Source of the DNA: an uncultured Acidobacteriota bacterium
GTDB taxonomy: Bacteria > Acidobacteriota > Blastocatellia > RBC074
Direction: 5' to 3'
NCBI GenBank assembly: GCA_963796275.1
Contig: CAWCKY010000006.1
Coordinates: forward strand, 2,176,001 to 2,240,000
Length of the DNA stretch: 64,000 nt
Below the pieces are notes generated by a model. The model had not been told where the DNA came from. It worked only from the letters and a program-made list of their open reading frames with translations, and did no database searches. The position numbers and the translations under genes are program-made. Each line of letters opens with the position of its first letter. Positions within the stretch are counted from its first letter, which is position 1. This document shows positions 1 through 64,000 of this stretch, in pieces.

Positions 1-2205
<2,205 letters not shown>

Positions 2206-2224
2206 TGTTACGGCGAGATACGGT

Positions 2225-2370
2225 GTTCGGAGTTCCGCCTTCAGGCGGTAAGAAAGAGCAAGCCAAAGAAAAAGACCGCGTAAACGCGGAACTCCAAATG
2301 TATGTTGGGAGTTCCGCCTTCAGGCGGTCAGGTAACGTGCGAAAAGAAAGGCCGGGTAAACGCGGAACTT
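2225..2370. repeat. Two REPIN-like doublets (GGAGTTCCGCCTTCAGGCGGT / ACCGCGTAAACGCGGAACTCC family)
   Basis: GGAG-led hairpins in inverted pairs between convergent genes. The same family occurs at 23.9-24.5 kb, 43.4 kb and 54.4 kb. Confidence 0.85.
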
Positions 2371-2400
2371 CATACGCGATCTGTTAGGTACACAGAATAC

Positions 2401-3039
2401 TCAATTGGGTTTCCGGTTATTGAGTTGTTGGCGGAGCGGCGCCTGCGCCAGAAATATTGACAGCCCTAAACCGGCTCCCAGAAACAACCCGTAGATAACT
2501 CCCCACAGCAGCATCCCGGTCTCTCCGCGGATCGACCTGTCAATAAGCTCGCCGAGGAAATAGCCCGCGGAATTTGCGATAAACAGTACGGCGAACTGCT
2601 TGAAGAAGGTTTTCATGACGCCGAATGCCAGTACGATGACGAGCGCCATCAGAAGGGAGCCGATAATGGAACCTGCCCATGCTCCGGCGTCTCCTCGGAG
2701 AGTGAAATAGGAAACCACCCATCCGGCCGCATAAAGGAGAAAAGCTATTCCGTATAGAAGCTGGAACCGTCGCCATCGGTCCGGGCCGATCACCAGAGAG
2801 CTCAGAAAGGTGCCTCCGAGAAAAATGAAAAGGATGGTCCATACGAAATAAGCGCCGATCAAGCCCAGGTTCCGGTACATCCACCGCTCGGCAAAGGCCA
2901 CTGTGGCAAAGACGCACAGGCTGGCGAGACAGAAGCCTAAACTGCCGATCAGGAGGGACCGGCTTAACGTTGGGATTGAATTGTCACCCTGGCGCATCCT
3001 CGCCATCACTCGATCAGCGGTCAGACCGAATATCTCCAT
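2401..3039 (-). CDS. Hypothetical polytopic membrane protein
   Basis: 212-aa ORF with about 6 hydrophobic segments and a GGAGG RBS upstream. Confidence 0.75.
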   Translation of the reverse strand: MEIFGLTADRVMARMRQGDNSIPTLSRSLLIGSLGFCLASLCVFATVAFAERWMYRNLGLIGAYFVWTILFIFLGGTFLSSLVIGPDRWRRFQLLYGIAFLLYAAGWVVSYFTLRGDAGAWAGSIIGSLLMALVIVLAFGVMKTFFKQFAVLFIANSAGYFLGELIDRSIRGETGMLLWGVIYGLFLGAGLGLSIFLAQAPLRQQLNNRKPN

Positions 3040-3101
3040 GAAAAATAACCTCCATGCGAAAGAAGCAGTGAAGAAGAGGGAAGAAGAGTATGTTATTGCC
3101 T

Positions 3102-5426
3102 TTATCGGAACTCACTGATGAGAATGATATTGTTGATGGTCACGCCGCGATCGAAAGCCAGGTTTTTACCGTCGGGTGACCAGGCTATGCGAAAAATCTG
3201 ATCTTCCTTGAAACTTGTTATCTGCCTCGGCCGGCCGCCATCAATCGGCTGGAGCCATATATTGGAGACTCCCGCATCGGTTACGACGTAAGTCAGCGCG
3301 CGCCCGTCCGGTGTCCAGCGCAGTAATTCATAAGTGGGCAGCGGCGTATCGCAAAATTTCATTTTCGGATCCCCTCCTTCGAAAGGAAGAACCGCCAGGA
3401 CTAAACGCTTTGTCTCCTCATCGAGCATTTGGCAGGCGATTGACTTTCCATCAGGAGAGACCTCGGGACTGTTCGATGTGTAGTGAGTCAGTTGCAGCGG
3501 CTCGCCTCCTTCAATCGACACCCTCCATAATGTCCGTTTGCCTGACTCGTCATACGACGAATAGACTACCCATCGTCCATCAGGCGAGAGGCTGGGTAGA
3601 TGATCGCCCTTACCTTGCGTCAGTTGCCTTGGGTTTCGGCCGTCCGCGTCCATTCGCCAGAGGTAGGATGTACCTGAGCCTCTTGAGACGAAGACGATAT
3701 GGCGACCATCGTTCGAGACTACCGGGAGAACATCGCGGCTGGCATTGAAGGTCAATTGCGTCTGGTTACCGCCATCGGCATCCATGATCCAGATGTCTGC
3801 ATTTCCGCTCGCATGTGAGCCATAGACCAAACGGCCGTCGGAGGTCCAGCAAAAGCCGAAATTTTCACTGTAATTGTCTTCATATCCCTTTCTGATCAGT
3901 CGTGCGCGGTTGGCGGCTCCGTTCGGCGCGACCCAGAGACGCGAAATCCGTTCCGATCGCATGGTGGCCATTATATCGGCTTGAGCCGCGATACTTGCCT
4001 TACCATAGCTGCCCAGGTCATCAGTTACTTTAATTACCTCGCCGCTCGGATAAGAAAGGTACCAGAGCTGATTGGCATACACCGGCCATTCCTGGTACCA
4101 GGCGCTAATCACCACCCCGCTCCCGTCCTTAAGCCAGTCTGCTGATTCGATCCAATTCCATGTTTGAGACCCCAATCTGGTCTCGTTTCCATCCGCCGCA
4201 TTTACAGTGACGACATACATATTGGATTCGCCGGGGCTTCTCCTTCCGGCGACTGTGGCAATCGTCTTTCCATCCGGTGACCAGGCCAGCCCTTTATATG
4301 AGAATAGCTCAGGCTTCTTGCGGACGGCCAATTGTTGCTCTCCGCTTCCATCAACATTCGCGCTTATCAGGATAGACTCTTTCTGTTCATCGGTCGTCCG
4401 TATGAATGCGAAGCGTTTGCCGTCGGGCGAGAAGGTGATCGCGCCGTCTACCGAGGCCAGTATCTTTCTGGGATTGCCGCCGAGAACCGGAGCTTGATAA
4501 AGAGTGCCGTTATACTGATCTTTTTCCTGAACGACATAGTGGATAAAGGTGCCGTCCGGCGAGAAAGTCACTCCACGGTAGGTTACTGCGGCTGGCGGGA
4601 CCACTTCCACCTCAGAGGTCGAATTCACATGTCGTACTCGGATGCTCTGCCGCCCTGCATCATCGAGAACATAGGCCACATAGTTACCTTTGGGTGAAAG
4701 CCCCGGCAGTTGCGCATTCCCGGAAGTGGTCAACTTTCTGACCTGCGGAACCTTCTTGAACGGCGCGTCCGATTTGCCAATGAGCGGATTTCTTCGATTG
4801 AGATAATACAGACCGACGGCGACTACAGCCAATAGAACGACTGCTGCGATCCCCATCTTTTTCCAGTTGTATCCTACATCGGGTCGTTGTTTTATGATCT
4901 CGTCCGGAGCTTGGGGGCGCGGAGCAATGCTGATCAATTCCTGCTGCCCGATCACGATTGCTTCCTTCCCATTTACCTCCCCATTGGTCTGCCCATTCAT
5001 ATGCGAACCTTCGTCGCCGTTATTATCATGCGCTTCAAGATCGCCAACCGCTCCAATGTGATGATGGGGAACTCCTCCACCCAATTCTCCATTCACCATT
5101 CTGATCTCCCCAATAAAGCGATAGCCGCGCCTGGGGATGGTCTCGATATATTGCTGGTTGGCCGCACTCTCGCCTAAAGCCTTCCGGAGCTGGAAGATGG
5201 CCTGTGTCAAATTGCCCTCCTCGACGAAGCAATCGGGCCAGAGGCGATTCATTAAATCGTTCTTTTCCAGGACACGGCCGGAGTTTTCGACCAACACATA
5301 GAGAGCCTCAAAGACTTTTGGAGGTAATGCGACGGGCGCGCCGTCGCGGAGCAGGAGACGATTGGTGACATCGACCTGGAATGGACCAAATTGGTAGAAA
5401 TAATGAGCCTGCCTGGGAACTGACAT
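3102..5426 (-). CDS. Membrane-spanning regulator: N-terminal CadC/OmpR-type winged helix, TM helix, TolB-like PD40 beta-propeller
   Basis: FGPFQVD...LPPKVFEAL...VEEGNLTQAIFQLRKALG...IETIPRRGYRF, then a hydrophobic helix, then repeated SPDG motifs. Confidence 0.9.
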   Translation of the reverse strand: MSVPRQAHYFYQFGPFQVDVTNRLLLRDGAPVALPPKVFEALYVLVENSGRVLEKNDLMNRLWPDCFVEEGNLTQAIFQLRKALGESAANQQYIETIPRRGYRFIGEIRMVNGELGGGVPHHHIGAVGDLEAHDNNGDEGSHMNGQTNGEVNGKEAIVIGQQELISIAPRPQAPDEIIKQRPDVGYNWKKMGIAAVVLLAVVAVGLYYLNRRNPLIGKSDAPFKKVPQVRKLTTSGNAQLPGLSPKGNYVAYVLDDAGRQSIRVRHVNSTSEVEVVPPAAVTYRGVTFSPDGTFIHYVVQEKDQYNGTLYQAPVLGGNPRKILASVDGAITFSPDGKRFAFIRTTDEQKESILISANVDGSGEQQLAVRKKPELFSYKGLAWSPDGKTIATVAGRRSPGESNMYVVTVNAADGNETRLGSQTWNWIESADWLKDGSGVVISAWYQEWPVYANQLWYLSYPSGEVIKVTDDLGSYGKASIAAQADIMATMRSERISRLWVAPNGAANRARLIRKGYEDNYSENFGFCWTSDGRLVYGSHASGNADIWIMDADGGNQTQLTFNASRDVLPVVSNDGRHIVFVSRGSGTSYLWRMDADGRNPRQLTQGKGDHLPSLSPDGRWVVYSSYDESGKRTLWRVSIEGGEPLQLTHYTSNSPEVSPDGKSIACQMLDEETKRLVLAVLPFEGGDPKMKFCDTPLPTYELLRWTPDGRALTYVVTDAGVSNIWLQPIDGGRPRQITSFKEDQIFRIAWSPDGKNLAFDRGVTINNIILISEFR

Positions 5427-5570
5427 CAGGAAACCTCTCTCAAGTAAACCGTAAAGAGATTAATAACAACTCCTTGAGGACATCAATCAAGGGTTCAATT
5501 TAGAATTTTAACCGAAATCAAACTATTTGATGAGTCATATTGATCGCTCCATCAGCGCACGGAACCAAAT

Positions 5571-5705
5571 AAAATCTATGTGAGCGCAGGCATCTTGCCT
5601 GCCGGCAGTTCCCCCGCGAGCGGTGGAGCGCTTCACGCTAGCTGTTTGGTGGAGCGCTTCATAGAAGCTGCATGTAGGCAAGATGCCTGCGCTCACATAG
5701 ATTTT
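5571..5705. repeat. 135-bp REPIN/MITE-like element with 32-bp terminal inverted repeats
   Basis: AAAATCTATGTGAGCGCAGGCATCTTGCCTGC ... GTAGGCAAGATGCCTGCGCTCACATAGATTTT (31/32 complementary). Confidence 0.8.
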
Positions 5706-5852
5706 ACCGGAACCGCACGCGGAAGTATGTCAGGTTGCTCCAATCCCGTACGCTTGAATGTGCGGCCTGCGAATTACGCCCCGCCCATATGAAGAATGAG
5801 AATTTTGTATTCACCTCGTTTAACGAGTAACTAATTGTTTTGGAGATATTTA

Positions 5853-6314
5853 ATGAGCGCGCTCAATGGACTGTTGACTTGCGCCGGAATTTGGCGCGGC
5901 ACAAATAGGCTAAAAGATCCACACACCAACTCACCTGAGGATTCTTTCTCAAGTGCCATTGTGACTCCTATTCTGGGCGGCCGGTTTGTTCGCATCGACT
6001 ATACGTGGGTTTTTTACGGTGATCCGCAGGCCGGATCATTACTGCTGGGTTACGAAAGGAAGCGCGATGTGGTCACAGCATATTGGATCGATACCTGGCA
6101 CCTGAATGATAGGATTATGGTATGTACGGGCGCTGCTCTCGATGGTGAGTTACGCGTGCTCGGATCGTATGCTCAGCCCTCGGGCCAAGATTGGGGATGG
6201 CGTATCGTTATTGCACCGCAGGAGGCGAAGAAGTTCAGCATAACGATGTTCAATGTAGAGCCCAATGGGAGCGAATCGTTTGCCGTCGAATCGCACTTTC
6301 GAAGAGTAGAATAA
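5853..6314 (+). CDS. DUF1579-like beta-barrel protein
   Basis: G-x-W-x-G start, LGGRFV, WIDTWH and WGWRI motifs. ATG at 5853 follows GGAG. Confidence 0.75.
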   Translation: MSALNGLLTCAGIWRGTNRLKDPHTNSPEDSFSSAIVTPILGGRFVRIDYTWVFYGDPQAGSLLLGYERKRDVVTAYWIDTWHLNDRIMVCTGAALDGELRVLGSYAQPSGQDWGWRIVIAPQEAKKFSITMFNVEPNGSESFAVESHFRRVE

Positions 6315-6402
6315 ATAATTGATAATTGATAATTGATAGTTAGTATAGCTTGTTGCCACAGTACGTATGAACTATCAACTAAACTATCAACTATCAACTA
6401 AT
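6315..6402. repeat. Short AT-rich heptamer tandem repeats in inverted arrangement (GATAATT/GATAGTT vs AACTATC)
   Basis: ataattgataattgataattgatagttag ... aactatcaactaaactatcaactatcaacta between convergent genes. Confidence 0.7.
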
Positions 6403-6633
6403 CCCACTGCTTCGATTTTCGCTGCAATCATGAATACCCCAATCGCGAATAGTTTCGACGGTCTCACTCGGTTGCGCGCAGTATGCGACGGTATCACCGG
6501 TGCAGATGATCGAGCTCGGCGGAATCGCGAGCTCTTCGGCGATTGCGCGCAGAGCCGCCAGAGCTTGGAGGTTTCCATATGGGCCGCCGAAGAAGAGCAG
6601 TGAACGGTGTGACGATTCAGGTTGTCGAGTCAT
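6394..6633 (-). pseudogene. Truncated metallophosphoesterase (N-terminal ~70 aa only)
   Basis: LLFFGGPYGNLQAL...IICTGDTVAY...TVETIRDWGIH matches the start of calcineurin-like phosphoesterases. The following GN motif and the rest of the fold are missing. Confidence 0.65.
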
Positions 6634-7663
6634 GTTTGACGGATTGTTTGTTTGCCGGGATCAATACTTCCTCATGGAATTTATCGCAGCCCACGCAGAG
6701 ATTCTGATATAGCCTGCCAGACGGCAGTTTGACGGTCGAAGCCTCGATGAATTTTTCCATCGTCCAGCCGTGAGAAATTCCCATCCGTTCGGGATGTCCC
6801 ATCGATAAGGCTTCGTAGACCGGGTTGCCGACGTGACGCTCCAGTATGGCTTCCAGTTTTTCTTCGAGCAGGTTGCCGATCGGCGCTTTCGTCTTGATGC
6901 AGCACGGAAAGACATTGCCATTGGGCTCGACCGATACCTCCGAGCCTTGATACCGGTACTGCAAAAAGTTGAGCGCGCCGGACCAACGGTTGCAGAAGTT
7001 GTCGCGCAGCGTCGCCTTCGATAATTCATTCTGCCGGGCTCGCCCGCGCGGCCACAGCGGGCCGATCCATGCGTCTTCGGTCGCGCCGAAAAATGAGAAA
7101 CAGGTTCTTCCCATCTCGGCCTGGCCCGCGCTTTCGGCTACCAGCGGCTTGAACACCATCCCGCGAGATTCAAAGATTCGCGTCAACCTGGCGACGAGCT
7201 TATCCTGCGCTTCTTTGGTCTCCAGTCCATCGTGGTGATGGTCGATCCCGGAGACCGATATCTGCCAGACGTGATGGGCCAGCAGTTCATCAACTATCTG
7301 TTCGGTGACGAGGTCGCCCGTCGTCTGGACGATGAGCTTCACCTCGTCACCGTATTTTTGATCGAGCAGGTCGAGGGCTGAATAGAGCACGCGCTCGCGC
7401 ACAGGCTCCAGAAGAATCTCGCCGCCCGCCAGAATGACGCGCCCGATCTTTTCCCGCGGACGGCCCGTGTCGGGATCGCAGTCATTGAGGTCGAGATAGG
7501 TCATCCGGTCGGGAAAATTCTCGATGATGCGCGCGTGGTTCTCCACGCTCTCGCCTACAACGCGATCCCGCTCCGGGCCGTAATATGGCCGGAACCTGTC
7601 TTCGTAACAGTGATGACAGGTCCGGTGGCAGAGAAATGTCGCGACGTAATAGATCGATTCCAT
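6617..7663 (-). CDS. Radical SAM protein with SPASM/twitch-like C-terminal domain
   Basis: CHRTCHHC (CxxxCxxC), AGGE, VSVEPNGNVFPCC and C-terminal CVGC. Confidence 0.88.
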   Translation of the reverse strand: MESIYYVATFLCHRTCHHCYEDRFRPYYGPERDRVVGESVENHARIIENFPDRMTYLDLNDCDPDTGRPREKIGRVILAGGEILLEPVRERVLYSALDLLDQKYGDEVKLIVQTTGDLVTEQIVDELLAHHVWQISVSGIDHHHDGLETKEAQDKLVARLTRIFESRGMVFKPLVAESAGQAEMGRTCFSFFGATEDAWIGPLWPRGRARQNELSKATLRDNFCNRWSGALNFLQYRYQGSEVSVEPNGNVFPCCIKTKAPIGNLLEEKLEAILERHVGNPVYEALSMGHPERMGISHGWTMEKFIEASTVKLPSGRLYQNLCVGCDKFHEEVLIPANKQSVKHDSTT

Positions 7664-10600
7664 TCAAAACCTCACCTTCGCCACGAATTGGACGACACGC
7701 GGCGCGGTGGAGTTACTGACGTATCGTCCGAAGGTATCGTTACTGCGCGAACTCACCGGAAGAGTGAAGTTCGGATGGTTGAACAGATTGAAGAATTCCG
7801 CGCGGAACTCGATGGCGCCGGCTTCGCCGAACGGCGTGAATTTGAGATTTCTGAGCAAGGCGAAATCTGTGTTGAAAAAGTTGTCGGCGCGCAGCGTGTT
7901 GCGACCGACCGAACCTAACTGACCCGATGGAGGCGCCGCAAAGGCCGCCGGATTGAAGGCGAAGCCGGCGGGTACATTCTCTTTGGGATCGCTGATCTGG
8001 TTCAGGCGGCGATTGGATGTCCCGGTCAGCGGGTCGAGCGCGCCGACCGTGACCGAAAATGGCTGCCCCGATTGATAGGTCAGGATGCCGTTGATCTGCC
8101 AGTCGCTCACCAGGGCCCGGACAATCGCGGGCGCGCCGTTGAAGCGCCGGTCGCGTCCGAAGGGAAGCGCCCAGGTCGAGCTGAAGACGAGCTTGTGCGG
8201 GACGTCGAAGTTCGACAACCCTCGCTGCGCCGCCAGATTGTAGGAATCCTGCGCCAGGTCATCGGCGCCCGTCCCGATGCCGCTGACGTCATCGATCGAC
8301 CTCGACCAGGTGTAAGCTGCAAGAAAAGAAGCGCCGTTGCTCAGCCGCCGTTCCAGCCTCGTCTGCATCGAATGATAAATCGCCTGCCCGTTGAACTGCT
8401 GGCTGATCACGTCGTTCGAGAACCGTGCGCCGGCGGGAAGGCTCGGATTGTTGAATGGACGCGAACCGACGGCCATTCCGAATTGCGTCGCCGCCGGGCT
8501 GTTCACCGCCACGATCTGATTGATGTTGACAGTGCGCGACGCATTCATCCCACGTCGCCCGACGTAGGCGACCTCGGCGAGCAGGTTCTTCCCCAGTTCA
8601 TGCTGAACGTTGACGTTGTATTGAATCGCGTAAGGCGTCCGGTAATTTACGTCGATCGCGCCCGCGCCAGTGGCCGCGCCACTGCCGAGCAACGACAGGA
8701 AGGTTTGGGTTGGCGTACTGTCGAGCGGGAAGTCTAATGGTGTGCGGGCGCTGCCACTCTGGTTTCGGATGTTTGTAATGGCGAACGGAGCATTCGATCT
8801 CGCCGTGCGAAAACGATCTTGAAACGTCCCGTTGTCGTGATAGATGCCGGCGCCGCCGCGCACCGTCCATTTGCCGTCATCGGCCAACCGGTAAGCGAAA
8901 CCGGCGCGCGGCGCGAAATTGTTCTTGTCGATATTATGCAAACGCGGCAGTTCGGGTGAGCCGACGACGAAGTTGCCGAGCCCGGGAAGCAGGTTCGACA
9001 GCAACCCATTAACTTCCGTGATCGGAGTGTCGATCTCGTAGCGCAAGCCCAAATTCAAGGTGAGGCGATCGTTCACGCGCCATTCATCCTGCGCATAACC
9101 GATGAACGCCATCGTGCGGAATCCGCGCGACGGATTGGATGAACTGATCGAGATCAGCGCAGGCAGGCCGAGCAGGAAATCAGCCAGTGCTGCTATCGCT
9201 GCATTGCCCGGGACGGCCGGGTTGATCTCGCCATTACGCGCGCCGCTAAAAGTGAGCGATCCACGCAAGTCTCGATACTGGCTTTGATTCGTGTGCGAGC
9301 GGCTCACCTCGCCCCCGAATTTGAAACCGTGCCTCCCGCGATTCCAGGAGAGATTGTCCATGAATTGATACATTGTGCGACCGGTGGTCGATGCGCCCAG
9401 ATTGTCCGTCAGTGGTTGACCGCCCGTGCCGCCGAACCCGGGTACGCGGATGATGGGAAGTCCGCGTCCGAATTCATTCTGAACCACACCGTTCGGTAAC
9501 CCGATGGTCGCGGGGTCGATAGTCGTCCCGCTCGGAATCGGGTTGCGCTGGCGATTGAGGCCGAAGCGCAATTCGTTAGTGAAATTCCCGCCGATAAGCC
9601 GCGTGTGCGCGACGGAGACCGATTGCCTGCGCTCGGGGTTCGGGAACGGGAACGCGGGCAGAGAAGACGATATGAAAAAGATGTCGAATGGGTAGAACTG
9701 ACGCTGGTCGTCGTAAAGATAGCGCACTGAGACCTGATCGCGATCCGTGATACGGTGATCGGTCCGGATGGTGAATGCGTCTTCGTCCATCTTTTGAATC
9801 CCGTTTGCGATGTAATTGGCGCCGGCGATGCTGGCGTTCGGCAGCGGAATGAAACCATCCAGCACGGCGCGCGAGATGGGAGCGATGCGGCCAGCCAGAT
9901 TCAGCGTGGCCGGCGCCGCAGGCTCACCATTGGGATCGGTGATGGAGTTGTAATTCAGCACACCGGATCGTTGCGCGGCGGTAGGCACGTTGCTGGCGAA
10001 CGGCCCCGTGCCCTGGCGCAGCTTATTGGCTTCCCAGTTACCGAAAATGAAATGACCGTTGCGGCGAAGCGGGCCGCCGATACTGACGCCGAACTGATTC
10101 AGCTTCAAAACCGTGCGCGGCAGACCATTGGCGTTATTGAAGAAATCATTCGAGTCGAGCGCGTCGTTGCGAAAATACTCATATACCGTCCCGTGCCAGG
10201 CGTTTGTCCCCGACTTGGTTACCAGGTTGACGATTGAGCCGGAAAAGCGCCCGTATTCGGCATTGAACAGACTCGTCTGGATCTGAAATTCGCGTGTCGC
10301 TTCTATCAGCGGCGGAAAGGCTATCACTCCCTGTTCGGGGACGTTGATGTCCACTCCGTCCAGGAAAAATCCGTTCGCGCGTGATGGGGCGCCATTGACG
10401 TTGAATGCACCTCCGTTGCCGTCGGTTGGAGTGGCAAGTCCAAACTGATTGAATGCGGAAGAGCGGTAACCGCCGGAAGCCGTTACGCCGGGTGCCGTGA
10501 GCGCCAATTCCTGCAATTGGCGCCCATTGAGCGGGAGCGCATTGACTCGTTCGGAAGGAACCACGCTTGAGAGCGTCGATAAGGCGCTATCCGTGATGGG

Positions 10601-10978
10601 CGCTTCGATCGTGACTGCTTCATTGACCTGCCCGGCTGTGAGCGCGACATCGACTCTACGTTCGTCTCCGACACGTAGTATCAGGTCAGACTGCTCGCCC
10701 GTCTTGAATCCCGATGATTCCACTTTGAGCGAGTATTTTCCGGCGGAAAGCAATGCCACGCGATAATCACCATTACTGTCGGTCGCGACAGTGCGAGAGA
10801 GACTAGTTTCGCTGGACGTGACGATTATCCTCGCCCCCGAGATCGCAGCTCCAGCCTGATCCGAGACTTTCCCCAGCAGGGTTGCATGATATCCCTGCGC
10901 GTACGCGCCACCACTAATAATTTGCAAGGCTATAAAGGCTAAAGTAGTTATGAGTGTGAATATGAAATGTTTTTTCAT
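7664..10978 (-). CDS. TonB-dependent receptor with carboxypeptidase-regulatory-like N-terminal domain
   Basis: Signal peptide, LPLNGR, AEYGRFSG, YEYFRNDALD, QDEWR and EFRAEFFNLFNHPNF, with C-terminal F. Confidence 0.93.
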   Translation of the reverse strand: MKKHFIFTLITTLAFIALQIISGGAYAQGYHATLLGKVSDQAGAAISGARIIVTSSETSLSRTVATDSNGDYRVALLSAGKYSLKVESSGFKTGEQSDLILRVGDERRVDVALTAGQVNEAVTIEAPITDSALSTLSSVVPSERVNALPLNGRQLQELALTAPGVTASGGYRSSAFNQFGLATPTDGNGGAFNVNGAPSRANGFFLDGVDINVPEQGVIAFPPLIEATREFQIQTSLFNAEYGRFSGSIVNLVTKSGTNAWHGTVYEYFRNDALDSNDFFNNANGLPRTVLKLNQFGVSIGGPLRRNGHFIFGNWEANKLRQGTGPFASNVPTAAQRSGVLNYNSITDPNGEPAAPATLNLAGRIAPISRAVLDGFIPLPNASIAGANYIANGIQKMDEDAFTIRTDHRITDRDQVSVRYLYDDQRQFYPFDIFFISSSLPAFPFPNPERRQSVSVAHTRLIGGNFTNELRFGLNRQRNPIPSGTTIDPATIGLPNGVVQNEFGRGLPIIRVPGFGGTGGQPLTDNLGASTTGRTMYQFMDNLSWNRGRHGFKFGGEVSRSHTNQSQYRDLRGSLTFSGARNGEINPAVPGNAAIAALADFLLGLPALISISSSNPSRGFRTMAFIGYAQDEWRVNDRLTLNLGLRYEIDTPITEVNGLLSNLLPGLGNFVVGSPELPRLHNIDKNNFAPRAGFAYRLADDGKWTVRGGAGIYHDNGTFQDRFRTARSNAPFAITNIRNQSGSARTPLDFPLDSTPTQTFLSLLGSGAATGAGAIDVNYRTPYAIQYNVNVQHELGKNLLAEVAYVGRRGMNASRTVNINQIVAVNSPAATQFGMAVGSRPFNNPSLPAGARFSNDVISQQFNGQAIYHSMQTRLERRLSNGASFLAAYTWSRSIDDVSGIGTGADDLAQDSYNLAAQRGLSNFDVPHKLVFSSTWALPFGRDRRFNGAPAIVRALVSDWQINGILTYQSGQPFSVTVGALDPLTGTSNRRLNQISDPKENVPAGFAFNPAAFAAPPSGQLGSVGRNTLRADNFFNTDFALLRNLKFTPFGEAGAIEFRAEFFNLFNHPNFTLPVSSRSNDTFGRYVSNSTAPRVVQFVAKVRF

Positions 10979-11521
10979 GAGTAGACAGATAAGAAATGAG
11001 GATTAACCACGAAAACACAAAAAAGAGATACAACCATATATCTAAGTGTCTTTTGTCTACTTTACCAGTACGGGCATGTTCTGAGCCAGGTTTCAATAAA
11101 ATGAGATTTCGTTTCAAGCTCGAATGGGCGCGGCATCGGTGTGGCGGGAACTCTTTTATCTCTTGGAGGCGGTATAATTGATGACCTACGCCAATCCGAG
11201 GGCGCGTAGCCAATATACGTATACGGCGTTCGGGACTTGCGATATCCGCGCGTGATCCAGTGCCGGACTGAAGCTGAATTTCTAGGCCGAGAAGTTGTAT
11301 CCCTTACAATGTTCAAGAAAAATAAATCAAAAAAAATAAATGGATATCTTTTTACTTATCCGATCTTTGTTGATTTGTGAATGTTGTCAACTGAACCATC
11401 GGAAATAATCCTACGAAAGCGCCGTCGTTCTTGCGGCGCGGCGTCCAGATCGATAGACTGCGAAGACAAAATAACCAAAAAGTAACCGAATACTTGGAAG
11501 CAGAGACTTTCTGGAGAATCA

Positions 11522-12799
11522 ATGAAAATCAAACGAAGCACACTTATCTTCATAGGATTGATCGCCTCAGGGCTGTTCATCGCCGTCTATAGTCAAACCC
11601 AGAACCCCGTGGAGTTTTCCACGCCGCCGGGAAGCGGCAAACGGATCGTATTAACCTCGAAGGGGTTGCCCAAACCATTCGCTTCAGAATCCGTTCGCAA
11701 TGGTCCAAAAATTATTCCCCAACCATCGGGCGCGAGGTTGGAACTTCCGCCGGGCTTCGAACTTTCGGTATTCAGTGAAGGTGGGTACAACAATCCGCGC
11801 TGGATAAAAGAAGGACCGAACGGCGACCTTTTTCTGGCTGATGAGCGGGAAAAGACGATCTATCTTTTGCGCGATGCCAATAAGGACGGCAAGATCGACA
11901 ATGAGACCGAACGATTCACTTTCGCCACGGGTCTGGATCGGCCCTTCGGCATGGCCGTACAGAAAATCGGGGCTCAAACGTGGTTCTACGTCGGAAATAC
12001 CGGTTCTGTCGTTCGATTCAAATATACGCCGGGAGAGACAAAGGTCGAGGGAGAAGCCGAGAAACTGTTAGAGGTTCCCATCGGCGGACACTGGACGCGC
12101 GATATTCTATTCAGCCGAGACGGCAAAAAAATGTATGTTTCCGTCGGGTCAGAGTCGAACGTGAATGAAGGCGAAGATCCGCGCCGGGCAGCGATCAATG
12201 AATATAACCCGGATGGTTCGGGGCACCGTATCTTCGCGTCGGGCATTCGCAATCCGGTCGGGTTGGCCTGGAATCCCGCGAATGGTCAGCTCTGGACAGC
12301 CGTCAATGAACGCGATCTGCTCGGTGACGATCTCGTTCCCGAATACGCCACCTCGGTGAAAGACGGCGGTTTTTATGGATGGCCGGATTCGTACATGGGC
12401 CAGAACGCGGATCCGCGGGTTAAGAACCCGCGCAAGGAATTGGTGGCAAGAGCTCTCGTTCCTGATGTCCTCATCGAACCGCACTCGGCGGCGCTCGGCA
12501 TCGTCTTTTACACGGGGAAAATGTTCCCCAAAGAATACCAGGGGGACGCCTTCGTCGCGCTTCATGGATCCTGGAATCGTTCGAGACGCAGCGGCTACAA
12601 AGTCATTCGCATCCCCTTCGCAAATGGAAAACCTGAAGGCGGCTATGAAAACTTTCTGATGGGATGGGTTCCTGATGAAACCGGTGCAAGTGTGTGGGGC
12701 CGACCCGTCGGCGTCACAATGATTCGCGATGGATCCCTGCTGGTCGTCGATGACGGCGGTAAAAAGATCTGGCGTGTGGCCTATTCCGGGAAGAAATAG
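11522..12799 (+). CDS. Glucose/sorbosone dehydrogenase family (PQQ-dependent beta-propeller), exported
   Basis: Signal peptide, GHWTR, MYVSVGS, GIRNPVG, NERD.LGD, HGSWNR and WGRPVGV. Confidence 0.9.
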   Translation: MKIKRSTLIFIGLIASGLFIAVYSQTQNPVEFSTPPGSGKRIVLTSKGLPKPFASESVRNGPKIIPQPSGARLELPPGFELSVFSEGGYNNPRWIKEGPNGDLFLADEREKTIYLLRDANKDGKIDNETERFTFATGLDRPFGMAVQKIGAQTWFYVGNTGSVVRFKYTPGETKVEGEAEKLLEVPIGGHWTRDILFSRDGKKMYVSVGSESNVNEGEDPRRAAINEYNPDGSGHRIFASGIRNPVGLAWNPANGQLWTAVNERDLLGDDLVPEYATSVKDGGFYGWPDSYMGQNADPRVKNPRKELVARALVPDVLIEPHSAALGIVFYTGKMFPKEYQGDAFVALHGSWNRSRRSGYKVIRIPFANGKPEGGYENFLMGWVPDETGASVWGRPVGVTMIRDGSLLVVDDGGKKIWRVAYSGKK

Positions 12800-13006
12800 A
12801 CTGACGCTAACAATGCAAGCGAGCTTATCCGTGGTGGGCAACCAGAAATGCGCAGTCCTGTCGCCTGGATGGGGCCGGTGACTTCGTAATGGTTGTCCAC
12901 TCACTGCCGATGGTAGTGGTCTGTATTGTTAGCCGGAATAGTACGCGAGCCGTTTGAGTCGATATTGGTGGAACGCCGCGGAAAGTGTAACTTCCCAACC
13001 TGCTAC

Positions 13007-13582
13007 CTATTGACTGTCAGGCTGTACCGCCAGGGAAATGGCATCTTTTAATACCTTTCTGCCATCTCTCTCATCATAACCGACAACTCGCTTGATCATT
13101 GTCCCATTCGAATGAAAGACAAAGGTTTGCGGAATGCTGATTGCCGTTTCAGCCCGATTGAAAAAGTAATATAGCGAGAGTGGAGTGAAAGCCACTTCGT
13201 AGTCGATCGAAAATTCGCTCATAAAATCTTTGACCGCTTTGACGTTCTTATGGTCTTCGTAGGTCAACCCTAGAACGATCAGACCGTCCTTCTTATATTC
13301 TCGAGCGAGATCGACAAGGTGCGGAATTTCCTGGCGACACGGACCACACCAGGTTGCCCAGATATTCAGGACGACCGGTTTGCCCTCACCGAGCAGCGTA
13401 TTGAGGTCGGTGCGTTTGCCATCCAGGGTTCTAATCTTAATATTCTTCGCACGAAGACCATCTAATGATGGTGATACTGATATCGGTGAAATTCTTTGCG
13501 GGAAGGTAAAGGGGCTCAGTGAAAATGCGATAACGATCGCAAGTAAACCCCCTTTCAAACCTGCGGCTGAGGCTAATTTCAT
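13007..13582 (-). CDS. TlpA/ResA-family thiol-disulfide oxidoreductase
   Basis: NIWATWCGPCRQEIP and IPQT cis-Pro loop. The ATG at 13582 precedes a hydrophobic leader. Confidence 0.88.
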   Translation of the reverse strand: MKLASAAGLKGGLLAIVIAFSLSPFTFPQRISPISVSPSLDGLRAKNIKIRTLDGKRTDLNTLLGEGKPVVLNIWATWCGPCRQEIPHLVDLAREYKKDGLIVLGLTYEDHKNVKAVKDFMSEFSIDYEVAFTPLSLYYFFNRAETAISIPQTFVFHSNGTMIKRVVGYDERDGRKVLKDAISLAVQPDSQ

Positions 13583-13848
13583 TCGGGTTCGCCTTTCGTT
13601 AACCGAAAATTTGCCGGTACGACTTTTCTTTCCGCTCGACCTTTTGGCCAAGTTGAGTGCGGGCAATTATACAAAACATTTTTAAAACTTGAACCACAAC
13701 ATCGAGTACATCGGGAATTAACTCGATCGCGGCGAATATTTGCGTCGATTCGTTCTGCCGTTGCTTCATATAAAAATCTATTTGAAAGAAGTTCTATTGC
13801 AAGTTCATGGATGCAGGCTTAGGATCGCGGCAAGCCGAGCTTCCGGGG

Positions 13849-14011
13849 GGACGAGCGCAACCGCGCTATTCGCTGTACACGATGGAAGTCTGTGGCGACA
13901 GAGAACCAACCTTGGAAACTGTACGACATTGAAGCCGACCGCAGCGAAATGAACAACCTGGCGACGAATCATCCCGAGAAGGTGAAAGCGTTGTTCAAAT
14001 GGGCTGTGTGA
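13849..14011 (+). pseudogene. Remnant: C-terminal fragment of an arylsulfatase
   Basis: Manual translation DERNRAIRCTRWKSVATENQPWKLYDIEADRSEMNNLATNHPEKVKALFKW resembles the sulfatase C-terminal WKL...ELYD...D..E..NLA...PEKV signature. No start or catalytic domain. Confidence 0.6.
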
Positions 14012-14063
14012 GCGTGCGCTATTTGCTGCCGCTGGACGCGTGGCGGGCAGCGGAGAGGCGGCG

Positions 14064-15407
14064 ATGAAATCATTATGGCAAATCGTAGTTGTCGCGGCGC
14101 TGATTGCCGCCAGTGACACAGGCGTTGGCGCATTAAAGAGCCCGAGCGGCGCGGCCTCTCCGCCGAACATCGTTATGATCGTTTCGGACGATCACGGCTG
14201 GACGGATTATGGGTTCATGGGACATCCGCACATAAAGACGCCGAACCTGGATAAGCTGGCATCGCAGTCGCTGACCTTCACGCGCGGTTATGTGCCGACA
14301 GCGCTCTGTTCGCCCAGCCTGGCGTCTCTCATCACCGGGCGATATCCACATGAGCATCTCATCACCTACAACGATCCGCCGGCACCCCCGGGCGGCAAGC
14401 AAGGCGATTGGCGAAACCGGCCCGAATATGTTGCCGCGTGGAACGAGATGCGCTCCTTCATCACGCGCTTTCCAACTCTCCCACGATTATTGCGACAGAA
14501 GGGTTATCTCAGCCTGCAAACCGGCAAGTGGTGGCTGGGGGATTACGCGAACGGCGGCTTCACCGACGGGATGAGCCACGGCGATAAGGAGCGTGGCGGG
14601 CGTCACGGTGATATCGGGCTGGATATCGGGCGGAAGACGATGCAGCCGATCTACGATTTCATCGGCAAAGCGCGCCGGGAGCAGAAGCCTTTCTTCGTCT
14701 GGTACGCGCCTATACTGCCGCACAGCCCTCACAACGCGCCCCAGCATCTGATAGAGAAATATAAAGGCAAGGCGCCGAGTGTGCAGCACGCACGGTATTG
14801 GGCGAACGTAGAATGGTTCGACGAAACCTGCGGGCAGTTGCTCGATCACATCGACCGGGCAGGGATGGCGGAAAACACCATCGTCATTTATGTGACCGAC
14901 AACGGTTGGGTGCAGGGGCCAGACGCCGATGCTCAGAGTCTGCGTTCCAAGCGGACACCGTATGAAGCCGGAGTGCGCACTCCGATCATGATCCGCTGGC
15001 CGGGCAAGGTGAAGCCTGGCAGATCGGCCAGGCTGGCGACATCACTCGATATATTACCGACAGCGCTCGCCGCCGCCGGAGTGAAGCCTCAGGCCCGATT
15101 GCCCGGCATCAATCTACTCGATGCGAAGTCCGTCAGTTCGCGCACCACGATTTATGGGGCGTGCTTCACGCATGACGCGGTGGATCTGCGCGACCCTTCG
15201 GCCAATGTGTTATCGCGCTGGGTGATTGAGGGTGACTGGAAACTGATCGCCCCGGTCGCGGGCAGGGAAGGCGAGGATGTTCCGCCGAACAGGCTTCAGC
15301 TATACAACGTGGTAGATGATCCGATGGAAAGCAGTAACTTGACAGATAAAGAAGCATCGCGCGTCGAAGCATTACGGCGAAAACTGGACACTTGGTGGAA
15401 GCCGTAA
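14064..15407 (+). CDS. Sulfatase (S1, formylglycine-dependent family), exported
   Basis: PNIVMIVSDD, TPNLD, CSPSL...ITGRY, GKW, DNG and ELY-like C-terminus. Confidence 0.9.
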   Translation: MKSLWQIVVVAALIAASDTGVGALKSPSGAASPPNIVMIVSDDHGWTDYGFMGHPHIKTPNLDKLASQSLTFTRGYVPTALCSPSLASLITGRYPHEHLITYNDPPAPPGGKQGDWRNRPEYVAAWNEMRSFITRFPTLPRLLRQKGYLSLQTGKWWLGDYANGGFTDGMSHGDKERGGRHGDIGLDIGRKTMQPIYDFIGKARREQKPFFVWYAPILPHSPHNAPQHLIEKYKGKAPSVQHARYWANVEWFDETCGQLLDHIDRAGMAENTIVIYVTDNGWVQGPDADAQSLRSKRTPYEAGVRTPIMIRWPGKVKPGRSARLATSLDILPTALAAAGVKPQARLPGINLLDAKSVSSRTTIYGACFTHDAVDLRDPSANVLSRWVIEGDWKLIAPVAGREGEDVPPNRLQLYNVVDDPMESSNLTDKEASRVEALRRKLDTWWKP

Positions 15408-15590
15408 ATTCACGCTCGAATCGGAGCAGCACCGATCTTGGCGGTACGTTGAATGGGGAGGCGGCGGTGCGATGCTCTTCGACCGCGCCAACAACCCACA
15501 CGAGCAAGACAGTTGCAAAGATGAAAAGAGTTGCTTAAGCGGTTGAACTATACGGTCTAAAAAGACATCTCTATCTCCGGAACGAAAACC

Positions 15591-17243
15591 ATGAGCATTC
15601 AGCGCGTTCTATTCACTATTTTCTCGCTTATCCTGATATGGCAGTCGCCCGCCGGTAGGGCGCAACGAAGTCCTGCGCGGCCCAACATCCTCTTCTGTTT
15701 CGCCGATGACTGGGGGCGTTATGCCAGCATCTATGCGACGCTGGACAGGCAGCCTTCGCTCAATCAGATCGTCAAAACGCCTAATATCGATCGGATTGCG
15801 CGCGAGGGCGTGCTCTTTCGGCGCGCCTTCGTCAATGCGCCGTCGTGCACGCCGAGCCGCAGTTCGCTGCTATCAGGGCGCTACTTCTTCAACACGGGAC
15901 GCGGCGCGATTTTGCAAACGGCCGAATGGGATTCTTCCATTCCCAGCTACCCTCATTTATTGCGCGACGCCGGTTATCACATCGGAGAGACGTACAAGGT
16001 TTGGAGTCCCGGCGCGCCGGTGGATGCGCCGTTCGGTGCGGGAAAGCACGCGTATGAGAAATCTGGCAATTTACCGAATAATTTCTCGGAGAACGTGACG
16101 AAGATGATGGACGAGGGCCAGACGCTCGAAGCGGCGCGCGCAAATATCTACGATCAGGTGCGCGGCAACTTCGCCGCATTTCTGGCCGATCGCAAAGCGG
16201 AGCAGCCATGGCATTACTGGTTCGGCGCGACGACGACGCATCGTCGCTGGATCAAAGGCTCGGGCAAAAAATTGTGGGGGATCGAACCCGACGATTTGAA
16301 AGGGAAGTTGCCGCCCTTCCTGCCAGACGTGCCCGAAGTGCGCGAAGATGTCGCCGATTACCTGGGCGAAGTGCAGGCATGGGATGCCTACGTCGGATTG
16401 CTACTGAAAAAACTGGAAGAGGCCGGAGAACTGGAGAATACATTGATCGTTGTCAGCGGCGACCACGGTATGCCCGGCGTGACGAATGGCAAATGCAACC
16501 TCTATGACTTTGGCACGAATGTGGCGATGGTGGCACGCCTGCCCAAGGGAATGGGCGGCAAGAGCGGGCGCGTCGTCGATGATCTGATCAGTCTGGTCGA
16601 TCTTGCTCCCACGTTTTTAGAAGCGGCGGGAGTAACCGTACCCGCAGGAATGAACGCGCGCAGCTTCCTCGACGTGCTGAGGTCGGATAAAAACGGTCAG
16701 GTGGATGCCAGCCGCAACTGGGTGATCAGCGGGCGTGAACGCCATGTGGCATTCGCCAACGAAAACAATCTACCGTACCCGCAACGCGCGCTGCGCACTC
16801 GGGAATTTCTCTACATCCGCAACTTCGCGCCGGAACGCTGGCCGCTCGGCACACCCTCTCGAGTCACGGAGACGAGCGCTCCCGGGCAGGATGAACTGGA
16901 GAGCGAGACATACGCCGCCTTTGCCGATATGGATGCCGGCCCGACCAAGGCCTGGCTGGTGCTGCATCGCGGCGACGCACAGTGGAAGCGTTTTTACGAA
17001 ATCGCTTTTGCCCGTCGGCCAGCCGAAGAGCTGTATGACTTAATCAAGGATCCGCATCAGCTCAAAAATGTCGCCGCCGATCCCGCTTACGCGAAAGATC
17101 GCGCGAGACTTCAGGCGCAGTTGATGAAGATTCTGACCGATGCCGGTGACCCGCGCGTGACGGGTGACGGAAAGACGTTCGAACGCCCGCCGTTTACCAA
17201 TCCGAGTCCGCAAGAAAAACAAAGAAGGCCGAATAGCCACTGA
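15591..17243 (+). CDS. Sulfatase (N-sulfoglucosamine sulfohydrolase-like), exported
   Basis: PNILFCFADD, CTPSR, GDHG, GRERH and EELYDL. Confidence 0.92.
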   Translation: MSIQRVLFTIFSLILIWQSPAGRAQRSPARPNILFCFADDWGRYASIYATLDRQPSLNQIVKTPNIDRIAREGVLFRRAFVNAPSCTPSRSSLLSGRYFFNTGRGAILQTAEWDSSIPSYPHLLRDAGYHIGETYKVWSPGAPVDAPFGAGKHAYEKSGNLPNNFSENVTKMMDEGQTLEAARANIYDQVRGNFAAFLADRKAEQPWHYWFGATTTHRRWIKGSGKKLWGIEPDDLKGKLPPFLPDVPEVREDVADYLGEVQAWDAYVGLLLKKLEEAGELENTLIVVSGDHGMPGVTNGKCNLYDFGTNVAMVARLPKGMGGKSGRVVDDLISLVDLAPTFLEAAGVTVPAGMNARSFLDVLRSDKNGQVDASRNWVISGRERHVAFANENNLPYPQRALRTREFLYIRNFAPERWPLGTPSRVTETSAPGQDELESETYAAFADMDAGPTKAWLVLHRGDAQWKRFYEIAFARRPAEELYDLIKDPHQLKNVAADPAYAKDRARLQAQLMKILTDAGDPRVTGDGKTFERPPFTNPSPQEKQRRPNSH

Positions 17244-17358
17244 TAATCCGGCAAAGGGTGACAGGTGCGAAATAGGGCAAACGAAGCAAATAGGTTTTTG
17301 TTCGGTTTGTCGTTTTGCCTTGTTGGTTCCCTGTTAGCTTTAAGAATAGAGGCAAGAC

Positions 17359-20300
17359 ATGGCACGAAATAAACGCTCAACCCTGTTCATTTTATTGCTC
17401 TTTGCGATCGCCAGCCCAGATCTTTCGATGGCACAATCGCCGCAAGCGACGATCTCCGGCATCGTCACCGACACGACCGGAGCAGTTGTTCCCGGCGTTC
17501 AAGTGATAGCGATCAATCCCGCCACGACACAGCGCACGACTGCGGTGACCAACGATCGGGGATTTTTCGTCCTGACGCAGCTTCCTATCGGAGATCACAC
17601 AATCGAGGCGGAAAAGACCGGTTTCAAGAAATTCGTGCGGCAGGGATTGACTCTGACCACGGGCGCGACGCTCCCGCTCGATATTCAGCTCGAAATCGGC
17701 TCCGCCACTGATACGGTAACGATCACCGGCGAAACTCCGTTGTTGCAAACGCGAACCTCCGATGTAAGCACATTGATCGAATCGAAGACCGTGCAGGATT
17801 TGCCGCTCGGCGACCGGCGCACGCTCAATATCATCAAGTTGACGGGAGCGGCAGTCTTCGTCAATTACGACAGCGGCGCCAAGCCGAACTTCTCGCTCGC
17901 CGGCGGACGCACGCAATCGCAGATGTTCTGGATTGACGGCGGATCGGGCCAGAACATGCGTCTGGGCATCGGGCAGGTGGACATTGACCCACCGGTCGAG
18001 ACCGTGCAGGAGGTCAAGGTGCTTTCGAACAATTACGCGGCGGAATACGGCGGTTCGGCGGGCGGCGTGATCATCGCCACGACCAAATCGGGCGGTAATC
18101 AATTTCACGGCTCGTTGTTCGAGTATCTGCGGAATGATGCGCTGGACGCGGTCAATTTCTTCGCGCCGGTAATGAATGGCGAGAGACAGAAGGCGCCGCT
18201 GCGTTACAACGTATTTGGCGGCACGCTCGGCGGCCCCGTCTGGCTGCCCAAGAAAGTCTTCGGTCCCGCCGGCTACGATGGCCACAACAAGACATTTTTC
18301 TTCTTCGCATATGAAGGCACACGCCGGCTGGAGGGGCTTACGCGCACGATGACGGTTCCGACGCTGCTGCAACGGCAGGGCGATTTTTCCGAGATGCTTG
18401 GTGCCCTGCAATGCGCCAACGCGGCGGGCGCCACAGGCAATTGCGGCGGTGCGTTTACCTCGCCATATTTCGTCTCCGACACCGAGGGGAATCGCGTGCA
18501 GGGCCGCGCCGGAATGATCTTCGATCCGGCAACCAATCGCGGGGAAGGTGGGCGTACCGTCCGCACGCAATTCGCCGGAAACAAAATTCCGTCGGATCGC
18601 CTAGACCAGGTGGCGTTGAATCTTCTCGAATTTTATCCGATTCCCAGTCAGGCGCCGTCCGGTGTGACGGGCGCTAATAATTTCAGTGGGAACTACCAGC
18701 AGATTCTTGGGCGCAACAACTACACGGTGAAGCTGGATCACAACTTCACCGAACGCGATCGCCTCAACTTCCGCTATCTCTACAACAGCGACGATCGCAA
18801 TTTCACGACTGTCTTTCCGAACATAGTGGCAGAGACCAACACGCGCGCGCTGCGCCACCAGAACTATTTTTACTGGGGCTACACGCGGACGTTCAGTCCG
18901 ACGGTCATCAACGAATTGCGCTACACTTACAGCAATCGCATCAATCACGAGCAATCATTCGGGCTGGGCGAATCCTGGGCGACGCGGCTCGGGGTGAATG
19001 GTGTTCCCGACGGCGCCTTTCCGCGGATCAACGTCGCGGGCGTGACGTCGCTCGGAGCTGCAATGCACGAGCGAGCGCAGCTCCCCATTCAACAACATCA
19101 ATTCGTCAACAACCTCTCGGTCACGCGCGGGCGCCACTCGCTGAAGATGGGCGTGGAGTTCCGCGAATCGCTCAATTACGAGACCAACCGCACATCGATC
19201 GCGGGGCAGTTCAACTTCACCACCTTGCTGACTGGACAGCCGGGCAACGCCGCGACGGGCATCGGCCTGGCGAGTTTTCTGCTCGGTTATCCGAATGGCG
19301 TGACTTTTCGCGAGACCGAGGCGTTGGATCGCTACAGCTGGTATCTGGCGGGATTTTTCCAGGACGACTGGACGATCAATCAATCGCTGACGCTCAATTT
19401 CGGCTTGCGCTGGGAGACCGACACGCCGATCACCGATCGCGACAACCGCATGAACAGCTTCGATCCGCGGGCGATCAACCCAGTTTCGGGGACACGAGGC
19501 GTCGTCAAATTCGCCGGGCAGGAAGGCTGGCCAGCGCAGCCGTACGAGACCGACTGGAACAACTTCGGACCGCGCCTCGGCTTCGCGTGGCGCCCATTCG
19601 GACGGCAAAGGACCGTCATTCGCGGCGGCGCAGGCATCTTCTTTGCGCATCCGTTCGATCGCGGCGCGCCCAATTCTGCTTCACTCGGCTTTGAAAGTTC
19701 GGCCAGCATAAACACGCAGGACAACGGACTGACTGCTCCCTTCCTGCTGCGTGAAGGCGTACCGGAGTTGTCCTTGAGCGGCGCGGAACGTAATGACAGT
19801 TTGGGGGCGGTGCGCGTCGGGCAGGCAGCGACGACGGCGGTGACTTTCTTCGAGCAGGATCGCCGCACGGGATATTCCGGGCAATTCAATCTCAACATTC
19901 AACAGGAGCTGCCGGGGCAGATCATCTTCGAGGCCGGATACCTCGGCAATCTGTCGCGCAAGCTGGCGAGCGCCAACATCACCATCAATCAGATCACGCC
20001 GGAGCGTCTGGCCGAGATCGCTGCCCGGCCAGATGCTGCGCAGCGCGTCGGCCGCCAGATCGATCGCCCCTACCCGCAGTTCTCCGGCGTCTCACTGGTT
20101 GCGCCTGCATTCGGCATCTCGAACTATCACGCTCTCGTGTTGCGCGCGGAGAAACGATTCGCGGCCGGGTTCAATTTCCTGACTACCTACACCTGGTCGA
20201 AATTTTTGAACAACACCGACGATGGCGGCGCCGCACTGGGCGACGATCCTTCATACTCGAACTATTATGACCGCGGTTCCGATTACGGCCCATCGGGCAA

Positions 20301-20841
20301 TGACGTCCGCCACCGCTTTACGGTCAGTTCGGTCTACGAACTGCCGGTCGGGCGCGGCAAACGCTACCTGGCAAATGGTCCGCTGGGGTTGATCGCTGGG
20401 AACTGGTCTGTAGGTATGTTGGCGCTGATGCAATCGGGCCCGCCGGCGACCGTCACGACCCAGACCAACAATACCAATGCCTTTTCCGCGGGCGGACAGC
20501 GTGCCGACAATCTGCACGATCCGAATCTGAGCTCGTCCGAGCGGACGCTCGACCGCTGGTTCGACAAATCGGCCTTCGCTCAACCAGCCGAATTCGCCTT
20601 CGGTACAAGCGGGCGCGGCACGATTCGCGGCGACGGTGTGATCAACTTCGACATTTCGCTGCTCAAGAATTTCTTCTTCGCGGAACAGAAAGGATTCCAG
20701 ATCAGGTTGGAGATGTTCAACGCGTTCAACCATCCCGATTTCGGATTGCCTAGCACGACCTTCGGCGATCCGGGGTTCGGCGAGGTCTCGAGTGCGCGCA
20801 CCGGACGAACCATTCAGGTGGGCTTGCGCTTGGTTTTCTGA
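17359..20841 (+). CDS. TonB-dependent receptor
   Basis: Signal peptide, AEYGGSAG, FEYLRNDALD, QDDW, NFGPRLGFAW and FNAFNHPDF, with C-terminal F. Confidence 0.93.
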   Translation: MARNKRSTLFILLLFAIASPDLSMAQSPQATISGIVTDTTGAVVPGVQVIAINPATTQRTTAVTNDRGFFVLTQLPIGDHTIEAEKTGFKKFVRQGLTLTTGATLPLDIQLEIGSATDTVTITGETPLLQTRTSDVSTLIESKTVQDLPLGDRRTLNIIKLTGAAVFVNYDSGAKPNFSLAGGRTQSQMFWIDGGSGQNMRLGIGQVDIDPPVETVQEVKVLSNNYAAEYGGSAGGVIIATTKSGGNQFHGSLFEYLRNDALDAVNFFAPVMNGERQKAPLRYNVFGGTLGGPVWLPKKVFGPAGYDGHNKTFFFFAYEGTRRLEGLTRTMTVPTLLQRQGDFSEMLGALQCANAAGATGNCGGAFTSPYFVSDTEGNRVQGRAGMIFDPATNRGEGGRTVRTQFAGNKIPSDRLDQVALNLLEFYPIPSQAPSGVTGANNFSGNYQQILGRNNYTVKLDHNFTERDRLNFRYLYNSDDRNFTTVFPNIVAETNTRALRHQNYFYWGYTRTFSPTVINELRYTYSNRINHEQSFGLGESWATRLGVNGVPDGAFPRINVAGVTSLGAAMHERAQLPIQQHQFVNNLSVTRGRHSLKMGVEFRESLNYETNRTSIAGQFNFTTLLTGQPGNAATGIGLASFLLGYPNGVTFRETEALDRYSWYLAGFFQDDWTINQSLTLNFGLRWETDTPITDRDNRMNSFDPRAINPVSGTRGVVKFAGQEGWPAQPYETDWNNFGPRLGFAWRPFGRQRTVIRGGAGIFFAHPFDRGAPNSASLGFESSASINTQDNGLTAPFLLREGVPELSLSGAERNDSLGAVRVGQAATTAVTFFEQDRRTGYSGQFNLNIQQELPGQIIFEAGYLGNLSRKLASANITINQITPERLAEIAARPDAAQRVGRQIDRPYPQFSGVSLVAPAFGISNYHALVLRAEKRFAAGFNFLTTYTWSKFLNNTDDGGAALGDDPSYSNYYDRGSDYGPSGNDVRHRFTVSSVYELPVGRGKRYLANGPLGLIAGNWSVGMLALMQSGPPATVTTQTNNTNAFSAGGQRADNLHDPNLSSSERTLDRWFDKSAFAQPAEFAFGTSGRGTIRGDGVINFDISLLKNFFFAEQKGFQIRLEMFNAFNHPDFGLPSTTFGDPGFGEVSSARTGRTIQVGLRLVF

Positions 20842-20930
20842 ACTGCCGATACTATGGTTAGTGCTATTGTGTACAAAAATTCTAGAATTTCCTGGGAATT
20901 CGTATCTGCGATCTGCGTACTGGGCTGGGA

Positions 20931-21000
20931 TGGCGGAGCCGTTCGGAGTGCGGTAGCTTGGCTTGGCAAGCAAGCTACCGCACTCTAAAAGGCTCCGCCA
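20931..21000. repeat. Long GC-rich hairpin (REP-like / possible terminator) after the TBDR
   Basis: TGGCGGAGCC..GGAGTGCGGTAGCTTG / CAAGCTACCGCACTCT..GGCTCCGCCA. Confidence 0.65.
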
Positions 21001-21090
21001 CCTCTGAATATCAGTTGAACTTGTCTCGATTTCCGAAGAAATCGAGGAGTCTTGTGACACAGTAGCATTAGTTGCGGAAAGGACTGATAA

Positions 21091-21924
21091 ATGAGAACGC
21101 TTAAATTACCGTCAGGAAGAGTCGTGCCCGTCCTCGGGCAGGGAACCTGGGAGATGGGTGTGAAGAGCAAGCGGCGGCAGGACGAGGTCGCCGCGCTACG
21201 GCAGGGCCTTGATCTCGGGATGAATCTGATCGATACGGCGGAGATGTATGCCGAGGGCGGCGCCGAGGAAGTCGTCGCCGAAGCGATCGCCGGCCGGCGT
21301 GAAGAGGTCTTTGTCGTCAGCAAAGTCTATCCCCACAACGCTACGCGCCGGGGCGCCGTCGAGGCTTGTGAGCGAAGCCTCGAGCGGCTCAAGACCGATC
21401 ACATCGACCTTTATCTGCTTCATTGGCGCGGATCGGTGCCGCTCGCTGAAACATTGGAGGCATTTCAACGGCTCAAGGAGTCAGGAAAGATAATGGACTA
21501 TGGCGTGAGCAACTTCGACGTCTCTGATATGGAGGAGGCGAGCGACCATCCTGGTGGCGATGCGATTGCCACAGATCAAGTCCTCTATAATCTCGCACGC
21601 CGCGGAGTTGAATGGGATTTACTCCCGTGGTGCCGCAGGGGCGGCATACCTTTGATGGCCTACTCTCCGATCGAACAGGGGCGCATATTGGACGATACTG
21701 CGCTGAAGGCGATCGCCTCTCGCCACCAGGCCACCACTGCACAGATAGCGCTAGCCTGGATTCTTCGACAGGACGGGATAATCGCCATTCCGAAGTCCAG
21801 CCGGCTCGAGCACATCCGTGAGAATCATGCATCCCTGAATGTCATTCTCACGGAGAATGACCTGGCCGATCTCGAACGGGAATTCCCTCCACCACGTGTA
21901 AAAAAGCCGCTGGACGTGCTTTGA
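21091..21924 (+). CDS. Aldo/keto reductase
   Basis: LGQGTW, IDTAEMY, VSKV, DLYLLHW, GVSNF, AYSP and IPKS. Confidence 0.93.
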   Translation: MRTLKLPSGRVVPVLGQGTWEMGVKSKRRQDEVAALRQGLDLGMNLIDTAEMYAEGGAEEVVAEAIAGRREEVFVVSKVYPHNATRRGAVEACERSLERLKTDHIDLYLLHWRGSVPLAETLEAFQRLKESGKIMDYGVSNFDVSDMEEASDHPGGDAIATDQVLYNLARRGVEWDLLPWCRRGGIPLMAYSPIEQGRILDDTALKAIASRHQATTAQIALAWILRQDGIIAIPKSSRLEHIRENHASLNVILTENDLADLEREFPPPRVKKPLDVL

Positions 21925-22213
21925 ACCGTGTCGTGACATGAAATGAATAGGAGAATAATGTATCGACCGGACCAAAAATGACTCCGCGCAACATCCAGCT
22001 GAAGACAATAGGCAGAACGAATCGTAATTTTTATAAATACAGTGATTGAGATTAAGTTGACGAGTAAGAAGAGCCAGATATGAATTGCTCTTTCCCCCAA
22101 TCGATTTTATAGTGGGCTGAAATCGCCAGTGATGGCAGGGCTGTAATGACAACTCACCGCGAAATATTTAAGTAATAACTCAAGATAAAGCAGACTTAGG
22201 GGGGACCGCTGAC

Positions 22214-22996
22214 ATGCATAGGGGACGATCGATCATAGTGCTTTGCTTTCTAACTTTTCTATTCGGTATTGCAAATGTGGAGGGTTCCACCGCTGCTCAG
22301 GACCCACCACCACCACCTCCACCTCCACCTCCACAGAAGATGCCTGCCCCAATGGTAGAGGATGACACCGGGTTTGAATCTATTTTCGATGGCAAGACAT
22401 TGAAGGATTGGGATGGTGATCCGACGTACTGGTCGGTTGAAAACGGCAGCCTCGTGGGTGTGACGAAGCCGGAGACGCTTCCTAAATACAATCGGTTTAT
22501 CATCTGGCGTGGCGGTGAAACCGCCGATTTTGAATTGAAGTTGGAGTATAGAATCAATGCTCAGGGGAACAGCGGAATCAACTACCGCAGTACCGAACTG
22601 CCGGGCCACAAATGGGTGATGCGCGGCTATCAGGCCGACATTGATGGGCAGAACAGATACACGGGCCAGAACTATGAGGAGCGCGGACGCACGTTTCTCG
22701 CTCTGCGAGGCCAGTATTCTTACATCGGAGAAGGAAAAACACCGACGATGATGGCATCAGTCGGAGATCGCGAGCAGTTGAAAGAGTATGTCAAGGAAGA
22801 TTGGAACAGCTATCACCTCATAATCCGAGGGAATTTGATGATCCATATTTTAAACGGACATGTGATGTCGGTCGTGCTCGATGACGATGTCCGGAACCGG
22901 CAGATGAGTGGAAAACTGGGAATGCAGGTCCACGTCGGGCCTCCGATGAAAGTGGAGTTCCGCAACATTCGGATCAAAAGATTAACAAGCCATTGA
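22214..22996 (+). CDS. DUF1080 (3-keto-disaccharide hydrolase-like) exported protein with poly-Pro linker
   Basis: IFDGKTL..W, DFEL, NSGINYR, GYQADI, WN.Y and QVH...FRNI. Confidence 0.88.
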   Translation: MHRGRSIIVLCFLTFLFGIANVEGSTAAQDPPPPPPPPPPQKMPAPMVEDDTGFESIFDGKTLKDWDGDPTYWSVENGSLVGVTKPETLPKYNRFIIWRGGETADFELKLEYRINAQGNSGINYRSTELPGHKWVMRGYQADIDGQNRYTGQNYEERGRTFLALRGQYSYIGEGKTPTMMASVGDREQLKEYVKEDWNSYHLIIRGNLMIHILNGHVMSVVLDDDVRNRQMSGKLGMQVHVGPPMKVEFRNIRIKRLTSH

Positions 22997-23043
22997 TTTC
23001 GGATGATCCGATCATCGGCATCAGTTAAGGAGAACAACCGGCA

Positions 23044-23820
23044 ATGACTACAAAGAAAAATGATCCGGAGACCGGGATGGCGAGGCGGCAGTTGACGCAC
23101 GGCGATTTGCTGGAACTGCGCCGCTGGAATACTCCGACGGTCTATAACGGATGGGAACAGATAACAAAACATGATGCGGGGCGCGATGGTTTCAATCTCG
23201 AAGAGACCGTTGACTTCATGCCACAGATGGGCGCGATGGTCGGCTATGCGGTGACCGTCGTTTGCCAGCCGGGTAATCCCGCGCATCGGAAAAATAACCC
23301 TGATGGATGGAACGAGTATCGCCGGTATATGGCGAGCGTGCCAGGACCGAAGATCGTCGTCGTGCAGGATTTGGACAAGCCGCAATTTGTCGGTTCATTT
23401 TGGGGCGAGGTCAACGCAAACGCACATCATGCGCTGGGTTGCGTCGGGACGATTGTGGACGGATGCATACGCGACGTGGACGAGATGTGTTATGCCGGCT
23501 TCAAAGCCTTAGCCAGAAGATTGTGCATCGGCCATGCTTACTCGTGGCCAGTGCGATGGGGCTGCGAGGTGGAGGTCTTCGGGCGACAGGTGAAACCGGG
23601 ACAATTGATCCACGCCGACAAGCACGGTTTCATGGTTATCCCCGAGGAAGACGAAGCGCTTCTGCTCGAAGCGACGCGCTTTATGGATGCCAATGAATGC
23701 CAGACGGTGATTGCGGCCGCGCGTGAATCAGCCGGGCTGCCGCTCGAAGAGGTCGTGGCGCGCCTCGACGGAGCGAAACGCGAGTTCATCGCGAATATCA
23801 AGGCGAAATTTGCCAAGTGA
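23044..23820 (+). CDS. RraA-family / HMG-CHA aldolase-like protein
   Basis: GYAVT, WGEVNA, DGCIRD and IHADKHG. Confidence 0.85.
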   Translation: MTTKKNDPETGMARRQLTHGDLLELRRWNTPTVYNGWEQITKHDAGRDGFNLEETVDFMPQMGAMVGYAVTVVCQPGNPAHRKNNPDGWNEYRRYMASVPGPKIVVVQDLDKPQFVGSFWGEVNANAHHALGCVGTIVDGCIRDVDEMCYAGFKALARRLCIGHAYSWPVRWGCEVEVFGRQVKPGQLIHADKHGFMVIPEEDEALLLEATRFMDANECQTVIAAARESAGLPLEEVVARLDGAKREFIANIKAKFAK

Positions 23821-23862
23821 TGTGGGGTAAATCGCGAATAGATAATGCTTTCAGGTTAACTC

Positions 23863-24466
23863 TGACCGCCTGAAGGCGGAAAGCGGAACAGATCGCGTTT
23901 GGAGTTCCGCGTTTACGCGGTCTTTATCTTCCGGATGATTTCCTGACGTGCCTGAAGCGGAAAGCGGAACAGATCGCGTTTGGAGTTCCGCGTTTACGCG
24001 GTCTTTATTTATCCGGATGATTCCTGACCGCCCTGAAGGCGGAAAGCGGAACAGATCGCGTTTGGAGTTCCGCGTTTACGCGGTCTTTATCTTCCGGATG
24101 ATTTCCTGACGTGCCTGAAGCGGAAAGCGGAACAGATCGCGTTTGGAGTTCCGCGTTTACGCGGTCTTTTTCTTTTCGCACGATATCCCGACCGCCTGAA
24201 GGCGGAACTCCGAACATCGCGTTTGGAGTTCCGCGTTTACGCGGTCTTTATTTATCCGGATGATTCCTGACCGCCTGAAGGCGGAACTCCGAACATCGCG
24301 TTTGGAGTTCCGCGTTTACGCGGTCTTTATTTATCCGGATAATTCCTGACCGCCTGAAGGCGGAACTCCGAACATCGCGTTTGGAGTTCCGCGTTTACGC
24401 GGTCTTTATCATTTCGGAATATTTCCTGACCGCCTGAAGGCGGAACTCCGAACTTCGCGTTTGGAA
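23863..24466. repeat. Tandem array of about 7 REPIN units (~80 bp each)
   Basis: Seven copies of GGAGTTCCGCGTTTACGCGGTC, each followed by a ~20-bp linker and a (sometimes degenerate) inverted GACCGCCTGAAGGCGGAACTCC. Confidence 0.9.
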
Positions 24467-24836
24467 TTGATGCAATGCGGCTTGTTGCCTCATCAAAAAT
24501 CTCTCTGAAAATTATATTGCAAGTTCGAGAATGCGGGCTTACAATGAAAATCCGCAGACGAGATTACAGTCGATCTCCCCATAAGTAATCAGCTCTGTCA
24601 ATACTCCCTTATTAACTCCTATAGCACTGCCTTGTGTTCGACCTGGAAGTGCCCGAAAAATACCTCCTTTGTTCACTCCCGATACTGGCAAAGCTACTCC
24701 AATGCTCTGCCTGTCTAACAATTGACCGGCTAGGTTAGGCCGACGAGTTTCTTCTCTGCTTGGTACCGCGCATCAAGGCAGAAGTATCTGCACGGGTGAT
24801 GTGGGCTATCGGCAGCAATAGTAATGGAGTGAATAC

Positions 24837-25892
24837 ATGGCCACAAAATCATCACGTCTTAGCGAACGGCCACCGGATGTGAGAGAGGTCCATATAGTCT
24901 GGCTCACTGCCGGTCTGGGATGCGACGGCGACACGATCTCGATCACTGCCGCCGAGCAGCCCAGCATTGAAGACCTCCTGCTGGGGGCGATTCCGGGAAT
25001 TCCAAAGGTCCATCTGCATAATCCGGTTCTCGCGCCGGAGGTAGGCGACGATTTTATGGATTATTTCTATCAGGCCGAACGAGGCGAGATCGATCCATTC
25101 GTCTTCGTCGTTGAGGGGTCGATTCCAAACGAACGGATCAAGGATGAAGGATATTGGGCGGCGCAGGGGACTGATCCCGTAACGGGCCAACCGATCACTA
25201 CGTGCGAATGGATCGATCGCCTGGCGCCGAAAGCGTGGGCGGTCGTCGCCGCCGGAACCTGCGCGACATACGGCGGGATTCATGCGATGGCGGGGAACCC
25301 GACAGGCTGCATGGGGTTGGCCGATTATCTCGGCTGGGGCTTCCGCTCGCAGGCCGGCATTCCCGTGGTAAACGTGCCGGGTTGCCCGGTGCAACCCGAT
25401 AATTTTATGGAGACGGTTCTCTACCTCCTCTATCAGGCAGCGGGGCTCTCGCCCATGATTCCGCTCGATGACCAACTGCGCCCGACATGGCTATTCGCGA
25501 AGACGGTACATGAAGGCTGCGATCGCGCGGGCTACTACGAGCAGGGCGATTTCGCTCTCGAATATGGATCGCCCAAGTGTCTGGTCAAGATCGGCTGTTG
25601 GGGGCCCGTCGTTAACTGCAACGTGACCAAGCGCGGGTGGATGCGGGGCGCCGGAGGTTGTCCGAATGTGGGCGGCATCTGCATCGGTTGCACGATGCCC
25701 GGGTTCCCAGACAAGTTCATGCCGTTTATGGATGAGCCGCCGGGCGCCGCCGTTTCAACAGGCGCCGTGGGGTTTTATGGCGGAGCTATACGCGCTCTGC
25801 GCAGCATTACCAACTCGACTGTCAACAAGGAACCGAAGTGGCGGCATCCGGGAACGCACCTCGAGACCGGCTATCGGCCGATCTCTTTCTGA
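24837..25892 (+). CDS. hhyS: Group 1h [NiFe]-hydrogenase small subunit
   Basis: LGCDGD (Asp-ligated proximal cluster pattern), GTCATYGG, PGCP, HEGCDR, GCWGP, CPNVGGICIGC and C-terminal NKEPKWRH. No Tat leader. Confidence 0.93.
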   Translation: MATKSSRLSERPPDVREVHIVWLTAGLGCDGDTISITAAEQPSIEDLLLGAIPGIPKVHLHNPVLAPEVGDDFMDYFYQAERGEIDPFVFVVEGSIPNERIKDEGYWAAQGTDPVTGQPITTCEWIDRLAPKAWAVVAAGTCATYGGIHAMAGNPTGCMGLADYLGWGFRSQAGIPVVNVPGCPVQPDNFMETVLYLLYQAAGLSPMIPLDDQLRPTWLFAKTVHEGCDRAGYYEQGDFALEYGSPKCLVKIGCWGPVVNCNVTKRGWMRGAGGCPNVGGICIGCTMPGFPDKFMPFMDEPPGAAVSTGAVGFYGGAIRALRSITNSTVNKEPKWRHPGTHLETGYRPISF

Positions 25893-25914
25893 AGTGCAAG
25901 GAGGTAATCAGATA

Positions 25915-27711
25915 ATGGCTACTGTAGGTCAGATGAAGAAGAACGTCCTGCCGGAGACTCCGGGACTGGTAGAGATGAACTGGGATCCGATCACGCGAAT
26001 CGTCGGAAGCCTCGGCATCTTCACCAAGATAGACTTCAAAAATCGAACCGTTGCCGAGTGCTATAGCACATCGTCGATCTTTCGCGGATATAGCATCTTT
26101 ATGAAGGGCAAGGATCCACGCGACGCGCATTTCATCACCAGTCGGATCTGCGGCATCTGCGGCGACAACCATGCGACCTGTGCTACCTACGCACAGAACA
26201 TGGCCTTCGGCGTGCGGCCCCCAGCGCTCGGAGAATGGATCATCAATCTCGGCGAAGCGGCGGAGTACATGTTCGACCATAATATCTTTCAAGATAATCT
26301 CGTCGGCGTGGATTTCTGCGAGCAGATCGTCAAGGAGACCAATCCGAGCGTCTGGGAGAAAGCGCAGAAGAAGGAGGCCCGGGGCGCGAAGCTGCACGGC
26401 TATCGGACTATTGCCGACATCATGACGGCGCTCAACCCGTTCAGCGGTGAATTCTACCGCGAGGCGTTGGCGATGAGCCGACTGACGCGCGAGATGTTCT
26501 GCTTGATGGAAGGACGCCACGTTCATCCTTCGACGCTCTATCCGGGCGGTATCGGCACGGTGCCGACGATTCAGGTCTTCACCGATTACCTCGTTCGCCT
26601 GATGAAGTACGTGGAGTTCATGAAGAAGGTCGTGCCGCTGCACGATGACCTGTTCGACTTCTTCTACGAAGCACTCCCCGGTTACGAGAAGGTCGGCGAA
26701 CGGCGCATCTTGCTCGGTTGCTGGGGGGCGTTCAATGATCCCGAGGTCTGCGATTACAGCTATCGGAACATGGATGAGTGGGGACGCGCGATGTTCGTAT
26801 CGCCGAGCGTCATTGTGGACGGAAAGGTCATCACCAATAACCTCGTCGATATCAACCTCGGCATCCGAATACTGCTCGGAACATCGTATTACGAAGACTG
26901 GCAGAACGAAGAGCGGTTCGTCACGCTCGACCCGCTGGGAAATGCGGTAGATCAGAGACATCCCTGGAATCAGACGACGATTCCGAAGCCGCAGAAACGG
27001 GACTTCACGGGAAATTACACGTGGGTCATGTCTCCGCGCTGGTACGACTGGCGAACGGGCGAATACCTCGCGCTCGACACTGGCGGCGGGCCGATCGCGC
27101 GCCTGTGGGCGACAGCGCTCAACAATCTGGTGGACATCGGCTATGTCAAAGCCACCGGCCATAGCGTCAAAATCTATCTCCCCAAGACGGCGCTGCTGCC
27201 CGAAACCGAATACGAATGGAAGATCCCCAAATGGTCGAACGCTATCGAGCGCGACCGCGCCAGAACGTACTTTCAGGCCTACGCCGCTGCCTGCGCGCTC
27301 TACTTTGTAGAACAGGCGCTCGCGGAAGTACGGGCCGGTCGTACGGCCACCTGGTCAGAATTTAAAGTGCCGCGCGATGCGATCGGCTGCGGATTCCATG
27401 AAGCCGTGCGCGGCGTGCTTTCACACCATGTCGTCATCCGCGACGGCAAGATCGCGAACTACCACCCCTATCCGCCGACCCCCTGGAACGCTAGCCCGCG
27501 TGACATCTATGGGACGCCGGGGCCATATGAGGACGCCGTGCAGGGCACGCCGATCTTCGAAGAGAACCCACCCGAAAAGTTTAAGGGCATTGACATCATG
27601 CGCGCCGTCCGCAGCTTCGACCCATGCCTGCCTTGCGGTGTTCATATGTATCTCGGCAACGGGCGGGTCTTGGAGACGAGGCACTCGCCAATGTTCGGCG
27701 CAATGAAGTAA
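25915..27711 (+). CDS. hhyL: Group 1h [NiFe]-hydrogenase large subunit
   Basis: L1 TSRICGICGDNH and L2 SFDPCLPCGVH. ATG at 25915 follows AGGAGG. Confidence 0.95.
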   Translation: MATVGQMKKNVLPETPGLVEMNWDPITRIVGSLGIFTKIDFKNRTVAECYSTSSIFRGYSIFMKGKDPRDAHFITSRICGICGDNHATCATYAQNMAFGVRPPALGEWIINLGEAAEYMFDHNIFQDNLVGVDFCEQIVKETNPSVWEKAQKKEARGAKLHGYRTIADIMTALNPFSGEFYREALAMSRLTREMFCLMEGRHVHPSTLYPGGIGTVPTIQVFTDYLVRLMKYVEFMKKVVPLHDDLFDFFYEALPGYEKVGERRILLGCWGAFNDPEVCDYSYRNMDEWGRAMFVSPSVIVDGKVITNNLVDINLGIRILLGTSYYEDWQNEERFVTLDPLGNAVDQRHPWNQTTIPKPQKRDFTGNYTWVMSPRWYDWRTGEYLALDTGGGPIARLWATALNNLVDIGYVKATGHSVKIYLPKTALLPETEYEWKIPKWSNAIERDRARTYFQAYAAACALYFVEQALAEVRAGRTATWSEFKVPRDAIGCGFHEAVRGVLSHHVVIRDGKIANYHPYPPTPWNASPRDIYGTPGPYEDAVQGTPIFEENPPEKFKGIDIMRAVRSFDPCLPCGVHMYLGNGRVLETRHSPMFGAMK

Positions 27712-27737
27712 AGGAGAAGATCAGACGGAGCGCGATC

Positions 27738-28310
27738 ATGGTGGATTTTGACCGGGGTGATATACAGCGGCGGTTGCAACGGATCGAAGAGCTGGTACGC
27801 ACGCTTGAATCGGTCGAAGCTTCTAATGCCTCGAGCGTGCGTTCCAGCGCTCTGGAACTGATGCGGTCTTTAATGGAGTTGCATGGCGCGGGGATCGAGC
27901 GGATGATGGAAATTGCCTTCGACTCAGGCGCAGGCGGAGGCGAGATCATTGACCGGCTTGCCGGGGATGATCTGGTGGCGAAGCTCTTGCTGCTCTATGA
28001 CCTGCACCCTCACGGGATGGAGACACGGGCGAGCCGAGCGCTCGAGGGCGTGCGCCCGCACCTGAAGTCGCACGGAGGTAACGTCGAACTGCTGGGCGTG
28101 GTAGACGGGGTTATCAGGTTGCGCCTGCAAGGTAACTGTAACGGGTGTCCGTCATCATCTGAGACATTGCGGCGACTGATCGAGCAGGCGATTTATGAAG
28201 CCGCCCCAGATGCGCGGGCGATCGAGGTCGAAAGCGTCGCCGACGGCGCGGGGAAGCAGCTTGCGGACGGGTTGGTGCAATTGCGAGGGCCGTTGCCCCC
28301 AAGTCCCTAG
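27738..28310 (+). CDS. NifU-like Fe-S protein (HhyE-like)
   Basis: LMELHGAG, VRPHLKSHGGNVEL and LQGNCNGCPSS. Lies directly after hhyL. Confidence 0.85.
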   Translation: MVDFDRGDIQRRLQRIEELVRTLESVEASNASSVRSSALELMRSLMELHGAGIERMMEIAFDSGAGGGEIIDRLAGDDLVAKLLLLYDLHPHGMETRASRALEGVRPHLKSHGGNVELLGVVDGVIRLRLQGNCNGCPSSSETLRRLIEQAIYEAAPDARAIEVESVADGAGKQLADGLVQLRGPLPPSP

Positions 28311-28609
28311 GCGTCCAATGCTATTTGACAAATTTTGACACGATGAAAACCCTGACGGGGCGCAATTACATTTCCCAGAAGGAGGCGAAGCGGAGCCGGT
28401 GGGATGCGTCACCAGGAATTATCAGGTTCTGAAAGTGCGTGTGAGAGACCGATTTAAGCGCTTTACAGGATTTGACGCCCCGCTTATGCAACGGGAGCTT
28501 CGCTTCGCTCTCCCCTGGTTTTAATTTCGCTCCCCGTTGTAGCTCAGGGTCGCAGCATCATATCTCTCATATCAAACATTTATGTCTTACATAAAAAAGG
28601 AGCACTACT

Positions 28610-28834
28610 ATGGCTAAACAACAACCGGCAACTGAAAAGGTAGACCATTTGCTGGGGACAGACAGGGGCGAAGAACAGGTTATCAGGCATGGCAGGGAAG
28701 CTGGCCGTATCCGCGAAGGCGGCAGTGGCGCAAACCGGCCGATCGGAAAGTCCACGCCGCGCGATGTGACCAGCATCAACCCGGAGGATCGCAGGCCAAT
28801 AGACCCGGAAAGTCCATTTTTGATTCCGGCCTGA
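28610..28834 (+). CDS. Small (74 aa) hydrophilic hydrogenase-cluster protein
   Basis: AAAAGGAG RBS. C-terminal STPRDVTSINPEDRRPIDPESP resembles small proteins of group 1h clusters (recalled, not searched). Confidence 0.7.
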   Translation: MAKQQPATEKVDHLLGTDRGEEQVIRHGREAGRIREGGSGANRPIGKSTPRDVTSINPEDRRPIDPESPFLIPA

Positions 28835-28862
28835 ACTGTAGACCAGCATAATGGAACCAGTA

Positions 28863-29492
28863 ATGAGCGACAACCCGCTGTCGACACTGCGCCGGATCGC
28901 TCGCGGGCGTGAACGCGCGCGGGACGAGCTGTGCGAGCTCTGCAGCGCAGTTATATCCAACGCGCACCAACACCTGATCGAGCCGGAAAATCGAAAACTG
29001 GTCTGTGTTTGCGACGCATGCGCGATCCTTTTCGGCAATCAGGGCGAGACGAAATATCGCCGCGTACCCCGGCGGACGCGCTTATTGCTCGATTTTCGTC
29101 TGAGCGACATCCAGTGGCAGAACCTGCAGATCCCGATACGACTGGCATTCATCTTTCACGACAGCGCGGCCCACCAATCCATCGCTCTATATCCAAGCCC
29201 GGCCGGACCAACCGAATCATGGCTCGAAGCGGCCGCGTGGGGTGAAATCGCAGAGCAGAATCCGTCGTTGCAAAAGATGGAGCCGGACGTTGAAGCCCTT
29301 CTCATCAATAGAATGGGGAGCGCAGGCGAATACTATATCGCGCCGATTGACGAGTGCTTCCGGCTGACCGGACTATTGCGGGCGCACTGGAGCGGACTGT
29401 CGGGAGGGGCAAAGGTATGGGAAGAGGTCGCGCGTTTCTTCGTCGAATTGCAAAAACAGGCTATTGTGTGGGAGGAGGAGTCCTGTGCCTGA
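28863..29492 (+). CDS. Group 1h accessory protein (DUF5947-like, Cys-rich N-terminus)
   Basis: CELC...HQHL...CVCDAC, YPSPAGPTES, PDVEALL, PIDEC and W.GLSGG. Confidence 0.82.
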   Translation: MSDNPLSTLRRIARGRERARDELCELCSAVISNAHQHLIEPENRKLVCVCDACAILFGNQGETKYRRVPRRTRLLLDFRLSDIQWQNLQIPIRLAFIFHDSAAHQSIALYPSPAGPTESWLEAAAWGEIAEQNPSLQKMEPDVEALLINRMGSAGEYYIAPIDECFRLTGLLRAHWSGLSGGAKVWEEVARFFVELQKQAIVWEEESCA

Positions 29493-30168
29493 TCTCGATT
29501 TTCAGATAGATACAGTTGAGCCGCTGCGCAACGCAGCAGCGCCGACGTTGGTCTTCAAGCTTCAGGCGACTAACGCTACGGCGGAGACGATTCATACCGT
29601 GCTCTTGAGCTGCCAGATCATGCTCGAAGTGACGCGGCGACGTTACAACGAAGACGAGCGGGAAAAATTGCTCGATCTGTTCGGCCAACCGGAACTGTGG
29701 GACAGGTCGTTGCGGAGCCTGTTCTGGACGAATGTCGGCGTCACGGTCCCTACCTTCACCAATCGTACGATTGTTAATATGAACGTTCCCTGTACCTTTG
29801 ACGTCAATGTCGCCGCGACCAAGTATTTCTCCGGTCTGGGGGAAGGTGACGTCCCTCTGCTGCTGCTCTTCAGCGGAACGATATTTTACGCGGGAGAAAA
29901 CCGCGCATTGCAGGTAACGCAGCTCCCCTGGGAGAAGGAAGCATTCTTTCGGTTGCCGGTGCGCGTTTGGCGGGAGATGATAGATATCTATTACCCGAAC
30001 AGCGTCTGGCTGAATTTGCGCCGCGATGTATTCGAACGGCTCAACCGTTACAAGACCCGGCGCGGCATCCCGACATTCGAGCAAGCTCTCGAACGGGTAA
30101 TTCCGGATGTCAATCTTGAAAACGGGCGCCCTCCGACAAAGGACTCTGGAGGAGAGGATATTCATTGA
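29485..30168 (+). CDS. Group 1h accessory protein (DUF6084-like)
   Basis: AAAPTLVF, CQIMLE..RRRY, DLFG, PCTFD, KYF, LFSGTIFY and YYPN. GTG start follows GGAGGAGG. Confidence 0.82.
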   Translation: MPDLDFQIDTVEPLRNAAAPTLVFKLQATNATAETIHTVLLSCQIMLEVTRRRYNEDEREKLLDLFGQPELWDRSLRSLFWTNVGVTVPTFTNRTIVNMNVPCTFDVNVAATKYFSGLGEGDVPLLLLFSGTIFYAGENRALQVTQLPWEKEAFFRLPVRVWREMIDIYYPNSVWLNLRRDVFERLNRYKTRRGIPTFEQALERVIPDVNLENGRPPTKDSGGEDIH

Positions 30169-31148
30169 TGAACTTCGAACTCGTGGAAAGCATAGCCCGA
30201 GCCGTCCTTTACGAGGGCTATCTGCTCTACCCGTACCGCCCGTCTGCTGTCAAGAATCGCCAGAGGTTCAACTTCGGCGTGGTATATCCACGGAGCTACG
30301 GTCTGGTGAACAGCGAGCCATGGTGGATGCAGACCGAGTGCCTGGTGACAGGAACCGAACAAACGCGTATTGAAGCGCGCGTGCGCTTCCTGCATCTGCT
30401 GTCGCGCGAAAAAGCCGGCGACCGGTCGAGTTGGCAGGAGGCAGTCGAGCGTGATGTGATCGCGCCTGAGATTTTTTTGAGCGAGCGTGATAGTCCGCGC
30501 GAACGAGTTCGGTACGAGTTTCCGCGTGAGGTGAAGAACGACGAAGGCGTCGTGCGCCGGCAGGAACTGGTCGCTGTCATGCTTGAAATCGCGCAGGAAC
30601 CGGTGGCCGAGCGGCTTTTTCGGCTCACGGTGCGCATCATGAATGTGACCCCGTTTGACGCGGCATCGCTGAACGGATCGGGAGGCGATGATGAAAAGGC
30701 TCGCAATGAAGCGCGCGCTGAGATGATGCTGCGTGCGCTCATCTCCACCCATACGATACTGAGCGTTCAAGACGGCGAGTTTATCTCGCTCCTCGATCCC
30801 CCCGGCGAATGGCGTGAAGCCGCCGGCGCTTGCCGCAACATCGGAACATACCCGGTGCTGGTCGGGGAGGAGGGCGTTCGTGATTGTCTGCTCTCATCGC
30901 CGATCATCCTGTACGACTATCCGCAGATTGCACCAGAGAGCGCGGGCGAGCTCTTCGACGGCACGGAGATTGACGAAATCCTTACGCTCCGCATTCTCAC
31001 GTTGACCGACGAAGAGAAACGTGAGATGGGCGAGAGCGACGAAAGGGCGCGTCAGATTCTCGAACGCAGCGAGGCCCTGACCGACGAGCAACTCCTGAAA
31101 TTGCACGGCACGCTCCGAAGCCCGCATAGCGGGGGAAAACATGAATGA
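30168..31148 (+). CDS. Conserved group 1h accessory hypothetical protein
   Basis: AVLYEGYLLYPYR, MQTECL, WQEAVER, LSSPIILYDYPQIAPES and FDGTEIDEIL. Confidence 0.82.
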   Translation: MNFELVESIARAVLYEGYLLYPYRPSAVKNRQRFNFGVVYPRSYGLVNSEPWWMQTECLVTGTEQTRIEARVRFLHLLSREKAGDRSSWQEAVERDVIAPEIFLSERDSPRERVRYEFPREVKNDEGVVRRQELVAVMLEIAQEPVAERLFRLTVRIMNVTPFDAASLNGSGGDDEKARNEARAEMMLRALISTHTILSVQDGEFISLLDPPGEWREAAGACRNIGTYPVLVGEEGVRDCLLSSPIILYDYPQIAPESAGELFDGTEIDEILTLRILTLTDEEKREMGESDERARQILERSEALTDEQLLKLHGTLRSPHSGGKHE

Positions 31149-31467
31149 ATGGGAATGGCAACTGCTCGAAGACCACACGCCGCTCGATTCCATCACCGCC
31201 GGTGGTGTTGAACTGAGAGCCGGCGATCGCGTCCGTTTGCGGCCCCGCGCGGGCGGTGACGTGCTCGATCTCGCGCTGGCAGATCGAATGGCGACGATTG
31301 AAAGTATCGAGCAGGATTATGATGGAAACATTCACCTCGCGGTCGTGGTGGATGACGATCCGGGCAAGGACCTGGGCCTGCTCAGGCAGCCGGGACATCG
31401 GTTTTTCTTCACGCCGGAGGAGGTCGAGCCGCTTCAACTCGAGGAACTCGGACGGGAAAACCGATGA
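31141..31467 (+). CDS. Conserved group 1h accessory hypothetical protein
   Basis: GDRVRLRP, AVVVDDDPG and FFFTPEEVEPL. Overlaps both neighbours (translational coupling). Confidence 0.8.
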   Translation: MNEWEWQLLEDHTPLDSITAGGVELRAGDRVRLRPRAGGDVLDLALADRMATIESIEQDYDGNIHLAVVVDDDPGKDLGLLRQPGHRFFFTPEEVEPLQLEELGRENR

Positions 31468-31982
31468 CAGATGCACGGATTCTCATTGCCGGAATCGGCA
31501 ATATCTTTCTGGGTGATGACGGCTTCGGTTGCGAGGTGACCGCACGGCTGGCCCGTCGCGCGTGGCCGGAAGGCGTGCGCGTGGTGGATTTCGGAATCCG
31601 CGGGCTCGATCTGGCCTACGCTTTGTTGGACGGCTATGACGCGGCGATATTGATTGATGCTGCGCCCCGCGGCGGCGACCCCGGGACGGTATACATCATC
31701 GAACCTGACCCAGGAGAGTTGAACGAACAATGCGCACCGGAGACGAGTCTATCACTGGTCGACGCGCATGCGATGAGTCCGCTCAAGGTGCTTTCGCTGG
31801 TCAGGTCGATGGGCGGAGGATGCGACCGTGTTTTGGTGGTTGGCTGTGAACCATCGACGCTCGTCGACCTGGAAGAAGGGCAAATGGCCCTGAGCGAACC
31901 GGTCGCCGCGGCAGTCGATGAAGCGGTCGACGCCGTCGAATCGCTGGTGAGCAAGTTGTTGGCAGGTGGTAATAACAGGTAA
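31464..31982 (+). CDS. Hydrogenase maturation endopeptidase (HupD/HycI family)
   Basis: IAGIGNIFLGDDGFG, DFGIRG, IDA, DAH and VGCEP. Confidence 0.92.
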   Translation: MTDARILIAGIGNIFLGDDGFGCEVTARLARRAWPEGVRVVDFGIRGLDLAYALLDGYDAAILIDAAPRGGDPGTVYIIEPDPGELNEQCAPETSLSLVDAHAMSPLKVLSLVRSMGGGCDRVLVVGCEPSTLVDLEEGQMALSEPVAAAVDEAVDAVESLVSKLLAGGNNR

Positions 31983-32014
31983 CAGTAATTAAAAGGCATT
32001 TTTTAGGAGAAGAT

Positions 32015-32155
32015 ATGCGGAATCCATTTGCACGTAGAAGAAAGAATCACCCGCTTATGCGGGTTCTTGGTGGCGCGTTGATCGCGGTGGTCGGGGCGGG
32101 TGTAGTTAAGATGTTTCCGGACATCAGGCGATATCTCAAGATTAGCAGGATGTGA
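32015..32155 (+). CDS. 46-aa single-TM small protein (DUF6893-like), absent from the ORF track
   Basis: AGGAG RBS, then MRNPFARRRKNHPLMRVLGGALIAVVGAGVVKMFPDIRRYLKISRM. Fills the gap between the protease and DUF1440 genes. Confidence 0.75.
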   Translation: MRNPFARRRKNHPLMRVLGGALIAVVGAGVVKMFPDIRRYLKISRM

Positions 32156-32161
32156 GGCTCC

Positions 32162-32728
32162 ATGCGAAGGCAGCAGCATGACGAAGTGTGGAAGGGCCTG
32201 GCAGCTGGTGTTGCAGGCGGGCTGGTCGGAGGCTGGGTGATGAACCAGTTTCAGAGCTGGTGGAGCCGGCGGTCGCATGGTATTGAGCGTCCACACGGCG
32301 CGCAGTCTCTCCAACAAGGCTCACCGCAACCGGGGCGCGGCGAACTGCAAATCGCTAATGAAGAAGCGAGTGATAACGCAGCGATACGCGCGGCGAGCGT
32401 CATCTCCGAACGCTTGTTTCATCGCAGCTTGAAGAAAAATGAGAAGGAGCTGGCTGGCGCTGCAAGCCATTATGCCATGAGCGCGGCTTCAGGTGGGATT
32501 TATGGCGCGCTCGCGGAAGTGCAGCCGGTTGCGACCGTTGGGGCTGGTTTGCCATTCGGCGCAGCAGTCTGGGTCATCGCTGACGAATTCGTTGTTCCAG
32601 CGCTCGGTCTTTCGAAGAAGCCGGCTGAATATTCGCTTGCGATTCACGCTTACTCCCTCGCTTCACACCTCGTTTTCGGACTCGCGACCGAGATGAGCCG
32701 GCGCGCTGTCCGTAGCATACTCAAATAA
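32162..32728 (+). CDS. DUF1440-family membrane protein
   Basis: KGLAAGVAGGL...MNQFQ, HY, GLPFGAAVW..ADE..VPALGL and HLVFG. Confidence 0.82.
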   Translation: MRRQQHDEVWKGLAAGVAGGLVGGWVMNQFQSWWSRRSHGIERPHGAQSLQQGSPQPGRGELQIANEEASDNAAIRAASVISERLFHRSLKKNEKELAGAASHYAMSAASGGIYGALAEVQPVATVGAGLPFGAAVWVIADEFVVPALGLSKKPAEYSLAIHAYSLASHLVFGLATEMSRRAVRSILK

Positions 32729-32732
32729 AGTC

Positions 32733-33278
32733 GTGCGATACACTATAGAATCAGATCAGAGCCGGCTCACGATACATGCGTTTGCCAAAGGAATGCTCTC
32801 GGCATTCGGTCACAGCCCGACACTCGCGGTGCGTGGTCTAGCGGGCGAAGTCGACTTTGATGCGGATTCGCCTGGCGAGGCAACTCTCCGGCTGGGGTTC
32901 TCGACCGGATCTCTGGTCGTGCTGGATAATATAGGCGAAACAGATCGTCGCGAGATCGAACGGAAGACGCGCGAAGAAGTCCTGGAGATCGCTCATTTCC
33001 CTGAGGTTGTTTACCGAAGTTTGCAGGTATCGGCACGACCAACGGGAGAAGGGGCTTACAAGGTGGGGTTGAACGGCGAGTTGTCGCTGCACGGCGTCAC
33101 GCGCAATCAGGCCATCGAGGCCAGCGTGCTGGTGGCTCACAACTATTTGCACGCGCGCGGCGAATCGACGATACGGCAGAGCGATTATCGCATCGAGCCG
33201 GTCACCGCTCTCGGCGGCGCCATCAAATTGAAGGACGAACTCGTACTCACCTTCGATATAAAAGCATTTAGTCAGTAA
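32733..33278 (+). CDS. YceI-family (polyisoprenoid-binding) protein, no signal peptide
   Basis: Y.I...S start, FPEV.YRS, GELSLHGVTR and QSDY.I. Confidence 0.85.
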   Translation: MRYTIESDQSRLTIHAFAKGMLSAFGHSPTLAVRGLAGEVDFDADSPGEATLRLGFSTGSLVVLDNIGETDRREIERKTREEVLEIAHFPEVVYRSLQVSARPTGEGAYKVGLNGELSLHGVTRNQAIEASVLVAHNYLHARGESTIRQSDYRIEPVTALGGAIKLKDELVLTFDIKAFSQ

Positions 33279-33311
33279 CCTGGGTCGCAGCCGCGCTGCC
33301 AATGAGAGATT

Positions 33312-33710
33312 ATGCACGAATTATCCATAGCTCTGAGCATCATCGAAGGCGCTGAGGAAGAAGCCGCGCGGCACGGCGGCCAGGTCACCGCTGTGCATCT
33401 CCGGCTCGGTCCGCTATCTGGTGTGGTCAAAGATGCACTGCTCTTCTCTTATGACCTGGCTTCCGAAAACACGCCGCTCGCCGGCTCGCGCCTGGTGATC
33501 GAGGAATCGCCGGTCATCGTCTATTGTTCGCAGTGCGCCGCCGAACGCACGATCGCATCGATCCAATCTTTCTGCTGCCCGGTGTGCGGCGAGCCGGCGC
33601 CTGAAGTCGTGCGGGGAAGAGAATTGGAACTGGTAGCTTTGGAACTTAGCTCATTGGAGATGAAGAATGAATGCCAACTCGCGTCAGCCCCGAATACCCC
33701 GTCTGATTGA
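33312..33710 (+). CDS. hypA: Hydrogenase nickel metallochaperone HypA
   Basis: MHELSIA, CSQC, CPVC and GRELE. Confidence 0.95.
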   Translation: MHELSIALSIIEGAEEEAARHGGQVTAVHLRLGPLSGVVKDALLFSYDLASENTPLAGSRLVIEESPVIVYCSQCAAERTIASIQSFCCPVCGEPAPEVVRGRELELVALELSSLEMKNECQLASAPNTPSD

Positions 33711-34440
33711 GGTCAGGCGGAATGTGCTGAAGCAGAACGATCTGCTGGCCCGCGCGCTGCGCGAGCGTTTCAGCGATGCCGGGGTCTTCGTGGTCAGCAT
33801 CGTTTCAAGCCCCGGCTCCGGCAAGACGACCCTGCTGGAAAAAACGCTCGCTCATTTTCGGAGCGAATGCCGCGTCGCCGCGCTCGTCGGCGATCTGGCG
33901 ACAGACAACGACGCCGCGCGGCTCGCTCGCGCGAATGTTCCGGTCAAACAGATTACCACCGGAACAGTTTGTCACCTCGAAGCCGCGATGGTCGAACGCG
34001 CACTCGATGGCTGGAATCTCGCCGACCTCGATTACCTGTTCATCGAAAACGTCGGCAACCTGGTCTGCCCATCGAGTTATGATCTGGGCGAAGACCTGCG
34101 TCTGACCTTGATGTCTGTCACCGAAGGCGAGGATAAGCCGCTCAAGTACCCGACGATCTTCAACACCGCGGACGCGGCAGTCATCACCAAGATCGATCTG
34201 GCCGAGGCGGTCGAGTTTGATGCAAAGGCTGCTTACCGAAGCATTCAATCGGTCAGACCGGGAATGCAGGTTTTCGAGATTTCGGCGAAATCGGGCCGGG
34301 GTATGGATGAATGGCTGCAATATCTGCGATCGCAGCAAGAGGTGAAGCGAAATGAAGAGAGGATGGGATTCGGACGGGATATGAGGGATGAAACGAAACA
34401 TGATTCCACCCTTAATCCGCTTCCCGATAGCGAGACTTGA
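33667..34440 (+). CDS. hypB: Hydrogenase nickel-incorporation GTPase HypB
   Basis: SSPGSGKT, CHLEA, ENVGNLVCP, EGEDKPLKYP and TKIDL. Confidence 0.95.
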   Translation: MNANSRQPRIPRLIEVRRNVLKQNDLLARALRERFSDAGVFVVSIVSSPGSGKTTLLEKTLAHFRSECRVAALVGDLATDNDAARLARANVPVKQITTGTVCHLEAAMVERALDGWNLADLDYLFIENVGNLVCPSSYDLGEDLRLTLMSVTEGEDKPLKYPTIFNTADAAVITKIDLAEAVEFDAKAAYRSIQSVRPGMQVFEISAKSGRGMDEWLQYLRSQQEVKRNEERMGFGRDMRDETKHDSTLNPLPDSET

Positions 34441-36780
34441 TGGAGACGCGAACGCAAATACTGGTGCGGGGCATCGTGCAGGGAGTAGGGTTTCGGCCTT
34501 ACGTCTTTTCGCTCGCCCGTCAGCGTGTCCTGAGAGGCAGGGTTTTCAATAATTCATATGGCGTCCTGATCGAGGTCGAAGGCGAGGAGCAAGCTATTGA
34601 GCAGTTCGTTAGCGATCTGATCACGTACCTGCCGCCGCTCGCCGTCATCGAGTCGGTCGAGCGCCGCGACGATTTGATCCCCGCCAACTTCGGAGACTTC
34701 CAAATCATCGAGAGCGAAGTATCTGCTGAGAAGTTCGTGCCGATTCCGGCTGACATCGCTACCTGCGACGACTGCCTGCGAGAATTATTCGACCCGCGCG
34801 ATCGGCGGTTCCGCTATCCGTTCATAAACTGCACCAACTGTGGCCCTCGTTTCACGATCATCCAGGACATCCCGTACGACCGCGCGAGAACGACGATGCG
34901 CGAGTTTGTCATGTGCGGCGAGTGTCGGTCAGAGTATGAAAATCCGCACGACCGCCGCTTTCATGCCGAGCCGATCGCCTGTTCCGCCTGCGGCCCGCAA
35001 CTGCGTTTGACCGACGCGCAGGGCCGGGATGTTATGCCTCTTTCGGACTCAATAGACGGCGTCCTCAGCAATACCCGATGCCTGCTCAGCCAGGGGAGGA
35101 TCATCGCCATCAAAGGACTGGGCGGATATCATCTCGCCTGCGATGCGCTCGATACTGAAGCGGTCGAACGTCTGCGCCGCAAGAAGTATCGAGAGGACAA
35201 GCCATTTGCGCTGATGTGCGGCTCCATCGATCTCATCCGGGAGTATTGCGAAATCACGCAGGAAGAAAAAGAGTTGCTTCTGTCAGCGCACCGCCCCATT
35301 GTTCTGCTCGAGAAGAAATCGAGCGCGAAGATTCCGCGGGCAGTCGCTCCCGGCGTGAAAACGCTCGGCTTCATGCTTCCCTACACGCCGCTGCATCATC
35401 TGCTGCTGAAGGATTTGGACGGCCGCTCGTGATGACTAGCGGGAATATTTCGGATGAGCCGATATGTTATGAGGATGGCGAGGCCAGAGGGCGACTGGGC
35501 GAAATTGCCGATTATCTTCCTGTTGCACAACCGGCGCATTCAGATGCGCGATAGATGATTCGGTCGCGCGCGTGCACGCGGGAAGTGTAACTCAGCTTCG
35601 CCGTTCGCGCGGTTATGCGCCGGTGCCGCTCAAGACATCCGTTCGGCTTCAATCGAGCAGATTCTCGCCTGCGGCGCGGAGCTGAAGAACACTTTCTGTC
35701 TGACGCGCGAGCGACCACGCGTTCATCAGCCATCACATCGGCGATCTGGAGAATCTGGAGACCTTCGCTCATTTACGAACGGCATCGAGCATTTCAAGCG
35801 GCTCTTCGACCTTCAACCGGAAGTCGTCGCTTACGATCTGCATCCCGAATATCTCTCGACGAAATACGCGCTGTCGCTGCGATGAATCGTGCTTAAGATC
35901 GGCGTCCAGCATCATCACGCGCACATCGCGAGTTGCATGGCGGACAACGGTTTCGATGGCGAAGTCATCGGCGTGGCAATGGACGGACTCGGATTCGGCG
36001 AGGATGGCCGGTTCTGGGGCGGCGAGTTCTTCGTCGCCGATTATGCGACTGCCCGGCGCATCGCGCATCTGGCCTACGTGCCGATGCCTGGCGGCGCGAA
36101 AGCGATTCGCGAGCCGTGGCGGATGGCCGCGGTTTACCTTCACCGCGCGCTTGGCGATGAGTTCCTTCATTCTGGATTTGCCATTCGTGCAGCGGCTGAA
36201 TCGGCGGGCCTGGTGCGATGCTTAAACAGATGGCGGCCCGCGGCATCAACAGCCCTGAAACATCGAGCATGGGCAGGCTTTTCGACGCCGTGGCGAGCTT
36301 GCTCGGCGTGAGGGACGCGGTCAACTATGAAGGCCAGGCGGCGATCGAGCTGGAAGCGATGGCCGTCTGTGATGGCGAGCTCGGTTATGAATTTGAGTTC
36401 GATGCGACGCGCGGTATCATCGAGGCCGAACCGGTGATCCGGCAGATCGCAGCCGACCTGCTCGACGGCGTAACGGCTGAGGTGATATCGGCAAGGTTTC
36501 ATCGGGGTGTGGCGAAAAATGATAGAAATCGTAGCGCGTCGAATCAGGGAGCAGCAGGCGGCTGAACCGGGTGGCGCTGTCAGGCGGGGTATTTCAGAAC
36601 ATGTTGTTGCTGGAAATTACCAGTAAATTGCTGAGCGCCGCAGGCTTCGAGGTCTTCACTCATCACCGCGTGCCGCCGGGCGATGGCGGCATTGCTCTCG
36701 GTCAGGCGGCCGTCGCCAACGCCCGTCTCGCGTCCGACAAGCTTCTTTTAGACTTTCGGCTTCCGGAGAGGATCGAATCA
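34440..36780 (+). pseudogene. hypF: Carbamoyltransferase HypF, broken by many frameshifts as assembled (probably sequencing error); end approximate
   Basis: GIVQGVGFRP, CxxC zinc fingers and IKGLGGYHL in ORF 34437-35432. [33 protein letters not shown] and GDGGIALGQ follow in successive different frames. Confidence 0.9.
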
Positions 36781-37046
36781 TGTGCTTGGCGATACCTGGA
36801 AAGATCGTCGAGATCGTGGACGACGCGAACCGAATCGTTAAAGTCGATGTCGGCGGAGTTCGGCGAAACATCAATGTCGGAATGCTCGACCCGCATGAAG
36901 CGCAGGTCGGCGATTACGTGTTGATTCACGTGGGTTTTGCAATGAGCCGAATTGACGAGCGAGAAGCGGAAGAGACGCTGCGGCTGCTGAGAGAGCTGGG
37001 TTCTTACGAGGAAGAGTTTGATCAGTTCAAGGGCTCGATGAGCTGA
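36780..37046 (+). CDS. hypC: Hydrogenase maturation chaperone HypC
   Basis: MCLAIPG and [11 protein letters not shown]. Confidence 0.95.
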
Positions 37047-37058
37047 GGGCTGCGACCG

Positions 37059-37756
37059 ATGACCAGGCCAGTAGACCAATTTTCGCGAGCATTTTATCCG
37101 TTTCTGCACGCTGACGATCGCGCGCCACGGGAATTGATGGAAGACCTGCGCTTATCGCTGCTGGAGAAGGCGCGGGAGAGCGTCGAGGTGAAGAGCCGTT
37201 TCTTTGCCGAGCAACAGGAGACGATTCTGCAGCTCGCGCAGAAGTTGGCGCAGGCTTTTCATCGCGGGCGCAAGCTGCTTCGTATGCGGCAACGGCGGAT
37301 CGGCTACCGACGCGCAGCACATCGCCGTCGAGTTCATGCACCCGATCACGGTGGGCCGCAAAGCGCTGCCGGCGATCTGCCTCAACAACGACATGGCGAT
37401 GGTCACGGCGGTGGCCAACGATGTCGGATTTGCCGATGTCTTCGCGCGCCAGATCATCGCGCTCGGCGGTGAGGGCGACGTGCTGCTCGCCATTTCGACC
37501 AGCGGCAACTCGGAGAACCTGATGCATGCTTTTGCAGACGGCGCGGCGGTTGAAGCTCGTCACCATCGGCTTTGCGGGCGGCGACGGCGGCAGAATGGCT
37601 GCCATGCACGAACGGGGCTTGATCGATTATTGCCTGACTGTGCCGACTTCGAGCATTCACCGCATGCAGGAGACACACGTCACGCTCTATCACATAATGT
37701 GGGACATGGTGCATGAAATATTGCCGCATCGGTTGTTGCTGAGCGACCCGGCATAA
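37059..37756 (+). pseudogene. SIS-domain protein (GmhA/phosphoheptose isomerase-like), split over three frames
   Basis: GRKLL | CGNGGSATDAQH...ANDVGF...ISTSGNSEN | GGDGG...IHRMQETH, with frameshifts near 37280 and 37535. Confidence 0.85.
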
Positions 37757-37843
37757 CACTTAATCGCGGTCAGCTTTGTCCGGGAGGGGTGATGACAATC
37801 CGGTAACAGCGCCGTGACATTTCGATTCAGGGAAGGAGGCAAT

Positions 37844-38961
37844 ATGAAGTTCATCGACGAATATCGCGAAGGTGAGATTGCGGTAAGACTGGCAGAGCAG
37901 ATAGCGAAGATGACATCGCAACCGCTCAAGCTGATGGAGGTCTGCGGCGGCCACACGCACACGATCTTCAAGTACGGTATCGAAGATTTGCTGCCGCCCA
38001 ATATCGAGATGATCCATGGCCCGGGCTGCCCGGTCTGCGTGATCCCGCTGGGCCGCGTGGACGATGCGATTTCGATTGCGCTCAGGAGCGACGTCATTTT
38101 TACGACATTCGGCGACATGATGCGCGTGCCCGGATCAAAGACTTCGCTCCTGAAGGCGAAGGCCGAAGGGGCGGATGTGCGGATGGTCTATTCGCCGCTC
38201 GATGCGCTCAAGATCGCGCAACAAAATCCGGCGCGGCAAGTGGTCTTTCTGGCGCTCGGCTTCGAAACGACAGCGCCCTCGACAGCGCTGACTTTGATAC
38301 AGGCGGCGAAGGACGGGGTCGAGAACTTCAGCGTCTTCTGCAATCACATCATGATCGTGCCTGCGCTGAAAGCCATGCTCGATTCGCCCGACCTCAGGCT
38401 CGATGGCTTCGTCGGCCCGGGACACGTAAGCACGGTGATCGGCACGCGTCCCTATGAATTCGTGCCGCAGGAATACGGCAAGCCGCTCGTCGTCTCCGGC
38501 TTCGAGCCGCTCGACGTGCTGCAGTCGGTGTACATGATCGTGAAACAGATCGTCGAAGGCCGCGCGGAAGTCGAAAATCAATACGGGCGGGCAGTCCGGC
38601 GCGAAGGCAACCAGCGGGCGCTGGAGGCGCTCTGCGAGGTATTCGAGCCGCGCGAATATTTCGAGTGGCGCGGCCTCGGCTCGATCGCGCACAGCGGGAT
38701 GAAGCTGCGGGGCGAATACGCCGCCTTCGATGCCGAAGTGAAATATTCGATGCCCGGGTTGCGCGTCGCCGACCCAAAGGCCTGCCAGTGCGGCGAGATT
38801 TTGAAAGGCGTCAAGAAACCGTGGGAGTGCAAAGTCTTCGGCACGGCCTGCACGCCGGAAACGCCCATCGGTTCGTGCATGGTATCGAGCGAAGGCGCGT
38901 GCGCGGCCTATTACAACTTCGGCCGTCTATCGAAGATCGCCCATCGCGTGAGGTTAAAAAT
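37844..38961 (+). CDS. hypD: Hydrogenase maturation protein HypD (stop codon not present as assembled; end approximate)
   Basis: MEVCGGHTH, GPGCPVC, GFETT, PGHVS and CMVSSEGACAAYY. Confidence 0.92.
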
Positions 38962-40060
38962 ATGTCCAATCCCTTCACACCCTCACCTCTCTTTGAGCGC
39001 GTCGAGCGCGTGCGACGGCGGAAGCCTCGAGTCAAAGATGATTTCATCACCCTCTCGCACGGCAGCGGGGGCAAGGCGATGCACGAACTTATTGAGGGCT
39101 TGTTCCTCGACTACTTCTCCAACCCGCTGCTCGCTCCGCTCGAAGACCAGGCCGTGTTCGAGATCGCCAAAGGTAGGCGTCGCTTTCACGACCGATTCAT
39201 ATGTCGTAACGCCGCTCTTCTTTCCCGGCGGCGATATCGGGCGCCTCGCCGTCAGCGGCACGGTTAACGATCTGGCGATGAGCGGCGCTCGCCCGCTATA
39301 TCTTTCCGCCGGCTTCATCCTTGAAGAAGGTTTCCCCGTGATCGACCTCAAGTGCATCCTCGCATCAATGAGCGCAACGGCTGCGGAGGCCGGCGTGCAG
39401 ATAGTCACCGGCGACACGAAGGTCGTGCAGAAAGGCGGCGCCGATAAAATCTTCATCAATACATCAGGCATCGGACTGATCGAACAGCGCGCCGATATCT
39501 CGGTGGCAAGCGCCAAAATCGGAGATAAAGTGATAGTGAGCGGCTCAATCGGAGATCACGGCACTACGATTATGATTGCGCGCGGCGAGTTGGAGCTGGA
39601 GACCGAGATCGAAAGCGACGCTGCGCCTCTCAATTCGCTGGTCGCCGACATGCTCGATGAAGCCGCGCGCATCGATGCCCCCGGCGCGATCCATTGTCTG
39701 CGCGACCCGACGCGCGGCGGCGTGGCGACCACGCTCAATGAAATCGCCCTCAGTTCCGAAGTTTGTCTGCAAATCGAAGAATCACTGCTTCCCGTTCGCG
39801 AAGAGGTCAAGGGCGCATGCGAGATTCTCGGGCTCGATCCGCTTTATGTCGCCAACGAAGGCAAGCTCGTAGCATTGGTCGCGCCAGAGGTGGCGGACGC
39901 GGTATTAGAGCGGATGCGCAATCACCCGTTGGGCCGCGCAGCTCGCATCATCGGAGAGGCGAAAGCGGAACCGCCCGGCATCGTCGTCTTGCGGACGGCT
40001 TTCGGCGGTTCGCGCATCGTAGACTTGCTGGTCGGCGAACAATTGCCGCGCATCTGTTAG
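38962..40060 (+). CDS. hypE: Carbamoyl dehydratase HypE (frameshift near 39175)
   Basis: The N-terminus MSNPF...ITLSHGSGG...LEDQA is in a different frame from FTTDSYVV, GTVNDLAM, GDTKVV, RDPTRGG and C-terminal PRIC. Confidence 0.92.
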
Positions 40061-40125
40061 CTCCCTCTCTCTCGCAATTTTATGCGCGGAGAAGGCGCAT
40101 TGTATCTTCAATCCTACGCTCTCTA

Positions 40126-40178
40126 TTATTGAGCTTCAGGCAATCGGTTTTACAAAGTTTGCCTGCTTCGGTTCCGCC
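40126..40178. repeat. 53-bp sequence repeated (direct) at 59927-59979
   Basis: 49/53 identity by manual alignment. Confidence 0.85.
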
Positions 40179-40249
40179 ACATATGGGTGTAAGCCGGCGG
40201 TTCAATGCCTCGTCATTGCCCAAACTTTCGCACGAAATGTACACATTCT

Positions 40250-40535
40250 TCGTCGCGTAGCGACGGCGTGAATGTAGCCGTGCGTTTTAACGCACGGAAA
40301 GCCAGTAAAACGCTCCGCGTCGCGTCAGCGACGGTTGAGTCAAGCGTCGCTGACGCGATGCGGGGACAATCTCACATGTCTACCGTGGGTTGAACCTTGT
40401 CGTTACCCAAACTTTGCGCTAATGGATATCCGCCCCGTTGGGGTGGAGTTCGTATATCCAAAAGAGTAAAAGTTTGATGGGTAATGACAAGGGGTTGAAA
40501 CCCACGCCTACATTCACGTCGTCGCTATGCGACGA
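40250..40535. repeat. REPIN-like element (CGTCGCGTAGCGACG / GTAGCCGTG...CACGG family) carrying a nested insertion
   Basis: Inverted CGTCGC..GCGACG palindromes and GTAG-led hairpins at both ends. Confidence 0.7.
40395..40492. mobile_element. 98-bp MITE-like insertion with terminal inverted repeats and 7-bp target duplication
   Basis: CCTTGTCGTTACCCAAACTTT ... AAAGTTTGATGGGTAATGACAAGG, flanked by GGTTGAA on both sides. Confidence 0.7.
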
Positions 40536-40941
40536 TGGATGCCGGTGCCGGCATTGAAAGGCTGTATTAGATTTCACCCCGGATGCTAAGCGGCAAATCG
40601 GCATGGGCGTTAAACAACCCGGGTGATTGTATAAAAACAGAATCCGGATATTATCTCTCGCTCTTTCCAATATACCGACTCGTCAGAAGTTCACTGAAAG
40701 TTGGCAGTGGACAGTAAGCAGTAAGGTAGGTTACAACTGCCCAATCCGTTATCCGCGGAGTCATTCGTTTCATGGCAAATCTGTTGGCGTTCTTAAAGCG
40801 TCACCTTACGTGGCGGCATGGCGTAGCACTTAATCCATCAGAGATCGGAATTTGAGTAGATGGATCGAGGAATAGCTGAGAAGGTAATGTCAGAAGGCTG
40901 GCAGATAAAGCGATAGATAGCTAACAACCGAGGAGCGAACT

Positions 40942-41637
40942 ATGAGCGACGAAGAAAGAATCGTTCACAACACGGCGGAAGATCAGGAGTGGGCCGATCT
41001 GCTATCGCCAGCGCGGCGCAAGATAATAGTGAGCGCCGGCCTGACAGCGGCGGGCCTCACTGCCGGTAGCATCGTGGCAGCTGGTCAGGAGGTAGTCGCG
41101 CCCGGCAATTCATCATTCAAGCCAATCGTTCCCCCGCCCGACGTGGGGAAAAGTCCGTGGGGATATGAGACATACAAGGAACCCACGCCTCGGCCGCGGA
41201 GCGTGCGACCGGGAGAGGAGAATGGCTTGCCCAAAACGCCGCGCCCGTACACCGAGATCAAAAGTTATCACGCGCATTTCTATTTCGACGATGACACCTA
41301 CGAGAGGGCTGTTTTGGTGCGCATGTGGGCGGTGGAGCGCTTCCCGGTAGAGTTGGGCAATTGGAACCTGGAACCGCGCGGACCACACGTGACTCCATCA
41401 TTCTATTTTGGTTTCACCAACGACCTGTTGCCGATCATCGTTCCGTGGTTGCAACTCAACAGCCTCGGATTAACCATCCTGTTGCATCCCAACACAGATG
41501 ATCCGCGTGCCGATCACCTGTATTACACGTTGTGGGTCAATCGATCACAGCCGGTGAACGCATACAACATGCCCAAGCGAGCGAGCGTAGAGAAGATTTT
41601 CCCCAATACCAGGCCCACCGTGAAACTGGAGACCTGA
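40942..41637 (+). CDS. DOPA 4,5-dioxygenase-family protein with twin-arginine-like leader
   Basis: SYHAHFYF, GPH, VPWLQLN and LHPNT...DH. N-terminal ARRKII plus a hydrophobic stretch. Confidence 0.8.
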   Translation: MSDEERIVHNTAEDQEWADLLSPARRKIIVSAGLTAAGLTAGSIVAAGQEVVAPGNSSFKPIVPPPDVGKSPWGYETYKEPTPRPRSVRPGEENGLPKTPRPYTEIKSYHAHFYFDDDTYERAVLVRMWAVERFPVELGNWNLEPRGPHVTPSFYFGFTNDLLPIIVPWLQLNSLGLTILLHPNTDDPRADHLYYTLWVNRSQPVNAYNMPKRASVEKIFPNTRPTVKLET

Positions 41638-41803
41638 TTATCGTCGATTGAAAATTCCTGATGTGAACCACGCAATCTGTAAGCGCCAATGGTGCGGAAC
41701 CGCTACAGCTTCGGTAAAAAAATTGCAAAGCCCTAGTGATTTTTAGTCAGAGACCTGTGTCGAAACGCTGAACGGGAAAAAAGGGCTGGCCGGATAATTC
41801 TGG

Positions 41804-42106
41804 TTATTTGCGAATTTTGGCTTTTGGCAATTGCAAGCGATTTTGCAATTCGGAGATGTATTCGCTCATTGTGTCGGTATTGGCACACCAATATTTAAAC
41901 TGCCCTTCATTGCGAGAGTCGAGTAATCCGGCTTCGGTCAGTTCCTTCAAGTGATGCGAGACGGTCGCCTGCGAGATGGGGAACTCGTCACAAATCGCGC
42001 CGCAGCACATCTCTTCGCCTCCCGTCGTCGCGATCTTCTGATAAATCTCGAACCGTCGCGGATCTGCAAGCGCCCTGGCTATTTTTTGAAATCGTTTATT
42101 GTCCAT
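41804..42106 (-). CDS. ArsR/SmtB-family transcriptional regulator
   Basis: ALADPRR, EMCCGAIC and SQATVSHHLKEL..AGL. Confidence 0.9.
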   Translation of the reverse strand: MDNKRFQKIARALADPRRFEIYQKIATTGGEEMCCGAICDEFPISQATVSHHLKELTEAGLLDSRNEGQFKYWCANTDTMSEYISELQNRLQLPKAKIRK

Positions 42107-42353
42107 CGGCGTCAATCATATTCTGATAGACAAATTGACAGATATCGATATGCTTGTCAAACATCGGTCCTAAAAATGTTTCATCGCCACTTGCCGCCGT
42201 AAATGCAGCGGAACCATTGTTTTGCGAGTTTGCGCCAGCCTGCGCGAAGCTTTCATGAAATAAGCAAGAATCTGGAAGTCGTATCTCCCTTGCACTGATA
42301 GGATCCTCATCGGACATCGCTGTACCGGATGTCTCGATAAAATCGGGGGTCAT

Positions 42354-42752
42354 ATGTCACAAGAAAATATCACCGTGATAAACAGAATTTACGAAGCTTT
42401 CGGCAGTCGCGATTTCGACGCCGTCCTCGAACATTTTGGTCCGAAGATAGAATGGGTCGCTGCGGTCAATTCTCCGTTGGCGGATCGCAGCCCGTATCGC
42501 GGATTGCAGGAGGTTCGCGAAGGCGTATTTATGCGGATTGCCGAAGGTTTCGAGCGGCTCACTGTCAAAATAGACGAGCTATTCGAGGCGGGCGATAGAG
42601 TCGTCGCCTTGGGGTTCTACGACGGCGTTTACCGAGCGAATGGGAAGCAGTTTCAGGCGCAGGTGGCCCACATTTGGACGCTCGCGAATGGCAAAGCCGT
42701 AAAATTTCAGCAATATGTCGATACGTTTCAATTGGCCGAATCTTTCAAGTAG
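42354..42752 (+). CDS. SnoaL-like / NTF2-family protein
   Basis: YEAF...D, GDRVV, AHIWT and FQQYVDT. Confidence 0.85.
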   Translation: MSQENITVINRIYEAFGSRDFDAVLEHFGPKIEWVAAVNSPLADRSPYRGLQEVREGVFMRIAEGFERLTVKIDELFEAGDRVVALGFYDGVYRANGKQFQAQVAHIWTLANGKAVKFQQYVDTFQLAESFK

Positions 42753-42877
42753 CTTCCCCTGGATATAGTTGGCCAGTGCTGTCTGGAAAATGCAGCGAAA
42801 AATAAGATAATCTTTTATTATTCGTGGCGGCCGGGTCTGCATAAAGGCCCAAATCCAGAAAGGGGAAGAAAAATGAG

Positions 42878-43348
42878 ATGCGTGAGCTATCGAGCATAAT
42901 TGCCAGCGGTTTTATCAATACCTATCGCGATTGCGGAGAGAAGGTTCGCACCCTCTCGGAGAAACTCTCGGAACAAGAATTTTGGACGAAGCCCTATCCA
43001 TACGGAAATAGCTTCGGGCACCTGACCCTCCATATCATCGGGAACCTGAATTACTTCATCGGCGCGCAGATCGCCCGGACGGGATATGTGCGGGATCGGG
43101 ATCGGGAATTCACCGAGGCGGACCCTCCAACGAAAGCGGAAGTTTTGCAACGACTTGATGATGCGGTGGAGTTGGTGGTCAATACGCTTCAAGCGCAGTC
43201 AACAGATGACTGGGGAGCTGAATATAGTGCAAAAGGTTGGGATGCTTTGAATGATCGGTTCACGACCTTCCTGCGATGTGCGGCTCATTTTCAACATCAT
43301 ATCGGACAGATGATATATCTCACTAATGAACACAAGAATGAGGATTGA
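42878..43348 (+). CDS. DinB-family protein
   Basis: NSFGHLTLHIIGN, RDRDREF and HFQHHIGQ. Confidence 0.85.
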   Translation: MRELSSIIASGFINTYRDCGEKVRTLSEKLSEQEFWTKPYPYGNSFGHLTLHIIGNLNYFIGAQIARTGYVRDRDREFTEADPPTKAEVLQRLDDAVELVVNTLQAQSTDDWGAEYSAKGWDALNDRFTTFLRCAAHFQHHIGQMIYLTNEHKNED

Positions 43349-43392
43349 ATCACGGTGTAGCAATTAAGTAAGCGAAATCGCCCGTCGCGAGT

Positions 43393-43469
43393 TCGCGTTT
43401 GGAGTTCCGCGTTTACGCGGTCTTCTTCTTTCGATTGATTTCTGACCGCCTGAAGACAGAACCTCCGAA
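43393..43469. repeat. Single REPIN doublet (same family as the 24-kb array)
   Basis: GGAGTTCCGCGTTTACGCGGTC ... GACCGCCTGAAG between convergent genes. Confidence 0.8.
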
Positions 43470-43529
43470 TAAGTTCCGAGTTGCTGCCATTTTCCGCAGC
43501 GAATGGTTGGTAGAAGAAATTTAGCCAGC

Positions 43530-43895
43530 TCATATCCAGACGTTGTCTTCTGCTGTCATATCACCGCCCGCGTCCCCCGTGTTGATCGTACCAATGGGTT
43601 CAACGATCAGTATCTTGCATTCACTCTCAGCCGCGGGTTTGTGCTCGATGCCCTTGGGGACGACAAACATCTCACCCGCTTTGAGGTCGACTCTTCCATC
43701 ACGCAACTCAATTGTCATCTCACCTTCAATCACTATAAAGACCTCGTCCGTCTTGGCGTGATTGTGCCAGACAAACTCGCCCTGTATTTTGACCAATTTG
43801 TACTGGTAGTCATTCATCTGCGCGATCACCTTAGGCGCCCAGTGATCCGAAAATTTAGCCAGCTTTTCGTGCAAACGAATTGCTTCGTATTTCAT
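43530..43895 (-). CDS. Cupin-domain protein
   Basis: [13 protein letters not shown] and [10 protein letters not shown]. Confidence 0.9.
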
Positions 43896-44079
43896 AAATT
43901 CCTTTCAGCCTAATGGATGATTACAACCGGATCGAATATATATAATATATATATATATATCACAACGGATGCTCGACCAGGGGGAACGCGAAGAACACGA
44001 GGTAAACCACAACCCGTCAAATTCTCCGCGCCTCCCCATGAAAGCGTCAGACAATACGGATAGCCGCCGTCGAATGCGG

Positions 44080-45300
44080 TTATGTATCCAGATCGCCGGC
44101 TGGTCCGAAGAACTCATAGTGGATCTGGGCCGGCTCCACCTTCCAGGCTTTGAGGGTCCGATAAATTGATTGCATAAATGGACGAGGGCCACAGAAATAA
44201 TAGTCACAATCCAGATGCGGCAATATACTCTCCAACCACTCGGCCGTGATCAAGCCGGTCCGATCGCAATGCTTCCCGCTCAGATCTTCGGCATCCGGTT
44301 CGCTATAACAAATATAGACGTGAACATTGGGATGGGAGGCTGCCAGTTTTTTTATCTGATCGTGCATCGCATGAGTGCGCCGATTGAGAGCGCCGTGAAT
44401 AAACCAGGTTTCCAGTTTCGGATATTGCTGACAGATTGTCTTCAACATACTGACCATCGGAGTCAGACCAACACCGCCGCTGAGAAGTACCACCGGGCGT
44501 CGGGTTTCGGGATCGAGAACGAAATTGCCCATCGGTGCGCGCAATTGAAGTTCCATGCCCGGCTGATAATGGTCGTGCAGATAACATGAGACCAATCCGT
44601 CAGGCATTTCAGCACCGCCGGCCGGCCGCCGCTCCCTCTTGATGCTGATTCGGTAATATTGCTCATTCGGGCTATCGGACAGACTGTAATTGCGCGTCAC
44701 AACGTCGCCACCGGGAAAGTCGATTTTGACTGTAATATATTGGCCGGGTTTATGAGCCGCGATCTTTCCCCCATCCTTGGGTTTCAGATAGAACGAGGTG
44801 ATGACTTCGCTCTCTTTCACCTTTTTGTCCAGCACGAATGTGCGGTAATCGGCCCAACCGCCATTCTGATCTTCCGCTTGTTGATAGAGCTTGCGCTCCG
44901 CCTGCACCAGGATGTCTGCCAGAAATTCATATGCTTCTTTCCAGGCAGCAACCTGCGCTTCATCAATCTGCAAAACATCTCTGAGAGCCTGGATCAGGTG
45001 GGCGCCCACAATCCCGTAATGCTCTGGCTTCACACCCAGCGAGGCATGTTTATTGGCGATCAGCTCTACTGCACCCGTCAAAGCTCCCAAGTTATCGATA
45101 TTCGCAGCATATGCCTGTATCGAGCGCGCCAAAGCGAGCTGCTGGCTCTGGCGCGTCTGATTCGCTCGATTGAATAGAGGCAGTACCTCCGGATTTTTGG
45201 CGAACAGCAGATCGTACATCCGAAGGGTCACATCCAGCGCTCGATCTGCAAGCACCGGCGCTGACGCCTTCACTATCTCGACTGTTTTTTGAGTCAACAT
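44080..45300 (-). CDS. hmp: Flavohemoglobin (NO dioxygenase)
   Basis: Globin (YAANIDNL, KHASL, HY.IVG), PGQY, RNYSL, GGVGLTP, CGP and EFFGP. Confidence 0.95.
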   Translation of the reverse strand: MLTQKTVEIVKASAPVLADRALDVTLRMYDLLFAKNPEVLPLFNRANQTRQSQQLALARSIQAYAANIDNLGALTGAVELIANKHASLGVKPEHYGIVGAHLIQALRDVLQIDEAQVAAWKEAYEFLADILVQAERKLYQQAEDQNGGWADYRTFVLDKKVKESEVITSFYLKPKDGGKIAAHKPGQYITVKIDFPGGDVVTRNYSLSDSPNEQYYRISIKRERRPAGGAEMPDGLVSCYLHDHYQPGMELQLRAPMGNFVLDPETRRPVVLLSGGVGLTPMVSMLKTICQQYPKLETWFIHGALNRRTHAMHDQIKKLAASHPNVHVYICYSEPDAEDLSGKHCDRTGLITAEWLESILPHLDCDYYFCGPRPFMQSIYRTLKAWKVEPAQIHYEFFGPAGDLDT

Positions 45301-45345
45301 TTTGACGCTCCTCAATTGATGTTTGATTGCACACATTTAATATAT

Positions 45346-45395
45346 AATGTGCATTTTATATACATATTTGAAAATATGTATACAGAATGCATATT
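45346..45395. promoter_or_regulatory. Two tandem NsrR-type 11-1-11 operators
   Basis: AATGTGCATTTTATATACATATT (45346-45368) and AATATGTATACAGAATGCATATT (45373-45395) resemble AAnATGCATTTnAAATGCATnTT, between divergent hmp and nsrR. Confidence 0.75.
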
Positions 45396-45423
45396 CAGAT
45401 TGTCAATTGATAAATGGGACATT

Positions 45424-45843
45424 ATGCAACTCACGCTATTCTCCGACTATTCGCTACGGACGCTCATGTACCTGGCCACGCATGAGGGGCGATTATGTAC
45501 CGCGCGGGAGATTTCCGAGCGATATGGTATTTCCCAAAATCATGTGGTGAAGATCATACATAACTTATCCAGGCTGGGTTATATCAGGAGCGTCAAAGGG
45601 AAAGGCGGGGGCATTGGGCTCTTGAAAAAACCCGGAGAGATCAATCTTCGCAGTTTGATTATCGCGCTCGAAACCAATCTCACGCTGGTAGAATGTTTCG
45701 ATAATGAAGGAAACACCTGTAGGATCGTGGCTGAATGCAAATTAAAGAAGGTTTTGCGGGATGCTCTGAAAGCATTTCTTGATACGCTGGGAGAATATAC
45801 GCTCGCCGATCTGGTCATCAAACCGAAGTTGTTCTACGGATGA
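45424..45843 (+). CDS. nsrR: Rrf2-family NO-responsive repressor NsrR
   Basis: MQLTLFSDYSLR, GKGGG and three Cys (ECF...TC...EC). Divergent from hmp. Confidence 0.88.
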   Translation: MQLTLFSDYSLRTLMYLATHEGRLCTAREISERYGISQNHVVKIIHNLSRLGYIRSVKGKGGGIGLLKKPGEINLRSLIIALETNLTLVECFDNEGNTCRIVAECKLKKVLRDALKAFLDTLGEYTLADLVIKPKLFYG

Positions 45844-45944
45844 AATAGTTGCGCTATTTTTCAAGGGCAATCAGGCGGTACTTCGAACTTTTCTGTAGTC
45901 GAGCGATGCCCGGAAACCACGGCAATCGTTTGGGGGTGACCGAG

Positions 45945-47039
45945 ATGGCGACGGCGGTACTTATAATTGCCAGCATTGCACTGATCCTGATTGTGTTGTG
46001 GGATGCATTTGAGTCGGTCGTCTTACCACGGCGAGTGACCCGGCGCTTCCGCCTGACCAATGTCTTCTATCGTTCCACCTGGCGACTCTATGCCGCGATC
46101 GCACGGCGCCTGAATTCAAGCGAAAGGCGTGAAACCTACCTGGGATTCTATGGACCACTTTCACTGATCTTCTTAATCGTCTTCTGGGTGATCAGCCTGG
46201 TTATCGGCTTCGCCGTGCTGCAATGGGCCGTCGGCTCTCCGCTCAGAGAGCCGAAAGGGATGACCTCTTTTTCCACCTACTTATATCTCAGTAGCACTAC
46301 TTTCTTTACATTCGATTATGGAGATGTGCTGCCGCTGCGAAATGTCGGAAGATTGCTGGCGGTCCTGGAGGCAGGCATTGGCTACGGGTTTCTGGCGATT
46401 ATCATCGCATATCTCCCGGTAGTCTATCAGGCGTTTTCACGACGTGAGGTCAATATCTCGCTCCTCGACGCGCGCGCGGGCTCGCCGCCCAGCGTATGCG
46501 AATTATTGCGCCGTCATAGTCATGACGGAGGGATGGCAAATCTCGATCGGCTGCTCCACGATTGGGAGCGGTGGACGGCGGAGTTACTGGAGAGTCATCT
46601 CTCCTACCCGCTTTTATGTTATTACCGCTCGCAACACGACAACCAATCATGGCTCTCGTCTTTGACGGCGATCCTCGATACCTGTGCCCTGGTCATGGTC
46701 GGTCTGAAGGGCGGTCCAGTAAGGCAATCTCGGTTAACCTTCGCCATAGCTCGACACACGATCGTCGACCTGGCGCAGACATTCAAGACGATGCCGCGGG
46801 AACCAGTTCCCGATCGATTGCCGGCGGCTGAGTTGGAGCGGCTGCTCTCCTGCTTGAAAACGTTCGGCATCTCATTTGATGATACAGAGGAGGTAAGAGA
46901 GAGGCTGATTGAGTTACGCGATCAGTACGAGCCCTATCTCGATGCTCTGGCTCAGAATTTCTTGATAACGCTTCCACCCTGGGTTGCAGAGACTGAAAAC
47001 GAAGATAACTGGGAGAGATCGGTAAAAGATTTATCTTGA
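45945..47039 (+). CDS. Potassium-channel-family (ion_trans_2) membrane protein
   Basis: TM helices around YLSSTTFFTFDYGDVLP, then EAGIG, AFSRRE and ESHLSYP.L.YYRS. Confidence 0.8.
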   Translation: MATAVLIIASIALILIVLWDAFESVVLPRRVTRRFRLTNVFYRSTWRLYAAIARRLNSSERRETYLGFYGPLSLIFLIVFWVISLVIGFAVLQWAVGSPLREPKGMTSFSTYLYLSSTTFFTFDYGDVLPLRNVGRLLAVLEAGIGYGFLAIIIAYLPVVYQAFSRREVNISLLDARAGSPPSVCELLRRHSHDGGMANLDRLLHDWERWTAELLESHLSYPLLCYYRSQHDNQSWLSSLTAILDTCALVMVGLKGGPVRQSRLTFAIARHTIVDLAQTFKTMPREPVPDRLPAAELERLLSCLKTFGISFDDTEEVRERLIELRDQYEPYLDALAQNFLITLPPWVAETENEDNWERSVKDLS

Positions 47040-47114
47040 TTGTTCATTCATTTTTCGCCAAACGGATAAAGATCTAAACGACGATCAGCGCTGTTGAGAT
47101 CTGTGGGGAATACT

Positions 47115-47720
47115 ATGAAATATGACTTTCTGGTCGAAAATTACGAGACTGAGCGAATTAAAATTGTCAGCGTATGGAGCGAATTCAGAGACGATGATCT
47201 TATTGTTCGCCCCCGTGATGATGATCCGAGAGGACGTAGCGTCCGCGAGCAGATGGTACATCAGTGTGTGAGTGAGGATATCTGGTTTCGCACCATGCTC
47301 GGCATCGACGTGAACGCCCCTCCCTTGCCCGTGCCGGAGACCCGCCTGGATTTCATCAAAAGGTATGCGGAGGACAGCGGGAAACGACTTGATGCGCTTC
47401 GTCGAACGAATGATCTATGGTGGGAAGAAGAGACGGATTTCTTTGATGTTCGCCGCTCGCGCGCGTGGGTAATGACTCGGCGCCTTACCCATACATCTCA
47501 TCATCGCGGGCAACAGATGGCGATGCTTCGTATGTTGGGTCGTGATCTGCACAGTAATTACGGGCCTACCGCAGATACCGGTGGTTTGATGCAGAATAAA
47601 GCCCCGACGATTTACGCCTACTCCGGCCTGAACTCGCTCCTCGAAGGTGAAGCCAGTGGAGGGGCCAAAGCCGATCTGCCCGGGTCAGGAGGAAAGTCTG
47701 TCACCGAACGACCTGATTGA
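47115..47720 (+). CDS. DinB-family protein
   Basis: RSVREQMVHQ, HTSHHRGQ and YGPTAD. Confidence 0.85.
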   Translation: MKYDFLVENYETERIKIVSVWSEFRDDDLIVRPRDDDPRGRSVREQMVHQCVSEDIWFRTMLGIDVNAPPLPVPETRLDFIKRYAEDSGKRLDALRRTNDLWWEEETDFFDVRRSRAWVMTRRLTHTSHHRGQQMAMLRMLGRDLHSNYGPTADTGGLMQNKAPTIYAYSGLNSLLEGEASGGAKADLPGSGGKSVTERPD

Positions 47721-47938
47721 GCAGGGGCAGGAGCGAGATATTCGTGCCATGCGAATACTTAGAATTTTAAACGCCGATCGGCATTTTCTTTCTGCCGGTG
47801 GCATCATTTAAGAGTCGGTGAGTTCAAGTTGGTGCCGAATTGTTGTAGCTTATTAGGGCATCGCGTGTGAAGAAGAAATCTCACACCGATCGTCGATCTC
47901 ATCAAGATTTGAACAATGAAACTGTTTATGGAGGTTTA

Positions 47939-48400
47939 ATGCGCACTCTGCTTACAATCTTGTGTTCTATCGTTCTTGTCGCGACTCTGTTGGCGCAAGA
48001 CAATACCGGCCGCGCTGATGAGGCGGCTATCCGCGATGTCGTGAGTAAATATGTCGATGCGCGCGAGAAGATCGACCCGAAGGCAGTCGAGCAACTGTTC
48101 ACAAGCGACGCCGACCAACTGGTGTCGTCAGGCGAATGGCGAAGAGGGCGCGAAGCCGTCGTGCGGGGCACGATGGCGAGTTCGAGCAGCACGGGAGGGA
48201 AGCGCACGATTACCGTGGAGTCAGTCCGGTTGGTGACGCCCGATGTTGCGATCGCCGATGGGCGTTATCAACTGACTGGCCTTGCTGGAGATGCCACCCG
48301 GAATATGTGGACGACGCTGGTGCTGAAAAAGACCGAGAAAGGCTGGCGCATCTCGGCAATTCGGAACATGTTGCCCGCTGCGCCGGCGCCGGGTCGGTGA
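47939..48400 (+). CDS. Exported SgcJ/EcaC-like (DUF4440, NTF2 fold) protein
   Basis: Signal peptide, [20 protein letters not shown] and GWRI.A. Confidence 0.82.
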
Positions 48401-48768
48401 GCGAATTGCGCAATTACCCACTGGTAATCCCTAGTTAATTTGTTAGAATCGCCCTGACTCTGGTATTTCATACTTTATCAACAAGATAAGAAAAAGTGGT
48501 TTCGCAGGAATATTGCTCTGCTTCCAACCTTTGGAATCCGATCTGCCAAAGCCGAACAAGAGCCTATATACGGGCTTCTTATTTAGATACACAGCTCATA
48601 TTTGTTTCTCACCACGATTAGCCTTGTATAATCTCATTTGCTGATGGGAAGCCCGAGATGATCGAATGGATTCGGCCATTATTTAGCCATTGGTCTGTAA
48701 TCAAAATTCAATCTGCGATCTCAAGCCAAATATGTCGGGAAAGGAATCAGGAGCGGAGGATATACAGA

Positions 48769-50772
48769 ATGAAGGTGAGCGATCTGCTAGAAGGCGAACT
48801 ACGGGGAGATGACCTCACCGGGCGAACGCGCATGCCGGAAAGTATTATCGAAGAACTAAGTATCTCGGATGAAAACGGGGTGATTTACATTACCCATCCG
48901 GATAAAGGCGAAAAGTTCGATCGAATGGGCAATGAGTTCGTCAGCGAGCAATTCAGTAAGAGTTTGCGCCCGCCTGAAGAAATGGGACGGATCGGCAAGG
49001 AATTTAGCGAACAATTGCGGATAACGGGATATTGGGAGAGGGAATGCATTGACAAGGAGAAAGATGGCGCCGTAATTGCAAGGTCCGCTCGACTCATCGG
49101 GCTTGAGTATGCTGGTAAAAAGTATTGGGTCCGCGTTCGAGGAGACATTACCGAACGTAAGAAGGACGAAATAGCACAGGCATACCTCGCAGCAATGGTG
49201 GAGTCATCTAACGATGCGATTATCGGTAAAACACTGCAAGGGATCATCACGAGCTGGAATATGGGCGCCGAAAAACTCTTCGGCTACACAGCATCGGAGA
49301 TGTTGGGACAGCCAATTACCGGTTTGATCCGACCTGATGGACGGGAGGAATCGGCCAATCAACTTGAGAGACTGGGACGAGGTGAACGGATTGAGAACTT
49401 TGAGACAGTGAGATTGAGGAAGGATGGAACGCCGGTCGATGTCTATATTACAGTATCACCGATCAATGATAGAAGTGGGCGAATTATCGGAGCGTCCGAA
49501 GTTGCGCGCGAGATCGGCGAGCGCAGGCTGGCCCAGGCGGAACGAGAAGAATTACTGATGAAGGAAGAAGCGGCTCGTGCCGAGGCACAGGCGGAAAATA
49601 ATGCCAAGGACGAAATCATCTCGCTGATCTCGCACGAATTGCGTTCGCCGCTCAATTCGATTCTCGGTTATAACCGCATGCTGCGCTCAAATCCGCATGA
49701 TGCGGAGCAGGTCAGCCAGACTTGCGACGTCATCGAGCGCGGTGCTCGCACGCAACTTCGCCTTCTTGAAGACCTGCTCGATACCTCGCGCATCATCAGC
49801 GGCAAACTGCGGCTCGACCCGCGCCCGACCGATCTCGTTCCGGTGCTCGCCGATGTTCTGGAGCTGATGCGTCCCATGGCAGAGGCGAAAGCCATCGTAC
49901 TGCGCGCGCGATATGACCTGAAACCGGAAATGGTCAATGGTGATCCGGTTCGGCTGCAGCAGGTGGTTGGTAATTTAATTGCAAATGCGATTAAGTTCAC
50001 GCCTGAGGGTGGACGCGTCGGGTTGTGCTTGGAACGCAGCGACGAAGAGATTCGTATCGTCGTCAACGATACGGGCGCAGGCATCGATCCGGAATTTCTT
50101 CCCCGCATCTTCGACCGTTTCAGCCAGGCCGATAGATCCATTTCGCGCTCGCACGGCGGTCTCGGTCTTGGCCTCGCGCTGGTGAAACATCTGGTCGAAA
50201 TGCACGGGGGCGGGGTCGAGGCTGCGAGCGAAGGTGTGGGGCTCGGTTCGACCTTCACTATTAAACTTCCGCCGTCCGTGCCGACCCTTTACTACAGTTT
50301 GGAATTGCCGGCTCTGCGGACTGAAGGCACGATCCCGTTACCTGAAATGGCGACAATTGAAGGCGTAAGCGTGCTGGCAGTAGATGATCAATCGGAGGCG
50401 CGCGAAGCGCTCGCCAGTTTTCTGAGCAACTGCGGCGCAATCGTGACGGCAGTCTCATCCGGCAGCGAGGCTTTGGCGATCCTGGCCGACCCACCGGGGG
50501 GCGATCGCCCTGATGTGCTCATTTGTGACATCGCCATGCCGGGTGAAGACGGCTACGCGGTGATGAAACGCATTCGGATGCTGGAAACAGCGCGCGGACT
50601 CAGAACCCCGCAGCGGATTCCTGCGATAGCTCTCACGGCGATGGCGAGTAGAGAGGACTGGGTGCGTGCGCTCAGCGCAGGATTCAATATGCACGTCGCC
50701 AAGCCAGTTGAACCCGCCGAACTGGTGATGATGATCGCCAGCCTCAAGGGAGAGCAGATCAAGAGAGCATAA
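48769..50772 (+). CDS. Cytoplasmic hybrid histidine kinase: degenerate PAS, PAS, HisKA, HATPase, REC
   Basis: SSNDAIIG..WN, SHELRSPL, NAIKFT, DTGAGI, GLGLGL, CDIAMP and KP. No TM segment. Confidence 0.92.
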   Translation: MKVSDLLEGELRGDDLTGRTRMPESIIEELSISDENGVIYITHPDKGEKFDRMGNEFVSEQFSKSLRPPEEMGRIGKEFSEQLRITGYWERECIDKEKDGAVIARSARLIGLEYAGKKYWVRVRGDITERKKDEIAQAYLAAMVESSNDAIIGKTLQGIITSWNMGAEKLFGYTASEMLGQPITGLIRPDGREESANQLERLGRGERIENFETVRLRKDGTPVDVYITVSPINDRSGRIIGASEVAREIGERRLAQAEREELLMKEEAARAEAQAENNAKDEIISLISHELRSPLNSILGYNRMLRSNPHDAEQVSQTCDVIERGARTQLRLLEDLLDTSRIISGKLRLDPRPTDLVPVLADVLELMRPMAEAKAIVLRARYDLKPEMVNGDPVRLQQVVGNLIANAIKFTPEGGRVGLCLERSDEEIRIVVNDTGAGIDPEFLPRIFDRFSQADRSISRSHGGLGLGLALVKHLVEMHGGGVEAASEGVGLGSTFTIKLPPSVPTLYYSLELPALRTEGTIPLPEMATIEGVSVLAVDDQSEAREALASFLSNCGAIVTAVSSGSEALAILADPPGGDRPDVLICDIAMPGEDGYAVMKRIRMLETARGLRTPQRIPAIALTAMASREDWVRALSAGFNMHVAKPVEPAELVMMIASLKGEQIKRA

Positions 50773-50859
50773 TTCAACCTAAAGTGATGGATCACCGCAA
50801 GAATGCGGTAAGAAAAGAAATTTATCTCAGATATTCCGTTGAAAACAGCGATAAGCTAT

Positions 50860-53268
50860 TTATTCAAATCGTCCGGCAAGACTGGCCACAACGGCGATCA
50901 ACTCATCTGGTTCTACGGGCTTCGGTAGGTGCGATTGAAAGCCTGCTGCAATCGCTTTCAGACAATCTTCTTTCCTGGTATACCCCGAAAGTGCGATAGC
51001 TGGTACGTTACCGCCTTGTTCGGGAGGCAGAGCTCTCACCTTGCGGATAAAGGAGTAACCATCTTCTTTCGGCATACCGATGTCGGAGATGAGGACATCT
51101 GGACTCCATTCGGCCAGGCCTATAAGCGCTTCATTTACGGATGCTACGCCTTTAACCTGAGCTCCATTTTTCTCAAGCATTATTGTGACCAAATTTAGGC
51201 CATCTTCTTCATCATCAACTATTAGCACTCGCAGATCTGCCAGGTTAGAGGCAACCCCTGGTATATCACTCTCGTTCCAGGCTTGAGCGAAATTTGGAGC
51301 AGTTTGATGACCTACCGGCTTTTCCCTCTGATCTTTGGCGGTTGAGAGTGGAAGCCGAACCGTAAAGATTGCTCCCTGTTCATCAGCGCGGGGGCTAGCT
51401 GTAACTGTCCCACCGTGCAGTTCGACGAGATGGCGAACGATTGACAGTCCCAAACCTAATCCACCATGAATGCGGGTGGTGGAGGAATCTTCCTGGCGAA
51501 AGCGGTCGAAGACATAAGGTAAAAACTCCGGCTTTATCCCCGGACCAGTATCAATTACTTTGATTTCTACGTGTGAATCATTATGTCCTGAAAGTATCTG
51601 TACAGAACCTCCTTGCGGGGTAAATTTGATAGCATTGGAGATGAGATTCCAGACAACTTGTTGCAGACGGTTGGCATCTCCAAGGGCGAGATTGACCTCG
51701 TGATCGAGCGATATCTGCAGTCTCACACCTTTGGCTTCCGCCGCCAGACGCATGGAATCAACCGCCGCTTCGATTACCGAAGGGATATACACTTGAGCCA
51801 TTTGGATGCTGAGCTTCCCGGTTATGATGCGAGATACATCAAGGATATCTTCGATAATCCGCTGCTGCGCCTGGGCATTGCTCTCGATGATCTCGGCTGC
51901 CCGCAGAGCGCTCTCCGCATCCAGCATTCCGAGTCGCAGAAGACGCGCCCATCCGAGCATGGCGTGCAACGGAGCGCGCAGTTCATGGGAAACGGTTGCG
52001 AGAAACTCGTCTTTCAGACGATTGGCCGTCTCGGCCTCGGCACGCGCCTTCCGCTCGACCGTATACAAGCGGGCATTGTCGATGGCGACGGCAGCCTGAG
52101 CGGCTAATCCTGCGGCAATCTGCTCCGAACTGTCGGAAAAGATCCCGGGCTCAGAATGGGCGAGGAAGAGCCCACCTAGCACTTTGCCCGAACGGGAAAT
52201 GACAGGTATAGCCAGGTAACTAGTTACCGGCAAATGTTTAGACGGAATCCCGTAAAATGGTGAGTTTTTACCATAACGTGAATCTTTCTTCACGTCATCA
52301 ACGCGCACAATACCTTCGCCGCAAAACGTCGGGTCAAAAATCTCCGTGACTCGCGACAAGGTGAAATGGGCCAGGCGCTCGCGTGGGGCCCCGGAGAACG
52401 TGTGGAGCATTGATGAATCGCCCATTTCGTTCAGAACATTATAGAAGAAGGCGCCGATTTGGGCCCCTGCCAATTCAGTCGCAGCATCAGTGATAGATTG
52501 CACCAACTTTTCCAGGTTGAGCTCGGCTGAGAGCATCCGCCCGGTCTTGTTAACCGTCTCGATGATCTCTCGCTCTTCTTCCAGCTGTCCCTGGATTCTC
52601 GTACGCTCGACGATCTCAGCTTGCAGCTCTGCGTTCGCTCTTGCCAAATCCGAGGTTCGTTGCTGGACTCTTACTTCCAACTCGTCGTGCGCTCTTCTCA
52701 GCGCCTCCTCCGACTCCTTGAGCTGACTGATATCGAACGCTACTCCGTGAACGAACCATGGTCGCCCATCGTCGTGCCGTACCATCTTGGCTTCACAACG
52801 AAACCAAACCACATGTCCATCGCGCGCCAATATTCGATAGACGGATTGCAGCGGCTCGCCTGAAAGGAGCAGACGTGCGGCTTCTTTATTCCAACGTGCT
52901 TTATCCTCGGGATGTATCTGACGATACCAGCGCACCGGATCGTTGAGCCATTCCTGCTGCGTGAAGCCAAGCATCGGCTCGATTTGTGGGTTGATGTAAG
53001 CCTCGCTGATTCCTTTATCGAGGAAAGCCATGAAAACGATGGCGGGAATTTGCTCCAGGAGGGTCCGGTATTTAGCCTCGATGTCTGTCGATGGGGCTGC
53101 TACGACAGTCGCCCTCATTAGCTGCCTGATCGTCTCGCTGTCCGGTTCTAGGATGCTGAAATCAGATGAAGAAAACACTCGCGCAAGCCCGTCAAGAATG
53201 GCGACAGCTTCTGAAGGGCTGACAGGATTGTTATCTTCAAAAGAATTATTCGGCTGTCCGTTTCGCAT
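50860..53268 (-). CDS. Cytoplasmic hybrid histidine kinase: N-terminal extension, PAS, coiled coil, GAF, HisKA, HATPase, REC
   Basis: IHPED/DIS PAS motifs, SYLAIPV...AAVAIDNA (GAF), SHELRAPL, NAIKFT and SDIGMP. Starts about 40 bp after the second small-subunit gene. Confidence 0.93.
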   Translation of the reverse strand: MRNGQPNNSFEDNNPVSPSEAVAILDGLARVFSSSDFSILEPDSETIRQLMRATVVAAPSTDIEAKYRTLLEQIPAIVFMAFLDKGISEAYINPQIEPMLGFTQQEWLNDPVRWYRQIHPEDKARWNKEAARLLLSGEPLQSVYRILARDGHVVWFRCEAKMVRHDDGRPWFVHGVAFDISQLKESEEALRRAHDELEVRVQQRTSDLARANAELQAEIVERTRIQGQLEEEREIIETVNKTGRMLSAELNLEKLVQSITDAATELAGAQIGAFFYNVLNEMGDSSMLHTFSGAPRERLAHFTLSRVTEIFDPTFCGEGIVRVDDVKKDSRYGKNSPFYGIPSKHLPVTSYLAIPVISRSGKVLGGLFLAHSEPGIFSDSSEQIAAGLAAQAAVAIDNARLYTVERKARAEAETANRLKDEFLATVSHELRAPLHAMLGWARLLRLGMLDAESALRAAEIIESNAQAQQRIIEDILDVSRIITGKLSIQMAQVYIPSVIEAAVDSMRLAAEAKGVRLQISLDHEVNLALGDANRLQQVVWNLISNAIKFTPQGGSVQILSGHNDSHVEIKVIDTGPGIKPEFLPYVFDRFRQEDSSTTRIHGGLGLGLSIVRHLVELHGGTVTASPRADEQGAIFTVRLPLSTAKDQREKPVGHQTAPNFAQAWNESDIPGVASNLADLRVLIVDDEEDGLNLVTIMLEKNGAQVKGVASVNEALIGLAEWSPDVLISDIGMPKEDGYSFIRKVRALPPEQGGNVPAIALSGYTRKEDCLKAIAAGFQSHLPKPVEPDELIAVVASLAGRFE

Positions 53269-53307
53269 AATGTCTGTATCGACGCGTGACTTTTATTTAC
53301 TCGACTA

Positions 53308-54341
53308 TTACTCTACATCCTTACGCCGCCATTCGGGTTCCTTATTCAGTGAATCTGCGTAAATCTGCGCAGAGCATGAATTGCCTTACCATAAGTCATG
53401 ACCGCGTGTGATGATAAGAGCGAGCCTGGTGGCTGGTCCATAAACGGCATGAACTTGTCCGGAAATCCGGGCATCGTACAGCCGATGCAGACCCCACCAA
53501 CGTTCGGGCAACCGCCGAGCCCGGACATCCAACCACGTTTCCCCACATTGCATTGGACCACAGGCCCCCAGCATCCCAATTTCACGATGCAGCTGGATGC
53601 CCCATACTCGTCTGCGAAATCCGCCTGCTCGTAGTATCCCCCGCGGTCGCACCCTTCATGGACCGTTTGGCCGAAAAGCCATGTCGGCCGCAGGGCTTCA
53701 TCGAGCGGTATCATCGGAGCACGCCCCGAAAACTGATAGAGCAGATAAAGCAGGGTCTCCGTGAAGTTATCAGGAAGAATCGGGCATCCCGGCACGCATA
53801 CAATCGGAATATCCGCTTTGGATTTCCAACTCCAACCCAGATAGTCCGCCAGCCCCATGCACCCGGTAGGGTTTCCTTCCATCGCGTGGATTCCCCCATA
53901 AGTCGCACACGTTCCAGCCGCCATCACTGCCCAGGCTTTGGACGCCAATCTATCGATCCATTCACAGGTGGTGATGGGTTGACCTGTTTCTTTATCTGCG
54001 CCGAAGCCAGCCCAGTAACCTTCGCTTTTGATCTTTTCGTTGGGGATTGAGCCCTCGATTACCAGGATGAATGGTTCGAGCTTACCCTCATCAGCCAGAT
54101 AAAAGTATTTCATGAAGTCGTTGCCGACTTCATAAGCTAGAACGGGGTTACGGAAATTCACTTTGGGGATTCCCGGTATGGCGCCGAGTACAAAATCTTC
54201 GATACTCGGTTGCGTGGCTGCTGTTAACGCAATCGTATCACCATCGCAGCCGAGACCTGCTGTTATCCAAAGAACATCGATCTCCTCGATCGGTTTGGGG
54301 ACCTGTATCTCTTTGTCCGGGATAACGGTCGTATCCGGCAT
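53308..54341 (-). CDS. hhyS: Second group 1h-type [NiFe]-hydrogenase small subunit (1-bp frameshift near 53355)
   Basis: LGCDGD, GTCATYGG, PGCP, HEGCDR and CPNVGGVCIGC. The ORF stops at 53346, but the conserved tail SLNKEPEWRR continues in the adjacent frame to TAA at 53308. Confidence 0.9.
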
Positions 54342-54363
54342 TTTGATTCCTCCTCATACTTAC

Positions 54364-54435
54364 GTTTGGAGTTCCGCGTTTACGCGGTCTTCTGCCTCAC
54401 ATGGTTTCAAACCGCCTGAAGGCGGAACTCCAAAC
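54364..54435. repeat. REPIN doublet between the second large- and small-subunit genes
   Basis: GTTTGGAGTTCCGCGTTTACGCGGT ... ACCGCCTGAAGGCGGAACTCCAAAC. Confidence 0.85.
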
Positions 54436-54454
54436 TTAGTTTCAAGCGTAACGT

Positions 54455-56258
54455 TCACCATTTTCCACCAAGACCGAACATCGTTGAATGGCGGGTCTCC
54501 AATACCTTGCCATTGCCCAGATACATATGGACGCCGCAAGGCATGCAAGGATCAAAGCTGCGTACCACGCGCATGATGTCGATGCCCTTGAATTTTGCGG
54601 GCTCATTCTCCTCGAAGATCGGCGTACCCTGTACTGCATCCTCATAAGGACCGGGCGTGCCGTGGATATCGCGCGGGCTGGCATTCCACGGCGTCGGAGG
54701 GTACGGATGATAGTTGGCGATCTTACCATCGCGGATAACCATATGGTGCGAAAGCATACCTCGCACCGCTTCGTGGAAACCGCATCCGATCGCCTCCTCC
54801 GGCACGGAAAAATGCGACCAGGTTTTTGTCCTACCGGCATGCACCTCCGCCAGAGCCCGCTCAACAAAGTAGAGAGCTGCCGCCGCTGCATACGCCTGGA
54901 AATAGGTACGAGCGCGGTTGCGCTCAAGCGCATTGCTCCACTTGGGGATCCTCCACTCGAATTCAGCCTCCGGCAACATGGCCGTTTTCGGCAGATTGAT
55001 CTTCACGCTATTACCGGTGGCCTTGATGTATCCGATATCGACCAACCCATTGAGTGCAGTCGCCCAGAGACGGGCTAGCGGTCCGCCGCCGCTGTCCAGC
55101 GCTAGATATTTGCCGGTCACGGTGTCATACCAGCGGGGAGACGTAACCCAGGTATACTTTCCCGCGAAATCGCGCTTCTGAGGTTTCGGAATGGTGACCT
55201 GATTCCATGGATGTAATTGATCAACCTCATTGCCGAGCGGGTCTCTCTCGACAAATTTCTCCGCATTACTCCAATCTTCATAGTAAGAACTTCCGAGCAA
55301 AATGCGAATGCCCAGATTGATCTTGATCAGATCATTGGTGACGATCTTGCCGTCCACTATCACGCTCGGCGTGACATACATAGCTCGCCCCCAATCGGGC
55401 ATATTCTTATATGTGTAATCGCAGACTTCAGGATTATTCCCATGACCCCCAACAACCAAGCAGAATCCGCCGCTCACCGACCCTTTCATATCCTGGCAGA
55501 GCCTCGTAGAAAAAGTTGAAAAGATCGTCATGCAAAGGTACAACTTTCTTGATGAATTCGGTGTACTTCATCAGACGAACCAGGTAGTCGGTGAAAACCT
55601 GGAGGCTGGGTACTGTGCCAACACCCCCCGGATAAAGGGTTGAAGGATGCACGTGACGGCCTTCCATCAGACAGAACATCTCGCGGGCCAAACGGCTCAT
55701 TTGCAGAGCCTCCCGATAAAATTCTCCGCTGAAGGGATTGAGCGCGCGCATAATATCGGCGATGGTTCGATAGCCATCGACCATGGCTCCCGGAGCGCTC
55801 GTTTTCTCGGCCTTCTCCAGTACACCGGGGTTGGTCTCCTTTACCATCTGCTCGCAATAGTCCACACCAGCCAGGTTATCCTGATAGATGTTATGATCGA
55901 ACATGTACTCGGCTGCTTCGCCGAGATTTATTATCCACTCGGCCAACTCGGGAGGCCTCACGCCGAAGGCCATGTTCTGCGCATAAACAGCGCAGGTTGC
56001 GTGATTGTCCCCGCAGATGCCGCAGATGCGGCTGGTGATGAAATGAGCGTCGCGTGGATCTTTGTTCTTCATAAAAACGCTGTACCCACGGAAGATTGAA
56101 GATGTGCTATGACACTCGGCTACCACATTGTTCTTAAAGTCGATCTTGGTATAAATGCCGAGGCTCCCGATGATGCGGGTAATCGGGTCCCAGCTCATCT
56201 CAACTAATCGCTCTCCCTCAGGCATTCCCACTTTTTCCGGTTGTTCTAAGCTGGCCAA
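54455..56258 (-). CDS. hhyL: Second group 1h-type [NiFe]-hydrogenase large subunit (1-bp frameshift near 55440)
   Basis: L1 TSRICGICGDNH in ORF 55434-56258 and L2 SFDPCMPCGVH in ORF 54455-55543. Removing one G from TGGGAAT restores GCWGSWNNPEVCDY. Confidence 0.9.
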
Positions 56259-56453
56259 TTGCTCACCCCCATATGTGGTATCTCTCAGTCACGGGTGATA
56301 ACTTAGAAGGAGAGTCGAGGTAAGGTGCGCGTAGGGCCGGGCTTACACGTATCTTCGAGTTCCCACTCCCTTCCTACTATACAAATCGAGATTGAAATGT
56401 ATAGCTCCCGCACTGTCTCCTTTGGGTTCACTCGTGTTTAGTCAATAAATAGT

Positions 56454-56469
56454 TGCAATTGCTATGCCG
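56454..56469 (-). promoter_or_regulatory. Putative sigma54 (-24/-12) promoter for the second hydrogenase operon
   Basis: Minus strand CGGCATAGCAATTGCA matches YGGCAY-N5-TTGCW with exact spacing, about 195 bp upstream of the start. Confidence 0.65.
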
Positions 56470-56858
56470 TTTTTTGCATATTTCGAGCGTATTTAGGTAC
56501 AACTAGCGTAACAAATTAAGCTGCGAGTACATTTCAACGTGCCAGTTCTGATTACAGCTATATTTATTTTCGTTATTGGCGTGATTTGGCTGCGAAGATC
56601 TGAAGTGTTAATGACAGTCTGGCAAATGGCAAATTATTTCAATACAGAGGTGTTCTTATTTCATACTCTTGCAAAATTTGCTAGCGAGTAAAAAACATAG
56701 CGGAGTTAACACATCATACTTTATCGAAAAATTTTTGATCTTAGCATCGGATTTGGGTAATTAGGCGCGCGGTGGAACTGTCTCCGCAGCATGCAAATTA
56801 TGTAAATAGTGCAGACGCCTGTATTTGGAGATATGTGCGGATTTTAAAGCCAGTTCTT

Positions 56859-56874
56859 CGGCATGACAATTGCA
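56859..56874 (+). promoter_or_regulatory. Putative sigma54 (-24/-12) promoter for the divergent kinase-like gene
   Basis: CGGCATGACAATTGCA with exact spacing. Confidence 0.6.
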
Positions 56875-57110
56875 TCTTTCTCATCATGCAAGGAATCCGT
56901 AACTAAAAATCGCTTCCCCCAATTAAGCGCGCATCGCATTTGCGGCGAGCTCCCACCACCCGATCCATAGTTGGACCCGTTTGATAGGAGAATATGGAAT
57001 AGGCACATGCGAGAAGCCTATTTTTCATTCACAGCATTTTTGAAGGTGAAGCAGACGGACTAACCTAACGTTGTTTCACGCGAATCGCATCCTATCGAAA
57101 ACTATTTGAT

Positions 57111-59183
57111 GTGGAGGACATCATATTTATGCTAGAGGAATTCATTGAATGGAAACGGCCCGAAGACGTACTGGCTAACCTTGCAGCTATCTTGGAATCA
57201 TCGGACGATGCGATTATTGGCAGAACACTGCAAGGGTTCATTATGAGTTGGAATAAGAGCGCCGAGAAGCTCTTCGGCTACGAGGCATCAGAGATCATAG
57301 GGCAACCGGTGAACACATTGGTTCCACCCGACCGGCGCGTTGAAGCGATTGAGATTCTGGAGAGGCTGTATCGAGGCGAGCGAATCGAGCAATTTAAGAC
57401 GGTGCGGTTAAAGAAGGACGGAACTCGGTTTGCTGTCTCCTTAACTCTCTCTCCGATGAAGGATATAGATGGGCGAATGATCGGAGCTTATAAAATCGTG
57501 CGTGATATCAGTGAGCGAAAGAGGTATGACGAAATTCCGGACAGAAGCGACGCGATGTTTGGCAGCCTGCTCGAGAATTTGCCCGCGGCGGTATACACAT
57601 GCGATTCCGATGGATTGATCACTTATTTCAATATACGTGCAGCGCAACTCTGGAGGCGGGCGCCGAAGCTGAACGACCCGGAGGAGCGATTCTGCGGCTC
57701 ATGCCAGCTCTTCTCCGCCGAAGGAGAACCCCTATCGCATGATCGGAGCCTGATGGCGCAGGCGCTCAAAGAAGATAAGGAATTCAATGGATGCGAGATG
57801 ATGATGGGGCGGCCTGATGGATCGCGTCTATCTGCACTCGCTCATATCGTCCCGATCCATGATGATTTCGGCAAAATTCTAGGTGCCGTGAATCTCCTGA
57901 TAGATATTAATGATCGAAAACGCACTGAAATGAAATTGTTGGGGGTGGAGAGGGCAGCCCGCGCCGAAGCAGAAACCGCAAACCGCTCCAAAACAGAATT
58001 CCTCTCGCTCGTATCCTATGAATTACGGTCACGTCTCAACTCAATAATCGGATATAACCGCATACTACGTTCGAACCAGAATGACGATATGGAGACTAGA
58101 CGGGCGTGCGACATCATCGAGCGGAACGCGCGGGCACAGTTGCGTCATGTGGAGGATATCCTCGACACGACTCAAATCGCCAACGGCCAGTTGCGGCTCG
58201 ACAAGCGCCCGACAGACATAGTTTCAATACTCGCAGACACTCTCGACGTGATACGTATGGAGGCCAAGGAAAAAGGCATCGAATTGTTCACGTACTACAG
58301 CCCAAAAAAGGAGGCGGTCATTGGCGATGCCGTCCGGCTGCAGCAGCTGTTCTGGAATCTTCTCTCGAACGCGGTAAAACATACGCCCAGAGGCGGCCGC
58401 ATAGAATTATGGCTGGATCGTAAAGCTGATTTAGTCAACATTATAGTTAAAGATTCAGGCATAGGCATCAAACCGGAAATTTTGCCCCATATCTTCGAAC
58501 GTTCCGGGCGCACCGATCCATCGAATACGAACGAGCGCGGCGGTCTCGGTATCGGACTGGCGCTCGTGAAAACCCTGGTCGAGATGCACGGTGGGTCAAT
58601 CAAGGCTGCGAGCGGAGGCCCGGGGCGTGGATCTACCTTCACCGTTACGCTTCCATTGGCAGATGAGAAAGGATTCTATTCACCTAATCTGCCAGCCATC
58701 AAGACTGAAGAAGCGATCCAGCCCGAGTCAGTGTTACAGCTGTACGACCGTGCGATGATTGAAGGTGCGCGCGTATTGGTAGTAGACGATCAGGAAGAGG
58801 CACGCGTAACCGTTGCCGATTTTCTGAGAAAATCCGGCGCAATCGTAACTGCTGTCTCCTCAGGCAACGACGCTTTATCGATTCTGGACGACCCACCGGG
58901 CGGCGAGCGACCGGAAGTGCTCATATGCGATATTGCCATGCCGGATATAGATGGTTACACGGTTCTAAAGCGTGTGCGTGAACTCGAAGCAAAGCGCGGC
59001 CTCAGTGCGTCGCAGGAGATTCCGGCGGTTGCTCTCACAGGGATGGCTCAGATTGAAGATCGTATGCGCGCTCTCAGTGCGGGTTTCCGGATGCACCTGA
59101 CCAAGCCGGTTGAGCCAACCGAGCTGATGGTCGTGATCGCTAACCTGATGGGTGCTCATATCGAGGGCACGCTCTGCAATTAA
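57111..59183 (+). CDS. PAS-PAS hybrid histidine-kinase-like protein with degenerate H-box (His->Tyr)
   Basis: SSDDAIIG..WN, second PAS, SYELRSRL, NAVKHT, DSGIGI, GLGIGL and CDIAMP. Paralog of 48769-50772. Confidence 0.9.
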   Translation: MEDIIFMLEEFIEWKRPEDVLANLAAILESSDDAIIGRTLQGFIMSWNKSAEKLFGYEASEIIGQPVNTLVPPDRRVEAIEILERLYRGERIEQFKTVRLKKDGTRFAVSLTLSPMKDIDGRMIGAYKIVRDISERKRYDEIPDRSDAMFGSLLENLPAAVYTCDSDGLITYFNIRAAQLWRRAPKLNDPEERFCGSCQLFSAEGEPLSHDRSLMAQALKEDKEFNGCEMMMGRPDGSRLSALAHIVPIHDDFGKILGAVNLLIDINDRKRTEMKLLGVERAARAEAETANRSKTEFLSLVSYELRSRLNSIIGYNRILRSNQNDDMETRRACDIIERNARAQLRHVEDILDTTQIANGQLRLDKRPTDIVSILADTLDVIRMEAKEKGIELFTYYSPKKEAVIGDAVRLQQLFWNLLSNAVKHTPRGGRIELWLDRKADLVNIIVKDSGIGIKPEILPHIFERSGRTDPSNTNERGGLGIGLALVKTLVEMHGGSIKAASGGPGRGSTFTVTLPLADEKGFYSPNLPAIKTEEAIQPESVLQLYDRAMIEGARVLVVDDQEEARVTVADFLRKSGAIVTAVSSGNDALSILDDPPGGERPEVLICDIAMPDIDGYTVLKRVRELEAKRGLSASQEIPAVALTGMAQIEDRMRALSAGFRMHLTKPVEPTELMVVIANLMGAHIEGTLCN

Positions 59184-59448
59184 ACGGTTGTCCCGGTTTT
59201 ATCGAATGCCCCCGCTGCACGGGGCCGGGGCAACGGGGCATGTGGGGCACGGGGCGTTCACAAAAATTTGAGCCAAATCAAGCGACACCTTATCAAGAGA
59301 CACCTTATTTTGTTTGCGAGATGCGGCCGAAACTGAAATCCTGCCGCCGTTTTGTATATGACAAACCTGGAAATTGTCTGAAGTGTGTGCAAATAAAAGA
59401 TCAATGGATCAATGTTATCGTCCTTGAGCGCCAGAGGCGCGGAATATT

Positions 59449-59558
59449 TATAGCACTCGTTCATCCAAACATCGCAAGCTCCGGAGGAGGAGCGGCATAT
59501 AGGCGTTCAAATGTCGCTCCTCCCGGAGCTTGCGATGTTTGGATGAACGAGTGCTATA
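59449..59558. repeat. Long palindromic element with 36-bp perfect inverted repeat
   Basis: TATAGCACTCGTTCATCCAAACATCGCAAGCTCCGG and its exact complement at 59523-59558. Confidence 0.85.
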
Positions 59559-59619
59559 TAGATCAGGCTCCTCCGGAGCCAATCAGAAACTAATAACCCA
59601 ACTTTAATTGGCAAACTCA

Positions 59620-59754
59620 TCAATTATCTAACCTACCTCTCAACTCGATTAGCCAGTCTTTTCCAGAAGCTACCGCAAAATCCCAATCCACCGGCCTCCG
59701 GTTTATATCCAGCTCCATCTTGCGAGTAAACATTTCAGGCACACTATTACGCAT
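59620..59754 (-). CDS. Possible 44-aa small protein
   Basis: CAGGAGA RBS, then MRNSVPEMFTRKMELDINRRPVDWDFAVASGKDWLIELRGRLDN. No recognisable family. Confidence 0.3.
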   Translation of the reverse strand: MRNSVPEMFTRKMELDINRRPVDWDFAVASGKDWLIELRGRLDN

Positions 59755-59926
59755 GGTTTTTCTCCTGAAAACTATATACTTAGCACTCCTCAAAGTTTGA
59801 ACGTGAGTCTTTTCATTCTTGCATTGGCTCTCGGATGATGATTATAGGGAGTACGATATTAATGCCGGCAATACGCTGTGTTGGTATTAACGTGTTTATG
59901 CCGGACGAGGTAAAGCATATCCGGAC

Positions 59927-59979
59927 TTATTGAGCTTCAGGCAATCGGCTTTACAAAGATTGCCCGCTTCGCTTCCGCC
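59927..59979. repeat. Second copy of the 53-bp repeat at 40126-40178
   Basis: TTATTGAGCTTCAGGCAATCGGCTTTACAAAGATTGCCCGCTTCGCTTCCGCC. Confidence 0.85.
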
Positions 59980-60048
59980 GCGTAACAGCGCTAAAAATGT
60001 AGCCCTATGTTGATGGTCTTTGAAAATAGATGCATCCACGTCATTAGG

Positions 60049-60124
60049 GTAGGGTCAGACCAGTGTGTCTGCCCCTGTTCCACGGTAGCGTCGATCCGGG
60101 GCAGACATATAGGTCTGCCCCTAC
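60049..60124. repeat. GTAG-type REP doublet
   Basis: GTAGGGTCAGACCAGTGTGTCTGCCC ... GGGCAGACATATAGGTCTGCCCCTAC. Confidence 0.8.
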
Positions 60125-60261
60125 GTGGTTGCTTTATTTTTTCAGAAGAACATCAAGGCCGGGTAGGTATTAGCAAGTAGGCGTTAAGCGTTTAACCTGA
60201 ATGTCAATAGGTGAGTTCTACTTCGCCTCACTGGAAGCGGTGGAGGCTTCGAGGAGAAACG

Positions 60262-61227
60262 ATGTACCGATTATCATTGTATCTTATCGCCATTTCAGTT
60301 CTGCCATTTCTGTGCGCCTACGGTGGCGGTTTCACGCAGCAACCAGGCAAAATGAAAATCATCCTCGATACGGACATCGGCGATGACATTGACGATGCAT
60401 GGGCGCTTGCTTTCCTTATATCGCATCAGAATTTCCAGCCGCTGGGCGTGACGATCACCCACGGCAACACGCCCGCGCGCATGAAGATTGCCTGTAAACT
60501 GTTACATATCACCGGGCGCAGCGACATCCCCGTCGCGGTCGGGCGAAAGACCAGTGACGGGTATTTTCAACAATACACCTGGGCCGAGGACTTCACGACC
60601 AAACCGCCGATCGCACAGCCAGCAGCCGAATTTATCGTCGAGCAGGTTAAAAAATATCCCGGAGAAGTGACGATTCTCGCTGTCGGTCCCCTGCAAAATC
60701 TTGCCGACGCTTTAAGAAAGGAGCCCAACCTGCCCAAACTGGTCAAGCGGGTAGTTTTGATGAGCGGCTGCGTTCACGGCACGGCGGATAAGCCGGGCTC
60801 CCCGATACGCGAATGGAACGTCTATCAATCTACGGTCGATTCGCAACTCGTCTATGGCGCAGGCCTCCCGCTGACAATCGTGCCGCTCGATTCGACGACC
60901 CACGTCAAACTGACCGACGAAGAGCGGAAGCAGGTGAGCGAGTATCGCTCGCCGCTCACTTACGCGCTCGAATGCCTCTACCGATTGTGGCTACCCGGAC
61001 CTGCCGCACGCATGACATTGCACGACCAACTCGCCGTCGCTGAATCCGCCTCCCCGGGCAGATTCTTCAATCGGCTCGAAACGGTGCCCCTCTTCGTCGA
61101 CGACCAGGGATTCACCCGCATCGACCCCGAGCGCGGAAAGCCCGTGATAGTATGCTTGGAACCGAAGCGTGACGAATTTATGAAGTATTACATCGGGCAG
61201 TTAATCAGCCAGAAACTCGGCATGTGA
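60262..61227 (+). CDS. Nucleoside hydrolase (IU-NH family) with signal peptide
   Basis: ILDTDIGDDIDDA, VGPLQNLA, EWNV, VPLD and LHD. Confidence 0.9.
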   Translation: MYRLSLYLIAISVLPFLCAYGGGFTQQPGKMKIILDTDIGDDIDDAWALAFLISHQNFQPLGVTITHGNTPARMKIACKLLHITGRSDIPVAVGRKTSDGYFQQYTWAEDFTTKPPIAQPAAEFIVEQVKKYPGEVTILAVGPLQNLADALRKEPNLPKLVKRVVLMSGCVHGTADKPGSPIREWNVYQSTVDSQLVYGAGLPLTIVPLDSTTHVKLTDEERKQVSEYRSPLTYALECLYRLWLPGPAARMTLHDQLAVAESASPGRFFNRLETVPLFVDDQGFTRIDPERGKPVIVCLEPKRDEFMKYYIGQLISQKLGM

Positions 61228-61440
61228 TATCGTTCATTCTTTATTTCGCAGCCGCGGGCGAAAGCGAGCATCCATCTTCCGAATGACGCACCGATTTTCA
61301 GAGGATGACGACAATCCGCGTTTGTAACCTATATATTGATCTGTGCGCGAGTCGAGACAACCGCGGTTCGACACATTTACGGAATTTTTCTACAATCCAT
61401 CGGCATGGCTCGAGCATCAAGACAATTGGAGGAGGGTAAG

Positions 61441-63744
61441 ATGAAGCGATTCTGTGTGGTAATGCCTGTATTTATCGTTCTGCTCGTTGTTACGCCTCTC
61501 TTTGCGCAACAACAGGCAAATCAGTCCAACGCCGATCTGCTGACCCTCGATACGGTCTTCACCTACCGCCCGCAATCACTTACAGGGATTGAGTGGCAGG
61601 CTGACGGACACAGTTATTCGACGCTGGAACCGTCGGCCACAAAAAAGGGGAGCCTCGACATCGTGCGTTACAATGCCGCGACCGGAGAAAGGAAGGTTCT
61701 GGTTCCGGCGGAGAAATTGGTACCGCAGGGCGCCTCTTCGCCGTTAGCAATCGATCAATATGAACTAAGTCAGAATGAGCAGAAGTTGCTGCTTTTCACC
61801 AACTCGGCCCGCGTCTGGCGGAGCAATACGCGCGGCGATTATTGGGTCCTCGACCTGAAAAATTGGGAACTGCGCAAACTCGGCGGCGCTGCGAAACCAT
61901 CGACGCTGATGTTCGCCAAATTCTCGCCGGACGGAACGCGCGTCGGATACGTGAGAGAAAATAATATCTACATCGAAAGCCTAACGGACGGCCGCGTCAT
62001 GCAACTGACGGCGGACGGTGCGCGCTACATCATCAACGGAACATTCGACTGGGTTTACGAGGAGGAGCTCTTCTGCCGCGACGGGTGGCGCTGGAGCCCT
62101 GACGGTGAGCAGATTGCATACTGGCAGCTCAATTCCGAAGGCGTGAAGGAGTTCAAGCTCATCAACAATACGGCTGCCCTCTACCCTGAGCTGATTACCT
62201 TCCCCTACCCGAAAGCGGGCGAGATGAATTCCGCTGCGCGCGTCGGCATCGTGAACGCGCGGGGCGGCGAAACGCGATGGTTCGAAATTCCCGGCGATCC
62301 GCGCAATCATTACCTGGTGCGAATGGAGTGGGCGGCGAATTCGGATGAGGTCATCATTCAGCAACTCAACCGGCTTCAGAATACCAACATTGTAATGCTC
62401 GGCGATAAACGCACGGGCCGGGCGCGCACGATTCTGACCGAACGGGATGAGGCGTGGGTTGACGTCGCGTGGGGTGGCATTGACTGGGACAAACGCGGGT
62501 TGGCGCGCGGGGATGTCGAGTGGCTCGACGGAGGCACAAGATTCTTATGGGTGAGCGAGCGTGATGGGTGGCGGCATATATATTCCGTGTCTCGTGACGG
62601 CATGGATGTGAAATGCATTACGCCGGGCAGTTATGATGTGATCGGCATCGAGAAAGTTATTGAAGCTAGCGGTTGGCTCTATTTTACCGCTTCGCCTGAC
62701 AACGCGACTCAGCGTTATCTTTTCCGCACGCGGCTCGATGGCGCCGGCTCGGCCGAAAAGCTTTCTCCGGCAAATAAGCCGGGCACGCACGGCTACCTCA
62801 TTTCTTCCAGCGGCGACCTGGCGATCCACACCTTTTCCACATTCACCACGCCCCCCGTGACGGAGGTCATCCGGCTGCCGCAACACGATAATGTGAGGAT
62901 GTTGATTGATAACCGAGATCTGCAAGCCCGATTGGGCAAGGTCAGACAAGGCAAGACGAAGTTCTTCCGCGTAGACACTGGCGACGGCGTGCAACTCGAC
63001 GGCTGGATGATTGAGCCGCCTGACTTCGATCCGCGGAAACGTTACCCCGTACTTTTTAATGTATATGGAGAACCCTGGGCGCAGACCGTGCTCGACGCGT
63101 GGGGTGGTACTGGATTTATGTGGCACACGATGCTGGGGCAACAGGGTTACATCGTCATGAGCGTAGACAATCGTGGCACCCCGGCTCCGCGTGGCCGCGC
63201 GTGGCGCAAGGCGATCTATCGCCGGATGGGTGTGCTGAATTCGCAGGATCAAGCCAACGCCGTCAGAGCCATCACCAAATGGCCATTCGTCGATCCGAAC
63301 CGCATCGGCATCTGGGGATGGAGCGGAGGCGGCTCATCGAGCCTCAATGCGATTTTTCGCCACCCCGATCTATATCGAATGGCGATGGCTGTCGCCCCGG
63401 TGCCCGACATCCGCTACTACGATACGATCTACCAGGAGCGATATTGCGGACTGCCGCAGGAACATCCCGATGAGTACAGACAAAGTTCACCTATCACATT
63501 TGCCGGTCAGTTGAAGGGGCATTTGCTGATCGTCCACGGCACTGGCGACGACAACGTTCACTATCAGGGGACAGAAGCTCTGATCGATGCGCTCGTAGCC
63601 GCCGGCAAGCCTTTTACTATGATGTCCTACCCGAATCGCTCGCACGGCATCTATGAAGGCCGCGGCACGACCCGCCATCTCTACGGATTGCTGACCCGCT
63701 TCCTCAATGAAAAACTTCCTCCAGGGCCGCGTGCTGAACCATGA
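61441..63744 (+). CDS. Dipeptidyl peptidase IV (S9B), exported
   Basis: DWVYEEE, YPKAG, GWSGGG nucleophile, DDNVH and catalytic His (NRSH). Confidence 0.93.
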   Translation: MKRFCVVMPVFIVLLVVTPLFAQQQANQSNADLLTLDTVFTYRPQSLTGIEWQADGHSYSTLEPSATKKGSLDIVRYNAATGERKVLVPAEKLVPQGASSPLAIDQYELSQNEQKLLLFTNSARVWRSNTRGDYWVLDLKNWELRKLGGAAKPSTLMFAKFSPDGTRVGYVRENNIYIESLTDGRVMQLTADGARYIINGTFDWVYEEELFCRDGWRWSPDGEQIAYWQLNSEGVKEFKLINNTAALYPELITFPYPKAGEMNSAARVGIVNARGGETRWFEIPGDPRNHYLVRMEWAANSDEVIIQQLNRLQNTNIVMLGDKRTGRARTILTERDEAWVDVAWGGIDWDKRGLARGDVEWLDGGTRFLWVSERDGWRHIYSVSRDGMDVKCITPGSYDVIGIEKVIEASGWLYFTASPDNATQRYLFRTRLDGAGSAEKLSPANKPGTHGYLISSSGDLAIHTFSTFTTPPVTEVIRLPQHDNVRMLIDNRDLQARLGKVRQGKTKFFRVDTGDGVQLDGWMIEPPDFDPRKRYPVLFNVYGEPWAQTVLDAWGGTGFMWHTMLGQQGYIVMSVDNRGTPAPRGRAWRKAIYRRMGVLNSQDQANAVRAITKWPFVDPNRIGIWGWSGGGSSSLNAIFRHPDLYRMAMAVAPVPDIRYYDTIYQERYCGLPQEHPDEYRQSSPITFAGQLKGHLLIVHGTGDDNVHYQGTEALIDALVAAGKPFTMMSYPNRSHGIYEGRGTTRHLYGLLTRFLNEKLPPGPRAEP

Positions 63745-64000
63745 CTAGCAAAACTACGGAAAAGTCGCCCGACCGCTGTTTCACCGAAGCTGAAGCCGAG
63801 CTATTGGCGGCGCAGTTATATGGCCTGCGCGGTCGCGCGCGCTCTTTGCCGGGAGAGTACGATCACAACTTTCATTTCAGAACGGATGATCGCACCGAGT
63901 TTGTGCTGAAAGTCATGCACCCAGACCGTGAACGCGCGCTGATTGAATTGCAATGCAAGGCGCTCGCGCATTTGGCGGAGGAATCGCCATCGCTGCTCTT
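63741..64000 (+). CDS. APH-like phosphotransferase (hydroxylysine kinase-like) N-terminus, 3'-partial
   Basis: ATGA overlap with the DPP IV stop. Translation ...LYGL...LPGEYDHNF...FVLKV...IELQ..AL.HL is open to the window end. Confidence 0.7.
   Translation, partial: MTSKTTEKSPDRCFTEAEAELLAAQLYGLRGRARSLPGEYDHNFHFRTDDRTEFVLKVMHPDRERALIELQCKALAHLAEESPSLL

What the first reader, a model, noticed from the sequence alone, without database searches (positions are those of the whole stretch)
50860..56469. Candidate new H2-sensing system: a second group 1h-type hydrogenase in an apparent operon with a PAS-GAF hybrid histidine kinase
Seen: a paralogous hhyL-hhyS pair in reversed order, with all Ni-binding and Fe-S motifs retained and no adjacent NifU, accessory, protease or hyp genes. 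It is followed about 40 bp later on the same strand by a soluble PAS-GAF-HisKA-HATPase-REC gene, has two more PAS hybrid kinases on either side, and has a sigma54-type motif upstream. Established: characterised sensory [NiFe]-hydrogenases are group 2b (HupUV/HoxBC), which bind the PAS-containing kinase HupT/HoxJ encoded next to them and signal to an NtrC-type regulator. Group 1h is known as a respiratory uptake enzyme, and I know of no characterised sensory 1h enzyme. Inference: convergent evolution of a regulatory hydrogenase from the high-affinity, O2-tolerant 1h scaffold, potentially sensing trace or atmospheric H2 and controlling the uptake operon 13 kb away, matured in trans by its hyp genes.
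Basis: partly seen in the sequence, partly recalled or inferred. Interest (0 to 1): 0.92.

Follow-up and report, generated by a model that had tools for sequence, protein, structure and literature searches.

The report
Kinase-linked hydrogenase, likely a hydrogen sensor
A second copy of a high-affinity hydrogen-oxidising enzyme sits next to a signalling kinase, and its small subunit belongs to a widespread, apparently undescribed kinase-linked branch that may be how soil bacteria sense hydrogen.

Summary
On the minus strand lie hhyL2 (54455-56258), hhyS2 (53308-54341) and a PAS-GAF-HisKA-HATPase-REC kinase (50860-53268). Both subunits match the solved group 1h enzyme 5AA5 best.

The two frameshifts are most likely assembly errors, because rpoB, rpoC and hypF of this assembly are also broken into several frames.

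The new result concerns the small subunit. HhyS2 belongs to a derived branch of 1h small subunits that is always followed by a histidine kinase carrying one specific N-terminal plus PAS_3 module.
- 78 of 80 kinase-seeded loci have such a small subunit directly upstream.
- In an even sample of 301 genomes of the phylum, 9 carry the branch and the same 9 carry the module; none carries only one.
- The Pyrinomonas methylaliphatogenes K22 record has the pair.

In most relatives the pair has no large subunit of its own and sits just upstream of hhyS-hhyL, with a NarL-type regulator.

The sigma54 motif is no better than chance. A complex prediction gave no verdict. Seven literature searches found no description of this pair.

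Most likely reading (about 0.55): a hydrogenase-coupled sensor kinase, analogous to HoxBC-HoxJ but built on the 1h scaffold.

The parts
54455..56258 (-). hhyL2, group 1h [NiFe]-hydrogenase large subunit, read as two ORFs with one frameshift between 55437 and 55450
   Evidence: matches 5AA5 chain C residues 18-275 and 273-579; RICGICG and DPCMPCGVH present; only 3 changes at 253 columns that are invariant in the other large subunits.
54363..54436 (.). Palindromic dispersed repeat (REP-like) in the hhyL2-hhyS2 spacer
   Evidence: 280 blastn hits in the genome; predicted hairpin of -43.8 kcal/mol; very high metagenome depth and many joints at this place.
53308..54341 (-). hhyS2, kinase-linked-type 1h small subunit; frame change at the TT run 53352-53353, corrected stop at 53308-53310
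   Evidence: All 12 cluster-ligand columns are kept and the branch signature is present.
50860..53268 (-). K2, soluble hybrid histidine kinase: conserved N-terminal stretch plus PAS_3 (residues 1-200), GAF, HisKA, HATPase_c, REC
   Evidence: Its N-terminal module is 50-54% identical to the small-subunit-linked kinases of three relatives in alignment A1. Its transmitter is about 52% identical to the hybrid kinases of L038-L042.
56454..56469 (-). sigma54-like motif with 2 mismatches; not distinguishable from chance
   Evidence: 23 matches in the window against 27.1 expected.
57111..59183 (+). Divergently oriented PAS hybrid histidine kinase
   Evidence: 48% identical to the kinase at 48658-50772.
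48658..50772 (+). Convergently oriented PAS hybrid histidine kinase
24837..40060 (+). Canonical uptake operon: hhyS1, hhyL1, NifU-like, DUF5947, DUF6084, an ORF without a family, HycI protease, HypA, HypB, HypF (in 4 ORFs), SIS protein, and HypD and HypE in one ORF

Best explanation
hhyL2, hhyS2 and K2 most likely form a hydrogenase-coupled sensor kinase.

Shown. HhyS2 belongs to a derived branch of group 1h small subunits that keeps all three Fe-S cluster motifs. This branch is always encoded directly in front of a histidine kinase with one specific N-terminal plus PAS_3 input module.

Inferred. The kinase docks on this small subunit and reads the redox state of its Fe-S chain. That state is set by H2 oxidation at a 1h large subunit: L2 here, and the single HhyL in most relatives. 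The signal then passes by phosphotransfer to control hhy expression. Here that is a hybrid kinase and a phosphorelay. In 47 of 74 relatives it is a HisKA_3 kinase, with a NarL-type regulator next to it in those checked.

The two frameshifts are assembly errors, so all three genes are taken as intact.
For: (1) Both subunits are group 1h. 5AA5 is the best solved match, with E 1e-165 for the small subunit and 3e-152 and 2e-170 for the two parts of the large one.

(2) Gene linkage. 78 of 80 loci found with the kinase module have a small subunit directly upstream. The other two are L050, and L070, whose contig starts 298 nt before the match. In 13 of 74 pairs the kinase start codon predicted by my script overlaps the small-subunit stop codon.

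(3) Tree of 126 small subunits. The canonical ones form one clade with support 100 and branch length 0.59. Every kinase-linked one lies outside it.

(4) Even sample of 301 genomes of the phylum.
- 14 have a 1h small subunit.
- 9 of these have the kinase-linked type, and in all 9 it is followed by the kinase.
- All 9 also have a 1h large subunit.
- The kinase-module profile scores 239 bits or more in these same 9 genomes only. The next best hit scores 142 bits.

(5) The input module is constant while the output varies. Of 74 kinases, 74 have PAS_3, 47 HisKA_3, 26 HisKA, 10 a REC domain, and 1 (this window) a GAF domain.

(6) In many relatives the pair sits 2-3 kb upstream of hhyS-hhyL-nifU.

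(7) This small-subunit type can be the only 1h small subunit beside the only 1h large subunit. This holds in G328, G329, G331 and G330, which have S-kinase-L or L-S-kinase order. It therefore pairs with a large subunit.

(8) The genes are under constraint.
- The kinase-linked type is 77.6% identical on average across genomes.
- L2 has 3 changes at 253 invariant columns, within the range of 0-8 seen in other rows.
- 26 of 37 listed differences from a roughly 92% identical metagenome relative fall on third codon positions, p = 5e-6.

(9) Assembly errors. rpoB and rpoC are each split over several frames and hypF over 4 ORFs. One metagenome contig that is otherwise identical stops aligning exactly at 53352.
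Against: - There is no experimental or expression evidence. No RNA run was listed.
- Most relatives have no large subunit dedicated to the kinase-linked small subunit, so H2 dependence requires that it shares HhyL. This is untested.
- The PAS_3 domain has no recognisable cofactor. Its best solved matches are generic PAS domains.
- K2 is a hybrid kinase, and no Hpt protein or output regulator was found nearby.
- The promoter regions of the two operons share no motif above chance: 3 shared 10-mers against 1.06 expected, with a maximum of 8 in shuffles.
- L2 keeps a 23-residue tail after the C-terminal CxxCxxH motif. By recall, group 2b sensors lack such a tail.
- The frameshift sites themselves are not covered by any read of the source strain.
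- Related genomes are not independent, so the counts overstate the number of independent events.
Confidence: 0.55

Rival explanations
1. Redox, O2 or iron-sulfur status sensor. The kinase-linked small subunit works without any large subunit, as a three-cluster Fe-S protein whose oxidation state reports cellular redox or oxygen to the PAS kinase. The system then tunes hhy expression to redox state rather than to H2.
For: Most relatives encode the pair without a large subunit of its own. [quoted passage not shown] The conserved differences from canonical small subunits lie mostly in the C-terminal third, after the last cluster motif.
Against: The branch stays 73-83% identical to window HhyS2 over its whole length, including the N-terminal domain. 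In four genomes it is the only small subunit next to the only 1h large subunit. In the sample it was never found in a genome without a 1h large subunit, 9 of 9. This window adds a constrained L2 next to it.
Confidence: 0.2
2. Second catalytic isoenzyme. L2 and S2 form an ordinary uptake hydrogenase with a different electron-transfer partner or expression niche. The kinase next to it regulates it, or is regulated with it, but senses something else through its PAS and GAF domains.
For: L2 and S2 keep every catalytic and cluster motif, and L2 keeps a C-terminal processing tail. In G328, G329, G331 and G330 the kinase-linked type appears to be the only 1h enzyme. In L114 it is followed by an accessory ORF and a HycI protease.
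Against: This does not explain why orphan copies of this small subunit, without a large subunit, are kept next to the kinase in most genomes. It also does not explain why the kinase's input module, and not its output, co-occurs one-to-one with this branch. Copy 2 has no NifU-like or DUF5947/DUF6084 accessory genes of its own.
Confidence: 0.17
3. Decaying duplicate. The frameshifts are real, hhyL2 and the tail of hhyS2 are inactivated, and the neighbourhood with kinases is a remnant.
For: There are two frame changes within 2.1 kb. The long branch of L2, 0.23 against 0.09 for L1. A dispersed repeat has inserted between L2 and S2.
Against: Essential genes rpoB and rpoC are fragmented in the same assembly. 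Both changes sit in short homopolymer runs. L2 shows no excess of changes at invariant columns, and its differences from a close relative are mostly at third codon positions.
Confidence: 0.03

Closest known systems
Group 2b regulatory [NiFe]-hydrogenases with their kinase: HoxBC-HoxJ-HoxA of Cupriavidus necator and HupUV-HupT-HupR (function as summarised in passages of PMC5037454, PMC13098282 and PMC12319191)
   Same: A hydrogenase small subunit, here with a large subunit too, is encoded next to a soluble PAS-containing histidine kinase. In relatives the pair sits beside the uptake hydrogenase genes it would control.
   Different: - Different hydrogenase lineage: 1h, not 2b.
- In most carriers only a small-subunit paralogue is dedicated to the kinase.
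- The output is a NarL-type regulator (Pfam for the K22 record; by eye in three relatives) or a hybrid-kinase phosphorelay, not an NtrC-type activator.
- L2 keeps a C-terminal tail.
Group 1h (Hhy/Hof) high-affinity uptake hydrogenases: 5AA5 HofKG of Ralstonia eutropha; Hhy of M. smegmatis and P. methylaliphatogenes
   Same: Same fold and motifs. The window's L2 is about 82% and S2 about 73% identical to the window's own canonical pair. Both have very strong matches to 5AA5.
   Different: - S2 departs from HofK and canonical HhyS at signature columns: H22D, H62N, V92I, P267G, E303Q, A307S, N329Q, T331S, H340R.
- Gene order is reversed.
- There are no adjacent accessory genes.
- A kinase follows it.
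Putative sensory classes listed in HydDB: [NiFe] group 2c (diguanylate cyclase-linked) and [FeFe] group C1 (histidine kinase-linked) (table text of PMC5037454)
   Same: These are hydrogenases inferred to be sensors from their genetic or physical link to signalling domains.
   Different: They are unrelated lineages. That table lists no sensory class within group 1.

Membership tests
Group 1h [NiFe]-hydrogenase (Hhy/Hof) | Closest solved relative of both subunits is a 1h enzyme | tested here: met
   5AA5 is the best hit by more than 100 orders of magnitude for S2 and for both parts of L2.
Group 1h [NiFe]-hydrogenase (Hhy/Hof) | Two CxxC motifs of the large subunit that bind the NiFe centre | tested here: met
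   RICGICG and DPCMPCGVH are in the translations. They align to 5AA5.
Group 1h [NiFe]-hydrogenase (Hhy/Hof) | Small-subunit ligands for three Fe-S clusters | tested here: met
   12 conserved Cys/His columns (C32, C145, H152, C186, H228, C231, C251, C257, C264, C278, C285, C288) are kept in S2 and in 99-100% of both branches. Assigning them to particular clusters rests on recall.
Group 1h [NiFe]-hydrogenase (Hhy/Hof) | Adjacent NifU-like and conserved hypothetical accessory genes | tested here: not met
   These are present with copy 1 and absent around copy 2.
Group 1h [NiFe]-hydrogenase (Hhy/Hof) | High-affinity, O2-insensitive H2 oxidation | not testable with these tools
   Needs enzyme assays.
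Group 2b sensory hydrogenase (HupUV/HoxBC) | Sequence membership in group 2 | tested here: not met
   The subunits are 73-82% identical to the window's own 1h pair. The group 2a Huc chains score only E 1e-15 and 1e-31.
Group 2b sensory hydrogenase (HupUV/HoxBC) | PAS histidine kinase encoded next to the hydrogenase | tested here: met
   K2 starts 39 nt after the corrected hhyS2 stop. The link is conserved in 78 of 80 loci.
Group 2b sensory hydrogenase (HupUV/HoxBC) | Large subunit without a C-terminal processing tail (feature recalled, not from a call) | tested here: not met
   L2 has 23 residues after the DPCMPCGVH motif.
Group 2b sensory hydrogenase (HupUV/HoxBC) | NtrC-type response regulator as output | tested here: not met
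   None was found near copy 2. The regulator of the K22 record has Response_reg plus GerE; NarL-like regulators were read by eye in three relatives.
Group 2b sensory hydrogenase (HupUV/HoxBC) | H2-dependent control of kinase activity | not testable with these tools
   Needs biochemistry.
Kinase-linked HhyS branch (defined here) | Lies outside the canonical HhyS clade and carries the branch signature | tested here: met
   Tree. Window S2 has D22, L24, N62, I92, G267, Q303, S307 and Q329. The next signature column is hidden by the frame change.
Kinase-linked HhyS branch (defined here) | Directly followed by a kinase with the conserved N-terminal plus PAS_3 module | tested here: met
   K2 residues 1-200 score 311 bits against the module profile, equal to the best relatives.

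The most novel reading that the evidence does not exclude
Soil Acidobacteriota, and some Binatia, Verrucomicrobiota and Myxococcota, may sense H2 or the electron flux from it with a system that evolved independently of HoxBC/HupUV. A paralogue of the high-affinity 1h small subunit docks a PAS kinase and, in most species, borrows the catalytic large subunit of the uptake enzyme. This window shows the most complete form, with a large subunit of its own. That would be the missing sensor for atmospheric-H2 oxidation.
Probability: 0.4. Interest if true: 0.9.

Novelty: new variant of a known kind. Interest (0 to 1): 0.82.

Why it matters
Atmospheric H2 oxidation by group 1h hydrogenases is a major sink of the global hydrogen cycle. 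A 2026 paper states that the signals and sensors regulating it remain to be understood, and asks how Hhy is induced (passages of PMC13098282).

A conserved pair of small-subunit paralogue and kinase, placed directly upstream of hhySL in many Acidobacteriota, gives a concrete and testable candidate for that sensor. The cultured P. methylaliphatogenes K22 has the pair.

If confirmed, it would also be a second, independent origin of hydrogenase-based signalling. It would show that a sensor can be built from a small subunit alone.

Tried and rejected
Tried without a usable result
- Complex prediction. I sent the small subunit and kinase residues 1-212 of the intact pair of locus L040 (82% and 63% identical to the window's pair), each with a 75-row alignment. 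Score 0.00; the verdict was no answer, neither for nor against.
- Sequencing runs. No run of the source strain and no RNA holder was listed. The two metagenome runs laid do not cover the L2 frameshift site.
- Shared operator motifs between the regions upstream of hhyS1 and hhyL2: nothing above chance.
- Pfam at E 0.5 for the small ORF 59240-59593 and for ORF 30165-31148: no family, so no Hpt candidate.
- NCBIfam has no model specific to either small-subunit type; all hits fall below the curated cut-offs.

Unresolved
- The origin of L2. The best tree puts it beside the family's canonical large subunits with support 80. An AU test does not reject one clade of all kinase-linked large subunits, p = 0.338.

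Rejected
- The sigma54 promoter claim.
- A recent strain-specific duplication.

Literature
- Seven searches and passages of PMC5037454, PMC13098282, PMC5900883, PMC6776052, PMC6688271 and PMC12319191 gave no description of a kinase-linked HhyS.
- PMC5900883 has no occurrence of 'histidine kinase'.
- The 2015 PNAS paper on P. methylaliphatogenes is not held. Supplements were not opened. Either could show the upstream genes.
Full report
WHAT IS THERE

The window is G000:C6:2176001-2240000, in a 9.46 Mb assembly of 7 contigs. Three genes lie head to tail on the minus strand.
- hhyL2 is read as two ORFs, 55434-56258 and 54455-55543.
- hhyS2 is listed as 53346-54341.
- An 802-residue kinase, K2, lies at 50860-53268. 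Its domains are PAS_3 (90-177), GAF (250-397), HisKA, HATPase_c and a receiver domain.

The best solved relative of each hydrogenase piece is 5AA5, the group 1h enzyme of Ralstonia eutropha. E-values are 1.4e-165 for the small subunit and 2.9e-152 and 1.9e-170 for the two parts of the large subunit. All other hydrogenases score far worse.

L2 carries RICGICG and DPCMPCGVH, followed by a 23-residue tail. S2 keeps all 12 conserved Cys/His columns of the family.

Copy 1 lies on the plus strand at 24837-40060, with its NifU-like, DUF5947, DUF6084, protease and hyp genes. Copy 2 has none of these next to it. Two further PAS hybrid kinases flank copy 2, both on the other strand.

Identity between the copies is 82% for L and 73% for S at the protein level, and 75.5% for L at the DNA level.

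THE TWO INDELS

The two L2 ORFs align to 5AA5 residues 18-275 and 273-579. One extra base therefore lies between 55437 and 55450, at a GGGGG or GGG run.

The S2 tail continues in another frame after the TT run at 53352-53353. It then reads like the tails of relatives and stops at 53308-53310, 39 nt before the kinase ATG.

The essential genes rpoB and rpoC of the same assembly are each broken over several frames. The longest open frame in the rpoB region is 368 residues. hypF is in four ORFs. Indel errors are thus common in this assembly.

No run of the source strain was found. One soil-metagenome contig that is otherwise identical stops aligning exactly at 53352, with 14 letters left over. This is a weak hint of an indel there.

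I take both frameshifts as artefacts, with about 0.9 probability.

IS L2 ALIVE?

L2 differs at only 3 of 253 columns that are invariant in the other 42 1h large subunits compared. Other rows differ at 0-8.

A plant-metagenome run holds contigs about 92% identical to L2, S2 and K2. One of them bridges the end of S2 and the start of the kinase. Of the 37 differences listed for one L2 contig, 26 fall on third codon positions (binomial p = 5e-6). A further 268 differences were not shown by the tool.

So the cluster exists in a second organism and L2 evolves under purifying selection.

THE MAIN RESULT: A KINASE-LINKED BRANCH OF HhyS

In three relatives (G001, G019, G029) a small subunit 78-80% identical to S2 is followed at once by a histidine kinase. 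The first 200 or so residues of that kinase are 48-56% identical to K2. A NarL-type regulator comes next, then hhyS-hhyL-nifU. No second large subunit is present.

A scan of one genome per species with the kinase-module alignment found 405 relatives. The best 80 are mostly Acidobacteriota, with some Binatia, Verrucomicrobiota and Myxococcota, and include the P. methylaliphatogenes K22 record.
- In 78 of these 80 a small subunit lies directly upstream.
- The exceptions are L050, and L070, whose contig begins 298 nt before the match.

Across the 127 small-subunit genes collected:
- 78 of those more like S2 than S1 are followed by the kinase, and 1 is not.
- 42 of the S1-like ones are followed by a large subunit. 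This count includes the outgroup.
- 5 are at contig ends or unclear.
- 1 S1-like call next to a kinase is a duplicate reading of a frameshifted gene in L075.

In the tree of 126 of these rows, one over-long ORF having been dropped, the canonical ones form a single clade (SH-aLRT 100, branch 0.59). All kinase-linked ones fall outside it.

Compared with the characterised HofK of 5AA5, the canonical type keeps HofK's residues and the kinase-linked type is the derived one. It has D, N/R/K, I, G, Q, S, Q, S and R at columns 22, 62, 92, 267, 303, 307, 329, 331 and 340. Q303 and S307 are found in 78 of 78.

Mean identity across 40 loci that have both types:
- canonical to canonical: 83.8%
- kinase-linked to kinase-linked: 77.6%
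- the two types within one genome: 68.6%

This indicates an old duplication with both copies constrained.

AN UNBIASED SAMPLE

The sample was 301 genomes drawn evenly from the phylum.
- 14 have a 1h-type small subunit.
- 9 of them (G000, G029, G031, G141, G169, G181, G190, G300, G308) have the kinase-linked type. In all 9 the kinase follows it, and all 9 have a 1h large subunit.
- 5 (G079, G094, G200, G220, G295) have only hhyS-hhyL.

The kinase-module profile gives 10 hits of 239-311 bits. All are in these 9 genomes; G169 has a second copy upstream of its canonical operon. The next best hit anywhere scores 142 bits and covers only the PAS part.

The two genes therefore co-occur one-to-one in this sample. 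Related genomes are not independent, but the carriers span seven family codes.

WHAT VARIES

The kinase output is not conserved. Of 74 kinases, 74 have PAS_3, 73 HATPase_c, 47 HisKA_3, 26 HisKA and 10 a receiver domain. Only K2 has a GAF domain. K2's transmitter is about 52% identical to the hybrid kinases of L038-L042, L048, L066 and L079.

Gene order also varies.
- L-S-kinase is found here and in L076 and L077.
- S-kinase-L is found in L093, L102, L103 and L114.
- The genomes of L093, L114, L103 and L077 hold only one 1h small subunit, of the kinase-linked type, and one strong 1h large-subunit match. G328 also has a partial 59% fragment, and G329 a 44% hit of another group. There this small subunit must pair with the large one. 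These are metagenome bins and may be incomplete.

In the large-subunit tree, L2 sits beside the canonical large subunits of its own family (support 80; branch 0.23 against 0.09). The L-S-kinase and S-kinase-L large subunits form separate clades. A single clade of all kinase-linked large subunits is not rejected (AU p = 0.338). The origin of L2 stays open.

MECHANISM

Shown:
- the 1h identity of both subunits;
- the distinct branch of small subunits;
- the strict gene linkage and co-occurrence with one input module;
- the position of the pair upstream of hhySL in many genomes;
- constraint on all parts.

Inferred:
- the kinase's N-terminal plus PAS_3 module docks on this small subunit, perhaps at the surface marked by the branch-specific residues after the last cluster motif;
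- it reads the redox state set by H2 oxidation;
- the signal controls hhy expression.

In this window the system has a large subunit of its own and a phosphorelay-type output whose partners I did not find.

The rivals are a redox or O2 sensor that needs no large subunit, a second catalytic isoenzyme, and a decaying duplicate. They are weighed in their own sections.

COMPARISON AND NOVELTY

Functionally the nearest system is the group 2b regulatory hydrogenase with HoxJ or HupT. By sequence this is not a member of that group.

The HydDB table lists sensory classes only in [NiFe] groups 2b and 2c and in [FeFe] group C. A comparative study of Acidobacteria describes hhyS, hhyL, hhyE, hupD and hyp genes and never mentions a histidine kinase. 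A 2026 paper calls the sensors of atmospheric H2 oxidation unknown.

I found no description of the pair in seven searches. The 2015 paper on strain K22 and all supplements were not available to me.

I rate it a new variant of a known kind.

LIMITS

- All functional statements are inference from sequence.
- The complex prediction gave no verdict.
- One row (L084, in G332) comes from a genome flagged as unpublished. No conclusion depends on it.

Noticed in passing
G000:C6:1266086-1274588 (outside the window); window 34437-36924: rpoB, rpoC and hypF are each split over several reading frames. The assembly is rich in indel errors, so any frameshift or 'pseudogene' in this genome needs checking before it is interpreted.
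   Followed up: yes
window 54363-54436: A palindromic element (hairpin of -43.8 kcal/mol) lies between hhyL2 and hhyS2. It is a dispersed repeat with about 280 blastn hits in the genome and very high depth in two metagenomes. It breaks metagenome contigs at this spot.
   Followed up: partly
window 37814-40060: HypD and HypE domains lie in one 748-residue ORF. This is either a real fusion or another assembly indel that removed the hypD stop codon.
   Followed up: no
G000:C4:200850-205544 and G000:C1:151555-152049: A third hydrogenase locus has one small and two tandem large subunits, about 37-42% identical to the 1h pair. A lone fragment similar to the N-terminal part of a large subunit (47% identity) lies on another contig.
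   Followed up: no
L119 (G169:C15) 6078-6572; L090 7685-8086: Some genomes carry a second kinase with the same N-terminal plus PAS_3 module and no small subunit in front of it. In G169 it lies just upstream of the canonical hhyS-hhyL operon, while the small subunit and kinase pair is on another contig.
   Followed up: partly
L093, L102, L103, L114: In bins labelled Myxococcota, Binatia and Verrucomicrobiota the kinase gene lies between the small and large subunit genes (S-kinase-L). In L114 this is followed by an accessory ORF and a HycI protease.
   Followed up: partly
L031 (G001:C882) 3140-4857: In the same-genus genome, a canonical-type small subunit is followed directly by a NifU-like gene with no large subunit between them. 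This genome is a fragmented bin with 7% contamination.
   Followed up: no
window 44080-45336 (-): A flavohaemoglobin-type gene (globin, FAD-binding and NAD-binding domains) lies between the two hydrogenase clusters.
   Followed up: no
window 48658-50772 and 57111-59183: The two flanking hybrid kinases are paralogues of each other (48% identical over about 560 residues). They are about 41-43% identical to K2 in the transmitter part.
   Followed up: partly
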